NCBI GenBank assembly: GCA_021613535.1
Contig: CP075492.1
Location: 3,038,001-3,102,000 of the forward strand
DNA length: 64,000 nt
Source: Adineta vaga
Taxonomy: Eukaryota; Animalia; Rotifera
Direction: 5' to 3'
In this document: piece by piece, positions 1-64,000 of the stretch
Position numbering within the stretch: position 1 is the first letter of the stretch
Layout: each line of letters begins with the position of its first letter
Translations under genes and position numbers: made by a program
Notes under the pieces: generated by a model
What the model was told of the DNA's origin: nothing
The model's input: the letters and a program-made list of their open reading frames with translations, nothing else
The model's database searches: none

Positions 1-1242
1 CAATTAATCCTTGAGGACTATTTAATTGATTAAGATTATTTCCTTGACCATTTCCTCCCGCAACAACAATTCCTTCATTTGCATCTTTTTTCCATTTCAT
101 CACACGATGATTGTCTCGATCTGATACATAGATCGATTGTTCATCATCAACAAACATAAATGTTGGATGATTTAATTGATTAAGTCGATCACCTTTACCA
201 TTTCCACCTGCTAATAACGTTCCTTGTTTCTCACCTATTTTCCATCGTCTTACTTCATTTTTCATACAATCAGAAGTATAAAGAAATCCATCTTTGTCTA
301 TTGCTAAACCACAACAATCAATATTCCCAATAAGAATTTGTGGTTGTAATCTATTTTCATAAAACCATCGACTTACTCGTCGATTTCCAAAATCAGCAAT
401 AATAAATGAACAATTCTTTTTGTCGAAGATCATATCTGTTGGACTATTTAATTGATCAATACGATATCCTTCTCCATTTCTACCAGCAATCATTTTTGCT
501 TTCTTTGCATTATAGTCCCATTGAACAAGACGATGATTTTTAGAATCAACAATATAAATTGTTTGATCTTCATCAATGCAAACTACTTTAGGACTATTCA
601 ATTGGTGTAAATCATTACCGTAAACCCATCCACCAGCTATAGTATTTCCATTCTGTTTCCAATTATTATATTTTAATTCTAAAACCCAAAATAAACGTTT
701 AATTCGATAAGAAACAGAAAAGACATACTTAATGATGATGATCGAATAGAAATTCTATCAATAAATGATTGTGACTGGTATTTAATACAAATCTTTGATG
801 AATCATTAAATTCTTCGATAATTTCTTTTAATTTTTCCTTTAAATGATTTAAATTTATTTCATTAAATTCATTTTCTTGACGAATAACTTTTATTTGTTG
901 ATTGAGCTGGTGAAATTTGTCTTGAATTTCATCGATAAGTAAATCTGTATATTGTGCAAATCGTTTTCGACAATTTTGTGCTGTTTGTTGAATTTTCTCA
1001 ATTGCATCTTTTTCCCATTGGTTTATTTTTTTCATTAATGAAGAATTTTTCGAATTTTCTTTTTAATCAATAATTATTTGTTGAAATTGATTAAAATCAT
1101 TTATCATTTCATCTAATTCTCCATGTAGTACATGTCGATGTTCACCTAAATGTTCATAACAAAATTCTTTAAAACATCCCCGACAAGGATATGTAATTTT
1201 ATCTTTTTCACATGTAGAACACTGTATTTTATTATTTTCCAT
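1..1242 (-). pseudogene. B-box-like/coiled-coil + NHL-repeat protein with one in-frame stop; 3' end runs off the window
   Basis: ATG at 1242 gives MENNKIQCSTCEKDKITYPCRGCFKEFCYEHLGEH (Cys/His B-box-like). In-frame TAA at 1065-1063, then the frame continues into ORF 679..1035. Intron 728-679 (GTATGT..TTTTAG), then NHL repeats (AGGNGKGDRLNQLNHPTFMFVDDEQSIYVSDRDNHRVMKW). Confidence 0.8.
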
Positions 1243-1415
1243 TCTACTTAGTTAAGTATCAAAACGAAAAGAAAATTTATTTCGTATTGAATTCTATTGA
1301 TAGAAAAACAAACAAATAGAAGATCTTTTAACTATTCATATTAAACCAATCAAGCATGATTCCATATTTAATTCATATCTATCCATATTCTCGAAAAGTA
1401 ATGTCATTTCTGTAT

Positions 1416-2868
1416 TCACAAATTCATTAATTCAAATTTTTGTATTCGATGATTGGCCCAATCACTAACATAAAGATTTCCATTGCTATCGAATGATAAA
1501 CTACTAGGAGAAGATAATTGATTTGATTGATTTCCTTGACCATTACCAGCAACAACTATTTCACCCTCTTTACTTCCCTCATACCAACACATTATTCTAT
1601 GATTTCTATTATCTGCGATAAAAATATTATTCCATTTATCGATAAACGATCCACGAGGAAAATATAATTGATTAAGATTATTTCCTTGACCATTTCCACC
1701 TGCTACAATTACACCTTCTGTTGCATCTTGTTCCCATTTCATGATACGATGATTTGAATAATCTGTTACATAAATCGATTGTTCATCATCAACAAAAAGA
1801 TAAGTTGGAGAACTCAATTGATTAAGATGATCACCTTTTCCATTTCCACCTGCTACTAATTTTCCTTTTTCTTCTCCAATTTTCCATCTTTTTACTTCAT
1901 CCTTCTTATAATCAGAAACATAAAGAAATCCATATTTATCCATTGTTAAACAGCAACAATCAATATCATTAATAAGAGTTTCTTGATGATTTTGATTAAA
2001 CCATCGTACAATTCGTCTATTTCCATAATCAGCAATAATTAATGAATGATTTTCTTTATCAATAATCATATCTACTGGACGATTTGGATTATTTCCATTT
2101 TCATCATCGCCGACAATAATTTTACCAAATTTTTCATTCAATTTCCATTCAAGAATTCGATGATTATCAAAATCAGCAATAAGAATTGTATTATTTTCAT
2201 CTATAAGAATTTTTTCAGGTTTTGATAATTGATTTAATAATGTACCTTGTCCATTTCCTCCAACAATTGTCACACCTTGTTGTGCATATTTATTGCATTT
2301 TAATCCTTAAATTAAAAAAAAAAAAACAAAGAAATTTGAATTGATTTCATTTTGAACACTTATTACTAATCGATGATTTGATCGATATTCTATCAATAAA
2401 ACAATGTGATTTTTGCCGAACGAAAATAGTTGATGAATAATTAAATTCGACTTTCGCTTGTTCTAATAGTTGTTTGAGATTATATAAATCAGTTTCATTA
2501 AATTCATTTGTATCATGTATTGCTTTATTATTTTTGAATAAATGATACAATTTTTGTTGAGTTTGATTAACAAATACATTTGTGTATAAAACAGCTTTTT
2601 GTCGACATTCTTCTGCTCGTTTACGGATTTTTTCGATGGATTCTTTTTCCTATTGATTAATTTGTTGAATTAAAGATAAATTATGATTTCCATCAATAAT
2701 TGTTTGTTGAAATTGATTACAATCATTAACAATTTTATCTAATTCACCATTTAATTCTTGTCGATGTTCACCTAAATGTTCATAACAATATCTTGTTGAA
2801 CATCCATCACAAACATATGTGATTTTATCTTTTTGACACATAGAACATTGTATTCTGTTATTAGCCAT
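1416..2868 (-). pseudogene. B-box-like/coiled-coil + NHL-repeat protein, tandem paralogue, with one in-frame TAG
   Basis: ORF 2650..2868 (CxxC..CxxC..CxxHxxxH) ends in TAG where the paralogue has W (INQ*EKE vs INQWEKD), and the frame continues into 2347..2550. Intron 2366-2306 joins it to the intact NHL exon (ORF 1416..2273). Confidence 0.8.
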
Positions 2869-3199
2869 ATTGATATATCTCTGTGATAAGTCTAAAAAGA
2901 TGTAAGATCATTTGATGCATCGAATGTATATGACCTTAATTTCTTCATGAAAAAAAAATAGATTTCATTTTATGACTGTTAAGTTGATTTATTACTCAAT
3001 AAATGTATTTTAACAAATAATTTCATTAAAAACACAACTTTTCAATAGAACGATTTCCACTGATAATGACATCGTACTTTCTTTTCGTTCTTCACACTGA
3101 CACAACACATTTGTTCCCAATCACCAGCTAAGATTGAATTCAGTATCACTAAAAATTCTACTAATTATATTGATCTTATTTATTACCGTTTGTTCATAA

Positions 3200-3417
3200 T
3201 CATCAAAATTTTGACATTGTTTTTCTTTTCTAACGATTCGTTTCCCCAAATTGATTACGATTGGTTGTAATAAAGAAGAATTTGGGTATATTTCTTTTTG
3301 TTCAATAAATTATTAAAATTTCATCTAATTCTCTTTCTATAATTTGCCTTGCTGTTCTTCTAAATATTTGTAGCAAAATTCTTTGAAACAAGGATAGATA
3401 ATTTTGTTATTTTTCAT
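3200..3417 (-). pseudogene. Degraded third copy of the B-box/coiled-coil N-terminus of the NHL family
   Basis: Minus strand from 3417 reads MKNNKIIYPCFKEFCYKYLEEQ..., matching KITYPC..CFKEFCYEHL of the neighbours, followed by stops and frameshifts. Confidence 0.6.
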
Positions 3418-4402
3418 TGTTATATATATATGAAAAGAAGTTCGTATTAGAGTATATCACATAGATGTCATTAACTGTTGATAATGTATAAACAAATCTT
3501 TATAATACTTATATTTTCAAAGGTCGGAAGAAAAAAATCAATCATTTCATCTGACTGACATCGCTCACATGTTTGACTATTAAAGTAATATCCGTATTTA
3601 CTTCATCTCCTATGTAAACACAACCATAATATCGCCGCGACTATCTTTCAAAGTTATTATTCGTCTCAAAAAAATCGTTATAATAGTCTTCTTGTTATTA
3701 GTAGTTTTATTATTATTTTTATTGGCCTTTACATAGTTGTGTAGATTTGTCTTCTAATGTAATTTTATTACTTTTACTATCGGAGTTATGGTGTTATTCT
3801 ATTTGTTTCTAATGCGTAAAGATTTTATTGTTTATTCTAATTTTCTCCTAATAATTAAAATGTGAAAAAAGTATATGCTGAAGATATATTATAAACTTTG
3901 ATAAAATATGTATGGGTGTAATTTATTCACCATGACTCTCACCTCTCTCTTTCGAATTCACTTTCATAAAATAAGAGATAATTAACTGTAAAGGTAAAAA
4001 CCAACTTCAATTTACTTTCCTGATGTACCTCTGTATCGTAGTTATGAAAAACAATTATATATTACTCATTACGATCAATACTTGATGACTTAACTATGGA
4101 TGTGATGAAATTATAGAATAAACAATTTTTATGTTCTTTTTTACTTGCGTCATTATACCAGTATGGAACATTAAATTCATATAGCAGACGAAAAGAAAAT
4201 GGTATTACTTGTTTTGGAAAAAACCCAGCTATTTTATTCTCAACGTCATTTTCTCTGTTAATAAAAGGAGCACAATAAATGGAAACAACTGTACATACTT
4301 TTCATTACCAAAGTTTAACTATTTGTTCATTAATTCATATATTTTTCTTTTTCTTTGGTATTATAATCATTGATTGTGAAATAAAAATACTAAAATAAAC
4401 AA

Positions 4403-5244
4403 ATGGGAAACGGTTGTACAAAAAATTGTTGTAAAAAGAAAGTATCTCCAAAACCTATTTCTAAGACTATTGTTAGTAATGTTGAAATAGGACCAACATA
4501 AATTCCAAATGGATGTTGTTTATCATATGCAGGTAAAAATATTCAATAATATTCGATCCAAACGTCTAAATTGTTTCCATTATAGGTGCATCTGTTGGTG
4601 ATAATCAGTACACTTGTCCAGTTCTTGCTGCACACATCTGGGACAAATCAATAAAGGGTGTAAAAGTCGTAGAGAATGTTTCAGGACCATCTGATGCTTC
4701 GAATACGAACGCAACTACTACTATGATACCAAACACAAATGAGAATGCTGAATATAAAGTTGGAATTAATCATGAAATTCAAATGCTTCCTATTGAAGAT
4801 ATTATTTCAATGAAAATATCCACTGAAGTTAATAAAGCAGTTGAGACAGTAAAATCAGTAGCACTTATACCGTCGCCGCCAACCGAAAAATTAACATGTT
4901 ATCAAAAAATGAAAAATGTCGTATGTTGTAAAAAGAAAAAAAATGAACCAGAACCTAAGTACGATATTAAAACAAAAGAAAAACAAAAAGCAACACGAAC
5001 TATTATTGTTACTATTGAATATATTCGTTATAAAATTGTATTTCATTATTTAAATAATGAAATATTTGATGAAAATGAATATAAAATTCAATTAGAAGAA
5101 TGTGAAACTCTTGCACGTCTTATAGTACAATTAAAAGGTATGAATTCTCATTATCCTAATGAAGAACAACTTCAAAATATTGTTCAACAACATCGTATTC
5201 GTCATTTTGGTCAAATAATCAATCAAGATATTCCAGTTTTATAA
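4403..5244 (+). pseudogene. Uncharacterised two-exon gene with MG-Cys lipidation-like N-terminus and one in-frame TAA
   Basis: ATG 4403 gives MGNGCTKNCCKKKVSPKP...GPT*IPNGCCLSYA with TAA at 4499-4501. A ~53-nt GT-AG intron (~4533-4585) joins in frame to ORF 4723..5244. Confidence 0.55.
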
Positions 5245-5309
5245 TAAAATACTTTTTTCTTTTCATTTATTTCATAAAAAATTTCGAGACTCATAGAAAT
5301 AATTTTAAA

Positions 5310-5364
5310 TTGAGGATGCAGGTGTAGATGAGGAGAATTGTATTAGCCATACCCACATCCTCAA
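5310..5364. repeat. Telomere-like mini-hairpin element (TTGAGGATG...CATCCTCAA)
   Basis: Short inverted repeat of G-rich/C-rich hexamer-like motifs; same family as 38738-38798 and 46795-46860. Confidence 0.5.
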
Positions 5365-6103
5365 ACTTAACGAATTAAAATATGATAATATTCATTTTTA
5401 GTTCTATGTTTTTTGTCTCTATAATGATAAATACACACACACGCCTATTAATATTAACATTATTTTATTTTATTGATTTGATCGATGATTTCTAACTCAT
5501 GCTATTATAATTAAAATAAAAAAAAATTCTGTTTTGCATATTATTCAGTTTTGTTGATTATAGTTAAATTGACAGTTTCTAATCGAAATGTAAATGGAAA
5601 ATATTATTTCTATGCACATGGTTTTTATTAAAATGACGATAAAAACATATTTTTCATTGATCGCCAATGAATAAATCAAAGGTAAAATATTTGTTAGATA
5701 AAAACTGGAAAAAAAGTATTGCGACTTACAGTTATTTTACTCACCTTTGACATAATATCGAATGATTCTTTGTCATTTCATTTGATAGAAAGTATTGATT
5801 GTACTTTTATAATTAGTGACGTCAAAGCACGATTGCTTGAAAACCTCGATTACTATTATTACTTGTTCTATTTATTTTAATTCGCAAATCAAGAAAGAAA
5901 AAGAAAATGTCATACGTTTTGATGATCACTGTAGATAAAATGAATAGAAATCACAATACAAATACGTATCGTTTACTTGTTTTTTCTTCTATTTAGTTTG
6001 TTGGACAGTAAATGTTCTCACTAAATATTTTGATGTATTAGAAAGTTTTCTTTTCGTTATATATTTTAGATAAAATTCATTGTTATTTTAAAATAAATTC
6101 ATT

Positions 6104-9100
6104 ATGGACGAGGTATGATTTTGATTTTAATCAAAAGAAACAGAAAAATGTTATTTAGATTGAAATGATTTCTATTCATAATCCAATTCAATCGAACGAA
6201 CGTTCGAATAATGAACAACAAACAACTATTGAAATAGATAAAATCTCAGAGTTACTTTCTGATGATCAAGAAAATTTAGCAGAAGATAAAGAAAACAACA
6301 TGGATGATTTGAATCAAATATCAACATCACCTTGGAATCTGTATGTTTATTTTCATTTTCATCAATGATTCTATTCTTCTTCTTCTTCTTTAAGAGAATG
6401 TTTTGGTTTGAAAATATCAAGTTCAATTATTGGTACTTTTGCATTTTCATTCTTATTACTTGTTATGATGACAATTGGAATCATTATTGTTTATCTCAAT
6501 GTACCAAAACCGAAAGGTTCGTTTTTTTATTATTATTTAATTATAATAAAGAAATTGAATATTTTTTTATTTAATTAAGAATTAAAATGTGAATTAAATT
6601 TCGTAAAAACAAATTCAAATCCAATTGAATATAAATATGGTCCACAATCTGTTGCTATTGGAGATTTTAATGATGATAGTTGGATCGATATGGTTATTTG
6701 TAATTCAATTATTAATAATATTGATATTTATTTTGGATCCATTGATGGAACATTTTCTAAACAATTTCAATATTCAACAGGAATTAATTCCATTCCAATA
6801 ATGGTTGCTGTCAATCATTTAAATAATGATTCTTATTTGGATATTGCAGTGACAAATTATGGAAGACATTCAATTGGAATATTTTATGGATTTGGTAATG
6901 GATCTTTTAAAGATTCAATTGAAATCTCAACAGGAATATCACGACCATTAACAATTCATTTAATTGATTTAAATAATGATTTATTATGTGATATTATTAT
7001 TATTAATTATGGAACAAATAGTTTTAGTATTTTTTATGGAAATAAAAATGAAATCTATTCAAAAGTAATAACATATTCAACTGGTTATGATTCAATTCCT
7101 TATTCATTAACGATTGAAGATTTAAATAATGATTATCAATTAGATATTATTATTGCAAATTATGGAACAAATAATATTGGAATTTTCTTTTCTAATCATA
7201 ATAATTCATTTCAAAATCAAATACTTATTTCAATGGGTATTGATTCTCATCCAACTTCAGTTGCTGGTGGAGATTTAAATTCTGATCAATTTATTGATAT
7301 TGTTGTGACAAATTCTGGTACAAAAATGATATGTGTATTATTAAATGATGGAAATGGAACTTTCTCAAAACAAACATTCTATTCAACAGGTTCAATTTTA
7401 CCATATTCAATTGGAATTGATGATTTTAATGGAGATAATCGATTAGATTTATTTCTTATTAATATTGGAATTAATAATACTGGTTTATTTCTTGGTTATG
7501 GTAATGGAAGTTTTCAAGAAGGAATAATGAATTCAACGGGATCTTCTTCATCGATTTCATTTGTTTTATATGATTTGAATAAAGATAATCGATTAGATGC
7601 AATTATTGTCAATAATGATACGGGAAGTATTGATATTCTTAAAGGTTATTTTGAAGGTTTTCCACCTCGTACAAAGTTTAATGTTCAATATCCACCAATC
7701 TTTGTAATTGTCAGTGATTTTAATAACGATAGAATATTAGATATAATACTTGTTAGTGATGAGAACAATACAATGATGATTCAACTTGGACGTAGTGATG
7801 GATCATTTGAAACTCAAAGAACATATTCAACTGATTCGAATCCAACTTCCGTAGCTGTTGGTGATTTTAATGATGATACGAACATGGATGCAGTTGTTAC
7901 TAATAAGAATAGTAGTAATATTTATGTATTTCGTGGAAATGGAAATGGTTCATTTATAGAACAACAGATAATTTCAACTGGTTCTGGTCCAGTTTTTGCA
8001 GCTGTTGCTGATTTTAATAATGACAATCGATTAGACATCGTTGTTACTAATTATGATGACAATACTGTGAGTATTTTATTAGGATTTGGAAATGGTTCCT
8101 TTGCAAATCAAATGACATATTCAACGGGTTCTAGACCACGATCTGTTGCTGCAAGTGATTTCAATAATGATCATTATCTTGATCTAGTTGTTGTCAATTA
8201 TGGTAATAGAACGATTAGTATCCTTCTTGGTTATGGTAATGGAAGTTTTGCAAATCATTTCACATATCCAATTGGTTATCATCCGTACTTTGTAGCAATT
8301 GGCGATTTCAATAAAGATACTCAAATAGATATTGCTGTTGCCAATTCTGGTAGTAACACTGTGAGTGTTCTGTTAGGATATGGGAATGGAAGTTTCACAC
8401 CGCAAGTCATATATGGAACAGGTACTCAGCCAACATCTATAAGTATTGGAGACATGAATAATGATACACAATTGGATCTTGTTGTGGCTTGCGTCAGTGT
8501 GACGAATATTTATATTTTATTTGGATACGGAAATGGTTCGTTTAGCGATGCAATATCGTATTACACAAGTGTACATTCATATTCTGTTGCCATTGGAGAT
8601 TTAAATAATGATACACGACTGGATATAATTGTAACAAATAGAAATAATACTTTTATGAGTGTATTATTTCAATATAATAGAGGTGCCCTTCTAAATGAAT
8701 TGACATATGCAGCTGGTGGAGGTTCGAAATTACGATCCATAGTCGTTGATAATATAAATAATGATACTCGATTAGATATTATCGTTGCTAATTACGGTAC
8801 TGATGATGTTGGTATTCTTTTTGGACAAGATAATGTTACTTTTCTAGATCAAATAATGTTTAGTATGGGTTCGAATTCTCAACCATCATCCATTACTACT
8901 GGTCATTTTAATGATGATATTTACTTGGATATTGCTGTAGCTCTTTCTGGTCCTAATCAAATTGGATTGCTACTTGGAAATGGCCATGGATCATTTATTC
9001 GTCAAGCTACTTATCAAATTCCTTCCATATTTCCTCCTGTCATTGTTTCCGCTGATGATTTCAATAATGATAGACAATCAGAAATTATTGTTGGGTACGA

Positions 9101-10778
9101 TGACAGTGATACTATTGATATGTACGTTATACACAATACTGGATCTTTTACACTTCATGAAACATATTTAGTTGGTTTACGTCCAATATATCTATGCTTA
9201 GATTATATTAATGCTGATACTTACATTGATATTGTTGTTGTCAATTACGATTCTGACGAATTAAGTATTCTCCTTGGAAATGCTAATGGTAGTTTTGCAC
9301 AAGCATTGACTTATGCAACTAGTGCTCGGCCAAATTCTGTTGCTGCTAGTGATTTTAATAATGATAATCAACGAGATCTAGTTGTTACTTATGGTGGTAC
9401 GAATTATGTGACTATATTGTTAGGATATGGGAATGGTAGTTTTGCAAATCCAATGACATATTCACTTGACTCTGGCTCATTATTTTCAACTGTGGGTGAT
9501 TTCGACAATGATACACAACCAGATCTAGTTGTGGTTGCTGCAAATGGCAACATCGTTTTGTTTCAAGGATACGGTAACGGTTCTTTCTCAAATGGAACTA
9601 AAATTGAAGCTACCGGCAACTCACGATACGTGATTGCAACTGATTTTAATAATGATAGCCGCTTGGATTTTGCTCTTGCTAATTATGGTCCTGATAATGT
9701 AGGCATCTTTATTGGTTATGGCAATGGTTCTTTTGCACAAGAAGTAACATATTCAGTTGATTCCAATCCATTTGCATTAGCAGTTGGAGATCTAAATAAT
9801 GATAATCGATTAGATATTGTTGCAGCTACATTGGGTCATCGTACCATTACTGTCCTTCTTGGCTATGGTAATGGATCTTTTGCAGATAAAACAATCTTTC
9901 CAGTTGGTATTCTGCCAGAATCCGTAGCTATTGGTGATTTTAATCTTGACAGTTTTCCAGATATAATTGTTGCCAATCTTGGTGAAAATTTTGTTAGTGT
10001 ATTGTTAGGATATGGTGATGGAAGATTTGCACCTCAAATTAAATATACAACTGGTTCTGGTGCACAATCTGTGGCTATTTTCGATTTAAATAATGATACT
10101 CAACTTGACATTGTCGTTGCCAATGCAGGTGATTGCAATGTAGTTGTCATGTTTGGTTCCCCAAATTTAGCCTTCAGAAATCAAGTAATGCTTTCAACGG
10201 GTAAAAATTCACGATCAAGATCATTTGTTATTAACGATTTTAATAATGATAATTATACAGATATTATCGTCGCTAATTCAGGTACTGATAATATTGGTGT
10301 TTTTCTTGGATATGGAAATTTCTCTTTCACAAATCAAACAACATATTCAACTGGTAATAATTCTTCTCCATATTCTATTGTGACTGGTGATTTTAATAAT
10401 GATACACAATTAGATATTGTTAGTGCAAATTCAAATTCAGACAATATTGGTATTTTTCTTGGTTATGGAAATGGTTCATTTACAAATCAAACAACATATT
10501 TCACGGGTTCATCTTCATATCCTTATTCTTTAGCTATTAGTCATTTTAATAATGATACAATACTTGATATCATAGTTGTTAATTATAATAATAATAAATT
10601 TGGAGTTTTTCTTGGACATGGTGATGGAACATTTGATAATATCATTTTCTTTTCGATGCCATATGGATCGAATCCATTCTCTCTCATTGTTGCTGATTTT
10701 AGTCAAGATGGAAAAATGGATTTTGTGGTTGCGAATAATGGTACAGACAATTTAAATATTTATCTACAAACTTGTTAA
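6104..10778 (+). CDS. Type II membrane protein with a very large FG-GAP/VCBS (integrin-alpha-like beta-propeller) repeat ectodomain
   Basis: 1362-aa ORF with >20 DxNxDxxxDIVVxN..LGxGNGSF repeats. Upstream exons (6104-6112, 6159-6340, 6395-6516, 6580-) splice in frame and add an acidic N-tail plus one TM helix (SSIIGTFAFSFLLLVMMTIGIIIVYL). Confidence 0.9.
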
Positions 10779-11050
10779 TATTTTTTCTTAATTATTCTAA
10801 TAAATCTTTGAAGCACAGTTGTATGATTATATAGATGCAATATTCAAGATTGAGTAGTCGATTCGAATTGACGAACTATAAATAAGGGCACACTGACGAC
10901 CGACTACGAGACGAGCAATTTTGATATCGATTATATAACAATTTGTCATTAAAAAGATTCGGTTTATTTTCATAATAAATAAATTAAAGAAAGAAAGAAT
11001 ATAATCATATTTCTACTAGACTAACTAAATCTATCAAATTATTATATTTA

Positions 11051-12244
11051 TTATAAGTTCTGTTCATAGGGAGTACAAGTAATTCCCGAAGGATGTTCAT
11101 AATAACTACATCGAACAGTCGAATTGCCACTAGGAGCAACAATATTCCAATTGGTAAACATTAAATTACAAATACCCAAAGGTGGACAATCAATTCTTGC
11201 AACAACAGGATCATATCTTTTCGAAGTTTTTCCAATTAAATCTTTGAACTTGATATCAACTAATTGAGCAGTTGATGGATATTTTTTACAAATCATTGGA
11301 TCTGTTTCATAACAATTATCAACTTGAAGAGCATAATCACAATTGTCAATTAGAATATTTTCATATGTAACATTTTTAACACTAACAGTTCCATAAGATG
11401 GACCACCTGGATAAAATTTAATTCGAGTTGCAACTATCGAATTGATCATAGTTACATTTGATATAAAAATATTTTGAACAATATAATTTCGTTGAGATTC
11501 TAATCCAAGACTTCCAACTGATAAACCATGAGATCCATTACATGTGATATTATTAACAAAAATATAATTTGAACCATTTTTAAATGAAATACAATCATCA
11601 CCATTTGTAACATGAAGATTCTTTATTGTTACATATGAACAATCACCTGTATCAAAACCATCAGTATTTGCAGGTCGATTTGATGATGTTGATATCGCAC
11701 TTAGACTTAAATCAGAAAATTCAATATTTGTAGAATTATTTGTGACAAAGAAAAACCAAAATGGTGAATTGATTATTTTTAATTTCGTAAAAATTATATT
11801 CGAACTATTATTCATTTGTATCAATAAAGGTCTTTGATAACTTTGATTACGAGCAAAATAATCCCAATAACTTTGTCCATTTCCATCAATTAATCCTGAA
11901 CCAGTTAAAGAATAAAATGTTCCTCTAATAACATTTGATAAAAGCAAAAACGCTGTTTTGCCTTCCCAATATTGAAGATCATCAGATATTTTAAGAATTC
12001 CTTCAATTTGAACGAAACAATGAAAACATTCTTTAAAATCTAGAGGACTTCGAATCATAAATATTTCACCAGCAGGAATAATAATAGTCCCTCCATTTCC
12101 ACACAGTGATAAAGCTTTACTAATTGCCGGTACATCATCAATCGAACTATTTCTTGCAGATGAAGGTGTACAAGTTTTTCCATTTATTAATGAATAATAA
12201 TGGAATAAAATTAACCAAAAAAGTTTTTCTTTATACATCAACAT
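11051..12244 (-). CDS. Secreted GH28 polygalacturonase (pectinase)
   Basis: Signal peptide; all four GH28 motifs present (NTDG, GDD, SHG, RIK); intronless. Confidence 0.93.
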   Translation of the reverse strand: MLMYKEKLFWLILFHYYSLINGKTCTPSSARNSSIDDVPAISKALSLCGNGGTIIIPAGEIFMIRSPLDFKECFHCFVQIEGILKISDDLQYWEGKTAFLLLSNVIRGTFYSLTGSGLIDGNGQSYWDYFARNQSYQRPLLIQMNNSSNIIFTKLKIINSPFWFFFVTNNSTNIEFSDLSLSAISTSSNRPANTDGFDTGDCSYVTIKNLHVTNGDDCISFKNGSNYIFVNNITCNGSHGLSVGSLGLESQRNYIVQNIFISNVTMINSIVATRIKFYPGGPSYGTVSVKNVTYENILIDNCDYALQVDNCYETDPMICKKYPSTAQLVDIKFKDLIGKTSKRYDPVVARIDCPPLGICNLMFTNWNIVAPSGNSTVRCSYYEHPSGITCTPYEQNL

Positions 12245-12370
12245 GTTTTACTTTCGAATGATAAATGATATTCTTATCTTCTTATTTTTATTCTACACGA
12301 ATAAGAAAGAATGTAGAAGATAAAATTCTTGAATAGATATGGGAGAAAAAAGAATGTTTTTCTTTCTTCT

Positions 12371-13686
12371 TTAAATTGAATTATAAAAAACGTGTCCCGG
12401 ACCAGCTGATATTATTTGATATTGACCAAATGTATTTGGTGAATATGTTGTAAAAACTAAGATATATTTAATATCCGATCGAAGTACAGCTGTTACTTGA
12501 AATTGACGTGAATCACCAGTATCATCATCTTGCCCGAGAAGATTAATTGATTGAGCAAATGGATAAAAATTACCTTGATAAATATAACCATAGGTATCAA
12601 GAGAACTTGAACTTTTGAATGAATATGTTCCGGTTACATTCACACGTATTTCAATTGCTTGATAATAATGTGGTCCAGACGAAGTTCCATTACGATCATA
12701 AAAAGAATTACTTGATGTTAATTGATTAAAATAATTGGAATTCATTATTGGCGCACGAGTTGTTGTTGTTGTTGTTGTTGTTGTTGGATTTATTGGATAA
12801 AAATAAACATTATCTGGACCATCAGCAATAACTGAAAATGGTCCTGTTATACCTGGTCTATGTGTTGTCACAACTAAGACATACGGATGACCAGCTTCAA
12901 GATAAACTGGTATTTTAAATTGACTATTAGATGAACCATCATCATTATAAGTTATTAAATTTAATTGTGGATTTGATGGATTAAATGATCCATTATAAAG
13001 GTATCCATGTGTATCTATGTTACTTATACTTGATAGATCATAATAACCTGATGTTTGAACATATAATTGAAGAGCTTCATAATAATGTCCATACTGATTA
13101 CTTTCTGGACGAGTGTATAATCCATCTGTAGATGATAATGAACCTGTATAATTCGAAATAACATTTGATTGGTCAGTTGTTTCATAAACTAAAAGAAAAA
13201 TAATCAAAATAATTCGATTAATATTATGATTCTAACTATAAACCTATTCCTGATGGACATGCTTGTTCACCAGTCAGTGATAATGGATAACATATTGATT
13301 CCAAAGAATTACAATTTGGATGACGAATACAAACTTCATTTGATAGACAAACATCATTTGGTTGTTGACATACACGAAATTGTGAACAAGAATTATCAAT
13401 TAATCCACAAACAAACGTTGAACTTGAAAATGAATATTGTAAACATCCACATCGAGTACTTTGTGAACATGGACTATATTGATATTGATTTCCATCTCGA
13501 CATGTTTGACAATTTATATTTACTAAAAACGAGAAATTTCATTCATTTTGTCGATAAAAAAAAGAAAGAAATTCGTTTACTTGTCAAACTAAAATTAAGA
13601 AAAACAAATTTTATTCAAGTAAATCGTTTCTTCTTTTTGTTTTACCTTAAAAGAACAAGAAGAGAATGAAGATTTATTCTTAACAT
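12371..13686 (-). CDS. Secreted protein: Cys-rich domain + two tandem PPC-like beta-sandwich domains with a Thr linker
   Basis: Spliced model: signal peptide MLRINLHSLLVLLSLT (needs 8-nt microexon 13581-13588), Cys-rich exon (CQTC..CGC..C..C..CIRHPNC..CYP..CP), then ORF 12371..13207 with two DT(H/Y)GY(L/I)Y...(N/D)DD repeats. Confidence 0.75.
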
Positions 13687-14138
13687 TGTTGTATTCAAAT
13701 GAAATTATCCAAGATATTAGAATTCGATCATTTATATAGCTGTGATTTTAAGTCAATATATAATCTGTTGATTCGATCGGACTCTTTATATTTGTTTTGT
13801 GATTTTATTTCAATGTTATCGTCTCAAATATTATATTTTATATTTATTTTCCTATACAAAATTCCATCTCATTATCCTATTCAAATAATAAGTAGATCCA
13901 ATTTCAAATATTTTTGTCAGTTTTTTATTTCTAAATCTCATCAATGAAAAGAATATTTTCGTAGAATTATATGGAATTGTTCGGATCATGTCTTCTAAAC
14001 TTTTTTTTGTGAAAATAGCATTTATTTTTTCAGGATAAATTTTATTTTTCTAAATGTTCTATTGCGTGATTAATATAGATGAAAGAAAAAGACAAATAGA
14101 CAATGAATTTTTCAAGTAAATAAATGTGTTGAAGAATA

Positions 14139-15068
14139 TTAATGGGAACATCCAGTAATATCAATTAATTCACGTGGACAATCAACTTTTGAATAAGTCA
14201 TTGTAGGATTATCAGCACCTTTAAACCAATCAAAACGAAAGAAACATCCATCACGAATTTGTTCGGGAAGAGAAGAACATTCATCACGAGAATTTACACC
14301 ACCATGTCGTTGACCCCAACCATCATTTGGTGCATTCCATTGTGAAGAACATCCGTTAAAGATTCCTACGCCACCACCAGGAATTTGTAAATCAAATTGA
14401 TGATCAGCTACATCTTTTCCACTATTTGTAACTTGAACAATCATTGATTTGCCTCTAACTGGTTCACTAGTAAAATCTAATTTATAACAAGAACAACATC
14501 GATCTTGTTCATTCACACCTGGAATAGTTGCAGCTGCAAATCCATAAGCTAATTGCTCATTAATTGCCCATGGTTTTTGATTATTACAAGTAAAAGAATA
14601 ATCACCTTCACCACCATCATGACATCCACTTCTTGCGTGTGGATGATCAAATACAGAATATCCATCTTGACGACAACTTTTAACATAAATATTATTTCCG
14701 GATACATTTTCATCCCAAGCACAACTTGGTTTACAACAATCCCAATATCGTGTTGTTTTTCCCGGTTGTGAAGGTACATTATCTATAACACCACAAACCA
14801 TACTTCGATCATCTGTTGGAACAGCATTCTCTTTCGAAATAGCACCTTGTTTCATCCAACAAGTTCCACCATTATGAGTTGTCCATGTAAAATGAGTACA
14901 ACCTGATGTTGAAGCACATCTACCACCACAATCTTCACCACGAATTTGAACATTCATTAGATTATTTTCATGAAAATCACAAGCCAATGCCCAGTTTCCA
15001 TTCCATTCGATAGCAGATGTATGATAAATAATAAATAGACACACAACAAGCAACGCTAAAGATGACAT
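14139..15068 (-). CDS. Secreted PAN/apple-domain + GH45 endoglucanase (cellulase)
   Basis: Signal peptide; PAN-like module (CDF..CGGRC..GCTHFTW..GTCWMK); GH45 signatures TTRYWDCCKPSCAW and FDLQIPGGGVGIFNGC; intronless. Confidence 0.93.
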   Translation of the reverse strand: MSSLALLVVCLFIIYHTSAIEWNGNWALACDFHENNLMNVQIRGEDCGGRCASTSGCTHFTWTTHNGGTCWMKQGAISKENAVPTDDRSMVCGVIDNVPSQPGKTTRYWDCCKPSCAWDENVSGNNIYVKSCRQDGYSVFDHPHARSGCHDGGEGDYSFTCNNQKPWAINEQLAYGFAAATIPGVNEQDRCCSCYKLDFTSEPVRGKSMIVQVTNSGKDVADHQFDLQIPGGGVGIFNGCSSQWNAPNDGWGQRHGGVNSRDECSSLPEQIRDGCFFRFDWFKGADNPTMTYSKVDCPRELIDITGCSH

Positions 15069-15705
15069 GTTTTGGATATGTTTCGTACTATTTTTCTCGT
15101 TCCTTTTATATAGAAAATTAGATATGAGGTGGGAAATTTTTCACAAAATGACCTTATGCTCGTTGTTGTGGTTACAAAATGAATAATATTCTCTTTCAAT
15201 ACATAACAGACGTCGAATGGAAAATTTTAGTTCTGACTAGGCAGAATTGAAATTGATATTTTATAATGAAAAGAAGACGAAGAGAAAGATAGGAAATCTA
15301 CACCTCTTTTGTTTTTAGTGAACCATATCCATTAGTATGTTATATTGGAAATTTTTGGATATATGCTTGTTCTCGGTCAGTAGTTGTACGGTAGGAAGAG
15401 GAGACCTCAAACTTTGCAATAAGAGCTCAGTCAGTTAGAGCGCCATGGGCTTTACCGAAAGTACATGTACTATATATTATCGCCATTCAGTGCTCATCCT
15501 CACCCTCACCCTCACACCTTCATTTATTGAGGCCAATCAGGTTACAGCAGACTTTTATCATCAAGTATCTTTCGTACTTTAGATGAGAAACAAGTGATCG
15601 AAGGAAAAAAAACGCTTTTCTTTATGATGAAGAAACTAATTAATAAGAGAAGATTTTTATTCATCTTATTTTCCTCTAATCGTTCTTATGAATTTGATGT
15701 TTGTT

Positions 15706-16738
15706 TCAGATAGATTCAACAAATAAATTCATTTGTGGAGTTATTTGATTAATATGTTTCGATAAACATAACATTTTCAAATAATGTTTCACTTGACGAC
15801 GAAATCGTGATGATATGATCAAAAACAAATAAAAATTTATCTAAAAAAAGAAAGAACAAGAAAACTTTCCAAAAGAACTGAAATATCCTTACTGAAAAAT
15901 TCATATATAACAATGAATAGAAGATTGAACCAATGAGAAGTGTAATCGTTGATTTAATATCATTATTTTCATTAACATGAAGATTTAATTGATATAATGT
16001 TATAATAATATAAGGAAAACCAAAGATAATTAACGATAAAATTCTAATTAAAATCATTGCTGTTAATTGTTGATCAAGTCGACGACGAATTAATCGAGTT
16101 TGTCTTCGAATTATACGACGAACATTTACATAGGATAAGAAACTAAATGTTATTGTTATTAATAATGGAAATGCATTACTTAAAATTGGATAATAAAAAT
16201 ACGAGAAATATTTTTTGATTCTTTCATCATAAATTGTACATCCCAATGAAAATTGACGAATTTCTGAATAGATTACAAATAATATTCCATGAGAAAATGA
16301 TAAACCGAGGTTAAAAATTAGAAAATAATAAACTGATTTCATTGTACTTAATTGACGAAGATAATATCGAGGATTTGTAGACAAATATTGATCAATTGTA
16401 GTAAAACATATCGTAAATAATGAACATAAACCGAAAAATTGAGAAAAACCTGAACGAATTTTACACCATGCAATTGAAGTTAATGTTGGATCAAACTTTA
16501 AAATATTCGTTAATAAACGTGATGAACAAATAAAAATTAATAAACCAATATTAAAATAAGATTCAATGATTAAATATAAACTTGAAGGACTTTTACGAAA
16601 GATTTTCACATTTGTTAAAATGATTATTAAAGAAATATTACTTATTAAACCGAGGATCATATTAAATAGACCAAAGATAAAACGAATATCATTAGTTATA
16701 TCACGAAGATAATTGATTGTGGAATTTATTGATGACAT
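15706..16738 (-). CDS. Orphan rhodopsin-like 7TM GPCR
   Basis: Seven hydrophobic segments, WCKIR before TM3, TIDQY in the DRY position. A short 3' intron (FS|gtaag..tttag|) gives INFYLFLIISSRFRRQV...ESI*. Confidence 0.85.
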
Positions 16739-17466
16739 TTATTTTCTTTTCTTATTATTAAACACCACGTAAACAGCAGAATGCGTCTTTCTATGAGATT
16801 GTGTTGAGATACATTTTAAAAAAATCAACGGAATTTACTAAAAGCTCATTCATTTTTTTGTCTTTTGAGTTTGTTTGACTCAATGACGTTTAGTTTTTGC
16901 TTCATTTTTAAATTCAATTAAGATATAGAGGATAATTTCATAGGATAGATTACATTTTTTTAAATTAATTCTTGGTTCATAAATAATGTTATTAAGAAAA
17001 TCCTTTTGAAATTAGATTCTAGATCAGGTTAATTACAAGTGAAGAAATGAGAAATTGTATTATATTCTTTCGTAATTATTATTAAAAGAATCGAATAGAT
17101 CAACAATATTATCTATGATCAGATGTACCTTTGATTATATGGAAAGAAGATCATATAGACATTTTCCTTTGTGTAATATGATACGATATTGGATTATAGA
17201 AAGATTTTTAAAATTTCACAAAGATTCAGAATATTTCGAATGATTATTGTTTAACAATAAATTTTAGAAATTAGAATATCATACCCGCCGGCGTGTGGAT
17301 TAGATATGAAGGTGTGGGTGCTCCTTCGGTCATCATTCTTCACATTCACACTCTCTTCTCTTATATAGAGATAATTGGATTAGATGTGGGAAAAACAAGG
17401 AAAAGTCAGAAAATGACCAATCGGAAAACGAATTGATCTTGCTCGTCTTTTCGGTTAAGGAAACTT

Positions 17467-17470
<4 letters not shown>

Positions 17471-17496
<26 letters not shown>
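17471..17496. repeat. (CT)13 microsatellite upstream of the expansin-like gene
   Basis: Seen directly; the mirrored copy near 49312-49322 is only about (AG)5. Confidence 0.9.
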
Positions 17497-17497
<1 letters not shown>

Positions 17498-17720
17498 GCT
17501 ACATAACAGACGTGGAATAAGAAATATTTTGTTTCTCACCCATAGCTATATAAATGTTCGAGAGATAGTTCGTTCATCATTCTTACATCAACAAGAAAAT
17601 AGGTCAAGCATCATTTTAACTGTAAGTAAAAATAAATGAAAATTGAATCAATTGATTACCATCGAATATAGAAAATCATTTTTATTCAATTTAGAATCTG
17701 TTTCTCCATCGAACAAAACT

Positions 17721-18650
17721 ATGCATGAAAGTTGTACGATGATGATTTTTGTGCTATATGCAGTTTTGATGAGTTCTTTATCAGGTCATGTTATGAAGCG
17801 TAGTATTGAATGGACGGGAAATTGGGCATTGGCTTGTGATTTTCATGAAAATAATCTAATGAATGTTCAAATTCGTGGTGAAGATTGTGGTAGTAGATGT
17901 GCTTCAACATCAGGTTGTACTCATTTTACATGGACAACTCATAATGGTGGAACTTGTTGGATGAAACAAGGTGCTGTTTCGAAAGAGAATGCTGTTCCAA
18001 CCGATGATCGAAGTATGGTTTGTGGTGTCAATGAAAAAGAACCAATAAATGAAGTAATGAATGATGTTCATACAACACGTCATGGTGCTACTGAATATGG
18101 AGCATGTGCACTTCCAGCATCAGATTATGCAGTTACTAATCCAGTTGCACTGGGAAATATTGAATCATTGAAAGCTCTCAAATTTCGTCCTGAATTATGT
18201 GGTCACATTCTTAATGTTGATTGTGGTCATGGATCATTAGATATTATTGTAACAAATTCAAATTTAGGAGGTGGTCTTGATCTCTATGGTTCAACTTGGG
18301 ACAAACTTACAAATAATAAACCACCTGGAATAACTTCATGTAATGTTAAATTAGCTGATCGTAATGCTTTCCAATTTGATGGTCCTCGTTGTTATTACAA
18401 TCCTGGCAGTCCAATTGACAATGCTTATTATAAAAATATTGGACTTTTAAATACAAATGGTCGTCTAGTTGTTAAAGCAACAATTGATAATCAGTCTGGA
18501 GTACATCAGGGAACTAATCCTTATTATGCATTTAATTTTGGTCCAATCGATGAAAATAAACAAGTTATATTTACTTTTGAAGATGGAAATACTCATTCAG
18601 TTTTCTTACGTGATTGTCAAAAACAACAAAATCAACAAAGATGGAGTTAA
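17721..18650 (+). CDS. Secreted PAN/apple-domain + expansin-like (DPBB + C-terminal CBM63-like) protein
   Basis: Signal peptide; same PAN module as the GH45; GACALP, CGHILNVDC, IIVTN..GGGLDL fit an expansin/DPBB domain 1, followed by an aromatic-rich beta domain; TATA-like TATATAAA near 17547; intronless. Confidence 0.75.
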   Translation: MHESCTMMIFVLYAVLMSSLSGHVMKRSIEWTGNWALACDFHENNLMNVQIRGEDCGSRCASTSGCTHFTWTTHNGGTCWMKQGAVSKENAVPTDDRSMVCGVNEKEPINEVMNDVHTTRHGATEYGACALPASDYAVTNPVALGNIESLKALKFRPELCGHILNVDCGHGSLDIIVTNSNLGGGLDLYGSTWDKLTNNKPPGITSCNVKLADRNAFQFDGPRCYYNPGSPIDNAYYKNIGLLNTNGRLVVKATIDNQSGVHQGTNPYYAFNFGPIDENKQVIFTFEDGNTHSVFLRDCQKQQNQQRWS

Positions 18651-19871
18651 AATGAAACTTCATTAGAAAGTTCAATAATTTGTTTTTTTTGTCTACCTTT
18701 TTCTTGTAGAACATCTTATTGGTTCAGAAGATAATAAACTACACGTAGATGATAATAATGATATCTCTTTCTGTTATGAATTGTTCTAATCGATTTAACA
18801 ACCTTATCAAACTCTTTAGCAAATTAAAAATAATGACAGTATTCTTCTCGATTCTCAGTCTATGTCATTATAAGTTTTTTATTCAAATTAGATCGACATG
18901 ACAAAAGAATGTAATAATCATTATATTTAATTCAAGTTAATAAGTGATTTTTATCTGCATGAATAAGATGAATAAAGAATCTCAAGAGAATTTATTGAAT
19001 GTCTGAATGAACCAAATAACAACATTGTTATAGTTAGTAGATTATGTGATACGATTACCTATCTTTCGATTATTTTGATTCATATTTCAAAGAATACGAG
19101 GACATAAGAACAATCTGCTTTGTTTTCATACCGACTTTATCTGACGAAAAGTCATTTTACATGCTTGTTGTGTAATTGCGTTTTTATTATTATCTTAAAT
19201 ATCAAAACTGGCAGAATATTTGTCAAATACAAGAAATGTATCCTATTTCATTATGAAAAGCTTGGTTTTCTATGCCACAAAGTTATTTAGTGCATCTATT
19301 ATTATAGTGGTAAAACTTCGATCATACTAATCTATATCAAAGAAGGATATCCGAGTGTAAGTCTTGGTTTCGAGATGGTGTTATATTAGTTTAGTTGTTA
19401 CCAGTTGCACCTTTTAAGATTGATAATACGTATCTAGACTGTTCTTCTAAATAAAACCACTGACCACGTCTATTGTTTGAATATTTCGTTATTATTGGTA
19501 TTGAATGAACTAGCATACAGATTAAAGTTTGTAAAGCCAGAGCTTCACAAAGATTTCTCAATGATGACCAGTGGAGAGAAACGCTTTATACTATTGGTAA
19601 TCAGCTCAACAGATACAATATCTCAACATCCATCTTATGGTGTTATTATCCTTTTTCATTCTTAAAAAAAACATATTAGAGGACCTCCTTCTAGATTTTC
19701 GATATCGAAACATGATACAAAAACAAGAATCTTTTAAACTAGAGAGAGGTTATAAACCTTACGTTTTCAGAACAATAGAAATATGATTGAAAAACAAATA
19801 AAAATGAGTGAAATATTTTAAAGTATATATAAGTATTGTTATTATCAATTGGGAATTTGATTTTACATATT

Positions 19872-21658
19872 TCAATAATGTGCACTGACGACAAATGCAT
19901 TGGTCTTGGGAGTTGGAATAGTGCTTTTCAAAAAACAGTAGGTAGCAACCGTTCCAGCTGACAGCATAGCCCATGTGTACCCAAGACACTTTGTATTTGA
20001 TAGACATAAATCACAACAGCTGCTAAAAGTGGTGCCGTTGATCATTAATAAATCATAATACTGCATGTCAAAACCAATTAGAATCGTCATATTACTACAT
20101 ACATATGGATTTGATGTTGTACCTTTAATCAAAATAAATCGTAATTAGGATAGAATATCACAATTATCTCACTTGTGGTTAAAGTTGTCGTGGTTTTCGT
20201 CGTCATCGTTGTTGTTGTCGTTGGAAGCGTGATCGTGACTGTAGTGGATGTTTGGGTCATTGTTGTAGTTGTGGTTGGAAGCGCTGTTGTTGTTGTCGTT
20301 GGAAGCGTTGTTATGACTGTAGTGGTTGTTTGAACTGTCGCTGTTGCTGTTGTCGTTGGAAGTGTGATCGTGACCGTAGTGGATGTTTGGGTCATTTTTG
20401 TAGTTGCTGTAGTTGTGGTTGGAAGCGCTGTTGCTGTTGTCGTTGGAAGCGTTGTCATCACTGTAGTGGTTATTTGAACCATTGTTGTTGATGTCGTCGG
20501 AAGTGCTGCCGAGACTGTAGTGGATGTTTGGATCGTCGTTGTTGTTGTATCGGTAGTAATGGTTCGATTGACTGATTCAAAAACCAGTTCAGTATTTAAT
20601 ATGATACCGTTGGTGAATGATATTCGAAAATTAACTAGCCGTTGGGCTGATTCAATCGTAAGAAGCATGCGTTTTGTGAAATGATCGTTGCAAATTTTTA
20701 CACCACCGCATGTAGGTGGATATTTTATTTCGAATTCAATTACAAAGAAATCGTCAGTTTCATTGGTTACATTATTGTTTACGGTATTGCTGAAAGAAAT
20801 ATAGAATATTTAAATATTCAGTGTGAAAATCAGTACTAAAAGTGCAAAAAACTTCAAATTATGGAATTATCTGAAGTGAAAAATAGATTGATTAAATCAA
20901 AAATATATCAATATGACGAACTAGTCTACCGTTCATAGATTCATCAATTACAATTAAAGTGTCTGAATTTTGTAAAAGACGACTCATGTCTACACTTTTT
21001 TAACGAACACGTCACAATTACGAAAATTTTCGATGTAGAACTACAATAGAAAGCTTAAATAGTATAGAAAAATAGTTACATTTGTCGCTTTCGCTTAGTA
21101 AAAATAAGACTTTGGATGAATCGTGCCGAAAACACTCGAATAATATTTTTGGATGCACTATACTTTTGAGCAATCTTCCAAGAAAAAATGAATAAAAATA
21201 TTTTGCAAACGTCTAATATCTTTCATTACCTGATTCGCCAGATCTGTCAAATCTGTTACAGTAAGTGAATCATTACTGATGATATTCGATTTATAATTGA
21301 GATTGAAAGGAGCAGAATCTAAACAAATAAGAAAATATTTCATACATTTTATTCTTGTCCTTATTTCCGTAGCAAAAACAAAACAAATATTTACTGCAAA
21401 ATGTTGCTGTGCGGATAGTTCAGTCAATTAAAGATGTATTTATACTGTTAACTACGTACCTGAATCATCAGTAAACTGCGTCGTTGGACTTTCCGTTAAC
21501 GTTTCTCTGGGTAAATATACAAATATAAAGCCAACACATACTGCTAGAATCCATAATATAAATACGCATAAAAGAATGCGATTAACAATCGATTTGATGA
21601 TATTGGTAAAAGTAACTTCTTCAATCTCAATATTCAGTAGATTTCTTAAGATTTCCAT
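19872..21658 (-). CDS. Type II membrane protein with mucin-like Thr-rich stalk and C-terminal PAN/apple domain
   Basis: TM exon (ORF 21452..21658), further exon(s), Thr-rich ORF 20129..20668, short intron, then a PAN-type domain (C..FD..YDL..CCDLC..CLGYTW..YCFLKS). Confidence 0.7.
20175..20555 (-). repeat. Coding tandem repeats of the Thr-rich stalk (LPTTTT / QTSTTVTIT units)
   Basis: Recurrent gttggaagcg and gtagtggatgtttgg motifs on the + strand. Confidence 0.85.
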
Positions 21659-22325
21659 TCGTTTTATTTATACGTCGATTTTATCTAATGAATGTAATTT
21701 TGTACTGAAATGAAACAAAAAGAACAAATGGTGAACATCGTAAAATTAGCGAAATGTTATTTTCAAAAAATCTATCTTTCTCTTTTGATATATTGATAAA
21801 AGAAAAGAACGGTGAGTTTTGAAAGAATAACTTTGGATGTTTTTCTTTGATGCAAATGAAAGAATACAACGCATGCGTCATATTTGCGAATTTCGCCTCG
21901 CGCATTTCATATCTACTCGCTAACTACCTTGTTGGTAACTCATTTTTGTTATTGATGTGAAATAAAAAATAAGTAATGTATGCATCAATCGATTTGCTCT
22001 AGTGAGTAAAGAGAGAGCAATTTTTCTCTTTCCTTCTAGTTTATCGTATAGGTGAGTGATTAAATTTATTCTTATAATTGATTTGATTTTTATGGAAAAT
22101 CACGCATGTTTTAGTTTTTAATAATATCTCAATTAATGACATATTCTTTATTTTTTTATCTCAGTCGTGAAAAAGTGATTTCTCAAAGTTTATACGAACA
22201 GTCGCTGTGAACAAATTAGCGAAAAAATCAGCCATTCATAAACATGAACCCCTGCGTTTCGAATGTTTGTTCTATAGTTAAAAATTATGTTATAGTTTTT
22301 GAAAAGAGTTTTATTTGAAAAAGAA

Positions 22326-23549
22326 TTATTCATTGATCTTCATCTTAATAAGATCTTCAATCGTTGTTGTTTGAATTTTTGAAAGTTTTGGATGAATTTT
22401 ATTAAATGGTTTTTCAAAAAATCCATCACCTGAAATAGCCAATGAAAATTTTTCTATATCAAATTCAAAGTTTTGTTATTAACCTCGTGCATAAACTGAT
22501 TTAACAAATTCTGAAACTTGTTCATATAATTGTTCCGAAGTAAGATTTTGATACGATTGATTTTCAATAAATTCAAAACTCTACTTAGAAAAAGAATAAA
22601 AATAAAATAATGAATAAAGATCTTTTAACTTGTCCTGTCATTTGTTGAGCAATCTCATAAATTTCGTTAAATGTCGTTGTAAAACTTGCCAGATCAATTC
22701 GTGCATTTTTACATTCCTCAAGTAAAATAATATCAGGTAGAAGTAATGCAATATCATTCGAATATGTTGTAGAGATTTTCATATTTGAAGGGCCAAAGAA
22801 TTGAATTTTTCGTTGTTTTAAATCAATTCCAAAATAGGGAGTAAAAAGAAAATCTTAATGAAATATTTTTCTTTTGATAAAAACGAAACGATTTCGAAAG
22901 AAGAAGAAAAATCAAACCTGTGAATAATCCAGTTGCAATGAATGTATGTTCAATTGATGAATCTTGTTCTAAAAGTTTTTGAATCTCTTGTTTTGGTTTA
23001 TAATAATGACATTCATTTTCTCTAAAGAAAAACGTTTGAGAAATGAATAAATGTGTAAACATTAACGAACTTAATTCGAGATAATTCCATTCCATAATCT
23101 GATGTAATAAATCTTTTTACATGAGCTTTTTTTGATGCTTCAATCAGAGATTTTTGTCCATTGAAGAGAACTTTTTGATCATTACCAGTTAAAAGACAAA
23201 TAACAATATCAATTCCTTGAAGAGCCTATTCAAAAAAAAAGTTTTAAAAAAATCAATTTAATTTTTCTAATAAAACCTACTTTTTCCAGTCCAATAGGAT
23301 CATCAAGTTCACCTTCAATAAGTTTTGCACCTTGTTTTTGAAAATCTTGAAAAATTCTCTTTTTTTCTTCATTCTAAATAAACAATTTGATTACAACTAT
23401 GTTCCATCTTTCAATTCTCAAACCTTCATTGATTCTTTCGAAATCAAAATTGATAAATTAAATTCATCTTGTCGTTTAAGAAAACTATTTGTTACTTTTA
23501 TTCCAAGAGCTTTACCACTAGCTCCAACAATCATTATATTCTCGCACAT
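22326..23549 (-). CDS. NmrA/isoflavone-reductase-like NAD(P)-binding protein, copy 1
   Basis: Mirror of 35806-37032: IMIVGASGKALG Rossmann start, ALQGIDIVIC, VKRFITSDYG; six short introns. Confidence 0.8.
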
Positions 23550-23752
23550 TTTATCTTAAACAAATAACGGTCATCTATGAGATTCACTGATCTTTTCCTG
23601 AAAGAATTCTACTTCAAAAACAGAAGTGCTACATCCTCATTGGCCTCTCCTATCTTACCTATAGAATATATAACCACGTGGTGAATACATATATCTTATC
23701 TATATAGTCATGTTTTTCTCTCTCTTTTCTGTCCTTGAAGTGCGAATAAGAA

Positions 23753-25136
23753 CTATTTTGATTTATTTTTAAAAATAAATTTAAATTTTGCACTACTAAA
23801 AAACGTATTTGTAATTGTAATTTGTTGATTTGATTCCTCAACACAAACATTATGTCGAAATCTATTATGAAAAAGATCATTTAGAATTTGTTGAATATCA
23901 GAATTTTCTTGTTGAAAATATTCATATGGAATAACTAATTTCCAAAGATTTGATTTCGATAATCCAATTAAACTTTTCCAACCTCGTCTTGCATACAATG
24001 GAATTGATAATTGACAATTATCATTTGAAATTAAGATTAATTTGGTATGTAAACCTCTTTCATTGAGACCTCGATGTGAAAATTTTTCTAAAATAATATT
24101 TTTCAATCGAATTCCTTTGAAATTCGACTCAAGTTCACCATTTTCATAATCAAAACATATCTGTGGACCTTTTATAAATCCAATATGTTCAATTGATTCT
24201 GATAGAAATTCTTCTTCTGATATTTGAATATCATTTGTTATTTGAAAATTCCAATTCTTTTCATAAATATTTTTAAAATAAAATCCAACCGAACCCTCTG
24301 AATTCGTTCCTTGAACTCTTAATTGACGATTATTTTGTCCCCAACCAATTTGATGAATGGAAATATGTTTCGTTAAACGAGCTTTACCTTGAATATTAAT
24401 AAATGGTTGTTGAAGCCAATCTTCACTTGGAAGAAAACGAACAAGAGGAATATTATTCTTTCGATTGTATGTTGATGTTAAGGCAGGATTTGATCCAATC
24501 GAATCAAAATCTGCAAAACGTGTATACATTTTATTAATTTCTTTTCCCAAATGATTTTTTGCTCTTTGAAGAAGAAATAATGTTGATCCACTTGTTGCCA
24601 TTGATTCTGCAACAAATTCTCCATCTTCCGGTGTTGTTAATTCATTTTCAAATTTATTTTGTAACCAAGGATCAGCAAAAAAGATTCGTGTTCCATCTTC
24701 ATTTAGACAATAAATTGTTGTTACACCAACATATGGATCAGGATGTTTTTTCCCATTCATATCTGTATAATACATTGTTTCATGACCTTTATGTGACATA
24801 CAAATATTTCGACTATTTTTTAAAGATTTTAATATTGGATTTTTAAATAAATTTACAAGAAGTGAAACACCATCCATATTAAACCATTTTTGTGTCCATT
24901 TTATTCTTGATTCAATGATTTTCCATTGAGGACAATCAAATGAAACTTGACAAATGATTTGATTACTTTTAGCATAATGAATGATTTGATTTTGATCAAC
25001 AGCTAAAATATTATCACCATCAACACTAATCGATATTAATGGAATTTGAAATTGATCAATAAAACCATAATCACCAAATAATTTAAATGATGAATCAGGA
25101 TGTGCACCGATTGGTTTAAACCAAAATTTTCCATAA
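23753..25136 (-). pseudogene. 5'-truncated copy of the 552-aa unknown gene
   Basis: Contains codons ~93-552 in open frame. An in-frame TGA lies just beyond the junction, and the first ATG (24877) gives 374 aa. Confidence 0.85.
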
Positions 25137-26590
25137 TCTCCTCATTCGGTCGCCGAGAACTGACTGAGAGTTTCCAGAATATTCCAAAGAGTCTTTTATG
25201 ACGTCATGTGCGGTCTACAATACTCTCGAAAGTTCTACAGTAGACCACTTAGAGGTATAAATAGACCTGCTGCGGCTCCAACAAGATTATCATCCTTATG
25301 TATAATGCTCAGTGTGTGTGTATGTCTTTCTCTGTGCCGGGTTAAAGGTCAAGGGTCAAAGGGAATATAGATTATAGAATTTTCTAGAGCATCCGAGAAC
25401 TACGTATTTTACACTCGGATTTCTAGAATGTTCTCGAATTTCATAGAAGTGTCTGGAGTTTTCTAGAAGTTATTGTAAGAAACACATGGAAAGGTTAAAC
25501 GTGTTTTGAAGCTATCCGAACAGTGTTGCACGATGCTTTACATGAGGATAGTTACCGACGCCTAAAGGCTATTTAATCGTGATTCACATAGATCCCACAG
25601 TTCAGTATCATAAGGATCACCGCAGAGTCCGAAGTACGATATTATGGATATACTGGTAGATCTCCAAGTAGCGTAATATGAAGTTGATCATCGATTCCCA
25701 GGTGCTACATTGTGAGAGTATGTATAGGTCCCCGAGTACTACATTAAGGGACGCCGATAGACCCGAAGGTATTATATACATGAATGGCAATGCGTTCCAA
25801 AGTACTTTGTTCTGAAAATGGTGATAGGTCCTCAGCGGTATCTCATGCATGGTATCTATAGGCACTAAATACTGTATTGTGAGAACGGTCATAGATCGTC
25901 AAGGGTATGCTATAGGAGTATGGGCTATCCATTGGTCTTCAAGGATCGTATTGTATTCGTATCGATGGAACCAAACCAAGTACATAATGGAGATGACGAT
26001 AAGTCCTAAATGTATGTTGTATGGAGGTATCCAAAGTTCGACGCCAGATATTCTATAGACGCAGTGATAGGTTCTGAACGCTACATAATGTCACAATATC
26101 CGTAAGTCCTGAAGAACTGTTATATCTGAGTACTGAAAGATCGGGAAGGACTATTGTATAGAGGTGTCGGTAGATCCTGAACAGATATTATACTAAGATA
26201 CTTATTGACTTGGAAAGAAGTAATTCAACAGATGATCAAGTATTAACTGAATAGTGCTATAGGTTCAGGGCCCTTCAATTTTAAAGATAGGTAAGACATA
26301 GAAATGGGAGGCTGTGAGATTATCGAACTTAATATTTAATGTTTCTATGGCTGTTTTCCAGTGTCACCTGAAACGTCCGATATCCTCCATTAAAGACAGA
26401 AGGTAGCGGTGCAGTATGAATTGCGGGTCTAGCTAGTAAAGTGTAATAAGAATCTGTTCGTATTAGAAGTGTAGAAAAGAAGAAGAACATATATGCCCTG
26501 AAAGGACAGAAAGAAGAATCTGTCTGTGTTAGAAGTGTATAAAAGAAGTAGGATATACATGCATATGTCCTTTAAGAACACGAAAACGAA
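25137..26590. mobile_element. TE-like (possibly LTR-retroelement-derived) remnant
   Basis: Abrupt rise in GC at the duplication breakpoint; promoter-like block (HSEs, TATAAATA at ~25256); purine-rich tract followed by TGT at ~26300-26315; imperfect ~65-bp direct repeat 26448-26580. No RT, integrase or transposase motif recognised. Confidence 0.4.
25170..25470. promoter_or_regulatory. Clustered heat-shock-element (nGAAn/nTTCn) arrays with TATA box and AGGTCA direct repeat
   Basis: TTCcaGAAtaTTC at ~25172-25184; phased run at 25421-25468 TTCtaGAAtgTTCtcGAAttTCAtaGAAgtGTCtgGAGttTTCtaGAA; AGGTCAaGGGTCA at ~25346-25358. Confidence 0.6.
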
Positions 26591-27670
26591 AATATATTGA
26601 AATTTTTGTAAAATTTATGTGTTCATCAAGATTATATAACGATTGCTTTCTAAGCTAAATTTTGTTCAAATGATTTAGTTAATCATGTTTGTTAAGTATA
26701 TTTTGTGCTGACATTTAAGTAGCTTGTCCAGGGACTATCTACATCAGACACACTTTACTTTATAAATATCAAGGTGTTAGAGATGATGCATAATACGATT
26801 AACTCTGGTTATCATACATGAATCTATATTTTGCAAATAAAGCGGTAAATGTAAAGTAATACAAAACACTACTAACTGGTGAACGGAAAGAATAGTTGAG
26901 CATCATTTATTCAGCTCATATTAGATAGTAAAATAAATATCAAATGAACAAAAGACATAGCTTATGGTATGCTTATTCTTTCGAAGATTATTCATGAGAC
27001 ATTCTAAGTTCATAGTGAAATACAATAGGAAAAGGAAAATATGAAAGATTACAATTGCAAAAAAAGTATACGAGCGATTGCCATATGTCTTACAGTACTC
27101 ATATAATGAGCGACGACCCAATCGTTCAATTGTTAATAAACTATGAAGTTAAATGAGTGTAAAGCAAGAAGAAAATATTGACCAAACTATCATGCAATCA
27201 TCTACTTGTCTAATGAAAATATTTTCTGCATTCATTTATAATCTACCGTACGTCTAATCGTATAAAGTATAGTATTAGTGCGTCAGCGCTCCACTGAAAC
27301 TGCCCATCCCTAGGTTTGTCTCCACTTGAAAATCTATTTAACTTGGATTGATCCTCTCTCAAATCGTTAATCTTCTTATCGTACGTAAGGATTATTTGAT
27401 ATTTAGTGTAAAATCTTGTCGATCAAAAACTAGAGTGTGGATCCATATGGAAACTCAGACAACCTTCGTGTTATGTAAATAGTTTGAATTCACATTATGC
27501 CTATACCTTCTATTGTTTCAACAGACGCTAGTCAACAAAGATTCATTAATTTGTGGTTGTTAATGGGGTACTAAGTGTGTCTCTGTTGCTGTCTGATGAA
27601 TTTTCTTATATGTTTATCCACATCTTTACATGTGATTACGAGATTTTTCTCCTTTTCTGTCATATATATA

Positions 27671-28166
27671 TGTCGTGCCGAAGTTACTGTGAACGATATA
27701 ATGAACTTCAAATGCTGAAAAATCACCACCGTTTATATTATCTTTTGAGAATTATTTTTCACGAATGAAATATTCAAATTTACTTTTGAATATTCTGACC
27801 AATGTAAATATATTCGAAAAATAAAACATACGATATGATATTTTAAATCAAAGTATTGATTGATTAAAATCTTGTTATTTCCAATAGCACTATGTCTCAT
27901 CATTTTGAGCTACTGAAACGCTTTCGCACTGTCGCAACATCTGAGCAAAAAATGAGTTGGATGGAAAATCTTGTAAGCTCTGTGTATTTGATAAGACATC
28001 CAAAGGTAAGTTTGAATATTTCATTCGTGAAAAATAATTCTCAAAAGATAATATAAACGGTGGTGATTTTTCAACATTTGAAGTTCATTATATCGTTCAC
28101 AGTAATTTCGACAAAATTTCATTGCCGAAGTTCAACTTCGGCAAAGAGTGTAACTTCGGCACGACA
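27671..28166. mobile_element. MITE (non-autonomous DNA transposon) with >100-bp TIRs, TA-flanked
   Basis: Ends TGTCGTGCCGAAGTTAC / GTAACTTCGGCACGACA, flanked by TATA on both sides; 27688-27790 is the reverse complement of ~28000-28101. Confidence 0.88.
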
Positions 28167-28699
28167 TATACATAGGTTTTCCTCTTCCATCTGTTTTTCT
28201 TTATTTTATTTCATATTATTGTTTTATGAATATCTTCTTGAAGCGAATTCATTGTGTAAGTCGATAAGTATAAAATTGATGAGTATCGGATTAAATATAT
28301 GACACGTAAAATTGAGTTCGTAAAGCAAAACTTAAAACTTCAATTTTTACAATAGATGATTGATATTGCATTAAAATTTAGAAAGATGAAGGAGATCAAT
28401 ATCCATTTGGATTTCTCAATGTGATCCATTGCTATCAGAGAAAGAAGAAAGAATCGCTTTCTAGGTGTCCTAATGAGAGGTGGTTAGAACTGTCACCTCA
28501 CTCCTTCCTAATCTTTGCAGTTTTTCTTTATTTTGTTTCGAACACCAGAACATCTCTGACATCTCCTCTCCCTCTGCCTTTGATAATACATATCTTATCG
28601 GTTGATAAATTCGACCAATAGAAAACCTTCTTCATTTTCATTATAATAATTTTGTTTTTTCGATAAGCATTTGCTTTTTCAAAGAAGATTTCGTTCAAA

Positions 28700-29356
28700 A
28701 TGAAGATTGCAGTATTTGGTGCAACAGGAACAACGGGTGTAATGTTTGTCCGTCAAGCCTTAGAAGAAAAGCATCGTCTAAAATTATATTGTCGTCCACA
28801 ATCGATATCCAAATTGGGTGAATTAATTTCGAATGAATTAATCGAAATAATTCAAGGAGGATTTGATGATGATTTTACTCCTGTTATTCACAATGTTGAT
28901 GTTGTTGTTAGTTTTCTCGGTCCAGGAATTGGTTGGCCATCGGGTAATCCATTAGAAAAAGTGATGATTAAAATAATGGAAACAATGAGAAAAGAAGGTA
29001 TTCAAAGATTTATAACAATGGGAACACCAACAATCAGTGATTCACTCGATCATTATTCATTTAAATATAAAATGATGGTTTCTACTCTTAAAACTTTTCA
29101 AAGAAATGTTTATGATGATATGATTGCTGTTGGCAATTTATTCAAAAGTGGTTTGTATGATGATTTAGAATGGACTGTGGGAAGAATTTGCATTTTACAA
29201 AATCGACCTGAACCTACCGATCGTATACATATTGGATATATTGGTGATAATGAAGGTTCATGTTTTACTCAACGAGCTGATTGGGCAAAATTTGTTTTAT
29301 TGGAAATCTCCAAAAGAAAATGGATAAGAAAAATGCCATTTTTAAGTTCAATTTAA
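28700..29356 (+). CDS. NAD(P)H-binding oxidoreductase (NAD_binding_10 / flavin-reductase-like)
   Basis: MKIAVFGATGTTG Rossmann motif, DVVVSFLG, LEWTVGR, RADWAKF; intronless. Confidence 0.88.
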   Translation: MKIAVFGATGTTGVMFVRQALEEKHRLKLYCRPQSISKLGELISNELIEIIQGGFDDDFTPVIHNVDVVVSFLGPGIGWPSGNPLEKVMIKIMETMRKEGIQRFITMGTPTISDSLDHYSFKYKMMVSTLKTFQRNVYDDMIAVGNLFKSGLYDDLEWTVGRICILQNRPEPTDRIHIGYIGDNEGSCFTQRADWAKFVLLEISKRKWIRKMPFLSSI

Positions 29357-30384
29357 TTTTCTGAATTTTCTATTTGTTTTTCTAATTGACTCAATTGCTT
29401 TTCTGATATTGGTTTGAACATATGTAATCTTCCTAAACGAATTAAAAGTTCATTTTCAAATTCGATTCGATTAACATTCGTTAAAATAAATGTTTGCAAT
29501 GGTCTTCCCCATCTTCCATTCCAATCTGCTACAGTTAAACCTGAAGTTAACCTTCCTATATCTTCTACATCAACACAAGCTTTTTTTCCTTGAAATAAAT
29601 CTGGTCTAATCAAAAACATAATCGCAGTTGGATCATTAAAACACGGTGGATCATTCCATGATTTTAATATATTTGTATAATGTTCAGTAATATCATAACA
29701 AAACTGTCCAATAGAATTTAAATTTCGAATTTTATTTCGAATTTCATCATTTAATGGAAGTTGTCTTGTACAATTTAATCCCACCATGGTTATATTCGGA
29801 AAGGAATCGAATACAATTCTACCTGCATGTGGATCATTTGCTAGATTTGCTTCAGCAGCAGCTGTCTTATTTCCATGTCCTTCAATTGCTCCACCCATAA
29901 GAACAAGTTTTTTAACAGATTTTATAAATTTTTCACCACCAATTGAAATCGCTAAAGCAATATTTGTCAATGGTCCAATTGCACATAATGTAATTTCATT
30001 TGGATGATTTAAAACATGTTGAACAATAAATTGTGCAGCGGTAATATTTTCATATTTTTCTAAAGGAATTTGATTTAAATTTTCAAATGGAGATTTAATA
30101 TTTCCAATTCCATTTTCTGAATGAACTTGAATTCCTGAATGACCATGATATGCATATGTTAATGGTTTATTTGCACCTTTAATCACTGGTATTTGTGAAC
30201 TCATTTGACACATTTGTAATAATAAACAAGCATTATTTGCAAGTAAATCAATATCATTATGATTACCCATAACAATTGTTATTCCATCGATTTGAATTTC
30301 ATCAGGAGATGATAAAGCTAGTAGAATTGCAATAGAATCATCAATACCTGGATCACAATCTAAAATTATTCTTTCACAAACCAT
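29353..30384 (-). CDS. Inosine/uridine-preferring nucleoside hydrolase
   Basis: IILDCDPGIDD, IGPLTNIA, LMGG..GN..AAEAN..DP, NDP motifs; intronless. Confidence 0.92.
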   Translation of the reverse strand: MVCERIILDCDPGIDDSIAILLALSSPDEIQIDGITIVMGNHNDIDLLANNACLLLQMCQMSSQIPVIKGANKPLTYAYHGHSGIQVHSENGIGNIKSPFENLNQIPLEKYENITAAQFIVQHVLNHPNEITLCAIGPLTNIALAISIGGEKFIKSVKKLVLMGGAIEGHGNKTAAAEANLANDPHAGRIVFDSFPNITMVGLNCTRQLPLNDEIRNKIRNLNSIGQFCYDITEHYTNILKSWNDPPCFNDPTAIMFLIRPDLFQGKKACVDVEDIGRLTSGLTVADWNGRWGRPLQTFILTNVNRIEFENELLIRLGRLHMFKPISEKQLSQLEKQIENSEN

Positions 30385-30699
30385 TTTATTTATGTATTTA
30401 TTTGAAAAAGATAATATTTCAATTTTATATTAAAATAAAAAGAAAGATAAGACACCGAACAAATGATAAATCTCGTAAAAGAGATGTCACTATCACACGA
30501 ATTCTTTTCCTATATATTCGAATAGAAAAACATTAACGAATCTCGATCCTTTCTTCTACCTCACGATATTCTTTTGGTCTGTATAACCCTCGATAAGTTA
30601 TATCTCTCTTTTTACTATTCGAACTTTTCTTCTTTTCTCTCATATAAAAGCGAAGATAAAACATTCGATTCTTATTCATTTATTTTCAACGAAGAAAAC

Positions 30700-31053
30700 A
30701 TGTGTGATACATCGATTATAAAAGTTTCGTCGAAAACTGCACCAGTTGGTGAAATGGGCCAAAAATATTTAGCCTGTGGAAAGTCTTTATCAATGCGAAT
30801 GTGGGATAATGAACAAACTTCCAATGAAGACAAACCATTTTCCGTTCGTGATTATGAAACATGTGGTTATGTTATTTCTGGTAAAGCTGAATTATCTTTT
30901 GAGAATAATCAAAAAGTTTTACTTTCAACTGGTGATTCATGGATTGTACCCAAAGGTGCTAAACATACATACAAGATTTTAGAAAATTTTACCGCAATTG
31001 AAGCAACACATCCACCTGCTGAAATTAAAAATCGTGATGCCTCAAATCATTAA
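30700..31053 (+). CDS. Small bacterial-type cupin-domain protein
   Basis: ATG at 30700; GQKYLA.G..SMR.W, YET.GYVISG.AEL, GDSWIVPKGAKHTY cupin motifs; intronless. Confidence 0.85.
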   Translation: MCDTSIIKVSSKTAPVGEMGQKYLACGKSLSMRMWDNEQTSNEDKPFSVRDYETCGYVISGKAELSFENNQKVLLSTGDSWIVPKGAKHTYKILENFTAIEATHPPAEIKNRDASNH

Positions 31054-31225
31054 CTAAAAGAATAAGATTTGTTTTTGTTTTTGTTTTTTAAATAAATTTA
31101 TTCTCGCACAAAGATTTTTTCTTTCTATTAAAAAATCCGATCGACATTTTCTGTTGATTCGTTTCTATGTCAACAGAAAAAGAAGGAATCAATTATATAT
31201 TTGGATTGAGGTAAATAAATCAAAC

Positions 31226-33716
31226 ATGTCCGAAGATTATTTAAATGATTTAAAAGAATTCGAGAATTTAACAAAATTAACGATTGATTTATCAGAAGAA
31301 ATTTGGTTAAAATTTCTTTCTTTATGGTTTCAAATTCTTGAATATGAACCATCAATTCATGAAATGTTATTATGTTATCAACAATGTATTCAACTTCTAC
31401 CAATTCTAATGAAAAAATGTCATTTTTATCAAATAAGAAAAGATATTCGAATATCAAAAGAAACTTCATTTAAATCTTTAGAAAAATTAAATGAAAATCG
31501 ATTGAAAAATTATTTTTTATTAACAAAAGATGAACAAGATAAAGAAGAAAATAAAGTTTATTATCATCATATTTATTATCTTTTATTAATTTCATCTCAA
31601 ACAATTTCATTTGTTTCATTTGAATCTCGAGATGAACAATTATTTATTGAAAAATATGTTGAACTTTTTCAAATCTTTATTAATCGTATTGATAAACGAA
31701 TGCAAAGTAATTTAAATCAATCCAATGAAATAAAAGAACAAACATTAGCTGTTATTAATGAAAGAATCTTAACTTTTTTCTGGAATTTATCTGATCGAAC
31801 GATATTAATTCCTTTTCTAATTCAAACTCAACTTCCATTCAAAGTTTTACAATGGCTTAGTCAATCATCATTTCTAACAGAAAAAAGTCGACGACCATTT
31901 CTTGGTATAATACAAAATATTGCTCGACATGATGATGGTACTGACAAATTAAATGAATTCAATGGACTTGAAATTGTTAAACAATATCAACAACAGTAAG
32001 TTTTATCTTTATCGTTATTTTTTTTTGACTTTTTTAATTTCAAAATAGAAAACTTGAAAAGACTCAAACTCGAAAATTAATTTTATCAATGTCAATTGCA
32101 TTATTATCAACACATGAACAATTGAAAGATAATAGAAAAGGAATGAATATTGTATTAAATAATTTATTAGAATCTATAATAATTTCCTTTAAATCTGATC
32201 GTTATCGTTTTGATGGTATTCATATAAGTGAACTATTAGAAATTTTAGTTAAATTATTTGTTGTGGAAGAACGAATACTTGATTATATTCTTAATCATGT
32301 TGAAACAAATCCTTCATCAAATTTAATTTCAACAATTCAATTATTTATTGAAATATTTATACAATTTAGTCATTCATTAAAAGAATCCGATCGTGTTGAT
32401 CAATTAACATTCATTGCTATTGCAAATATTTTATGGAGTATTTCATTTCTTAATTATACAAAAGATTATTTAATTGAAAATAATTTATTTATTCAAATTC
32501 TTTTTCAATTAAATCAAGAACAAAATCAAAATGATATTATTCAACAATATAAACCGAAATCAATGGAAAATATTCAACAAGCTATTCAAGGAATTTTACA
32601 TAATCTTCATCTTATTCAAGATAATAAACATCTCACAGATATTCAAAAGTAATTACAAGTTTTTTCCCTTTTCTCAAAGAAAAAGTTCAGTATAGTGTTA
32701 AACTTGAAGCGACAATTTTGAAAAAAGTGATCCTAGTCATTATTTTTGATGGATAAACATTTAGATTTTGTTACTCATAAACGTGCATTTATATTCGAAT
32801 TCGAATTAGGCAGGTCATGGAAGGAATACAATCGAGATGATGAGTTAGTAAATGTAAGATAGTTCATATTTATTTGATATTTTAGTAAAACTGATGAAAA
32901 TTGGATAATGATAAGTTATTGTCATGAAAATTTGAATATTTGTAATGAAATTTATGAATATTTAAAAAAATCAATAAAAAATTTAAATATTTGGATTGAT
33001 CAAACACATTTAAATAATTCGTGTGATTTATGGGAATCAATTGCATATGGAATGGAAAAATCCAATTTTATTTTATGTTTTCTTTCTGAACAATATTTTC
33101 AAAGTAAATCATGTCGACAAGAATTTATTTATGCAAATGATTCATTGAAAAAACCAATTATACCAATATTAATTAGTAATTTTCAACCAAAAGGATGGCT
33201 TGGTTTGATTTTTTGTCTTTGTTTAAATATATAAATCTTGCTCTTTTAGGTATTCGTATGACTGGTTTAAAATATATTCGTTTTAAAAATGAAAATCAAT
33301 TAGAAGAAAAGAAAAAAACGGAATTATTAAATACAATTCTTTCGTCTTTATCATTAAAATTAAGTCATGTTACAAACAAAGAAAATCTTTCTCCTTCTTC
33401 TGAACATCAATTCGAAGAATCTTCATCAAATTTAAATGAAATTCAAAAATGGTTTCAATCAAATCGTCTTTCCAAAGAATTTTATGATTTATTTCAATTT
33501 GAAACTCGTGAAGAAATGTTTGATTATGCTCAATTATTATTCAAAGATCGTGAAAAACAAATGAATATTTATGAAAAAATCTATTCACAAAAATATCATG
33601 GAAAACAAATGCCACCTCATGAATTTCTTCGTTTTACTAAATCTTTAGAACAATTTATCAACGATGATTTAAATTCATCAACACAAATCAAATCAAAAAC
33701 TTGTATTCTTTTATAA
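31226..33716 (+). CDS. ARM-like helical repeats + TIR + SAM-like domain protein with C-terminal CaaX (CILL)
   Basis: Four exons splice in frame. TIR motifs MISYCH, IWIDQ, WESIAYGME..FILCFLSEQYFQSKSCRQE; then EIQKWF SAM-like region; ends KSKTCILL*. Confidence 0.85.
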
Positions 33717-33943
33717 ACGAACGTTTCTTTTATTTCGGTATATTTCTATAAAATAATTATCCTTTATCAATGAAGTACGAACGGCGAAATAGATTCATTC
33801 TAATATACAAAAACGAAATTTCGCGACATCTATCTTTTTGAATAGCAGAATGTTAGGTGATATTAAGCAATAAAATTTGTGATTGTGAAATAACAAATAG
33901 TTTTTGATAAAAACAATTAAAGTTTTTCTACTGAAAATAACAA

Positions 33944-35602
33944 ATGGAAAATTGCAATGAAGTTTTACGTCCATATCCTATTGATCCATCTCAAGATAGA
34001 GTTATACGAAAAATTGTTTTTGCTAAACGAAAATTAATACCTCGATTAACATCATTTCTATTTACAATCTTAACATATCCATTAAAATTATTTTGTAAAT
34101 ATAGAAATAAAAAATCAATTCCTGAAAATATTCAAGAAATTGATTCAAAAGAAATTTCCTCAATTTATGTTTCAACGCCAACATCAACAATGGATTCAAA
34201 ATTTTATTATATTTTACGTTATGGAAAAATTTGGTTTAAACCAATCGGTGCACATCCTGATTCATCATTTAAATTATTTGGTGATTATGGTTTTATTGAT
34301 CAATTTCAAATTCCATTAATATCGATTAGTGTTGATGGTGATAATATTTTAGCTGTTGATCAAAATCAAATCATTCATTATGCTAAAAGTAATCAAATCA
34401 TTTGTCAAGTTTCATTTGATTGTCCTCAATGGAAAATCATTGAATCAAGAATAAAATGGACACAAAAATGGTTTAATATGGATGGTGTTTCACTTCTTGT
34501 AAATTTATTCAAAAATCCAATATTAAAATCTTTAAAAAATAGTCGAAATATTTGTATGTCACATAAAGGTCATGAAACAATGTATTATACAGATATGAAT
34601 GGGAAAAAACATCCTGATCCATATGTTGGTGTAACAACAATTTATTGTCTAAATGAAGATGGAACACGAATCTTTTTTGCTGATCCTTGGTTACAAAATA
34701 AATTTGAAAATGAATTAACAACACCGGAAGATGGAGAATTTGTTGCAGAATCAATGGCAACAAGTGGATCAACATTATTTCTTCTTCAAAGAGCAAAAAA
34801 TCATTTGGGAAAAGAAATTAATAAAATGTATACACGTTTTGCTGATTTTGATTCGATTGGATCAAATCCTGCCTTAACATCAACATACAATCGAAAGAAT
34901 AATATTCCTCTTGTTCGTTTTCTTCCAAGTGAAGATTGGCTTCAACAACCATTTATTAATATTCAAGGTAAAGCTCGTTTAACGAAACATATTTCCATTC
35001 ATCAAATTGGTTGGGGACAAAATAATCGTCAATTAAGAGTTCAAGGAACGAATTCAGAGGGTTCGGTTGGATTTTATTTTAAAAATATTTATGAAAAGAA
35101 TTGGGATTTTCAAATAACAAATGATATTCAAATATCAGAAGAGGAATTTCTATCAGAATCAATTGAACATATTGGATTTACAAAAGGTCCACAGATATGT
35201 TTTGATTATGAAAATGGTGAACTTGAGTCGAATTTCAAAGGAATTCGATTGAAAAATATTATTTTAGAAAAATTTTCACATCGAGGTCTCAATGAAAGAG
35301 GTTTACATACCAAATTAATCTTAATTTCAAATGATAATTGTCAATTATCAATTCCATTGTATGCAAGACGAGGTTGGAAAAGTTTAATTGGATTATCGAA
35401 ATCAAATCTTTGGAAATTAGTTATTCCATATGAATATTTTCAACAAGAAAATTCTGATATTCAACAAATTCTAAATGATCTTTTTCATAATAGATTTCGA
35501 CATAATGTTTGTGTTGAGGAATCAAATCAACAAATTACAATTACAAATACGTTTTTTAGTAGTGCAAAATTTAAATTTATTTTTAAAAATAAATCGAAAT
35601 AG
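33944..35602 (+). CDS. Uncharacterised 552-aa intronless protein, possibly of bacterial origin
   Basis: Long intact ORF with protein-like motifs (GVTTIY, FFADPWL, MYTRFADFD, LRVQG); no family recognised with confidence. Confidence 0.8.
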   Translation: MENCNEVLRPYPIDPSQDRVIRKIVFAKRKLIPRLTSFLFTILTYPLKLFCKYRNKKSIPENIQEIDSKEISSIYVSTPTSTMDSKFYYILRYGKIWFKPIGAHPDSSFKLFGDYGFIDQFQIPLISISVDGDNILAVDQNQIIHYAKSNQIICQVSFDCPQWKIIESRIKWTQKWFNMDGVSLLVNLFKNPILKSLKNSRNICMSHKGHETMYYTDMNGKKHPDPYVGVTTIYCLNEDGTRIFFADPWLQNKFENELTTPEDGEFVAESMATSGSTLFLLQRAKNHLGKEINKMYTRFADFDSIGSNPALTSTYNRKNNIPLVRFLPSEDWLQQPFINIQGKARLTKHISIHQIGWGQNNRQLRVQGTNSEGSVGFYFKNIYEKNWDFQITNDIQISEEEFLSESIEHIGFTKGPQICFDYENGELESNFKGIRLKNIILEKFSHRGLNERGLHTKLILISNDNCQLSIPLYARRGWKSLIGLSKSNLWKLVIPYEYFQQENSDIQQILNDLFHNRFRHNVCVEESNQQITITNTFFSSAKFKFIFKNKSK

Positions 35603-37204
35603 TTCTTATTCGCACTTCAAGGACAGAAAAGAGAAAGAAAAACATGACTATATAGATAAGATATATGTATTCACCACGTGGTTATATATTCTATAGGTAA
35701 GATAGGAGAGGCCAATGAGGATGTAGCACTTCTGTTTTTGAAGTAGAATTCTTTCAGGAAAAGATCAGTGAATCACATAGATGACCGTTATTTGTTTAAG
35801 ATAAAATGTGCGAGAATATAATGATTGTTGGAGCTAGTGGTAAAGCTCTTGGAATAAAAGTAACAAATAGTTTTCTTAAACGACAAGATGAATTTAATTT
35901 ATCAATTTTGATTTCAAAAGAATCAATGAAGGTTTGAGAATTGAAAGATGGAACATAGTTGTAATCAAATTGTTTATTTAGAATGAAGAAAAAAAGAGAA
36001 TTTTTCAAGATTTTCAAAAACAAGGTGCAAAACTTATTGAAGGTGAACTTGATGATCCTATTGGACTGGAAAAAGTAGGTTTTATTAGAAAAATTAAATT
36101 GATTTTTTTAAAACTTTTTTTTTGAATAGGCTCTTCAAGGAATTGATATTGTTATTTGTCTTTTAACTGGTAATGATCAAAAAGTTCTCTTCAATGGACA
36201 AAAATCTCTGATTGAAGCATCAAAAAAAGCTCATGTAAAACGATTTATTACATCAGATTATGGAATGGAATTATCTCGAATTAAGTTCGTTAATGTTTAC
36301 ACATTTATTCATTTCTCAAACGTTTTTCTTTAGAGAAAATGAATGTCATTATTATAAACCAAAACAAGAGATTCAAAAACTTTTAGAACAAGATTCATCA
36401 ATTGAACATACATTCATTGCAACTGGATTATTCGCAGGTTTTAATTTTTCTTCTTCTTTCTCAAACGTTTCTTTTTCATCAATAAAAATTCAATTCCATT
36501 AAGATTTTCTTTTTACTCCTTATTTTGGAATTGATTTAAAACAACGAAAAATTCAATTCTTTGGCCCTTCAAATATGAAAATCTCTACAACATATTCGAA
36601 TGATATTGCATTACTTCTACCTGATATTATTTTACTTGAGGAATGTAAAAATGCACGAATTGATCTGGCAAGTTTTACAACGACATTTAACGAAATTTAT
36701 GAGATTGCTCAACAAATGACAGGACAAGTTAAAAGATCTTTATTTATTATTTTATTTTCATTGTTTTTTGTAATTAGAATTTTGAATTTATTGAAAATCA
36801 ATCGTATCAAAATCTTACTTCGGAACAATTATATGAACAAGTTTCAGAATTTGTTAAATCAGTTTATGCACGAGGTTAATAACAAAACTTTGAATTTGAT
36901 ATAGAAAAATTTTCATTGACTATTTCAGGCGATGGATTTTTTGAAAAACCATTTAATAAAATTCATCCACAACTTTCAAAAATTCAAACAACAACGATTG
37001 AAGATCTTATTAAGATGAAGATCAATGAATAATTCTTTTTCAAATAAAACTCTTTTCAAAAACTATAACATAATTTTTAACTATAGAACAAACATTCGAA
37101 ACGCAGAGGTTCATGTTTATGAATGGCTGATTTTTTCGCTAATTTGTTCACAGCGACTGTTCGTATAAACTTTGAGAAATCACTTTTTCACGACTGAGAT
37201 AAAA
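34219..37204 (+). repeat. Right copy of ~3 kb inverted duplication (partner 22154-25136)
   Basis: Reverse-complement match; ORFs mirrored in the ORF track. Confidence 0.95.
35806..37032 (+). CDS. NmrA/isoflavone-reductase-like NAD(P)-binding protein, copy 2
   Basis: Seven exons traced in frame from MCENIMIVGASGKALG to TIEDLIKMKINE*; GQKSLIEASKKAHVKRFITSDYG is typical of the family. Confidence 0.82.
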
Positions 37205-37259
37205 GATACTACTACAAATCTCAAATAATGACATCAGACATCAACGATCAGTTCGCCGC

Positions 37260-38037
37260 ATGCTGAATCAGAAAGAAAATACTCGTCCTAGAAAACATCG
37301 ATTCATGTCAGATTCTATTTCACTTATGGTATCGTGTACACAAAATCTGGGGCCTTGGTTAGCAGGTGCTTTCTGTCACAACGCTATGGAATTTTTGGAA
37401 CTTCGTTATTTTGGACATTTAGCAGAGGATTCAAATGCTCGGCGAAGAATAGTAGAACAAGCAGCAGAAGGTCTCCATGTAGAAGGAAAACAAGTAGGTA
37501 AACAGAAGGAAGCTGACTGGATAGCTCAACAACTACTTAATGTCAAGAATGACTCATCCTGAAGAAGTGTGGGCGTGTTGTGGTTATCTCTATTCTAGAG
37601 AATCATTTTTCTACAAAAAACTAAACGAAAATCATGCGATTGGTTGAAGATACAGACGAGCAACATAAGACATTATGGCGAAATAAAGTAAATACGTTTG
37701 GACCATTTGCTATATTACTATTTGATCTTGCAGATTGGAAATCGAGTAAACCTATGATCGTGTATCGAAGTGCTAATCTTGCTGATTATTTAATCGAACA
37801 ATATCAGAAGAAATCTGAATGTGAACAGGTCACGTAGATAGACTAATGTGTTTCCTTATGTTTACTTCCATTAGTCGTAATCGAGAGATAGCAGAGTTCA
37901 TGGATGGGAATGTTCTCTTTGTTATTCACACTGGCGACGGTTCAATTTCTTCATATAATAGTGATTTATCTATATATTCAGAAATCGATGAAGAAGAAGA
38001 AGAAGAACTTTTATTCGACAAAATAAAAAACAAATAG
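37260..38037 (+). pseudogene. Degraded R-S-E class (Arg-specific) ADP-ribosyltransferase
   Basis: Fragments across frames: YLYSRESFFYKKLN, MIVYRSANL, FTSISRNREIAEF..GNVLFVI, DLSIYSEIDEEEEELL; frameshifts and stops. Confidence 0.75.
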
Positions 38038-38396
38038 ATTATTCATCTTAAAGCTTTGGGAATCTAAAAACATCACTGTTTAAAAGAGTCGCAAGATTCT
38101 ATCTTTGTAATATGTTTTTAAAAATCTTTTCATAGTCGTTTATTTCGATAATAAAATGTGGGTGAGGGTGAGACTGAAAATGCAAACTGTGACGTCCATT
38201 CTTACTTAAGAATATGAAGCGCGCGGAAATATCGATCAACCTAAATAATAGTGAAACAAGATTTCCTGAAAATATAATGTCCTGATGTTCGCTAAGGTAT
38301 GATAAAATATCATAGAAAGATAGAGCGAAAGATACTCTATCGATCGGTAAAAAACAGATTCTCCTTCATTATTTTTGGATCATTCTAACCAATTTA

Positions 38397-38594
38397 CAAG
38401 GGTGAAAAAGCGATACTCCACTTCTACTCCACTAATGCTCCAATAAAGTTTTCTCTTTCAACAAGGTATTGGTGGAGTATATAGCTGGAGTAAAGTGAAG
38501 CAAGGTTGAAGTATCAGTGGAGTAGACCCGAAGTAGATTGAAGTAAGATCAGAGTACAACCGGAGTAGAATGGAGTATCGCTTTTCCCCCCTTG
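38397..38594. mobile_element. ~200-bp MITE with ~33-bp TIRs and internal GGAGTA repeats
   Basis: CAAGGGTGAAAAAGCGATACTCCACTTCTACTCC ... GGAGTAGAATGGAGTATCGCTTTTCCCCCCTTG; no clear TSD. Confidence 0.75.
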
Positions 38595-38737
38595 CTCTTC
38601 ATACAATACTTTTATGCAGTTGTTAACTATTTTAACCAGAATCAAGGACGTTAGTTATTTTTTATTTTTATTGATTATAAAGAATAAATATAACAAGAAT
38701 CGTTTGCTATTCTAAAATGAACAAGCAAAGAGACATC

Positions 38738-38798
38738 TTGAGGGTGGGTGTAGAGAGATGACTCCTTCACCCACATCCTCACCCACCCAAATCCTCAA
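38738..38798. repeat. Telomere-like mini-hairpin element
   Basis: TTGAGGGTGGGTG...CACCCACATCCTCACCCACCCAAATCCTCAA; ~35 bp shared with 46820-46855. Confidence 0.6.
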
Positions 38799-39139
38799 TT
38801 TTATCTTTATATTTATTTAATCTACACGATTATATCTATGCAAACATTACAAACAAGGTTTTTATACATGATACGTGTGCAATGAAACATATTAATATAC
38901 AAGCAAAAGAACGAAAGAAAATCAACGACAATATGGTCTTGAGAATGCGAATGTTGTAGTTATTGATGGTCTTTCACTTACATACCCTAATCGTGAACAT
39001 CCTCATTTGATAAAATAGTTTTTATTTTTACAATAGACGAATTATCAAGTATGAAAATAATCAACAAATGGTTTAAAATAAACTTGTTATCCACTTATAT
39101 TTTAATCAAGAAAATATAAACAGATGTATGCGAATATTT

Positions 39140-40322
39140 GACAACATAGAAACATTAATTATATATGTGTGAATTATTCGCAATATAGTTTATCTACTGA
39201 TTAAAATACGGTTCTTTCACATGATGGTAGATGTAAAACTATACCTTTCATCAAATGTTTTCGTATTGATTACTATATTTTTTATTTCAATGTAGTCGAT
39301 ATCACGAACATGAGATATTTCCATATTTTGTTTAAAAAAATTCTCAAGAAATATTTTGCACAACATGTCTTAATCTGTATATAATATGAAAAATATCATT
39401 GGATGCCATTTCTCGTAGACATTGTTTGACTTTAACTTTTCTCTATATGGTCATATATGCCTATTCATGACCTAAAATCTAGATATATATTTGTGCAGAA
39501 TATTGTTCACCTATCATTATGTCATTATCAATTGAATTCATCGTTCGTTTCATTCAAACATGTGTAAAAGACAAATATCGATATCTTTATTTTGTAATTT
39601 CTGTACCATGTACTCTGGTTCTTATTACATGGAGCTGGAGAAATAATCTAACAGGGTGAGTTTAAGATTACTCATTGCTTCACAAGAAGAATAAATGTTG
39701 CAGAAACTTCATTTTGTTTAGATTATCATGGTGGTCAAATCAAATAACATCGACTATTCTAGTCTTCGTTTATATTGCTATATTTTATCACTTTGATTGC
39801 AATATGATCCATTTCTTTTTTCATGCTTTTTTCATTGCATCAACTGTGCATCATATTATTATATCCATTGTATTCGATATACTGAGTGAAAGTATTTTAT
39901 TGGTTATTAGAAGAGAATGTTGGACTGATTCTTATTGCTGGTCGGTTTCATTTATTTTCGTCCTACAACGTGATGGGCCACTACTTCTTAGCACATCTAT
40001 TGGCGTAATTGCATTAAGATATTCTCTTACTCATCAAGTTGATCTTTCTGACTCGATAGATTATGTTTCAATTAATGATTCATTTTCGGATTATTCTTCA
40101 CAGAGAACAAGATTAAGACGACGTTGTGTACCAAGAAGATATCGAAGGGTTCGTTGTACATTGGTTCGATTTGTTGTGTTTGGAAGAATTCGTAATCATC
40201 GTCGACGTCACAATTGTTATCATTATGTATATGATTATTAATGAAGATTTCAATTACAGTTGTTGTTCTTTTGTATTTACTATTAAATAAATAGTTTTCT
40301 GATTAAAAAATCGTCATTTGTG
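39140..40322 (+). repeat. Direct duplication copy 1 (partner ~45312-46795)
   Basis: Colinear similarity with indels in the 5' part; near-identity over 39975-40322. Confidence 0.9.
39483..40241 (+). CDS. Uncharacterised multi-pass membrane protein with Arg-rich tail (last two exons; start unclear), copy 1
   Basis: Exon YICAEYCSPIIMSLSIEFIVRF...NNLTG|gtgag..tttag| splices in frame to the hydrophobic ORF 39675..40241. Confidence 0.5.
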
Positions 40323-42851
40323 AGGGCATTGCTTTAGATATGAGTAGATGAGAAAATAAGCCGTAGTCCTCCTCAAGAAATTAGTTATGTGAGGATGCAA
40401 CATATAGTATCGTTGTTTTTGATAAATCTCTTCACACAAATACAATATGTTAGAGAAAGATTTTGTTTTTTAATCATTACTGATGACGAAGTATAACTAT
40501 AATTTATGCATATTTTTTACTTGTGGCATATTTTGTGATTGATCTGTCATCTTTGTGAGTATGCGCTCTAATCCACAATTGGCACATTTTGTTTCGTTCT
40601 AGCGATTGTTATTGAAAGTGCCGATATGAATGTAAAAGAACAATTATCTACTTTCGCTCACCACACCATTTCTCCTCCTATCCTACTTCAAATTCCATTT
40701 TGCTAAGTAATTTAAAAAATCAAGTATATCTATTTGAATGACACATCCTTTTCTATGAATAAAGTATAGTTAATCGACAAAGAATGTCTAAACCATCGTA
40801 TATAAACTAGTTAATCTTGTTATTACTTATCATGAGTATTAGTTGTAACAACGTATGATAACAAATCCGAGCATAATGCTTCAATTTTTAATCTAACAAG
40901 AAAGGACTTTTTGTTAGGTAGAAGATTTGAGTGTGGGTGCAAATTTATTTATAAATATACAACCTTTACCTCTACTCTTGTCCATCCTCACTCTTCAAGG
41001 TTCGTTTAGTGTCTGAAATACAATAGATGAATGTAACATAAAAATAGAAAATGGACAATTTTCGAGGCAATATTTATATTTATTATCTTCGTCTTCAAGA
41101 TCTCATCGTAAGTGAGTACAAATCGATTATTGTTATCTAATCCGCTTGTCATATTGAACAAAAAGCTTTTGATTCCCCTGGTAACGGTGAAACCATTCGA
41201 ATTGGACTTTGCAATATTCTATTTTTAGTTTTTGAAACGTTCTTGTTCAATTGATTCATCATAGGATTCCATAGAAACCAACGCCCTTGAAATAGATCTC
41301 ATGCATTTGAAATATTAAATTTCATATTTTACCGATAATCTTTCTAGAATAAAAGAATGGCTTATTTTTTACTTTTAACATCAGCAACGATCTTGGTGTA
41401 TCACTGAAATAGTATGATTAAATGTAGAAAATAAATGAAATGCGCAAAAACTCTTCGTTTTCATATTATATCTCATTTAATTTGTTTAAAAATGTCTTTT
41501 CCTAGGGAGACTATGATCATTTTATTACCATCGTGCATTGTAAAATGAATAAAATAGACAAGAACTTTCATTTTTCTGATCAAATCTTTATAAATTAAAT
41601 TGATATTCATTAGACAATAATATATTGATGAAATCTAACGTTATGATATCAAATTAGTAATCAATTCCGCTAATTGAGAGATAAGATTAGTTATTTAACT
41701 AATTCTGTATTATCAATATTAAATACAACGTTAAAGACTACAGAAAAAGAATTATAATCGTTTATCGTATTTACGAAATATGGTTAGTCATTCATGCTGA
41801 CTTGGCACCTCGATACCATCGAGAGAAAAATTCGTTTCTATTTTCCTTTCTTCGACCATCTCGATCGAATCGAGGTCGAGCGGGTACAATAACAAAAACA
41901 TTCAAACAGTGAAGAAAGGAAAATATTTCAATAAGGCAATAAATAAGTGATGATTTGTATCTTTTCTTCATGATTTTCATTGTTCATGTAAAACTATGAT
42001 TATATTATAATAAATACAACTCTATTCGATATTAACAGAGAAAGTCTTGAATCTGCATAATAGTTTTATGAAGAGATTGTAAAGTTTGTCCCACGTTCAA
42101 GCTGAATTGCTAGATATTGAAAAAAATTCTTCGATTAATATAAGCAGAACATATCCTGTGAAGCTTTTGTTTCATGAGTTTATAGATCACTTTTCATTAA
42201 GTTAACGAACGATGTACAAATATTATCTCGATAATTTTTGTTGCTGTACATGTTTCTATGAATAAACACGTGAATAATTTTCTTTTTGTTTCTGTACTTT
42301 GTACGGTATGTCTTTCAGCAGAAGATAAAAGTAAATCATTTTTACAACCGTATTTCTATCTCGACGTACAGTTTAACAATTGAAAAAAGTAGGATCATGT
42401 TTCAAATCTTTTTTCATGTATAATCGATCATCTTCTTAGTGTGCTTCTAAAAAAATTCCACTTTTCAACTAAACTCGAGGGAAAAATGCATTCATTCTTG
42501 ATTTGCAACAAGTAAAATATCGTATATCTACTAGTATGATCATTATCTAGACGCACATTTCGCTAGAATACGTTTTACATTACCTATCGGAACAAAAGAT
42601 TTGATTTATATTAAATCTTGTCTATAAAAACACGAAAACATAAAATTGAAAGATCAAGTTTTATGTCCATTGATCAAATAAAATTTAAATCTAACGAAAG
42701 CGATCGGTGTTCTTTATGTCATTAGGAGATCGGGAATCAAAATAAGAAAATGTTTTGTCTTTTTTTTTCAATCCAATTTTCCCATAAAACTAATATCAAT
42801 TGAAAATTTTGTGTTGGTTAATGAGCTTGTTATTTTTACATTTAGTTAATT

Positions 42852-43445
42852 ATGGCTGCTCAGTTTTCGACAAGAAAATTAGAAGATATGAAAAAAATTG
42901 ATTTAATTGAAGCAATAAAGCGTTTACGAACAAAAAATTTCAATTTGCAACAAAAGACTCAGCAGGCTGAACATGCTGGTCATCCTGATAAGAAATTGCT
43001 TCAAGCAGCTCGCTTACGTTCTGTGAAGCATCGTTGTGAAAAGGAAAGATTGGAGCAAATGAGTTACATAGTGAAGGTGGCGTTTATTACGATTTTATTT
43101 GTCAATTTGATGCTTTTCATTTATGCTGGTATATTGGGTGTTGATGAATATGGAATAAAAAGAATCCACATGCCTCCAAAGTATTTGTCAACCAATTTCC
43201 AATGGCTAGTTGATGATAAGATTGGAAGTATTTTGATTGCAACTTTGAGATTTCTCGTTTCTGTCCCGTCTCAAATGACTTTTCCAGCACCATACCGATC
43301 TTTTGCTGCTGTTTCTCTTTTTGCAATTAAGCAAGTAATGCTTCTTTTCTTACCAAAATGGTGTATTGGTTTTATAATATTATTTGCAATATTTGCAATC
43401 ACTATGCTTGATTGGGATAGAAAAAAACAGGTTAGTTTTTTCTAA
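42852..43445 (+). CDS. Uncharacterised coiled-coil + multi-TM protein
   Basis: 197-aa ORF with a charged N-terminal helix and ~3 hydrophobic segments; possible splice donor near the end. Confidence 0.55.
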   Translation: MAAQFSTRKLEDMKKIDLIEAIKRLRTKNFNLQQKTQQAEHAGHPDKKLLQAARLRSVKHRCEKERLEQMSYIVKVAFITILFVNLMLFIYAGILGVDEYGIKRIHMPPKYLSTNFQWLVDDKIGSILIATLRFLVSVPSQMTFPAPYRSFAAVSLFAIKQVMLLFLPKWCIGFIILFAIFAITMLDWDRKKQVSFF

Positions 43446-45311
43446 ATTTACTTTCAACTAATTACAGTTATTGCTTGATTCTTCAACTCAAATTTTGTAA
43501 GACACTTAGTCGTATATTGTATTATATAATGATTCGCCAAGACAGCTTTGAACAGAGACATATTCAAATTCAATTCCTTATAACTTTTCAGCAACAGTAA
43601 TAATGAGTACTAATTAAATTTATCAAATGATAAGTGATAGCTTTTGATGAAATTCAAATCATCTAAGATTCTATCAACTTCATTAAGTAAATCGATTGAT
43701 ACGATTTGGTCATACTTATTAAAGGTGCTAGATGAAAAAATCGTTTGGAAAATTATTTCGTTTATTGTTTATTTGAAACGATGAATTAGAAAAACCTATG
43801 AAATAAAAAAAATTATAAAGTTAATTAATCAATAGTTTTGTCTTCCAACAAAGTAAATCTATATCATATCTCATTTATTTGAATAAAATTCAATTATACA
43901 ATAGTTTGTATCTCTTACTTATTATTTGACTATAAATTCAAATGTAGTTATTACAAGTAATCGAAGCTGTAATGATGCGAGAGATATTCATGACATTTGT
44001 TGAATTAAAGCGTCTTCAGATATAATCAAGAGATTCTTGACCGGTTGTTCACGACATCAATTTTTTGAGTACGTCAGTACAAACGTATCGAATCATACGT
44101 TTTGAAAGTATCTATTATAATAAAATAAACGTGATGAATTACTATAAATAGTTCAAAAAATACTAATCAGTAGTTGAACGTAAATTTACGATAGATTGCA
44201 TTTTCAATTTCACTTCGATATAGAGTATTCTTAGCCAATTTATTATGAATAGTCTTCTTAAAAAAGTATGTGTACTTTGGTTTCTAGTGGCTAAAACATC
44301 GATTCCTTAACTTATTTTTCTTCAAACATTCAGTTTTGTTTCTTTTCTAAGGATTGATACGGAACACGTCATCATTTCTTCTATATGAGAAAAATGCAAA
44401 CATCGAATTTTTCAGTCTTATATCTAGCTTTTTTCATTTCTATATATAAAGCATAGGATTTATTCTTTTTTTTCTTATTCTAGAAAACAATCGAAAGTGA
44501 AGCTGACGTTATGTTGACATAAAATAGTAAACAAAAGTAAAAACTTTGAAATTCTTTTCTTTATTGTTATTCATGATCTTTTTAAGTTTTAAAACCATAG
44601 TATAAAAGCTTTATAGCTACGAAGAAGATTAATTTTCTTTGGAATTTAATTTATTCAGTATATGAACAAGTATCTATCATGTTTTTGCTAACGGTTGACG
44701 AGACAAAACAGAATTCTTGACAATAGAAAAATCGTCTATTAAAACGATTTTCTTCTTTAATTACGATGTAATCAGATAAATTCTAGCATATCAATTTGGA
44801 AGATGAAGAAAAATTCATTTTTCAAAATTTACAAATTGAGAACATATGAAATGGTACACGTTACAGGATATCATTTTCTTGAATTTGAACGAAAATTCTC
44901 GAATCTCAATCGTGAACATTTCGTCTGATTTAATTGATTGGAAATACTACTGACCACACAAAGTAAAAAAGAAAAGATGTCACTTTCGTATTCCAACAAT
45001 GTTTCCAATATTTCAAAAAGCGTATATAAATCTATTATTATTGTTGAATATATACTTATCTCAATTTATTGATCTTTTTATAGAAAACTTCACAAAAAAA
45101 TTCAACGTAATATTGTCACTTATAATCATGATAGCGAGTCATTCTATTCTTCTATCATATATCTACTGATATGTTTTTATTCACATCAACTTATTATTTT
45201 GAAGTTAATATAGACTATAAGTTCATATTGATGTTTATACAACTTTACAACTATATCACATTGATATAATTGAACATCATCTTTCCTTTAAACATCTACA
45301 TAAATATTATT

Positions 45312-46795
45312 GACAAAATAGAACATCAACTATATACATATATCGATTATTCGCAATATAGTTTATCTACTGGTTAAAACATGATTGTTTCACATGATGG
45401 TAGATGTAAACCATACCTTTCGTCAAATGTATTCGTATCGAAAAAAAGAATTCTACTTTTTTTCTTACTATCTTTTACCTCATATGTAGTCGATATCACG
45501 AACATGAGATATTTCTGTGGTTTGTTTAAGAAATTTCAGTCATGGGAACACAACGTCTTCCTTGGTTTTTACGTGTTCGATCAAATTATTCGTTGTAATA
45601 ATTTCTCCCTCAAGAAATACTTTGCACAACATGTCTTAATCTGTATCCAATACGAAAATATTATTGGTGCCATTTCTCGTAGACACTGTTTGACTTTTAT
45701 CTTTTCTCTCTATGATCATATATGCCTATTCATGATCTAAAAATTTTCTTAATCATTCTCTCTCGACATATACAAACGGCTATATACATATTAATTCAGT
45801 TTTGCCATTGTTCGTCGAATGTATGTAGATATATATATATATTTGTGCAGAATATGGTTCACCTGTCATTATGTCATTGTCAATCGAATTCATCGTTCGT
45901 TTCATTCAAACATGTGTAAAAGACAAATATCGATATCTTTATTTTGTAATTTCTGTACCATGTACTCTGGTTCTTATTACATCGACTTGGAGAAACAATC
46001 TAACAGGGTGAGTTTAACATTATTCATCGTAAAAAAACATCGAGTTTTGTAAATAAAAGAAGGTCTTCTTTTATAGGAGAATAAATGTTGCAGGGAAGTT
46101 CTATGTAGCTATAGATGAGTTATTCTTAGTAAATCTATAATGCATAGTTAAGTGATTTTTTCATAGAAGAGAAACTTTATTTTGTTTAGATTATCATGGT
46201 GGTCAAATCAAGTGACAGTCACTATTCTAGTCTTTGTTTATATTTTTATATTTTGTCACTTTGATTGCAATATGATCCATTTCTTTTTTCACGCTTTTTT
46301 CATTGCATCAACTGTGCATCATATTATTGTATCAATTCTATTTGACATACTGCGTGATGCACTGAGTATTATGTTGGTTATTAAAAGAGAATATTTGGTT
46401 GATTTTCAGTATTGGTTGTTCTCTAATATTTTTGTGATAGTGCGCGACGGGCCACTACTTCTTAGCACATCTATTGGCGTAATTGCATTAAGATATTCTC
46501 TTACTCATCAAGTTGATCTTTCTGAGTCGATAGATTATGTTTCAATTAATGATTCATTTTCGGATTATTCTTCACAGAGAACAAGATTAAGACGACGTTG
46601 TGTACCAAGAAGATATCGAAAGGTTCGTTGTACATTGGTTCGATTTGTTGTGTTTGGAAGAATTCGTAATCATCGTCGACGTCACAATTGTTATCATTAT
46701 GTATATGATTATTAATGAAGATTTCAATTACAGTTGTTGTTCTTTTGTATTTACTATTAAATAAATAGTTTTCTGATTAAAAAATTGTCGTTTGT
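45312..46795 (+). repeat. Direct duplication copy 2, containing copy 2 of the membrane-protein gene (last exon 46182..46715)
   Basis: ORF 46182..46715 matches 39675..40241; the C-terminal half is almost identical. Confidence 0.9.
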
Positions 46796-46860
46796 GTGAT
46801 GGTGTGAGTGTAGGTGTATAGAGATGACTCCTTCACCCACATCCTCACCCACCCACGCCC
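46795..46860. repeat. Telomere-like mini-hairpin element at the junction of the direct repeat and the palindrome right arm
   Basis: GGTGTGAGTGTAGGTGTA..GATGACTCCTTCACCCACATCCTCACCCACCCACGCCC. Confidence 0.6.
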
Positions 46861-48158
46861 TGCTCTCAAAACGTAAGGTTTATAACCTCTCTCCAGTTTA
46901 AAAGATTCTTGTTTTTGTATCATGTCTCGATATCGAAAATCTAAAAGAAGGTCTTCTGATGTCTAATATTTATTTTATGCTTTGGCATTTTCCATAGTAA
47001 AGTCTAAAGCTAGATTTTCAGTCGAAAACTCTATAAAATAGGATTAGTTGATGATAAAAACACGAATTAAAGATCTGTCTTCTAATATGTTTTTTTTAAG
47101 AATGAAAAGGGATAATAACACCATAAGATGGATGTTGAGATAGTGTATCTGTTGAGCTGATTACCAGTAGTCTAAAGCGTTTCTCTCCAATAGCTATCAT
47201 TGAGAAATCTTTTTGAAGCTCTGGCTTAACAAACTTTAATTTGCATACTAGTTATCGTATCACATAATCTACTAACTATAACAATGTTGTTATTTATTTT
47301 ATTAAGACATTCGATAAATTCTCTTGAGATTCTTTATTCAACTCATCCATACAGATAAAAATCACTTATTAACTTGAGTTAAATATTTAAAACTTTCTAT
47401 TGGTGTTTTTTTCAAGAAGAAAAAGTTTTATATTAACCATCGGTTCCGACTCAGACAATGATAATTTTAATTTAGCTATTGAATTTATTTGAAATGATCT
47501 CTAAGCGATATTTTCTTTATTACAACTGACTAAACTATAACTCTTGTTACAATAAATAATAGAAAATTTATTGGATGAGTTAATATGTTACATTAATATC
47601 CAATGGAGCAACAACAACAACAGGAATGATTCTGTCAATACAAAGAAGTGAAACATTTCGTTCAGTATCAAATCAAAATGAAATTGCAAACCTTACTATT
47701 GAAAGTGATTTTTCATTACTTTTATTAAACTTTTGATAACTTTTTGTTCACGGGTGCATTCTCTTCATTTCATTCCGCTCGTATTCCAACTATACAATTT
47801 ATATTATCGAGAAGTAACAACAGTAATTACATCGAAAATGTACCCTGATGAATATTCATTAAAAATCACTGATGGTAATGTTCATGTATGATTATTACAT
47901 TCTTTTGTCATGTCGATCTAATTTGAATAAAAAACTTATAATGACATAGACTGAGAATCGAGAAGAATACTGTCATCATTCTCAATTTGCTGAAGAGTTT
48001 GATAAGGTTGTTAAATCGATTAGAACAATTCATAACAGAAAGAGATATCATTATTATCATCTACGTGTATTTTGTTATTTTCTGAATCAATAAGATGTTC
48101 TACAAGAAAAAGGTAGACAAAAAAAACAAATTATTGAACTTTCTAATGAAGTTTCATT

Positions 48159-49088
48159 TTAACTCCATCTTTGTTGATTTTGTTGTTTTTGACAATCACG
48201 TAAGAAAACTGAATGAGTATTTCCATCTTCAAAAGTAAATATAACTTGTTTATTGTCATCGATTGGACCAAAATTAAATGCATAATAAGGATTAGTTCCC
48301 TGATGTACTCCAGACTGATTATCAATTGTTGCTTTAACAACTAGACGACCATTTGTATTTAAAAGTCCAATATTTTTATAATAAGCATTGTCAATTGGAC
48401 TGCCAGGATTGTAATAACAACGAGGACCATCAAATTGGAAAGCATTACGATCAGCTAATTTAACATTACATGAAGTTATTCCAGGTGGTTTATTATTTGT
48501 AAGTTTGTCCCAAGTTGAACCATAGAGATCAAGACCACCTCCTAAATTTGAATTTGTTACAATAATATCTAATGATCCATGACCACAATCAACATTAAGA
48601 ATGTGACCACATAATTCAGGACGAAATTTGAGAGCTTTCAATGATTCAATATTTCCCAATGCAACTGGATTAGTAACTGCATAATCTGATGCTGGAAGTG
48701 CACATGCTCCATATTCAGTAGCACCATGACGTGTTGTATGAACATCATTCATTACTTCATTTATTGGTTCTTTTTCATTGACACCACAAACCATACTTCG
48801 ATCATCTGTTGGAACAGCATTCTCTTTCGAAACAGCACCTTGTTTCATCCAACAAGTTCCACCATTATGAGTTGTCCATGTAAAATGAGTACAACCTGAT
48901 GTTGAAGCACATCTACCACCACAATCTTCACCACGACTTTGAATATTCATTAGATTATTTTCATGAAAATCACAAGCCAATGCCCAATTTCCCGTCCATT
49001 CAATACTACGCTTCATAACATGACCTGATAAAGAACTCATCAAAACTGCATATAGCACAAAAATCATCATCGTACAGCTTTCATGCAT
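48159..49088 (-). CDS. PAN + expansin-like secreted protein, copy 2
   Basis: 4 aa differences from copy 1. Confidence 0.75.
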   Translation of the reverse strand: MHESCTMMIFVLYAVLMSSLSGHVMKRSIEWTGNWALACDFHENNLMNIQSRGEDCGGRCASTSGCTHFTWTTHNGGTCWMKQGAVSKENAVPTDDRSMVCGVNEKEPINEVMNDVHTTRHGATEYGACALPASDYAVTNPVALGNIESLKALKFRPELCGHILNVDCGHGSLDIIVTNSNLGGGLDLYGSTWDKLTNNKPPGITSCNVKLADRNAFQFDGPRCYYNPGSPIDNAYYKNIGLLNTNGRLVVKATIDNQSGVHQGTNPYYAFNFGPIDDNKQVIFTFEDGNTHSVFLRDCQKQQNQQRWS

Positions 49089-50054
49089 AGTTTTGTTCGA
49101 TGGAGAAACAGATTCTAAATTGAATAAAAATGATTTTCTATATTCGATGGTAATCAATTGATTCAATTTTCATTTATTTTTACTTACAATTAAAATGATG
49201 CTTGATCTATTTTCTTGTTTATGTAAGAATGATGAACGAACTATCTCTCGAACATTTATATAGCTATGGGTGAGAAACAAAATATTTCTTATTCCACGTC
49301 TGTTATGTAGCGAGAGAGAGAGGATTAAGTTTCCTTAACCGAAAAGACGAGCAAGATCAATTCGTTTTCCGATTGGTCATTTTCTGACTTTTCCTTGTTT
49401 TTCCCACATCTAATCCAATTATCTCTATATAAGAGAAGAGAGTGTGAGTGTGAAGAATGATGACCGAAGGAGCACCCACACCTTCATATCTAATCCACAC
49501 GCCGGCGGGTATGATATTCTAATTTCTAAAATTTATTGTTAAACAATAATCATTCGAAATATTCTGAATCTTTGTGAAATTTTAAAAATCTTTCTATAAT
49601 CCAATATCGTATCATATTACACAAAGGAAAATGTCTATATGATCTTCTTTCCATATAATCAAAGGTACATCTGATCATAGATAATATTGTTGATCTATTC
49701 GATTCTTTTAATAATAATTACGAAAGAATATAATACAATTTCTCATTTCTTCACTTGTAATTAACCTGATCTAGAATCTAATTTCAAAAGGATTTTCTTA
49801 ATAACATTATTTATGAACCAAGAATTAATTTAAAAAAATGTAATCTATCCTATGAAATTATCCTCTATATCTTAATTGAATTTAAAAATGAAGCAAAAAC
49901 TAAACGTCATTGAGTCAAACAAACTCAAAAGACAAAAAAATGAATGAGCTTTTAGTAAATTCCGTTGATTTTTTTATAATGTATCTCAACACAATCTCAT
50001 AGAAAGACGCATTCTGCTGTTTACGTGGTGTTTAATAATAAGAAAAGAAAATAA

Positions 50055-51087
50055 ATGTTATCAATAAATTCCACAATCAATTATCTTCGTGATATAACTA
50101 ATGATATTCGTTTTATCTTTGGTCTATTTAATATGATCCTCGGTTTAATAAGTAATATTTCTTTAATAATCATTTTAACAAATGTGAAAATCTTTCGTAA
50201 AAGTCCTTCAAGTTTATATTTAATCATTGAATCTTATTTTAATATTGGTTTATTAATTTTTATTTGTTCATCACGTTTATTAACGAATATTTTAAAGTTT
50301 GATCCAACATTAACTTCAATTGCATGGTGTAAAATTCGTTCAGGTTTTTCTCAATTTTTCGGTTTATGTTCATTATTTACGATATGTTTTACTACAATTG
50401 ATCAATATTTGTCTACAAATCCTCGATATTATCTTCGTCAATTAAGTACAATGAAATCAGTTTATTATTTTCTAATTTTTAACCTCGGTTTATCATTTTC
50501 TCATGGAATATTATTTGTAATCTATTCAGAAATTCGTCAATTTTCATTGGGATGTACAATTTATGATGAAAGAATCAAAAAATATTTCTCGTATTTTTAT
50601 TATCCAATTTTAAGTAATGCATTTCCATTATTAATAACAATAACATTTAGTTTCTTATCCTATGTAAATGTTCGTCGTATAATTCGAAGACAAACTCGAT
50701 TAATTCGTCGTCGACTTGATCAACAATTAACAGCAATGATTTTAATTAGAATTTTATCGTTAATTATCTTTGGTTTTCCTTATATTATTATAACATTATA
50801 TCAATTAAATCTTCATGTTAATGAAAATAATGATATTAAATCAACGATTACACTTCTCATTGGTTCAATCTTCTATTCATTGTTATATATGAATTTTTCA
50901 GTAAGGATATTTCAGTTCTTTTGGAAAGTTTTCTTGTTCTTTCTTTTTTTAGATAAATTTTTATTTGTTTTTGATCATATCATCACGATTTCGTCGTCAA
51001 GTGAAACATTATTTGAAAATGTTATGTTTATCGAAACATATTAATCAAATAACTCCACAAATGAATTTATTTGTTGAATCTATCTGA
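50055..51087 (+). CDS. Orphan 7TM GPCR, copy 2
   Basis: 1 aa difference from copy 1 in the ORF track; 3' intron ~50901-50952. Confidence 0.85.
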
Positions 51088-51721
51088 AAGAAATATCAAT
51101 TTCATTAGAACGATTAGAGAAAAATAAGATGAATAAAAATCTTCTCTTATTAATTAGTTTCTTCATCATAAAGAAAGCGTTTTTTTCTTCGATCACTTGT
51201 TTCTCATCTAAAGTACGAAAGATACTTGATGATAAAAGTCTGCTGTAACCTGATTGGCCTCAATAAATGAAGGTGTGAGGGTGAGGGTGAGGATGAGCAT
51301 TGAATGGCGATAATATATAGTACATGTACTTTCGGTAAAGCCCATGGCGCTCTAACTGACTGAGCTCTTATTGCAAAGTTTGAGGTCTCCTCTTCCTACC
51401 GTACAACTACTGACCGAGAACAAGCATATATCCAAAAATTTCCAACATAACATACTAATGGATATGGTTCACTAAAAACAAAAGAGGTGTAGATTTCCTA
51501 TCTTTCTCGTCGTCTTCTTTTCATTATAAAATATCAATTTCAATTCTGTCTAGTCAGAACTAAAATTTTCCATTCGACGTCTGTTATGTATTGAAAGAGA
51601 ATATTATTCATTTTGTAACCACAACAACGAGCATAAGGTCATTTTTGTGAAAAATTTCCCACTCATATCTAATTTTCTGTATAAAAGGAACGAGAAAAAT
51701 AATACGAAACATATCCAAAAC

Positions 51722-52651
51722 ATGTCATCTTTATCGTTGCTTGTTGTGTGTCTATTTATTATTTATCATACATCTGCTATCGAATGGAATGGAAACTGGG
51801 CATTGGCTTGTGATTTTCATGAAAATAATCTAATGAATATTCAAAGTCGTGGTGAAGATTGTGGTGGTAGATGTGCTTCAACATCAGGTTGTACTCATTT
51901 TACATGGACAACTCATAATGGTGGAACTTGTTGGATGAAACAAGGTGCTGTTTCGAAAGAGAATGCTGTTCCAACCGATGATCGAAGTATGGTTTGTGGT
52001 GTTATAGATAATGTACCTTCACAACCGGGAAAAACAACACGATATTGGGATTGTTGTAAACCAAGTTGTGCTTGGGATGAAAATGTATCCGGAAATAATA
52101 TTTATGTTAAAAGTTGTCGTCAAGATGGATATTCTGTATTTGATCATCCACATGCAAGAAGTGGATGTCATGATGGTGGTGAAGGTGATTATTCTTTTAC
52201 TTGTAATAATCAAAAACAATGGGCAATTAATGACCAATTAGCTTATGGATTTGCAGCTGCAACTATTCCAGGTGTGAATGAACAAGATCGATGTTGTTCT
52301 TGTTATAAATTAGATTTTACTAGTGAACCAGTTAGAGGCAAATCAATGATTGTTCAAGTTACAAATAGTGGAAAAGATGTAGCTGATCATCAATTTGATT
52401 TACAAATTCCTGGTGGTGGTGTAGGAATCTTTAACGGATGTTCTTCACAATGGAATGCACCAAATGATGGTTGGGGTCAACGACATGGTGGTGTAAATTC
52501 TCGTGATGAATGTTCTTCTCTTCCCGAACAAATTCGTGATGGATGTTTCTTTCGTTTTGATTGGTTTAAAGGTGCTGATAATCCTACAATGACTTATTCA
52601 AAAGTTGATTGTCCACGTGAATTAATTGATATTACTGGATGTTCCCATTAA
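51722..52651 (+). CDS. PAN + GH45 endoglucanase, copy 2
   Basis: TTRYWDCCKPSCAW; 6 aa differences from copy 1. Confidence 0.93.
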   Translation: MSSLSLLVVCLFIIYHTSAIEWNGNWALACDFHENNLMNIQSRGEDCGGRCASTSGCTHFTWTTHNGGTCWMKQGAVSKENAVPTDDRSMVCGVIDNVPSQPGKTTRYWDCCKPSCAWDENVSGNNIYVKSCRQDGYSVFDHPHARSGCHDGGEGDYSFTCNNQKQWAINDQLAYGFAAATIPGVNEQDRCCSCYKLDFTSEPVRGKSMIVQVTNSGKDVADHQFDLQIPGGGVGIFNGCSSQWNAPNDGWGQRHGGVNSRDECSSLPEQIRDGCFFRFDWFKGADNPTMTYSKVDCPRELIDITGCSH

Positions 52652-53080
52652 TATTCTTCAACACATTTATTTACTTGAAAAATTCATTATTTGTTTGTTT
52701 TTTTTCTTTCATCTTTATTAATCACGCAATAGAACATTTAGAAAAATAAAATTTATCCTGGAAAAATAAATGCTATTTTCACAAAAAAAGTTTGGAAGAC
52801 ATGACCCGAACAATTCCATATAATTCTACGAAAATATTCTTTTCATTGATGAGATTTAGAAATAAAAAACCGACAAAAATATTTGAATAGGATAATGAGA
52901 TGGAATTAGGTATAAGAAAATAAATATGAAATATAATCTTTGAGAAAACAACATTGAAATAAAATCACAAAACAAATATAAAGAGTCCGATCGAATCAAC
53001 AGATTATATGTTGACTTAAAATCACAGCTATATAAATGATGGAATTCTAGCATCTTGGATAATTTCATTTGAATACAACA

Positions 53081-54390
53081 ATGTTAAGAATAAATCTTCA
53101 TTCTCTTCTTGTTCTTTTAAGGTAAAACAAAAAGAAGAAACGATTTACTTGAATAAAATTTGTTTTTCTTAATTTTAGTTTGACAAGTAAACAAATTTCT
53201 TTCTTTTTTTTATCGACAAAATGAATGAAATTTCTCGTTTTTAGTAAATATAAATTGTCAAACATGTCGAGATGGAAATCAATATCAATATAGTCCATGT
53301 TCACAAAGTACTCGATGTGGATGTTTACAATATTCATTTTCAAGTTCAACGTTTGTTTGTGGATTAATTGATAATTCTTGTTCACAATTTCGTGTATGTC
53401 AACAACCAAATGATGTTTGTCTATCAAATGAAGTTTGTATTCGTCATCCAAATTGTAATTCTTTGCAATCAATATGTTATCCATTATCACTGACTGGTGA
53501 ACAAGCATGTCCATCAGGAATAGGTTTATAGTTAGAATCATAATATTAATCGAATTATTTTGATTATTTTTCTTTTAGTTTATGAAACAACTGACCAATC
53601 AAATGTTATTTCGAATTATACAGGTTCATTATCATCTACAGATGGATTATACACTCGTCCAGGAAGTAATCAATATGGACATTATTATGAAGCTCTTCAA
53701 TTATATGTTCAAACATCAGGTTATTATGATCTATCAAGTATAAGTAACATAGATACACATGGATACCTTTATAATGGATCATTTAATCCATCAAATCCAC
53801 AATTAAATTTAATAACTTATAATGATGATGGTTCATCTAATAGTCAATTTAAAATACCAGTTTATCTTGAAGCTGGTCATCCGTATGTCTTAGTTGTGAC
53901 AACACATAGACCAGGTATAACAGGACCATTTTCAGTTATTGCTGATGGTCCAGATAATGTTTATTTTTATCCAATAAATCCAACAACAACAACAACAACA
54001 ACTCGTGCGCCAATAATTAATTCCAATTATTTTAATCAATTAACTTCAAGTAATTCTTTTTATGATCGTAATGGAACTTCGTCTGGACCACATTATTATC
54101 AAGCAATTGAAATACGTGTGAATGTAACCGGAACATATTCATTCAGAAGTTCAAGTTCTCTTGATACCTATGGTTATATTTATCAAGGTAATTTTTATCC
54201 ATTTGCTCAATCAATTAATCTTCTCGGGCAAGATGATGATACTGGTGATTCACGTCAATTTCAAGTAACAGCTGTACTTCGATCGGATATTAAATATATC
54301 TTAGTTTTTACAACGTTTTCACCCAATCAATTTGGTCAATATCAAATAATATCAGCTGGTCCGGGACACGTTTTTTATAATTCAATTTAA
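53081..54390 (+). CDS. Cys-rich + tandem PPC-like secreted protein, copy 2
   Basis: ATG 53081, microexon 53179-53186, Cys-rich exon, last exon in ORF 53560..54390. Confidence 0.75.
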
Positions 54391-54512
54391 AGAAAAAAAC
54401 ATTTTTTCTTCTCCCATATCTATTCGAGAATTTTATCTTCTACATTCTTTCTTATTCGTATCAAAATTAAAATAAAATGATAAGAATATCATTTAGCATT
54501 CGAAAGTAAAAC

Positions 54513-55706
54513 ATGTTGATGTATAAAGAAAAACTTTTTTGCTTAATTTTATTCCATTATTATTCATTAATAAATGGAAAAACTTGTACACCTTCATCTG
54601 CAAGAAATAGTTCGATTGATGATGTACCGGCAATTAGTAAAGCTTTATCACTGTGTGGAAATGGAGGGACTATTATTATTCCTGCTGGTGAAATATTTAT
54701 GATTCGAAGTCCTCTAGATTTTAAAGAATGTTTTCATTGTTTCGTTCAAATTGAAGGAATTCTTAAAATATCTGATGATCTTCAATATTGGGAAGGCAAA
54801 ACAGCGTTTTTGCTTTTATCAAATGTTATTAGAGGAACATTTTATTCTTTAACTGGTTCAGGATTAATTGATGGAAATGGACAAAGTTATTGGGATTATT
54901 TTGCTCGTAATCAAAGTTATCAAAGACCTTTATTGATACAAATGAATAATAGTTCGAATATAATTTTTACGAAATTAAAAATAATCAATTCACCATTTTG
55001 GTTTTTCTTTGTCACAAATAATTCTACAAATATTGAATTTTCTGATTTAAGTCTAAGTGCGATATCAACATCATCAAATCGACCTGCAAATACTGATGGT
55101 TTTGATACAGGTGATTGTTCATATGTAACAATAAAGAATCTTCATGTTACAAATGGTGATGATTGTATTTCATTTAAAAATGGTTCAAATTATATTTTTG
55201 TTAATAATATCACATGTAATGGATCTCATGGTTTATCAGTTGGAAGTCTTGGATTAGAATCTCAACGAAATTATATTGTTCAAAATATTTTTATATCAAA
55301 TGTAACTATGATCAATTCGATAGTTGCAACTCGAATTAAATTTTATCCAGGTGGTCCATCTTATGGAACTGTTAGTGTTAAAAATGTTAAATATGAAAAT
55401 ATTCTAATTGACAATTGTGATTATGCTCTTCAAGTTGATAATTGTTATGAAACAGATCCAATGATTTGTAAAAAATATCCATCAACTGCTCAATTAGTTG
55501 ATATCAAGTTCAAAGATTTAATTGGAAAAACTTCGAAAAGATATGATCCTGTTGTTGCAAGAATTGATTGTCCACCTTTGGGTATTTGTAATTTAATGTT
55601 TACCAATTGGAATATTGTTGCTCCTAGTGGCAATTCGACTGTTCGATGTAGTTATTATGAACATCCTTCGGGAATTACTTGTACTCCCTATGAACAGAAC
55701 TTATAA
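54513..55706 (+). CDS. GH28 polygalacturonase, copy 2
   Basis: NTDG/GDD/SHG/RIK; 2 aa differences from copy 1. Confidence 0.93.
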   Translation: MLMYKEKLFCLILFHYYSLINGKTCTPSSARNSSIDDVPAISKALSLCGNGGTIIIPAGEIFMIRSPLDFKECFHCFVQIEGILKISDDLQYWEGKTAFLLLSNVIRGTFYSLTGSGLIDGNGQSYWDYFARNQSYQRPLLIQMNNSSNIIFTKLKIINSPFWFFFVTNNSTNIEFSDLSLSAISTSSNRPANTDGFDTGDCSYVTIKNLHVTNGDDCISFKNGSNYIFVNNITCNGSHGLSVGSLGLESQRNYIVQNIFISNVTMINSIVATRIKFYPGGPSYGTVSVKNVKYENILIDNCDYALQVDNCYETDPMICKKYPSTAQLVDIKFKDLIGKTSKRYDPVVARIDCPPLGICNLMFTNWNIVAPSGNSTVRCSYYEHPSGITCTPYEQNL

Positions 55707-55978
55707 TAAATATAATAATTTGATAGATTTAGTTAGTCTAGTAGAAATATGATTATATTCTTTCTTTCTTTAATTTATTTATTATGAAAATAAACCGAAT
55801 CTTTTTAATGACAAATTGTTATATAATCGATATCAAAATTGCTCGTCTCGTAGTCGGTCGTCAGTGTGCCCTTATTTATAGTTCGTCAATTCGAATCGAC
55901 TACTCAATCTTGAATATTGCATCTATATAATCATACAACTGTGTTTCAAAGATTTATTAGAATAATTTAGAAAAAATA

Positions 55979-58900
55979 TTAACAAGTTTGTAGATAAATA
56001 TTTAAATTGTCTGTACCATTATTCGCAACCACAAAATCCATTTTTCCATCTTGACTAAAATCAGCAACAATGAGAGAGAATGGATTCGATCCATATGGCA
56101 TCGAAAAGAAAATGATATTATCAAATGTTCCATCACCATGTCCAAGAAAAACTCCAAATTTATTATTATTATAATTAACAACTATGATATCAAGTATTGT
56201 ATCATTATTAAAATGACTAATAGCTAAAGAATAAGGATATGAAGATGAACCCGTGAAATATGTTATTTGATTTGTAAATGAACCATTTCCGTAACCAAGA
56301 AAAATACCAATATTGTCTGAATTTGAATTTGCACTAACAATATCTAATTGTGTATCATTATTAAAATCACTAGTTACAATAGAATATGGAGAAGAATTAT
56401 TACCAGTTGAATATGTTGTTTGATTTGTGAAGGAGAAATTTCCATATCCAAGAAAAACACCAATATTATCAGTACCTGAATTAGCGACGATAATATCTGT
56501 ATAATTATCATTATTAAAATCGTTAATAACAAATGATCTTGATCGTGAATTTTTACCCGTTGAAAGCATTACTTGATTTCTGAAGGCTAAATTTGGGGAA
56601 CCAAACATGACAACTACATTGCAATCACCTGCATTGGCAACGACAATGTCAAGTTGAGTATCATTATTTAAATCGAAAATAGCCACAGATTGTGCACCAG
56701 AACCAGTTGTATATTTAATTTGAGGTGCAAATCTTCCATCACCATATCCTAACAATACACTAACAAAATTTTCACCAAGATTGGCAACAATTATATCTGG
56801 AAAACTGTCAAGATTGAAATCACCAATAGCTACGGATTCTGGAAGAATACCAACTGGAAAGATTGTTTTATCTGCAAAAGATCCATTACCATAGCCAAGA
56901 AGGACAGTAATGGTACGATGACCCAATGTAGCTGCAACAATATCTAATCGATTATCATTATTTAGATCTCCAACTGCTAATGCAAATGGATTGGAATCAA
57001 CTGAATATGTTACTTCTTGTGCAAAAGAACCATTGCCATAACCAATAAAGATGCCTACATTATCAGGACCATAATTAGCAAGAGCAAAATCCAAGCGGCT
57101 ATCATTATTAAAATCAGTTGCAATCACGTATCGTGAGTTGCCGGTAGCTTCAATTTTAGTTCCATTTGAGAAAGAGCCGTTACCGTATCCTTGAAACAAA
57201 ACGATGTTGCCATTTGCAGCAACCACAACTAGATCTGGTTGTGTATCATTGTCGAAATCACCCACAGTTGAAAATAATGAGCCAGAGTCAAGTGAATATG
57301 TCATTGGATTTGCAAAACTACCATTCCCATATCCTAACAATATAGTCACATAATTCGTACCACCATAAGTAACAACTAGATCTCGTTGATTATCATTATT
57401 AAAATCACTAGCAGCAACAGAATTTGGCCGAGCACTAGTTGCATAAGTCAATGCTTGTGCAAAACTACCATTAGCATTTCCAAGGAGAATACTTAATTCG
57501 TCAGAATCGTAATTGACAACAACAATATCAATGTAAGTATCAGCATTAATATAATCTAAGCATAGATATATTGGACGTAAACCAACTAAATATGTTTCAT
57601 GAAGTGTAAAAGATCCAGTATTGTGTATAACGTACATATCAATAGTATCACTGTCATCGTACCCAACAATAATTTCTGATTGTCTATCATTATTGAAATC
57701 ATCAGCGGAAACAATGACAGGAGGAAATATGGAAGGAATTTGATAAGTAGCTTGACGAGTAAATGATCCATGGCCATTTCCAAGTAGCAATCCAATTTGA
57801 TTAGGACCAGAAAGAGCTACAGCAATATCCAAGTAAATATCATCATTAAAATGACCAGTAGTAATGGATGATGGTTGAGAATTCGAACCCATACTAAACA
57901 TTATTTGATCTAGAAAAGTAACATTATCTTGTCCAAAAAGAATACCAACATCATCAGTACCATAGTTAGCAACGATAATATCTAATCGAGTATCATTATT
58001 TATATTATCAACGACTATCGATCGTAATTTCGAACCTCCACCAGCTGCATATGTCAATTCATTTAGAAGGGCACCTCTATTATATTGAAATAATACACTC
58101 ATAAAAGTATTATTTCTATTTGTTACAATTATATCCAGTCGTGTATCATTATTTAAATCTCCAATGGCAACAGAATATGAATGTACACTTGTGTAATACG
58201 ATATTGCATCGCTAAACGAACCATTTCCGTATCCAAATAAAATATAAATATTCGTCACACTGACGCAAGCCACAACAAGATCCAATTGTGTATCATTATT
58301 CATGTCTCCAATACTTATAGATGTTGGCTGAGTACCTGTTCCATATATGACTTGCGGTGTGAAACTTCCATTCCCATATCCTAACAGAACACTCACAGTG
58401 TTACTACCAGAATTAGCAACAGCAATATCTATTTGAGTATCTTTATTGAAATCGCCAATTGCTACAAAGTACGGATGATAACCAATTGGATATGTGAAAT
58501 GATTTGCAAAACTTCCATTACCAAAACCGAGAAGGATACTAATCGTTCTATTACCATAATTGACAACAACTAGATCAAGATAATGATCATTATTAAAATC
58601 ACTTGCAGCAACAGATCGTGGTCTAGAACCCGTTGAATATGTCATTTGATTTGCAAAGGAACCATTTCCAAATCCTAATAAAATACTCACAGTATTGTCA
58701 TCATAATTAGTAACAACGATGTCTAATCGATTGTCATTATTAAAATCAGCAACAGCTGCAAAAACTGGACCAGAACCAGTTGAAATTATCTGTTGTTCTA
58801 TAAATGAACCATTTCCATTTCCACGAAATACATAAATATTACTACTATTCTTATTAGTAACAACTGCATCCATGTTCGTATCATCATTAAAATCACCAAC

Positions 58901-60558
58901 AGCGACAGAAGTTGGATTCGAATCAGTTGAATATGTTCTTTGAGTTTCAAATGATCCATCACTACGTCCAAGTTGAATCATCATTGTATTGTTCTCATCA
59001 CTAACAAGTATTATATCCAATATTGCATCGTTATTAAAATCACTGACAATTACAAAGATTGGTGGATATTGAACATTAAACTTTGTACGAGGTGGAAAAC
59101 CTTCAAAATAACCTTTAAGAATATCAATACTTCCCGTATCATTATTGACAATAATTGCATCTAATCGATTATCTTTATTCAAATCATATAAAACAAATGA
59201 AATCGATGAAGAAGATCCCGTTGAATTCATTATTCCTTCTTGAAAACTTCCATTACCATAACCAAGAAATAAACCAGTATTATTTATTCCAATATTAATA
59301 ATGAATAAATCTAATCGATTATCTCCATTAAAATCATCAATTCCAATTGAATATGGTAAAATTGAACCTATTGAACAGAATTTTTGTTTTGAGAAAGTTC
59401 CATTACCATCATTTAATAATACACATATCATTTTTGTACCAAAATTTGTCACAACAATATCAATAAATTGATCAGAATTTAAATCACCACCAGCAATTGA
59501 AGTTGGATGAGAATCAATACCCATTGAAATAAGTATTTGATCTTGAAATGAATTATTTTGATTAGAAAAGAAAATTCCAATATTATTTGTTCCATAATTT
59601 GCAATAATAATATCTAATTGATAATCATTATTTAAATCTTCAATCGTTAATGAATAAGGAATTGAATCATAACCAGTTGAATATGTTATTACTTTTGAAT
59701 AGATTTCATTTTTATTTCCATAAAAAATACTAAAACTATTTGTTCCATAATTAATAATAATAATATCACACAATGAATCATTATTTAAATCAATTAAATT
59801 AATTGTTAATGGTCGTGATATTCCTGTTGAGATTTCAATTGAATCTTTAAAAGATCCATTACCAAATCCATAAAATATTCCAATTGAATGTCTTCCATAA
59901 TTTGTTACTGCAATATCCAAATAAGAATCATTATTTAAATGATTGACAGCAACCATTATTGGAATGGAATTAATTCCTGTTGAATATTGAAATTGTTTAG
60001 AAAATGTTCCATCGCTTGATCCAAAATAAATATCAATATTATTAATAATTGAATTACAAATAACCATATCGATCCAACTATCATCATTAAAATCTCCAAT
60101 AGCAACAGATTGTGGACCATATTCATATTCGATTGGATTTGAATTTGTTTTTACGAAATTTAATTCACATTTTAATTCTTAATTAAATCAAATAAAAAAA
60201 ACGAACCTTTTGGTTTTGGTACATTGAGATAAACAATAATGATTCCAATTGTCATCATAACAAGTAATAAGAATGAAAATGCAAATGTACCAATAATTGA
60301 ACTTGATATTTTCAAACCAAAACATTCTCTTAAAGAAGAAGAAGAAGAATAGAATCATTGATGAAAATGAAAATAAACATACAGATTCCAAGGTGATGTT
60401 GATATTTGAGTCGAATCATCCATCTTATTGTCGTTATCATCTGTTATATTTTCTTTATCATCAGAAAGTAACTCTGAGATTTTATCTATTTCAATAGTTA
60501 TTTGTTGTTCATTATTCGAACGTTCGTTCGATTGAATTGGATTATGAAGAGAAGTCAT
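55979..60558 (-). CDS. FG-GAP repeat type II membrane protein, copy 2
   Basis: Mirror of 6104-10778; about 16 aa differences in the large exon; cytoplasmic exon more diverged; true start uncertain. Confidence 0.88.
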
Positions 60559-61033
60559 TTCTGTCTAATAAACAAAATAGAAGATATAAACAAGTGAATG
60601 ATACGTCTGTATTGATTTCTATTTATCTTATCTACAGTGATCATCAGAGCATATCAAATTTTCTTTCTCTTTTCTTCATTTGCGAACTAAAATAAACAGA
60701 ACTATTCATAATATTAATCGAGGTTTCCAAGCAATCATGCTTTGACGTCAATAATTATAAAGGTACATTCAATATTTTATATCAAATGAAATGATAAAGA
60801 ATCATTCGATACGATGTAAAAGGAGAATAAACAACCGTAAGTATCAATCCTTTTTTTTCTGTTCTTTATCTAACAGATATTTTACTTTTGATTCAATCGT
60901 TGATGATCAATCAAAAATCTTTTCTGTCATCATATTAACAAAAAAATACATGTACTTGAAAATAATATGAAAAATAGAAAGTTTTTTCTATTTTAATTAT
61001 AATACCATTGAGTTAAAATTATCGTAGATTTCT

Positions 61034-63050
61034 CTAAGATATAACGCATGTTTGTGATTTTTGTTGTTTTGTTTCATTTGTGTTTTGTTCGGAATATAAT
61101 TTTCGTAAAGCATAAGCAAATGTTGTAAATTGATGTGGTAAAAGACGTTTTCCTTTGAATATTTCATTAAATTCTTCGGAATAAATTTGTCGTTGTGATT
61201 CAATTTTTTCATCATTGGAAAGACTAGTTGCATAATTCAATAGTTGAGTTCCATTTTCAAATTGATACAATTTCCATAGATCTATTGAAAGTTTATTCTG
61301 TTGAAACCATTGTTTAATATCATTTTGATTCCATTGTTGAACTTTTTCTTGAGACAGATCTCTATATTCAATATATGTCTCTTCATGATGAACAGGTAAA
61401 GATTGATGAGAAAAATATTGATCTTTTTTCAAATTATTGTCAAAGAGATTTTCTTCAATCATTCCAATTAAATCTTTTAATTTCTCTTGTTCTAATTGTT
61501 TAATATTCCGAAATCGAACATATTTCATCATACAAGTATGAATTGCTATAAAATAACAAAAGAGTATATAGATTGTTAAAGAGAAAAATCATTCCATATA
61601 AATAACATACCTAACCATCCCGGTGGTTTATCATCCAAAATAAAAATCGGAATAATTGATTTCTTCAAATGATCATGAGCATAAACAAATTCTTGTTGAC
61701 ATGATTTACTTTCATAATATTTAGTTGATAATAAACATAAAATAATATTTGCATCTGTAATACCATCAGCAATTTTTCCCCATAAATATCCTGTTTTCGT
61801 ATTTTTCCAATCAATCCAAATATCAAAATTTTGTTCATATTTATTTAATTCATTATATAATTGTGAACAAACATGATTATCACTATGAGCATAACTAATC
61901 ATTATCGATGGTTTCTTTTTAATAGAATTTAATCGTTCATTGTCTTTACCTTGATCATCATCATTCTTCATATTACATAGAATACCTTCTGCAGCTTTTT
62001 GAATATTTTCCATATACTTTGGTACATAATGAATTGGATTAATAACAATTTTCTCATTTGTTATTTTCTCTAATAAATTTTTCAATTGTTTATTTTCTTC
62101 TAATTCATCTTTATATTGTTGACGAAGTGAAATACTCCATAGAATATTACAAAGTGCTGTACATGTTGATAATTTTAATGAATCATTATCTTCGACATTC
62201 TTATGAAATTGTAGGAAAATATCAATAAAAAATTTCACCATTGAATTTTGTTCAATTTCAACTTGTGCATGTTGTAAAATATAATCTAATGTTCGATCAT
62301 AACAAATTAATCGAACTAAAACAATTAATGGTTCGGAAATATGCCAACCTTTCGCAACATATTTTGGTGATCGTTTTGATGCATCAATAATAATTTTTAA
62401 TAATTGATCGAGAATATTATTCATTCGTTTACGATCAGTTTTGATTTGTTCAGGTGTCGAGAGAAGAGCAGTTGTCATTGCACACATAATCTTAAGTTCA
62501 ATATCTGGATGATTAACTAGAAAGTCTTTTAATTGATTTGTTGTATTAAGAGAATTTAAAACTTGTACACCATTATCATGACGACTTATGTTATAAATCG
62601 TTCCAACTAGACGTTCAACATCTGACAGTTGTTCTCTGTTTAAAAGTTAAAACTTGTTATTTTAGAATATTTTAATTGAAATTGATCTTACTTAGAAATT
62701 AATTTTAACCATTTTAATAAAGATTCGGGATAATTTGTTTGAATTAAACATGGAACAAGAATTGTTTTATTGGAATATTCAGGTAATGCTGAGAACAAAC
62801 TGTGAATTGATTGAGAATATTTCGGCGATTGAAAATGTAAATTTGCATAGTTTAATATAAATTTTAATAAATCTTCATGTTCCTGAAAATTATTATCTGT
62901 TGGAATTTCGAAATTTTGTAATTTAATTAAAGCACTGAGAAATTCTTCACGAGTTTCGATCTCTTTAGAATCAGATGTTTCATTCTTATTTGAAGAATTG
63001 TTATTATCATCATCAGCATCAGCATTCGGTGGAAAAGTTAATTTAGCCAT
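61034..63050 (-). CDS. ARM-like + TIR + SAM-like protein with CaaX (CVIS); diverged paralogue of 31226-33716
   Basis: TIR motifs IMISYAH, IWIDW, LWGKIADGI..ILCLLS.KYYESKSCQQE; WNQNDIKQWF SAM-like region; ends KSQTCVIS*; short introns link ORFs 62688..63083, 61576..62487 and 61034..61531. Confidence 0.85.
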
Positions 63051-63624
63051 GAAGATTTTTACAAATAAGAAAAGTTTGATCAAAAGATTTCAACGTTCGT
63101 TTCTCTCCGTGATCAATATGTCTGTCAAAACAACACTGCCGTCATTCTTTCACAATATTTGCACTTAAATATGAATAAAAAGACCTTTTTCCTTCTGTTC
63201 TGTAACAAAATACAAACAGAAAATTTTTTTTTGTATGTGTTGCTATATACTACCTTATACATAACAACGATAGGACAAATATAGTTTATGAAAAATGAAA
63301 TTTATTCAATAAGAATTCTTCATTAGATTACGTGATCTTGAAATCTTTGATCGATCGTGAAAATGGACTATAGATTAAAATAATATGTTCATTTTTCCCT
63401 AATTATATTCATGTCGTTTTCTTTCTTTCCTCTGGAATGACATATTCCTTCATACTTTTAACATCTGTAACAAATATAAAGAACGTGTCTTTGTAATTGG
63501 AGCAAGCGATATCATTATCAGAGATTATTCTACGTTTGATACATTGTGAATTTGTTTTAAAGGAATCAATAAAAGAAAAACTTAGAATAAAATAAATATG
63601 ATCTTTGCATATAGGACTTCGCTA

Positions 63625-63900
63625 TTATTTATCCGTAGTCCCACGAAAATTTTTTTACACGAATCCTGCGGATAGATGCGGTATTTTTATAATGACTACG
63701 TTTATACTACTGAACACCGCGGGGTCAAAAATAAACCGTAGCTAACCGCGGTAACCTCCAAAAGAACCGAAACATGATGCACCGTAAAAAATCGCGATTG
63801 TAAAAATTTCGATGAGATGTGGATTAGTTGCGGTATCAGAGAAGTGCCATCTTTCATAATTCTATTTTGCAAATGTCTCATTACAAATCGCGATTTCCTG
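63625..63900. mobile_element. Possible DNA-transposon fragment
   Basis: CpG-rich patch with repeated ACCG(C/T)/GCGGT motifs and two ATCGCGAT palindromes in AT-rich context; termini not defined. Confidence 0.3.
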
Positions 63901-64000
63901 ATTTTCTCGAAAGATATTATCATTCTAAATATGGCATAATCTTATTATCTTGCTAGCTTTTTTCATATTATGTTTGTATAATGGTATATATAATAAAACT

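Follow-up and report, generated by a model that had tools for sequence, protein, structure and literature searches.

We read the 12.5-kb, six-gene segment analyzed here as a mosaic rather than as a single assembled module, set in a dynamic region of Adineta vaga chromosome 3 that is rich in foreign genes, and assign this reading a probability of about 0.7. In it, an old cellulase-expansin unit and a PPC-GH28 tandem would have come to lie with a G protein-coupled receptor (GPCR) gene and an FG-GAP gene, the whole then being doubled by a recent inverted duplication. The window, meaning the entire 64,000-nucleotide stretch analyzed, corresponds to chromosome 3, 3.04-3.10 Mb. The FG-GAP, GH28, PPC-like, GH45, GPCR and expansin genes were all confirmed at or near the coordinates of a first-pass annotation, whose gene identities proved right by Pfam for FG-GAP, GH28, GH45 and GPCR, and by fold for the PPC-like and expansin-like proteins. 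Hydrophobic N-termini in the ORF translations suggest secretion of products. In A. vaga, 2,679 candidate foreign genes have been counted, with enrichment near the chromosome ends (PMC8494291), and 623 glycoside hydrolases were reported from its first assembly (PMC4498783); several chance adjacencies of glycoside hydrolase genes are thus expected per genome.

Table. Features of the window (positions counted from its first nucleotide)
Feature	Position	Strand	Remarks
FG-GAP/VCBS-repeat gene	6104-10778	+	Small 5' exons, then one 4.1-kb exon (ORF 6690-10778)
GH28, endo-xylogalacturonan-hydrolase-like pectinase	11051-12244	-	Pfam E 4e-56; intronless, hydrophobic N-terminus
PPC-like gene	12371-13694	-	ORF 12371-13207 (two PPC-fold jelly-roll domains) plus Cys-rich exon ~13300-13522
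PAN-GH45 endoglucanase	14139-15068	-	Pfam GH45 E 2e-68, plus PAN; intronless
PAN module of GH45	14773-15012	-	~95-97% DNA identity to PAN of expansin gene (17804-18043)
Telomere-like repeat (TGAGGG)3	15492-15515	-	Between GPCR and GH45; mirrored at 51275-51298
Rhodopsin-type GPCR	15749-16738	-	Pfam 7tm_1
PAN-expansin-like	17721-18650	+	PAN module, then DPBB-like D1, then CBM63-like D2; AlphaFold and Foldseek
Second, inverted copy	47888-60574		Versus 6149-18921; 98.1% identity, inverted repeat of 12.8 kb
Copy 2 expansin	48159-49088	-	
Copy 2 GPCR	50055-51044	+	
Copy 2 GH45	51722-52651	+	
Copy 2 PPC-like	53560-54390	+	
Copy 2 GH28	54513-55706	+	
Copy 2 FG-GAP	55979-60067	-	

The Glyco_hydro_45 domain of the endoglucanase scored 231 bits (Pfam cut-off, 27) and aligned with Humicola EGV (2ENG) at E 5e-65. 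Alignment to 1HD5 and 2ENG revealed that its YWDCC and FDL motifs are retained (TRYWDCCKPSC and FDLxIPGGGVG); we take the aspartates within these motifs to be the catalytic aspartates of Humicola EGV, and both are present. Beta-1,4-glucanase activity is predicted for this A. vaga enzyme, and activity of A. ricciae GH45 is reported in cited literature. Horizontally acquired bdelloid cellulases, GH45 and others, are credited to Szydlowski et al. 2015 as cited in PMC6509783. They agree with the genes of the window in enzyme families and in the animals that carry them; the window's genes are further paralogues both of these cellulases and of the known XghA-like GH28. We found no description in the searchable literature of the linkage to an expansin-like gene, of the common PAN module or of the inverted duplication.

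The expansin-like protein was recognized by structure. Its AlphaFold model has a pLDDT of 88 overall and 94-98 over the two-domain expansin part, and the best 12 Foldseek matches were all expansins of bacterial, fungal or plant origin (E 7e-10 to 8e-6; ~200 aligned columns across both domains; target TM-score 0.56-0.70). Pfam detected only the PAN domain, with no match to the C-terminal half at E up to 1, and a family profile searched against the PDB at E up to 10 found no expansin. The protein is therefore filed as expansin-like by fold, outside the curated expansin families. It shares with known expansins (EXLX1 proteins such as Bacillus subtilis 3D30, fungal and plant forms) the two-domain fold of ~200 residues, a DPBB-like D1 followed by a beta-sandwich D2, but differs in having no sequence similarity detectable by Pfam or the PDB profile search and in its N-terminal PAN, where known expansins carry either no module or a CBM. 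An Asp in the LDL motif (GGGLDLY) is nearly invariant and is presumably the counterpart of the essential D1 Asp of EXLX1; wall loosening without hydrolysis is predicted. Members of the family are few (127 representative clusters among 1.84 billion proteins) and come from free-living rotifers, Hydra, a sponge and a springtail, in contrast to the expansin-like effectors of nematodes, which belong to plant parasites. A 2025 paper lists as animal expansins only those of nematodes, plus its own whitefly DPBB-only protein.

The first-pass suggestion that cellulase and expansin lie together non-randomly is borne out by recurrence of the PAN-GH45/PAN-expansin pair in Rotaria, another bdelloid and the springtail Folsomia candida. 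The two genes are 734 bp apart in Rotaria sp. Silwood1; an ENA contig of the other bdelloid holds GH45 followed by three expansin copies; and in Folsomia PAN-GH45 (-) and PAN-expansin (+) stand head-to-head with 646 bp between them, surrounded by lipase and other hydrolase genes on a contig of 15.5 Mb. Pair orientation differs between lineages, and so a common promoter cannot explain the linkage. PAN modules of the pair are 82-95% identical within species versus 58-72% between species, a pattern that indicates gene conversion. As in concerted evolution of adjacent paralogues, the PAN modules of neighboring GH45 and expansin genes are closer within than between species, here in four lineages. 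What sets the locus apart from the usual case is that the conversion tract is a single domain, common to two genes that otherwise differ and have at best remotely related catalytic parts, and that the pattern is seen in two animal phyla.

Rather than being inherited as a unit, the pair might have arisen separately in each lineage, for example by an expansin landing beside a PAN-GH45 gene and capturing its PAN exon, with convergent linkage as the outcome. Recent exon capture would likewise yield near-identical PAN modules within each species, and this scenario also accommodates the lineage-specific orientation and spacing of the pair, the fusion of PAN to other bdelloid glycoside hydrolases (GH9 and GH16 among them), and the unlinked PAN-expansins of R. 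socialis, metagenome contig L029 and A. vaga C3:3.336 Mb, where a paralogue stands alone. We nonetheless consider it unlikely: PAN-linker-domain architecture and boundaries are alike in all lineages compared, animal PAN-expansins form one group, the branch that divides them from a chytrid and protist group having 100/100 support, and independent capture would have been needed at least three or four times, always beside GH45.

The second element of the mosaic is the PPC-GH28 tandem. The GH28 domain scored 191 bits (Pfam), and among solved structures it is closest to Aspergillus endo-xylogalacturonan hydrolase A (XghA; 4C2L, E 4e-109), with which it shares NTDGFD, DDC and GSHG, and has RIK where XghA has GIK. 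The known A. vaga XghA-like protein (UniProt B3G4R3) is 67% identical to it; outside the rotifers it is closest to ascomycete proteins, at 46-50% identity. GH45 of bdelloids and tardigrades clusters with chytrid fungi in the literature. The non-animal affinity proposed earlier thus holds for both hydrolases, by sequence for the ascomycete XghA-like GH28 and by literature for GH45. The PPC-like gene, which ends 126 nt from the GH28 start codon, is not intronless, its upstream Cys-rich exon being conserved. Its protein lacks a Pfam match, PF04151 included, yet is modeled by AlphaFold (pLDDT 91) as two beta-jelly rolls that match the tandem collagen-binding domains s3a-s3b of ColG (5IKU; Foldseek E 9e-6) and the N-terminal jelly rolls of DeCLIC (E 3e-6); an Atlas feature search gave PPC clusters at 0.87-0.89, a weak lead. 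By sequence the family is bdelloid-only, with at least 148 domain matches in the A. vaga genome, including a paralogue on chromosome 6 that stands alone. The order PPC-like followed by GH28 recurs in A. ricciae, where TIR genes flank the two and no GH45, expansin, GPCR or FG-GAP gene lies within 10 kb. The PPC-fold protein and the fungal-type GH28 xylogalacturonan hydrolase that follows it are a tandem kept within the genus Adineta. A. vaga has about six further GH45 loci and five further GH28 loci, none of which adjoin one another. By a rough estimate, the chance of a GH28 gene within 2 kb of the GH45-expansin unit is <1% if the two families are independently placed in ~40 Mb; some selection for linkage in A. 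vaga is therefore possible.

The remaining two genes belong to very large bdelloid families and would have been brought here by rearrangement. The FG-GAP ORF encodes 1362 aa with 22 FG-GAP_3 stretches (Pfam E 2e-144), and translation of an upstream exon (6387-6517) yields a hydrophobic helix of ~23 residues; a type-II membrane protein carrying some 22 repeats is the probable product. The family comprises 803 first-look genomic candidates, with many similar ORFs of ~1400 aa. The GPCR scored 36.4 bits to 7tm_1 over residues 34-274 (cut-off, 30.5) and has 652 first-look genomic candidates, all 137 of those scored being significant. A relative of this receptor was not found beside or between the pair in Rotaria, the ENA bdelloid or Folsomia, nor beside GH28 in A. 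ricciae. Folsomia does have an annotated 7tm_1 gene ~6 kb downstream of its expansin, to which the A. vaga GPCR has no match at E 1e-4. The telomere-like repeat separating GPCR from GH45, for which 0.01 matches are expected by chance, is read as the scar of an old breakpoint or insertion. Neither the GPCR nor the FG-GAP gene keeps its place beside the enzymes in other species, and we judge both to be bystanders.

The first-pass annotation had proposed instead a functionally assembled, possibly co-regulated module of all six genes, in which wall fragments are sensed by the GPCR, bound by the FG-GAP and PPC-like proteins, and degraded by GH28, GH45 and expansin. The genes are indeed real, tightly packed and intact in both copies; the three degradative proteins plausibly share one substrate class, the PPC fold is a binding-type domain, and FG-GAP genes adjoin PAN-expansin in L029 and a different PAN-GH45 on A. 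vaga chromosome 6. The six-gene order, however, was absent from A. ricciae, the chromosome 6 loci with the closest paralogues, Rotaria, the ENA bdelloid, Folsomia and L029. Gene order in relatives, named at first pass as a check, supported the two sub-pairs PPC-GH28 and GH45-expansin and not the block. Moreover, genomic matches number in the hundreds for the families to which the GPCR, FG-GAP and PPC-like genes belong, making the presence of such genes unremarkable and the functional story one fitted after the fact. Among four runs, which are only presumed to be RNA, transcript-like contigs covered GH45 in all four and expansin in two, as opposed to none for the GPCR, although such assembled contigs give no levels and would miss low GPCR expression. 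The comparison took in the 3' half of the PPC-like gene (also without contigs in any run), GH45, GPCR and expansin. With the telomere-like repeat between its supposed sensor and cellulase as well, we regard a sense-bind-degrade module as very improbable. Description of the locus as a cluster resembling polysaccharide utilization loci (PULs) fares no better. Bacteroidetes PULs likewise place several glycan-active genes side by side with surface-protein genes, but this locus contains nothing akin to PUL transport or regulatory parts, whether a SusC/SusD-type pair or a conserved sensor. The set shows no sign of an operon and is not preserved in relatives, and its genes are eukaryotic, lie on both strands and start separately.

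The two copies noted at first pass are present in this assembly as an inverted repeat. In each arm the six ORFs remain intact, the two versions of a gene differing by 1-40 nucleotides, and a recent inverted duplication would have doubled the whole segment. The second copy could also be an assembly artefact, two haplotypes having been fused into a false palindrome, an error that did occur in the 2013 A. vaga assembly, with the cluster occurring once per haploid genome. The arms differ by ~1-2%, similar to allelic divergence, and the AV20 paper traces the earlier palindromes to phased haplotypes that had been wrongly scaffolded, and locates most uncollapsed haplotigs near the chromosome ends (PMC8494291). 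Yet the outer flanks of the two arms are unrelated, a unique, gene-containing center of 9 kb separates them, arm 2 holds ~7.4 kb of extra sequence, and towards the outer ends identity tails off gradually (98%, then 92%, then 82%). Collectively, these features fit a real, ageing inverted duplication and make an artefact quite improbable.

Within the mosaic, the old two-gene unit would consist of a PAN-GH45 endoglucanase and a PAN-expansin-like protein, both secreted into the gut lumen. The expansin-like protein would loosen cellulose microfibrils without hydrolysis, and the exposed beta-1,4-glucan would be cut by GH45. The common PAN (apple) module plausibly serves as a carbohydrate- or surface-binding module, the role of CBM1 in the protist relative Leptophrys vorax. 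The pair stays linked in several lineages, its PAN modules being repeatedly homogenized by gene conversion.

All six genes listed in the first-pass annotation were present in the window, as judged by Pfam, structure models and alignments. The expansin call, originally made by eye, was borne out by fold. The C-terminal ~200 residues of the PAN-expansin-like protein matched nothing in Pfam (E up to 1) or among PDB sequences in a family-profile search, and the expansin half was recognised solely by fold search. An AlphaFold model based on 40 relatives had a pLDDT of 94-98 over this part, and its best 12 Foldseek matches were all bacterial, fungal or plant expansins with both domains aligned. Alignment of GH28 with XghA showed that the NTD, DDC and GHG motifs are kept, with RIK in GH28 where XghA has GIK. 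The nearest non-rotifer relatives of GH28 are ascomycete enzymes (46-50% identity), and UniProt already holds an A. vaga "endo-xylogalacturonan hydrolase-like" paralogue. In fold comparison, the jelly rolls of the PPC-like protein matched ColG at its tandem collagen-binding (PPC-type) domains and DeCLIC at its N-terminal domains. For the FG-GAP and PPC-like genes, exon translations were read singly. A conserved Cys-rich exon lies upstream of the PPC-like ORF; one of the exons upstream of the FG-GAP ORF encodes a hydrophobic helix of ~23 residues, which suggests that the product is a type-II membrane protein.

Table. Features of the window, with the basis of each assignment
Feature	Position	Strand	Basis or remark
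NHL-repeat genes	7-1242, 1649-2868		Left flank (7-2868)
Inverted repeat, main part	6149-18921 (arm 1), 60574-47888 (arm 2)
Inverted repeat, further piece	22154-25136 (arm 1), 37204-34219 (arm 2)
Exon upstream of FG-GAP ORF	6387-6517		Exon translation
FG-GAP ORF, 1362 aa	6690-10778	+	22 FG-GAP_3 stretches (Pfam)
GH28	11051-12244	-	Pfam; best solved relative Aspergillus endo-xylogalacturonan hydrolase A (XghA), 4C2L, E 4e-109
PPC-like/GH28 spacer	12245-12370		126 nt from PPC-like stop codon to GH28 start codon
PPC-like ORF	12371-13207	-	No Pfam match; two jelly rolls by predicted model, pLDDT 91
PAN-GH45	14139-15068	-	Pfam PAN and GH45; both catalytic motifs align to Humicola EGV
PAN module of GH45	14773-15012
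Telomere-like (TGAGGG)3	15492-15515, 51275-51298		Between GPCR and GH45, both arms
GPCR	15749-16738	-	Above 7tm_1 threshold (Pfam)
PAN-expansin-like	17721-18650	+	Pfam PAN only, then ~200 residues identified by fold
PAN module of expansin	17804-18043
PAN-domain fragment	19872-20132	-	Within 19872-20668
NAD(P)H-binding	28700-29356	+	Palindrome centre
Inosine-uridine nucleoside hydrolase	29353-30384	-	4-nt overlap with NAD(P)H-binding gene
Cupin	30574-31053	+	Palindrome centre
Short telomere-like repeats	38156-38173, 38765-38787, 46831-46853		TGAGGG/TGTGGG variants
Direct repeat	39133-40322, 45303-46796		Internal to arm-2 extra DNA
TIR gene	61576-62487	-	Just outside arm 2

The expansin-like family is small, comprising only 127 clusters in a HMMER search of 1.84 billion representatives. 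Named members at ~50-57% identity come from bdelloids, Brachionus, Folsomia, Hydra, the sponge Ephydatia and a Romanomermis record, and those at 30-40% from chytrid fungi, the algivorous amoeba Leptophrys, a marine protist and the gall midge Contarinia. In a domain tree, a branch with 100/100 support lies between the main PAN group of animals and the chytrid/protist/Contarinia group, and relationships among the animal lineages were left unseparated. The animal distribution could reflect either vertical descent accompanied by losses or horizontal spread. In the searchable literature, the only animal expansins were those of plant-parasitic nematodes and a DPBB-only protein of whitefly. GH45 of bdelloids has been described before and groups with chytrids.

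The PAN-GH45 and PAN-expansin genes recur as neighbours in other animals. In Rotaria sp. Silwood1 the two are convergent and 734 bp apart, and a bdelloid contig from ENA carries one GH45 and, after it, three copies of the expansin and a GH141-like gene. The springtail Folsomia candida has the pair head-to-head, 646 bp apart, on a 15.5-Mb contig, with introns in both genes and lipase and other hydrolase genes around them. The A. vaga pair is likewise divergent, but interrupted by the GPCR. PAN-expansins without a linked GH45 occur in R. socialis, in the metagenome contig Ga0209930_1001247 and at A. vaga C3:3.336 Mb, where the paralogue stands alone; in A. ricciae, the contig extends only 556 bp beyond the expansin gene on its upstream side. 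A metagenome scan for linked pairs covered 23 loci, mostly too short, and gave no further GH45 linkage. In each of the four species compared, the two neighbouring genes carry PAN modules that share 82-95% protein identity, as against 58-72% between species, and the two A. vaga modules are 95-97% identical in DNA. Because identity is higher within a species' pair than between species, these values indicate recurrent gene conversion of PAN modules, a putative case of domain-level concerted evolution in rotifers and a springtail.

We put at slightly below even odds (about 0.45) the reading that PAN-GH45 and PAN-expansin constitute a single, anciently linked two-gene cassette for cellulose attack, possibly moving horizontally as a unit. 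Such a cassette would be common to bdelloid rotifers and springtails, and perhaps to other small freshwater or soil animals with PAN-expansin (Brachionus, Hydra and the sponge Ephydatia), its genes being kept adjacent while gene conversion homogenises PAN. Co-transfer of GH45 and expansin from chytrids gained no support, as the Entophlyctis locus holds no GH45. In that chytrid, Entophlyctis luteolus, three expansin-like domain genes lie in tandem (221-4835 of locus L023), without PAN and without a nearby GH45. A closer relationship of the window GH45 to that of Folsomia than to its A. vaga paralogues was considered and dropped, since paralogues on C1 and C5 that lack PAN proved equally similar (49-56% versus 51-55%).

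The same comparisons bear on the larger unit. The six genes had been read as a possibly co-regulated sense-bind-degrade module, an animal counterpart of a PUL, and this proposal does not hold up. Synteny of the six was looked for at A. ricciae, A. steineri, Rotaria, ENA bdelloid, Folsomia and other A. vaga loci and was not kept: the block occurred in none of the related loci fetched. Three of the families are huge, and a telomere-like repeat lies between the GPCR and GH45. The A. vaga genome (six contigs, 100.8 Mb, ~29% G+C) yielded 652 first-look GPCR candidates (137/137 of those scored were significant), 803 FG-GAP candidates, with many ORFs of ~1400 aa, and at least 148 matches to the PPC-like domain, a family that by sequence is bdelloid-only and fused to many different modules. 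No GH28-GH45 adjacency was seen at the five other GH28 and roughly six other GH45 loci of A. vaga, and no partner genes accompanied its GH45/expansin loci on C1, C2, C5, C3:16.3 Mb and C3:16.9 Mb. Chromosomes 1, 2 and 3 are homoeologous to 4, 5 and 6, respectively (PMC8494291). C6 was rejected as a second cluster site: C6:1.04 Mb holds the closest PPC-like paralogue, alone, and C6:0.345 Mb a different PAN-GH45 (32-33% identity) adjoined by FG-GAP genes. A large FG-GAP gene also lies directly upstream of PAN-expansin in Ga0209930_1001247 (3692-6870), a probably bdelloid contig; given the size of the family, both FG-GAP adjacencies may be coincidence. GH28 genes of A. steineri and the ENA bdelloid neighbour other glycoside hydrolases (GH5, GH35). 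For the first A. vaga assembly 623 glycoside hydrolases were reported (PMC4498783), so that several neighbouring pairs of such genes are expected per genome by chance. The interpretation is thus partly supported: cellulase and expansin belong together, as the pair recurs in other species, and the six-gene module is unsupported.

Expression was assessed from assembled contigs of four runs guessed to be RNA, over a 6-kb stretch with GH28 and FG-GAP outside it. The contig pattern was gene-restricted and transcript-like. GH45 was covered in 4/4 runs, where two of the contigs terminate 37 nt past the stop codon, and the expansin in two of the four; the GPCR (fragments of 19-21 nt only) and the 3' half of the PPC-like gene had contigs in none. 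As weak evidence, these contigs lend no support to the proposed co-regulation of the enzymes with the GPCR. Any search for promoter motifs in common would be uninformative here, the DNA being 72% A+T.

The PPC-like and GH28 genes form a smaller conserved association. In A. ricciae, the PPC-like orthologue is the next gene before GH28 on the same strand, at a distance of 44-147 nt, with no GH45, expansin, GPCR or FG-GAP gene within 10 kb. The short spacing, with AATAAA ~45 nt before the GH28 ATG in the window, raises the possibility that the two may be an operon-like pair. TIR genes directly precede both A. ricciae PPC-like/GH28 pairs (391-1293 and 6701-7603 of locus L020), and the TIR gene of the window is 74% identical to them. 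The TIR/PPC-like/GH28 unit is tandemly duplicated in A. ricciae, and GH28 is truncated in one unit. A second A. ricciae PPC-like locus lacks GH28 and has NHL genes resembling those of the window's left flank, themselves a diverged tandem duplication (71% identity).

The two copies of the cluster originally described were confirmed as an inverted repeat of 98.1% identity, with six intact ORFs per arm that differ at 1-40 nucleotide positions. Palindromes of the earlier A. vaga assembly were artefacts according to the paper on the later, chromosome-level assembly AV20 (PMC8494291). Here, a real inverted duplication fits better than a haplotype mis-join, because the outer flanks of the arms are mutually unrelated and identity at the outer ends falls gradually, from 98% to 92% to 82%. 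The palindrome centre, which is unique, holds three tightly packed, bacterial-looking genes (28700-31053) for NAD-binding, nucleoside-hydrolase and cupin proteins. Arm 2 has ~7.4 kb extra (~10.7 kb at 37204-47888 versus 3.2 kb in arm 1). This probably transposon-related DNA contains an internal direct repeat (77-94% identity), ORFs without Pfam matches and short telomere-like repeats edging its repeated elements. Telomere-like repeats within bdelloid chromosome ends mark old breakpoints; the chance expectation for the (TGAGGG)3 between GPCR and GH45 was 0.01. Just inside the private region of arm 1 lies what may be a decayed PAN gene: a PAN-domain fragment next to an ORF of 179 aa that contains internal tandem repeats.

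The N termini of GH45, the expansin-like protein and GH28 are hydrophobic in ORF translations, and all three are probably secreted digestive proteins. In the mechanism we propose, cellulose opened up by the expansin-like protein would become accessible to the GH45 endoglucanase, and GH28 would trim xylogalacturonan-type pectin. PAN would serve as a binding module; the profile of the expansin-like family has a weak match to apple domains of lectin type, and CBM1 stands in for PAN in the Leptophrys relative. The same PAN type is also fused to GH9 (metagenome proteins P0085 and P0095), to GH16 (Rotaria P0111 and metagenome protein P0119) and, in the tardigrade Hypsibius, to GH45 (P0112). Foreign-type glycoside hydrolases of small invertebrates may share PAN as a general module for substrate binding.

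Foreign-type cell-wall enzymes of bdelloid rotifers are already well known, and the enzymes themselves are accordingly not news; AV20 has 2,679 candidate foreign genes, 8.3% of the total, enriched towards chromosome ends (PMC8494291). Apparent glycoside-hydrolase islands in A. vaga need a cross-species synteny check before being read as functional units. If the two-gene cassette is real, it would represent a rare carbohydrate-enzyme microsynteny kept between animal phyla, together with an animal expansin family undetected by Pfam. A PAN-fused expansin fold in rotifers, a springtail, Hydra and a sponge would extend the known range of animals with wall-loosening proteins beyond plant-parasitic nematodes. 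With PAN concerted evolution indicated in every lineage examined, the locus would be a clean natural setting in which to study gene conversion of single domains between neighbours that otherwise differ. The presence of the pair in two phyla makes it possible to ask, on a concrete example, whether digestive genes that cooperate stay linked or transfer together in animals.

Follow-up and report, generated by a model that had tools for sequence, protein, structure and literature searches.

Gene conversion between the arms of inverted repeats is familiar from the palindromes of the human Y chromosome. Recombination in bdelloid rotifers is debated. Gene conversion has been reported in these animals (PMC8494291). 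The locus of Adineta vaga described here resembles these systems in that the copies are inverted on one chromosome, near-identity is retained within a genome while species diverge, and the tracts end where homology ends. However, the unit concerned is not a gene or a palindrome arm, but a domain module of about 206 bp that a cellulase gene and an expansin-like gene have in common although they are unrelated elsewhere, and the same pair is affected independently in a springtail and in several rotifers. Descriptions of gene conversion usually concern whole duplicated genes or palindrome arms, whereas here it appears to be confined to one domain block. Interlocus gene conversion leading to domain-level concerted evolution, and recurring across phyla, is a reading well supported by the sequence comparisons.

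In plant-parasitic nematodes, a CBM2 module is common to GH5 cellulases and expansin-like proteins (Gr-EXP1, HaEXPB2; PMC5093861). Both systems comprise an animal cellulase and an expansin-like protein with the same kind of N-terminal non-catalytic module beside a DPBB-type body, but the nematode module is a bacterial CBM2 and the module considered here is a PAN/Apple domain. The nematode paper describes the module as resembling that of endoglucanases, with no report of adjacent genes, of grouping by species or of homogenisation that continues. The A. vaga cellulase belongs to the same catalytic family as the GH45 cellulases of springtails, oribatid mites and beetles (PMC13084967), and the Folsomia candida enzyme is a member of the group analysed here; a search of that paper for the relevant terms found mention neither of gene conversion nor of a PAN/Apple domain or an adjacent expansin-like gene. 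We found no paper in the open-access literature on the pair formed by PAN-GH45 and PAN-expansin genes, or on its homogenisation. The mechanism is already known, but this gene pair and the recurrence of the process in it appear to be undescribed. Carbohydrate-binding modules occur on fungal GH45 enzymes, and the PAN/Apple domain is likely to be a functional stand-in, as yet putative, for these modules and for those of the nematode expansins.

The window (the whole stretch of 64,000 nucleotides that was analysed) contains a large inverted repeat, which is real in the assembly. The outer block of the left arm (6151..18921) matches that of the right arm (47888..60571, read from 60571 to 47888) with 98.05% identity over 12.8 kb in blastn, as also followed in a substitution profile, and a second inverted block pairs 22154-25136 with 37204-34219 (98.8% identity). 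Each arm carries one unit composed of a GH45, a GPCR and an expansin-like gene. In the left arm, the GH45 endoglucanase gene (14139..15068, reverse strand; a single ORF of 309 aa encoding a signal peptide, PAN and GH45) and the expansin-like gene (17736..18650, forward strand; an ORF of 304 aa from the first ATG, encoding a signal peptide, PAN and a two-domain EXLX-like body) are arranged head to head with 2.8 kb between them, which places their PAN modules in a short inverted repeat. Between these modules, in the 2.8-kb interval, lies the ORF of a rhodopsin-type GPCR (15749..16738, reverse strand; Pfam 7tm_1, 36.4 bits). The right-arm counterparts are the GH45 gene (51722..52651, forward strand; protein P0001, 98% identical to the left copy), the GPCR gene (50055..51044, forward strand; one substitution with respect to the left copy) and the expansin-like gene (48159..49073, reverse strand). 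In both secreted proteins, the PAN module follows the signal peptide directly.

The assignment of the cellulase to GH45 in the original prediction was borne out by Pfam (Glyco_hydro_45, PF02015; 231 bits, E 1.7e-68, profile positions 2-213 of 214). The 206-bp stretch encodes, judging from its sequence, a complete six-cysteine PAN/Apple domain. For PAN_4 (PF14295, cut-off 27), the left expansin-like copy scored above the threshold (28.0 bits) and the left GH45 copy just under it (26.6 bits), homologues carry precomputed PF14295 and PF00024 (PAN_1) assignments, and the six cysteines, contained in 72 residues, are conserved in 31/31 aligned PAN domains. The name "expansin" stands as a statement about fold, but not about sequence family. 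No Pfam match was found for the body at E values up to 0.01, and a profile built from 14 homologues found no expansin among PDB sequences. By contrast, the top 12 Foldseek matches of the AlphaFold model (pLDDT 89) were all expansins, the best of them bacterial and fungal (TM 0.64-0.70, E 8e-11 to 7e-6, about 196-225 columns aligned). The C-terminal 206 residues match, along their full length, the two-domain fold of microbial EXLX proteins (B. subtilis EXLX1, 3d30; Clavibacter, 4jcw; Streptomyces, 9ms5), from which the A. vaga protein differs in its low identity (15-19%) and in its fusion to an N-terminal PAN. The protein is therefore predicted to adopt the two-domain EXLX fold, a double-psi beta-barrel followed by a beta-sandwich, with expansin activity remaining putative.

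Alignment confirmed both the coordinates and the near-identity originally reported for four PAN modules, located in the left-arm GH45 gene (c1, 14788..14993, reverse strand), the left-arm expansin-like gene (c2, 17823..18028, forward strand), the right-arm expansin-like gene (c3, 48781..48986, reverse strand) and the right-arm GH45 gene (c4, 51797..52002, forward strand). The four modules are 98-99.5% identical. Between the two genes, which cannot be aligned elsewhere, module identity is 98.5-99.5%, and the A. vaga genome has no further copy closer than 88%, so chance fails to explain the pattern. Homology extends for about 19 bp further 5' of the module, where 4 of the 19 positions differ and are sorted by gene, and the flanks beyond are unrelated. 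Within the 206 bp, with the four copies aligned in coding orientation, five sites vary: two are sorted by arm, one is crossed, two are singletons and none is sorted by gene. The two non-synonymous sites said to follow the arms (MNVQIRGED in the left, MNIQSRGED in the right) do so: at the first (G/A, Val/Ile), both left-arm genes have G and both right-arm genes A, and at the second (T/G, Ile/Ser), 7 bp further on, T is found in the left arm and G in the right (14951 and 14944 in c1, 17865 and 17872 in c2, 48944 and 48937 in c3, 51839 and 51846 in c4). The silent ACA/ACC site is likewise crossed as described, with A on the coding strand of GH45-left (14814) and expansin-right (48807), and C in expansin-left (18002) and GH45-right (51976). 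The alignment also revealed two singletons that had gone unreported, one in the left expansin-like copy (17892; G/A, Gly/Ser) and the other in the left GH45 copy (14840; A/G, Ile/Val).

Polarisation with two paralogous modules, L005 (88%) and L006 (76%), showed both arm-sorted states of the right arm to be derived. The two right-arm modules thus share two derived states absent from both left-arm modules, which requires at least one inter-gene conversion after the divergence of the arms; given the short distance between them, the two sites may reflect a single event. At the crossed silent site, both outgroup paralogues carry a third base, T, indicating a fast site at which recurrent mutation is possible. 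With the informative sites numbering just three, of which two are linked, the "repeated" conversion of the original prediction is solid for one event and weaker for the second, that of the crossed site. A 2.8-kb inversion through crossover between the inverted modules was considered as a source of the crossed site and rejected, as the arms are colinear and there is no net inversion; two successive inversions are possible and would be indistinguishable from conversion.

The small number of informative sites would also be compatible with a single recent transfer or overwriting of the PAN shortly before the large inverted duplication, the later differences being independent mutations or noise, and the number of differences per 206 bp is indeed of the same order between the genes of one arm (3 and 1) as between arms (4 and 4). 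However, the derived states common to both right-arm modules require either a transfer after the split or parallel mutation, and the probability of two identical parallel changes is about 2e-5. Furthermore, the same pair has been homogenised after speciation in Rotaria and in Folsomia (see below), and we regard a single transfer as very unlikely. The arms differ by 1.9% in the modules and by 1.0% overall, while the remainder of their coding sequence shows a difference of 0.26%, with 9 substitutions over 3443 bp; this fits variation imported into the modules from the other gene. The nearest positions telling the arms apart are 14637 and 15056 for the GH45 gene and, for the expansin-like gene, 17732 and 18150. 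The A. vaga expansin-like gene differs by 11% from a paralogue 280 kb away, evenly across PAN (88% identity) and body, whereas its PAN is 99% identical to that of the GH45 gene, and the PAN tree places the A. vaga module as sister to expansin-like PANs (91/89). These observations together indicate that the identity of the modules is recent.

The status of the arms themselves deserves caution, since the older (2013) A. vaga assembly contained palindromes that were later judged to stem from mis-scaffolded haplotypes, and the allelic divergence of this species, about 1.7% (PMC8494291), is similar to that between the arms (about 1-2%). The arms might accordingly be two haplotypes of one single-copy locus that were fused head to head, or the module variants might have been misplaced by read mapping in polishing. 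However, the window is free of N, the arms are divided by a 9-kb unique spacer at 25137-34218 and show asymmetric internal segments, and identity at their outer ends is lost gradually rather than abruptly (from 99% to 92%, to 83%, to none). In addition, three DNA runs show variants present in neither arm (six sites in 16607-16714, plus 14823 and 18302), and the haploid assembly has no further copy above 80%; this suggests more than two versions of the locus, although mosaic haplotypes could mimic such a pattern. Contig depth is not a copy number, and these indirect hints favour a real duplication. An exact-protein look-up of both GH45 copies, aimed at independent A. vaga assemblies, returned no match. 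The Logan contigs for 14001-19000 (three DNA runs and one probable RNA run) end at 14813, 14970/14995, 17846 and 17999/18003, and none bridges a module. A C/A polymorphism at 18002 is present in three runs; the variant table derived from these contigs has no row for the right-arm states at 14944/14951 and 17865/17872, a missing row not being evidence of absence. Polishing errors would mix the arms of the same gene and would not make the two genes of one arm agree. Even were the arms haplotypes, states sorted by haplotype but common to two genes would still need inter-gene conversion. The cross-species evidence is unaffected by the status of the arms, and we consider an assembly artefact unlikely as the source of the pattern.

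The original prediction proposed asking at orthologous loci of other isolates whether PAN trees follow the locus or the gene. In a comparison across species, whose outcome favours the prediction, PAN sequences were found to group by species or locus, not by gene. The PAN protein tree pairs GH45 with expansin-like sequences within species in Folsomia (100/99), R. sordida (98/97), Rotaria sp. Silwood1 (97/92) and A. vaga (98/89). In the two Rotaria species, the informative sites of the signal peptide and 5' PAN support grouping by species over grouping by gene by 37:0, whereas in the 3' quarter of PAN the ratio is 0:10. Over a tract made up of the signal peptide and the 5' three quarters of PAN, the two genes are identical at 237/238 bases in Rotaria sp. 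Silwood1 (99.6%) and at 229/238 in R. sordida (96.2%), and near-identity between genes runs on for about 15 bp into the 5' UTR in the former and about 165 bp upstream in the latter. The same 5' tract is only 81-82% identical between the two species, so the copies are more alike within a genome than orthologues are between species. In the last quarter of PAN, on the other hand, the expansin-like sequences are 91.5% identical between species, as compared with 56-66% between genes. In Folsomia candida, the shared tract measures 232 bp and has sharp edges; its identity is about 96%, and most of the differences are synonymous. Sharp tract edges, or sites sorted by gene outside the tract, are observed at the A. 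vaga 5' edge, in the Rotaria 3' quarter and in Folsomia.

Constraint or convergence at the protein level, keeping both PAN domains alike without DNA transfer, might be considered given that PAN is a conserved cysteine-rich fold and that both proteins presumably act on similar substrates. It is contradicted by the identity at synonymous, untranslated and upstream positions in Rotaria sp. Silwood1, R. sordida and an uncultured rotifer, with identity at synonymous or non-coding positions found in Folsomia as well; moreover, 4/5 of the A. vaga module variants change an amino acid, so constraint is not tight. We attach a negligible probability to this explanation. The core claim of ectopic conversion homogenising one PAN module between the cellulase and expansin-like genes holds, based on the lack of gene-sorted sites, the derived arm-shared states and the grouping across species.

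The two genes are close and inverted in most of the sampled lineages, being adjacent head to head in Folsomia and tail to tail in both Rotaria species. In the uncultured rotifer, neither lies within 8 kb of the other and yet they share at least 970 bp at 95% identity, with identity reaching at least 640 bp upstream; close adjacency is therefore not strictly required. In A. steineri, which serves as a control, the sampled GH45 and expansin-like genes occupy separate contigs, and no sampled expansin-like PAN exceeds 71% identity with the GH45 PAN. Two neighbours of GH45 genes, a 174-aa protein in A. steineri and a 299-aa protein beside the metagenomic GH45 P0004, were examined as expansin-like candidates and discarded, having no similarity to the expansin-like protein. 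The Hypsibius GH45 P0011 has no expansin-like neighbour at its locus, and the look-up of the tardigrade GH45 P0035 gave no record.

Sequence pattern, tract boundaries and species grouping are direct observations, whereas the mechanism of repair, how many events there were and in which direction, and any functional benefit are matters of inference. In the repair envisaged, a broken module would be restored from another by non-allelic conversion, the copied tract stopping where homology stops. In A. vaga, at least one transfer between the two genes after arm divergence would have put the two derived substitutions into both right-arm modules; alternatively, transfers in opposite directions in the two arms may have sorted an older difference. 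The crossed silent site probably reflects a further exchange. The same process would have acted on the same gene pair in the Rotaria species, the uncultured rotifer and Folsomia candida, with the tract outside A. vaga comprising either the PAN exon region alone or also promoter-proximal DNA and the signal peptide. As a whole, we consider it likely that the modules are kept near-identical by interlocus gene conversion in A. vaga and in other lineages.

We read the homogenisation mainly as a mechanical by-product of the common module. Selection for co-regulation and for a matched putative substrate-binding module might instead be the reason why a 5' cassette (PAN, or promoter, signal peptide and PAN) is held identical by recurrent conversion in a gene pair adjacent in most sampled lineages across phyla. 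This proposal is rather doubtful; if true, conversion would be a coupling device between non-homologous genes, not a by-product. Whichever applies, the locus offers a natural system for studying conversion tract lengths and rates in bdelloids. It also calls for caution with domain phylogenies of horizontally acquired carbohydrate-active genes, as the PAN trees here record the history of the locus and not that of the gene. It would be of interest to use this system to determine whether the common module, together with the promoter and signal peptide in Rotaria, ties a cellulase to a putative wall-loosening protein in expression and targeting. Contigs of the probable RNA run cover 14102-14781 in the left GH45 gene and 17869-18758 in the left expansin-like gene.

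Alignment placed the four copies of the 206-bp PAN module where the original prediction had them: c1 (14788-14993, minus strand) and c4 (51797-52002, plus strand) in GH45 genes, and c2 (17823-18028, plus strand) and c3 (48781-48986, minus strand) in expansin-like genes. The window, with a G+C content of 29% and no Ns, comes from a chromosome-level assembly of six contigs (100.8 Mb). The copies lie in a large inverted repeat, c1 and c2 in the left arm and c3 and c4 in the right arm, and each arm carries one unit in which a rhodopsin-type GPCR gene (15749-16738 in the left arm) separates head-to-head GH45 and expansin-like genes. A GH28 polygalacturonase ORF (11051-12244; Pfam, 191 bits) is found 2 kb from the GH45 gene in each arm, making a cluster of three plant-cell-wall-active genes per arm.

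The ORF containing c1 or c4 encodes 309 aa, with a signal peptide, PAN and GH45 (Pfam Glyco_hydro_45, 231 bits; PAN_4, 26.6 bits). The ORF containing c2 or c3 encodes about 304 aa, with a signal peptide, PAN (28.0 bits) and a 206-residue body, for which we found no Pfam match and no PDB sequence match. An AlphaFold model of this body, based on 14 homologues (pLDDT 89), aligned over its full length with bacterial, fungal and plant expansins; the best 12 structural matches were all expansins (TM 0.64-0.70 for the microbial ones; lowest E value 8e-11). Since the matches come from the fold and not from the sequence, it is the predicted fold only that justifies the name expansin-like.

The four aligned modules differ at five sites, none of which sorts by gene. 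Site 1 (G/A, Val/Ile) and site 2, 7 bp further on (T/G, Ile/Ser), sort by arm, with G and T in both left-arm genes and A and G in both right-arm genes. Sites 3 (Gly/Ser) and 4 (Ile/Val) are singletons of c2 and c1, respectively, and site 5 is a silent ACA/ACC difference crossed between arms and genes (A in c1 and c3; C in c2 and c4). The two arm-sorted replacements and the crossed silent site had been predicted correctly, but the two singletons had been left out. Four of the five variants change an amino acid, so the PAN module is not under tight constraint. In the 19 bp directly 5' of the block, four positions are gene-sorted, and farther out the two genes cannot be aligned.

As outgroups we used two paralogous PAN modules: L005 (88% identity), which belongs to an expansin-like paralogue at a distance of 280 kb, and L006 (76% identity). 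At sites 1 and 2, both right-arm states are derived, and the chance that two modules acquired the same two substitutions in parallel is about 2e-5. These comparisons indicate that sequence passed between the GH45 and expansin-like modules at least once after the arms, or two versions of the locus, had diverged. At site 5, L005 and L006 both carry T, a third base, and the crossed pattern needs either a further exchange or recurrent change at an evidently fast site. The suggestion of repeated ectopic conversion after the duplication thus holds for at least one inter-gene transfer, but the crossed site, which was part of the case for repetition, also fits recurrent change. Arm-to-arm divergence in the modules is 1.9% (8 substitutions in 412 bp), versus 0.26% (9 in 3443 bp) in other coding sequence and 1.0% for the arms overall. 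This excess fits variation imported from the other gene; for example, conversions in opposite directions in the two arms would redistribute an older between-gene difference.

Logan contigs of four runs (three of DNA, one probably of RNA) were mapped onto 14001-19000. They stop at 14813, 14970/14995, 17846 and 17999/18003, and none bridges a PAN module, as expected if the module is common to the genes and polymorphic, because the assembly graph must then branch. In three runs, both C and A occur at position 18002. Over the modules the summed depth of the contigs is about twice as high, in agreement with two genes having the module in common, although such depth is not a copy number. In a probable RNA run, coverage was confined to 14102-14781 and 17869-18758, in both ORFs, apart from two fragments of about 20 bp of the GPCR gene in one contig, suggesting that the GH45 and expansin-like genes are both transcribed. 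A probable RNA contig of run X14 (record 11, 17869-18065, expansin-like gene) has six differences, four of which are listed: 17993, 18002, and 18027 with 18029, which change a Val codon to Leu at the PAN/body junction. The two unlisted ones, near its start, are probably 17872 and 17892 and, with 18002, would match the right-arm copy. This contig seems to come from a third expressed allele or from another strain.

The three DNA runs contained variants absent from both arms (14823, 15262, 16034, 16045, 16088, 16607-16714, 18302 and 18728), presumably from the other haplotype. The 14823 variant, within the PAN module, is a silent GCT to GCA change, also seen at 17993 in a probable RNA contig; a 108-bp stretch of the GPCR gene (16607-16714) holds six of the sites, with about 30-48% of the contig depth there.

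It is unlikely that the inverted repeat is an assembly artefact in which the arms are haplotypes. Some caution is needed, as the palindromes in the 2013 A. vaga assembly have been attributed to faulty scaffolding and heterozygosity is about 1.7% (PMC8494291); mosaic haplotypes could also produce variants seen in neither arm. However, the three DNA runs do carry neither-arm variants (14823, 16034-16088, 16607-16714 and 18302), the sequence is contiguous, its interior is asymmetric, identity falls off gradually at the outer ends of the arms, and the assembly holds no further copy with more than 80% identity. The outer blocks (6151-18921 and 60571-47888) are 98.05% identical and the inner blocks (22154-25136 and 37204-34219) 98.8%, with a spacer of about 9 kb between the arms. 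A tandem duplication on the right side only (39133-40322 and 45303-46796; period about 6.4 kb, 84-94% identity) makes the interior asymmetric, with 3.2 kb versus 10.7 kb between conserved blocks. Artefact or not, the main conclusion stands, since haplotype-level states common to two genes would still need inter-gene conversion. Elsewhere in the arms, a 15-bp stretch (12432-12446; partner 54315-54329) holds five arm-to-arm substitutions, in an otherwise 99% identical ORF (12371-13207) with a Thr-rich linker and no Pfam match, suggesting a small foreign patch or a complex mutation. A 16-bp (CT)n upstream of the expansin-like gene (17471-17486) is present in the left arm only.

Proteins combining PAN with GH45 or with the expansin-like body are both widespread, with examples in bdelloids, monogonont rotifers, tardigrades, Folsomia candida, Macrostomum, a mermithid nematode and a sponge. 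As predicted for PAN trees, a maximum-likelihood tree of 31 PAN domains grouped the modules by species or locus over gene, joining the GH45 and expansin-like modules of Folsomia (100/99), A. vaga (98/89), Rotaria sordida (98/97) and Rotaria sp. Silwood1 (97/92), the two Rotaria pairs being mutually sister (96/90). In Silwood1, the genes match at 237 of 238 bases from the signal peptide through three quarters of PAN, and near-identity extends about 15 bp into the 5' UTR; in R. sordida the same tract is identical at 229 of 238 positions, with near-identity reaching about 165 bp farther upstream. Between these species the tract is 81-82% identical. The last PAN quarter groups by gene (expansin-like, 91.5% across species versus 56-66% across genes), and informative sites, counted as by species against by gene, come to 37:0 in the 5' tract, 0:10 in the 3' PAN quarter and 0:11 after PAN. 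In Folsomia, a sharp-edged tract of 232 bp is about 96% identical, with mostly synonymous differences. An uncultured rotifer (ENA ERZ26165376) has at least 970 bp in common (95%, gapless; L036:7361-8330 and L039:1-970), covering upstream DNA, signal peptide, PAN and linker, and reaching the end of one contig; its genes are on different contigs, with no expansin-like gene within 8 kb of the GH45 gene. By contrast, the sampled A. steineri genes occupy separate contigs, and no sampled expansin-like PAN is more than 71% identical to the GH45 PAN. Because synonymous and non-coding positions are identical too, protein-level constraint is ruled out as the cause, and because homogenisation took place after speciation, so is a single ancient shuffle.

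Through PAN and body, which align without a break, the expansin-like gene diverges from its paralogue by 11.3%, so PAN is native to this lineage and evolves at the pace of the body. The GH45 gene lacks a close paralogue (amino-acid identity 47-57%). The PAN tree makes the A. vaga module the sister of PANs from the A. vaga paralogue and from an expansin-like protein of A. ricciae (91/89), suggesting that the expansin-like gene overwrote the GH45 module, but GH45 sampling in Adineta is thin.

The identity pattern, tract edges and incongruent phylogenies were seen directly. In the mechanism we propose, breaks in one PAN module would be repaired from another by homologous repair, and inverted orientation (A. 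vaga, Folsomia and both Rotaria) would permit exchange with the interval kept, so that the arrangement can persist. Selection for a matched PAN, or in Rotaria for a matched promoter and signal peptide, may or may not be involved. Interlocus conversion is a textbook process; in the literature searched, we found no conversion that is confined to one domain of two non-homologous genes and repeated in that pair across phyla, and it is this restriction and recurrence that appear to be new here.

Fungal GH45 enzymes carry CBM1 where the A. vaga GH45 has PAN. Similarly, nematode expansins have CBM2 at the position taken by PAN in the A. vaga expansin-like protein (PMC5093861). A substrate-binding role for PAN, proposed from these positions, is therefore a reasonable hypothesis.

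The GH45 and PAN-expansin-like genes are immediate or near inverted neighbours in one springtail and three rotifers, head to head in A. vaga and Folsomia (L028) and tail to tail in Rotaria (L029, Silwood1; L030, R. sordida), being either an old linked pair or a pair transferred as a unit. A rhodopsin-type (7tm_1) GPCR gene is found within about 1-7 kb of GH45 in A. vaga (15749-16738), Folsomia (L028:858-1922), A. steineri (L031:2705-3889) and a metagenomic rotifer contig (L037:12790-13704); this may be chance, since GPCR families are large.
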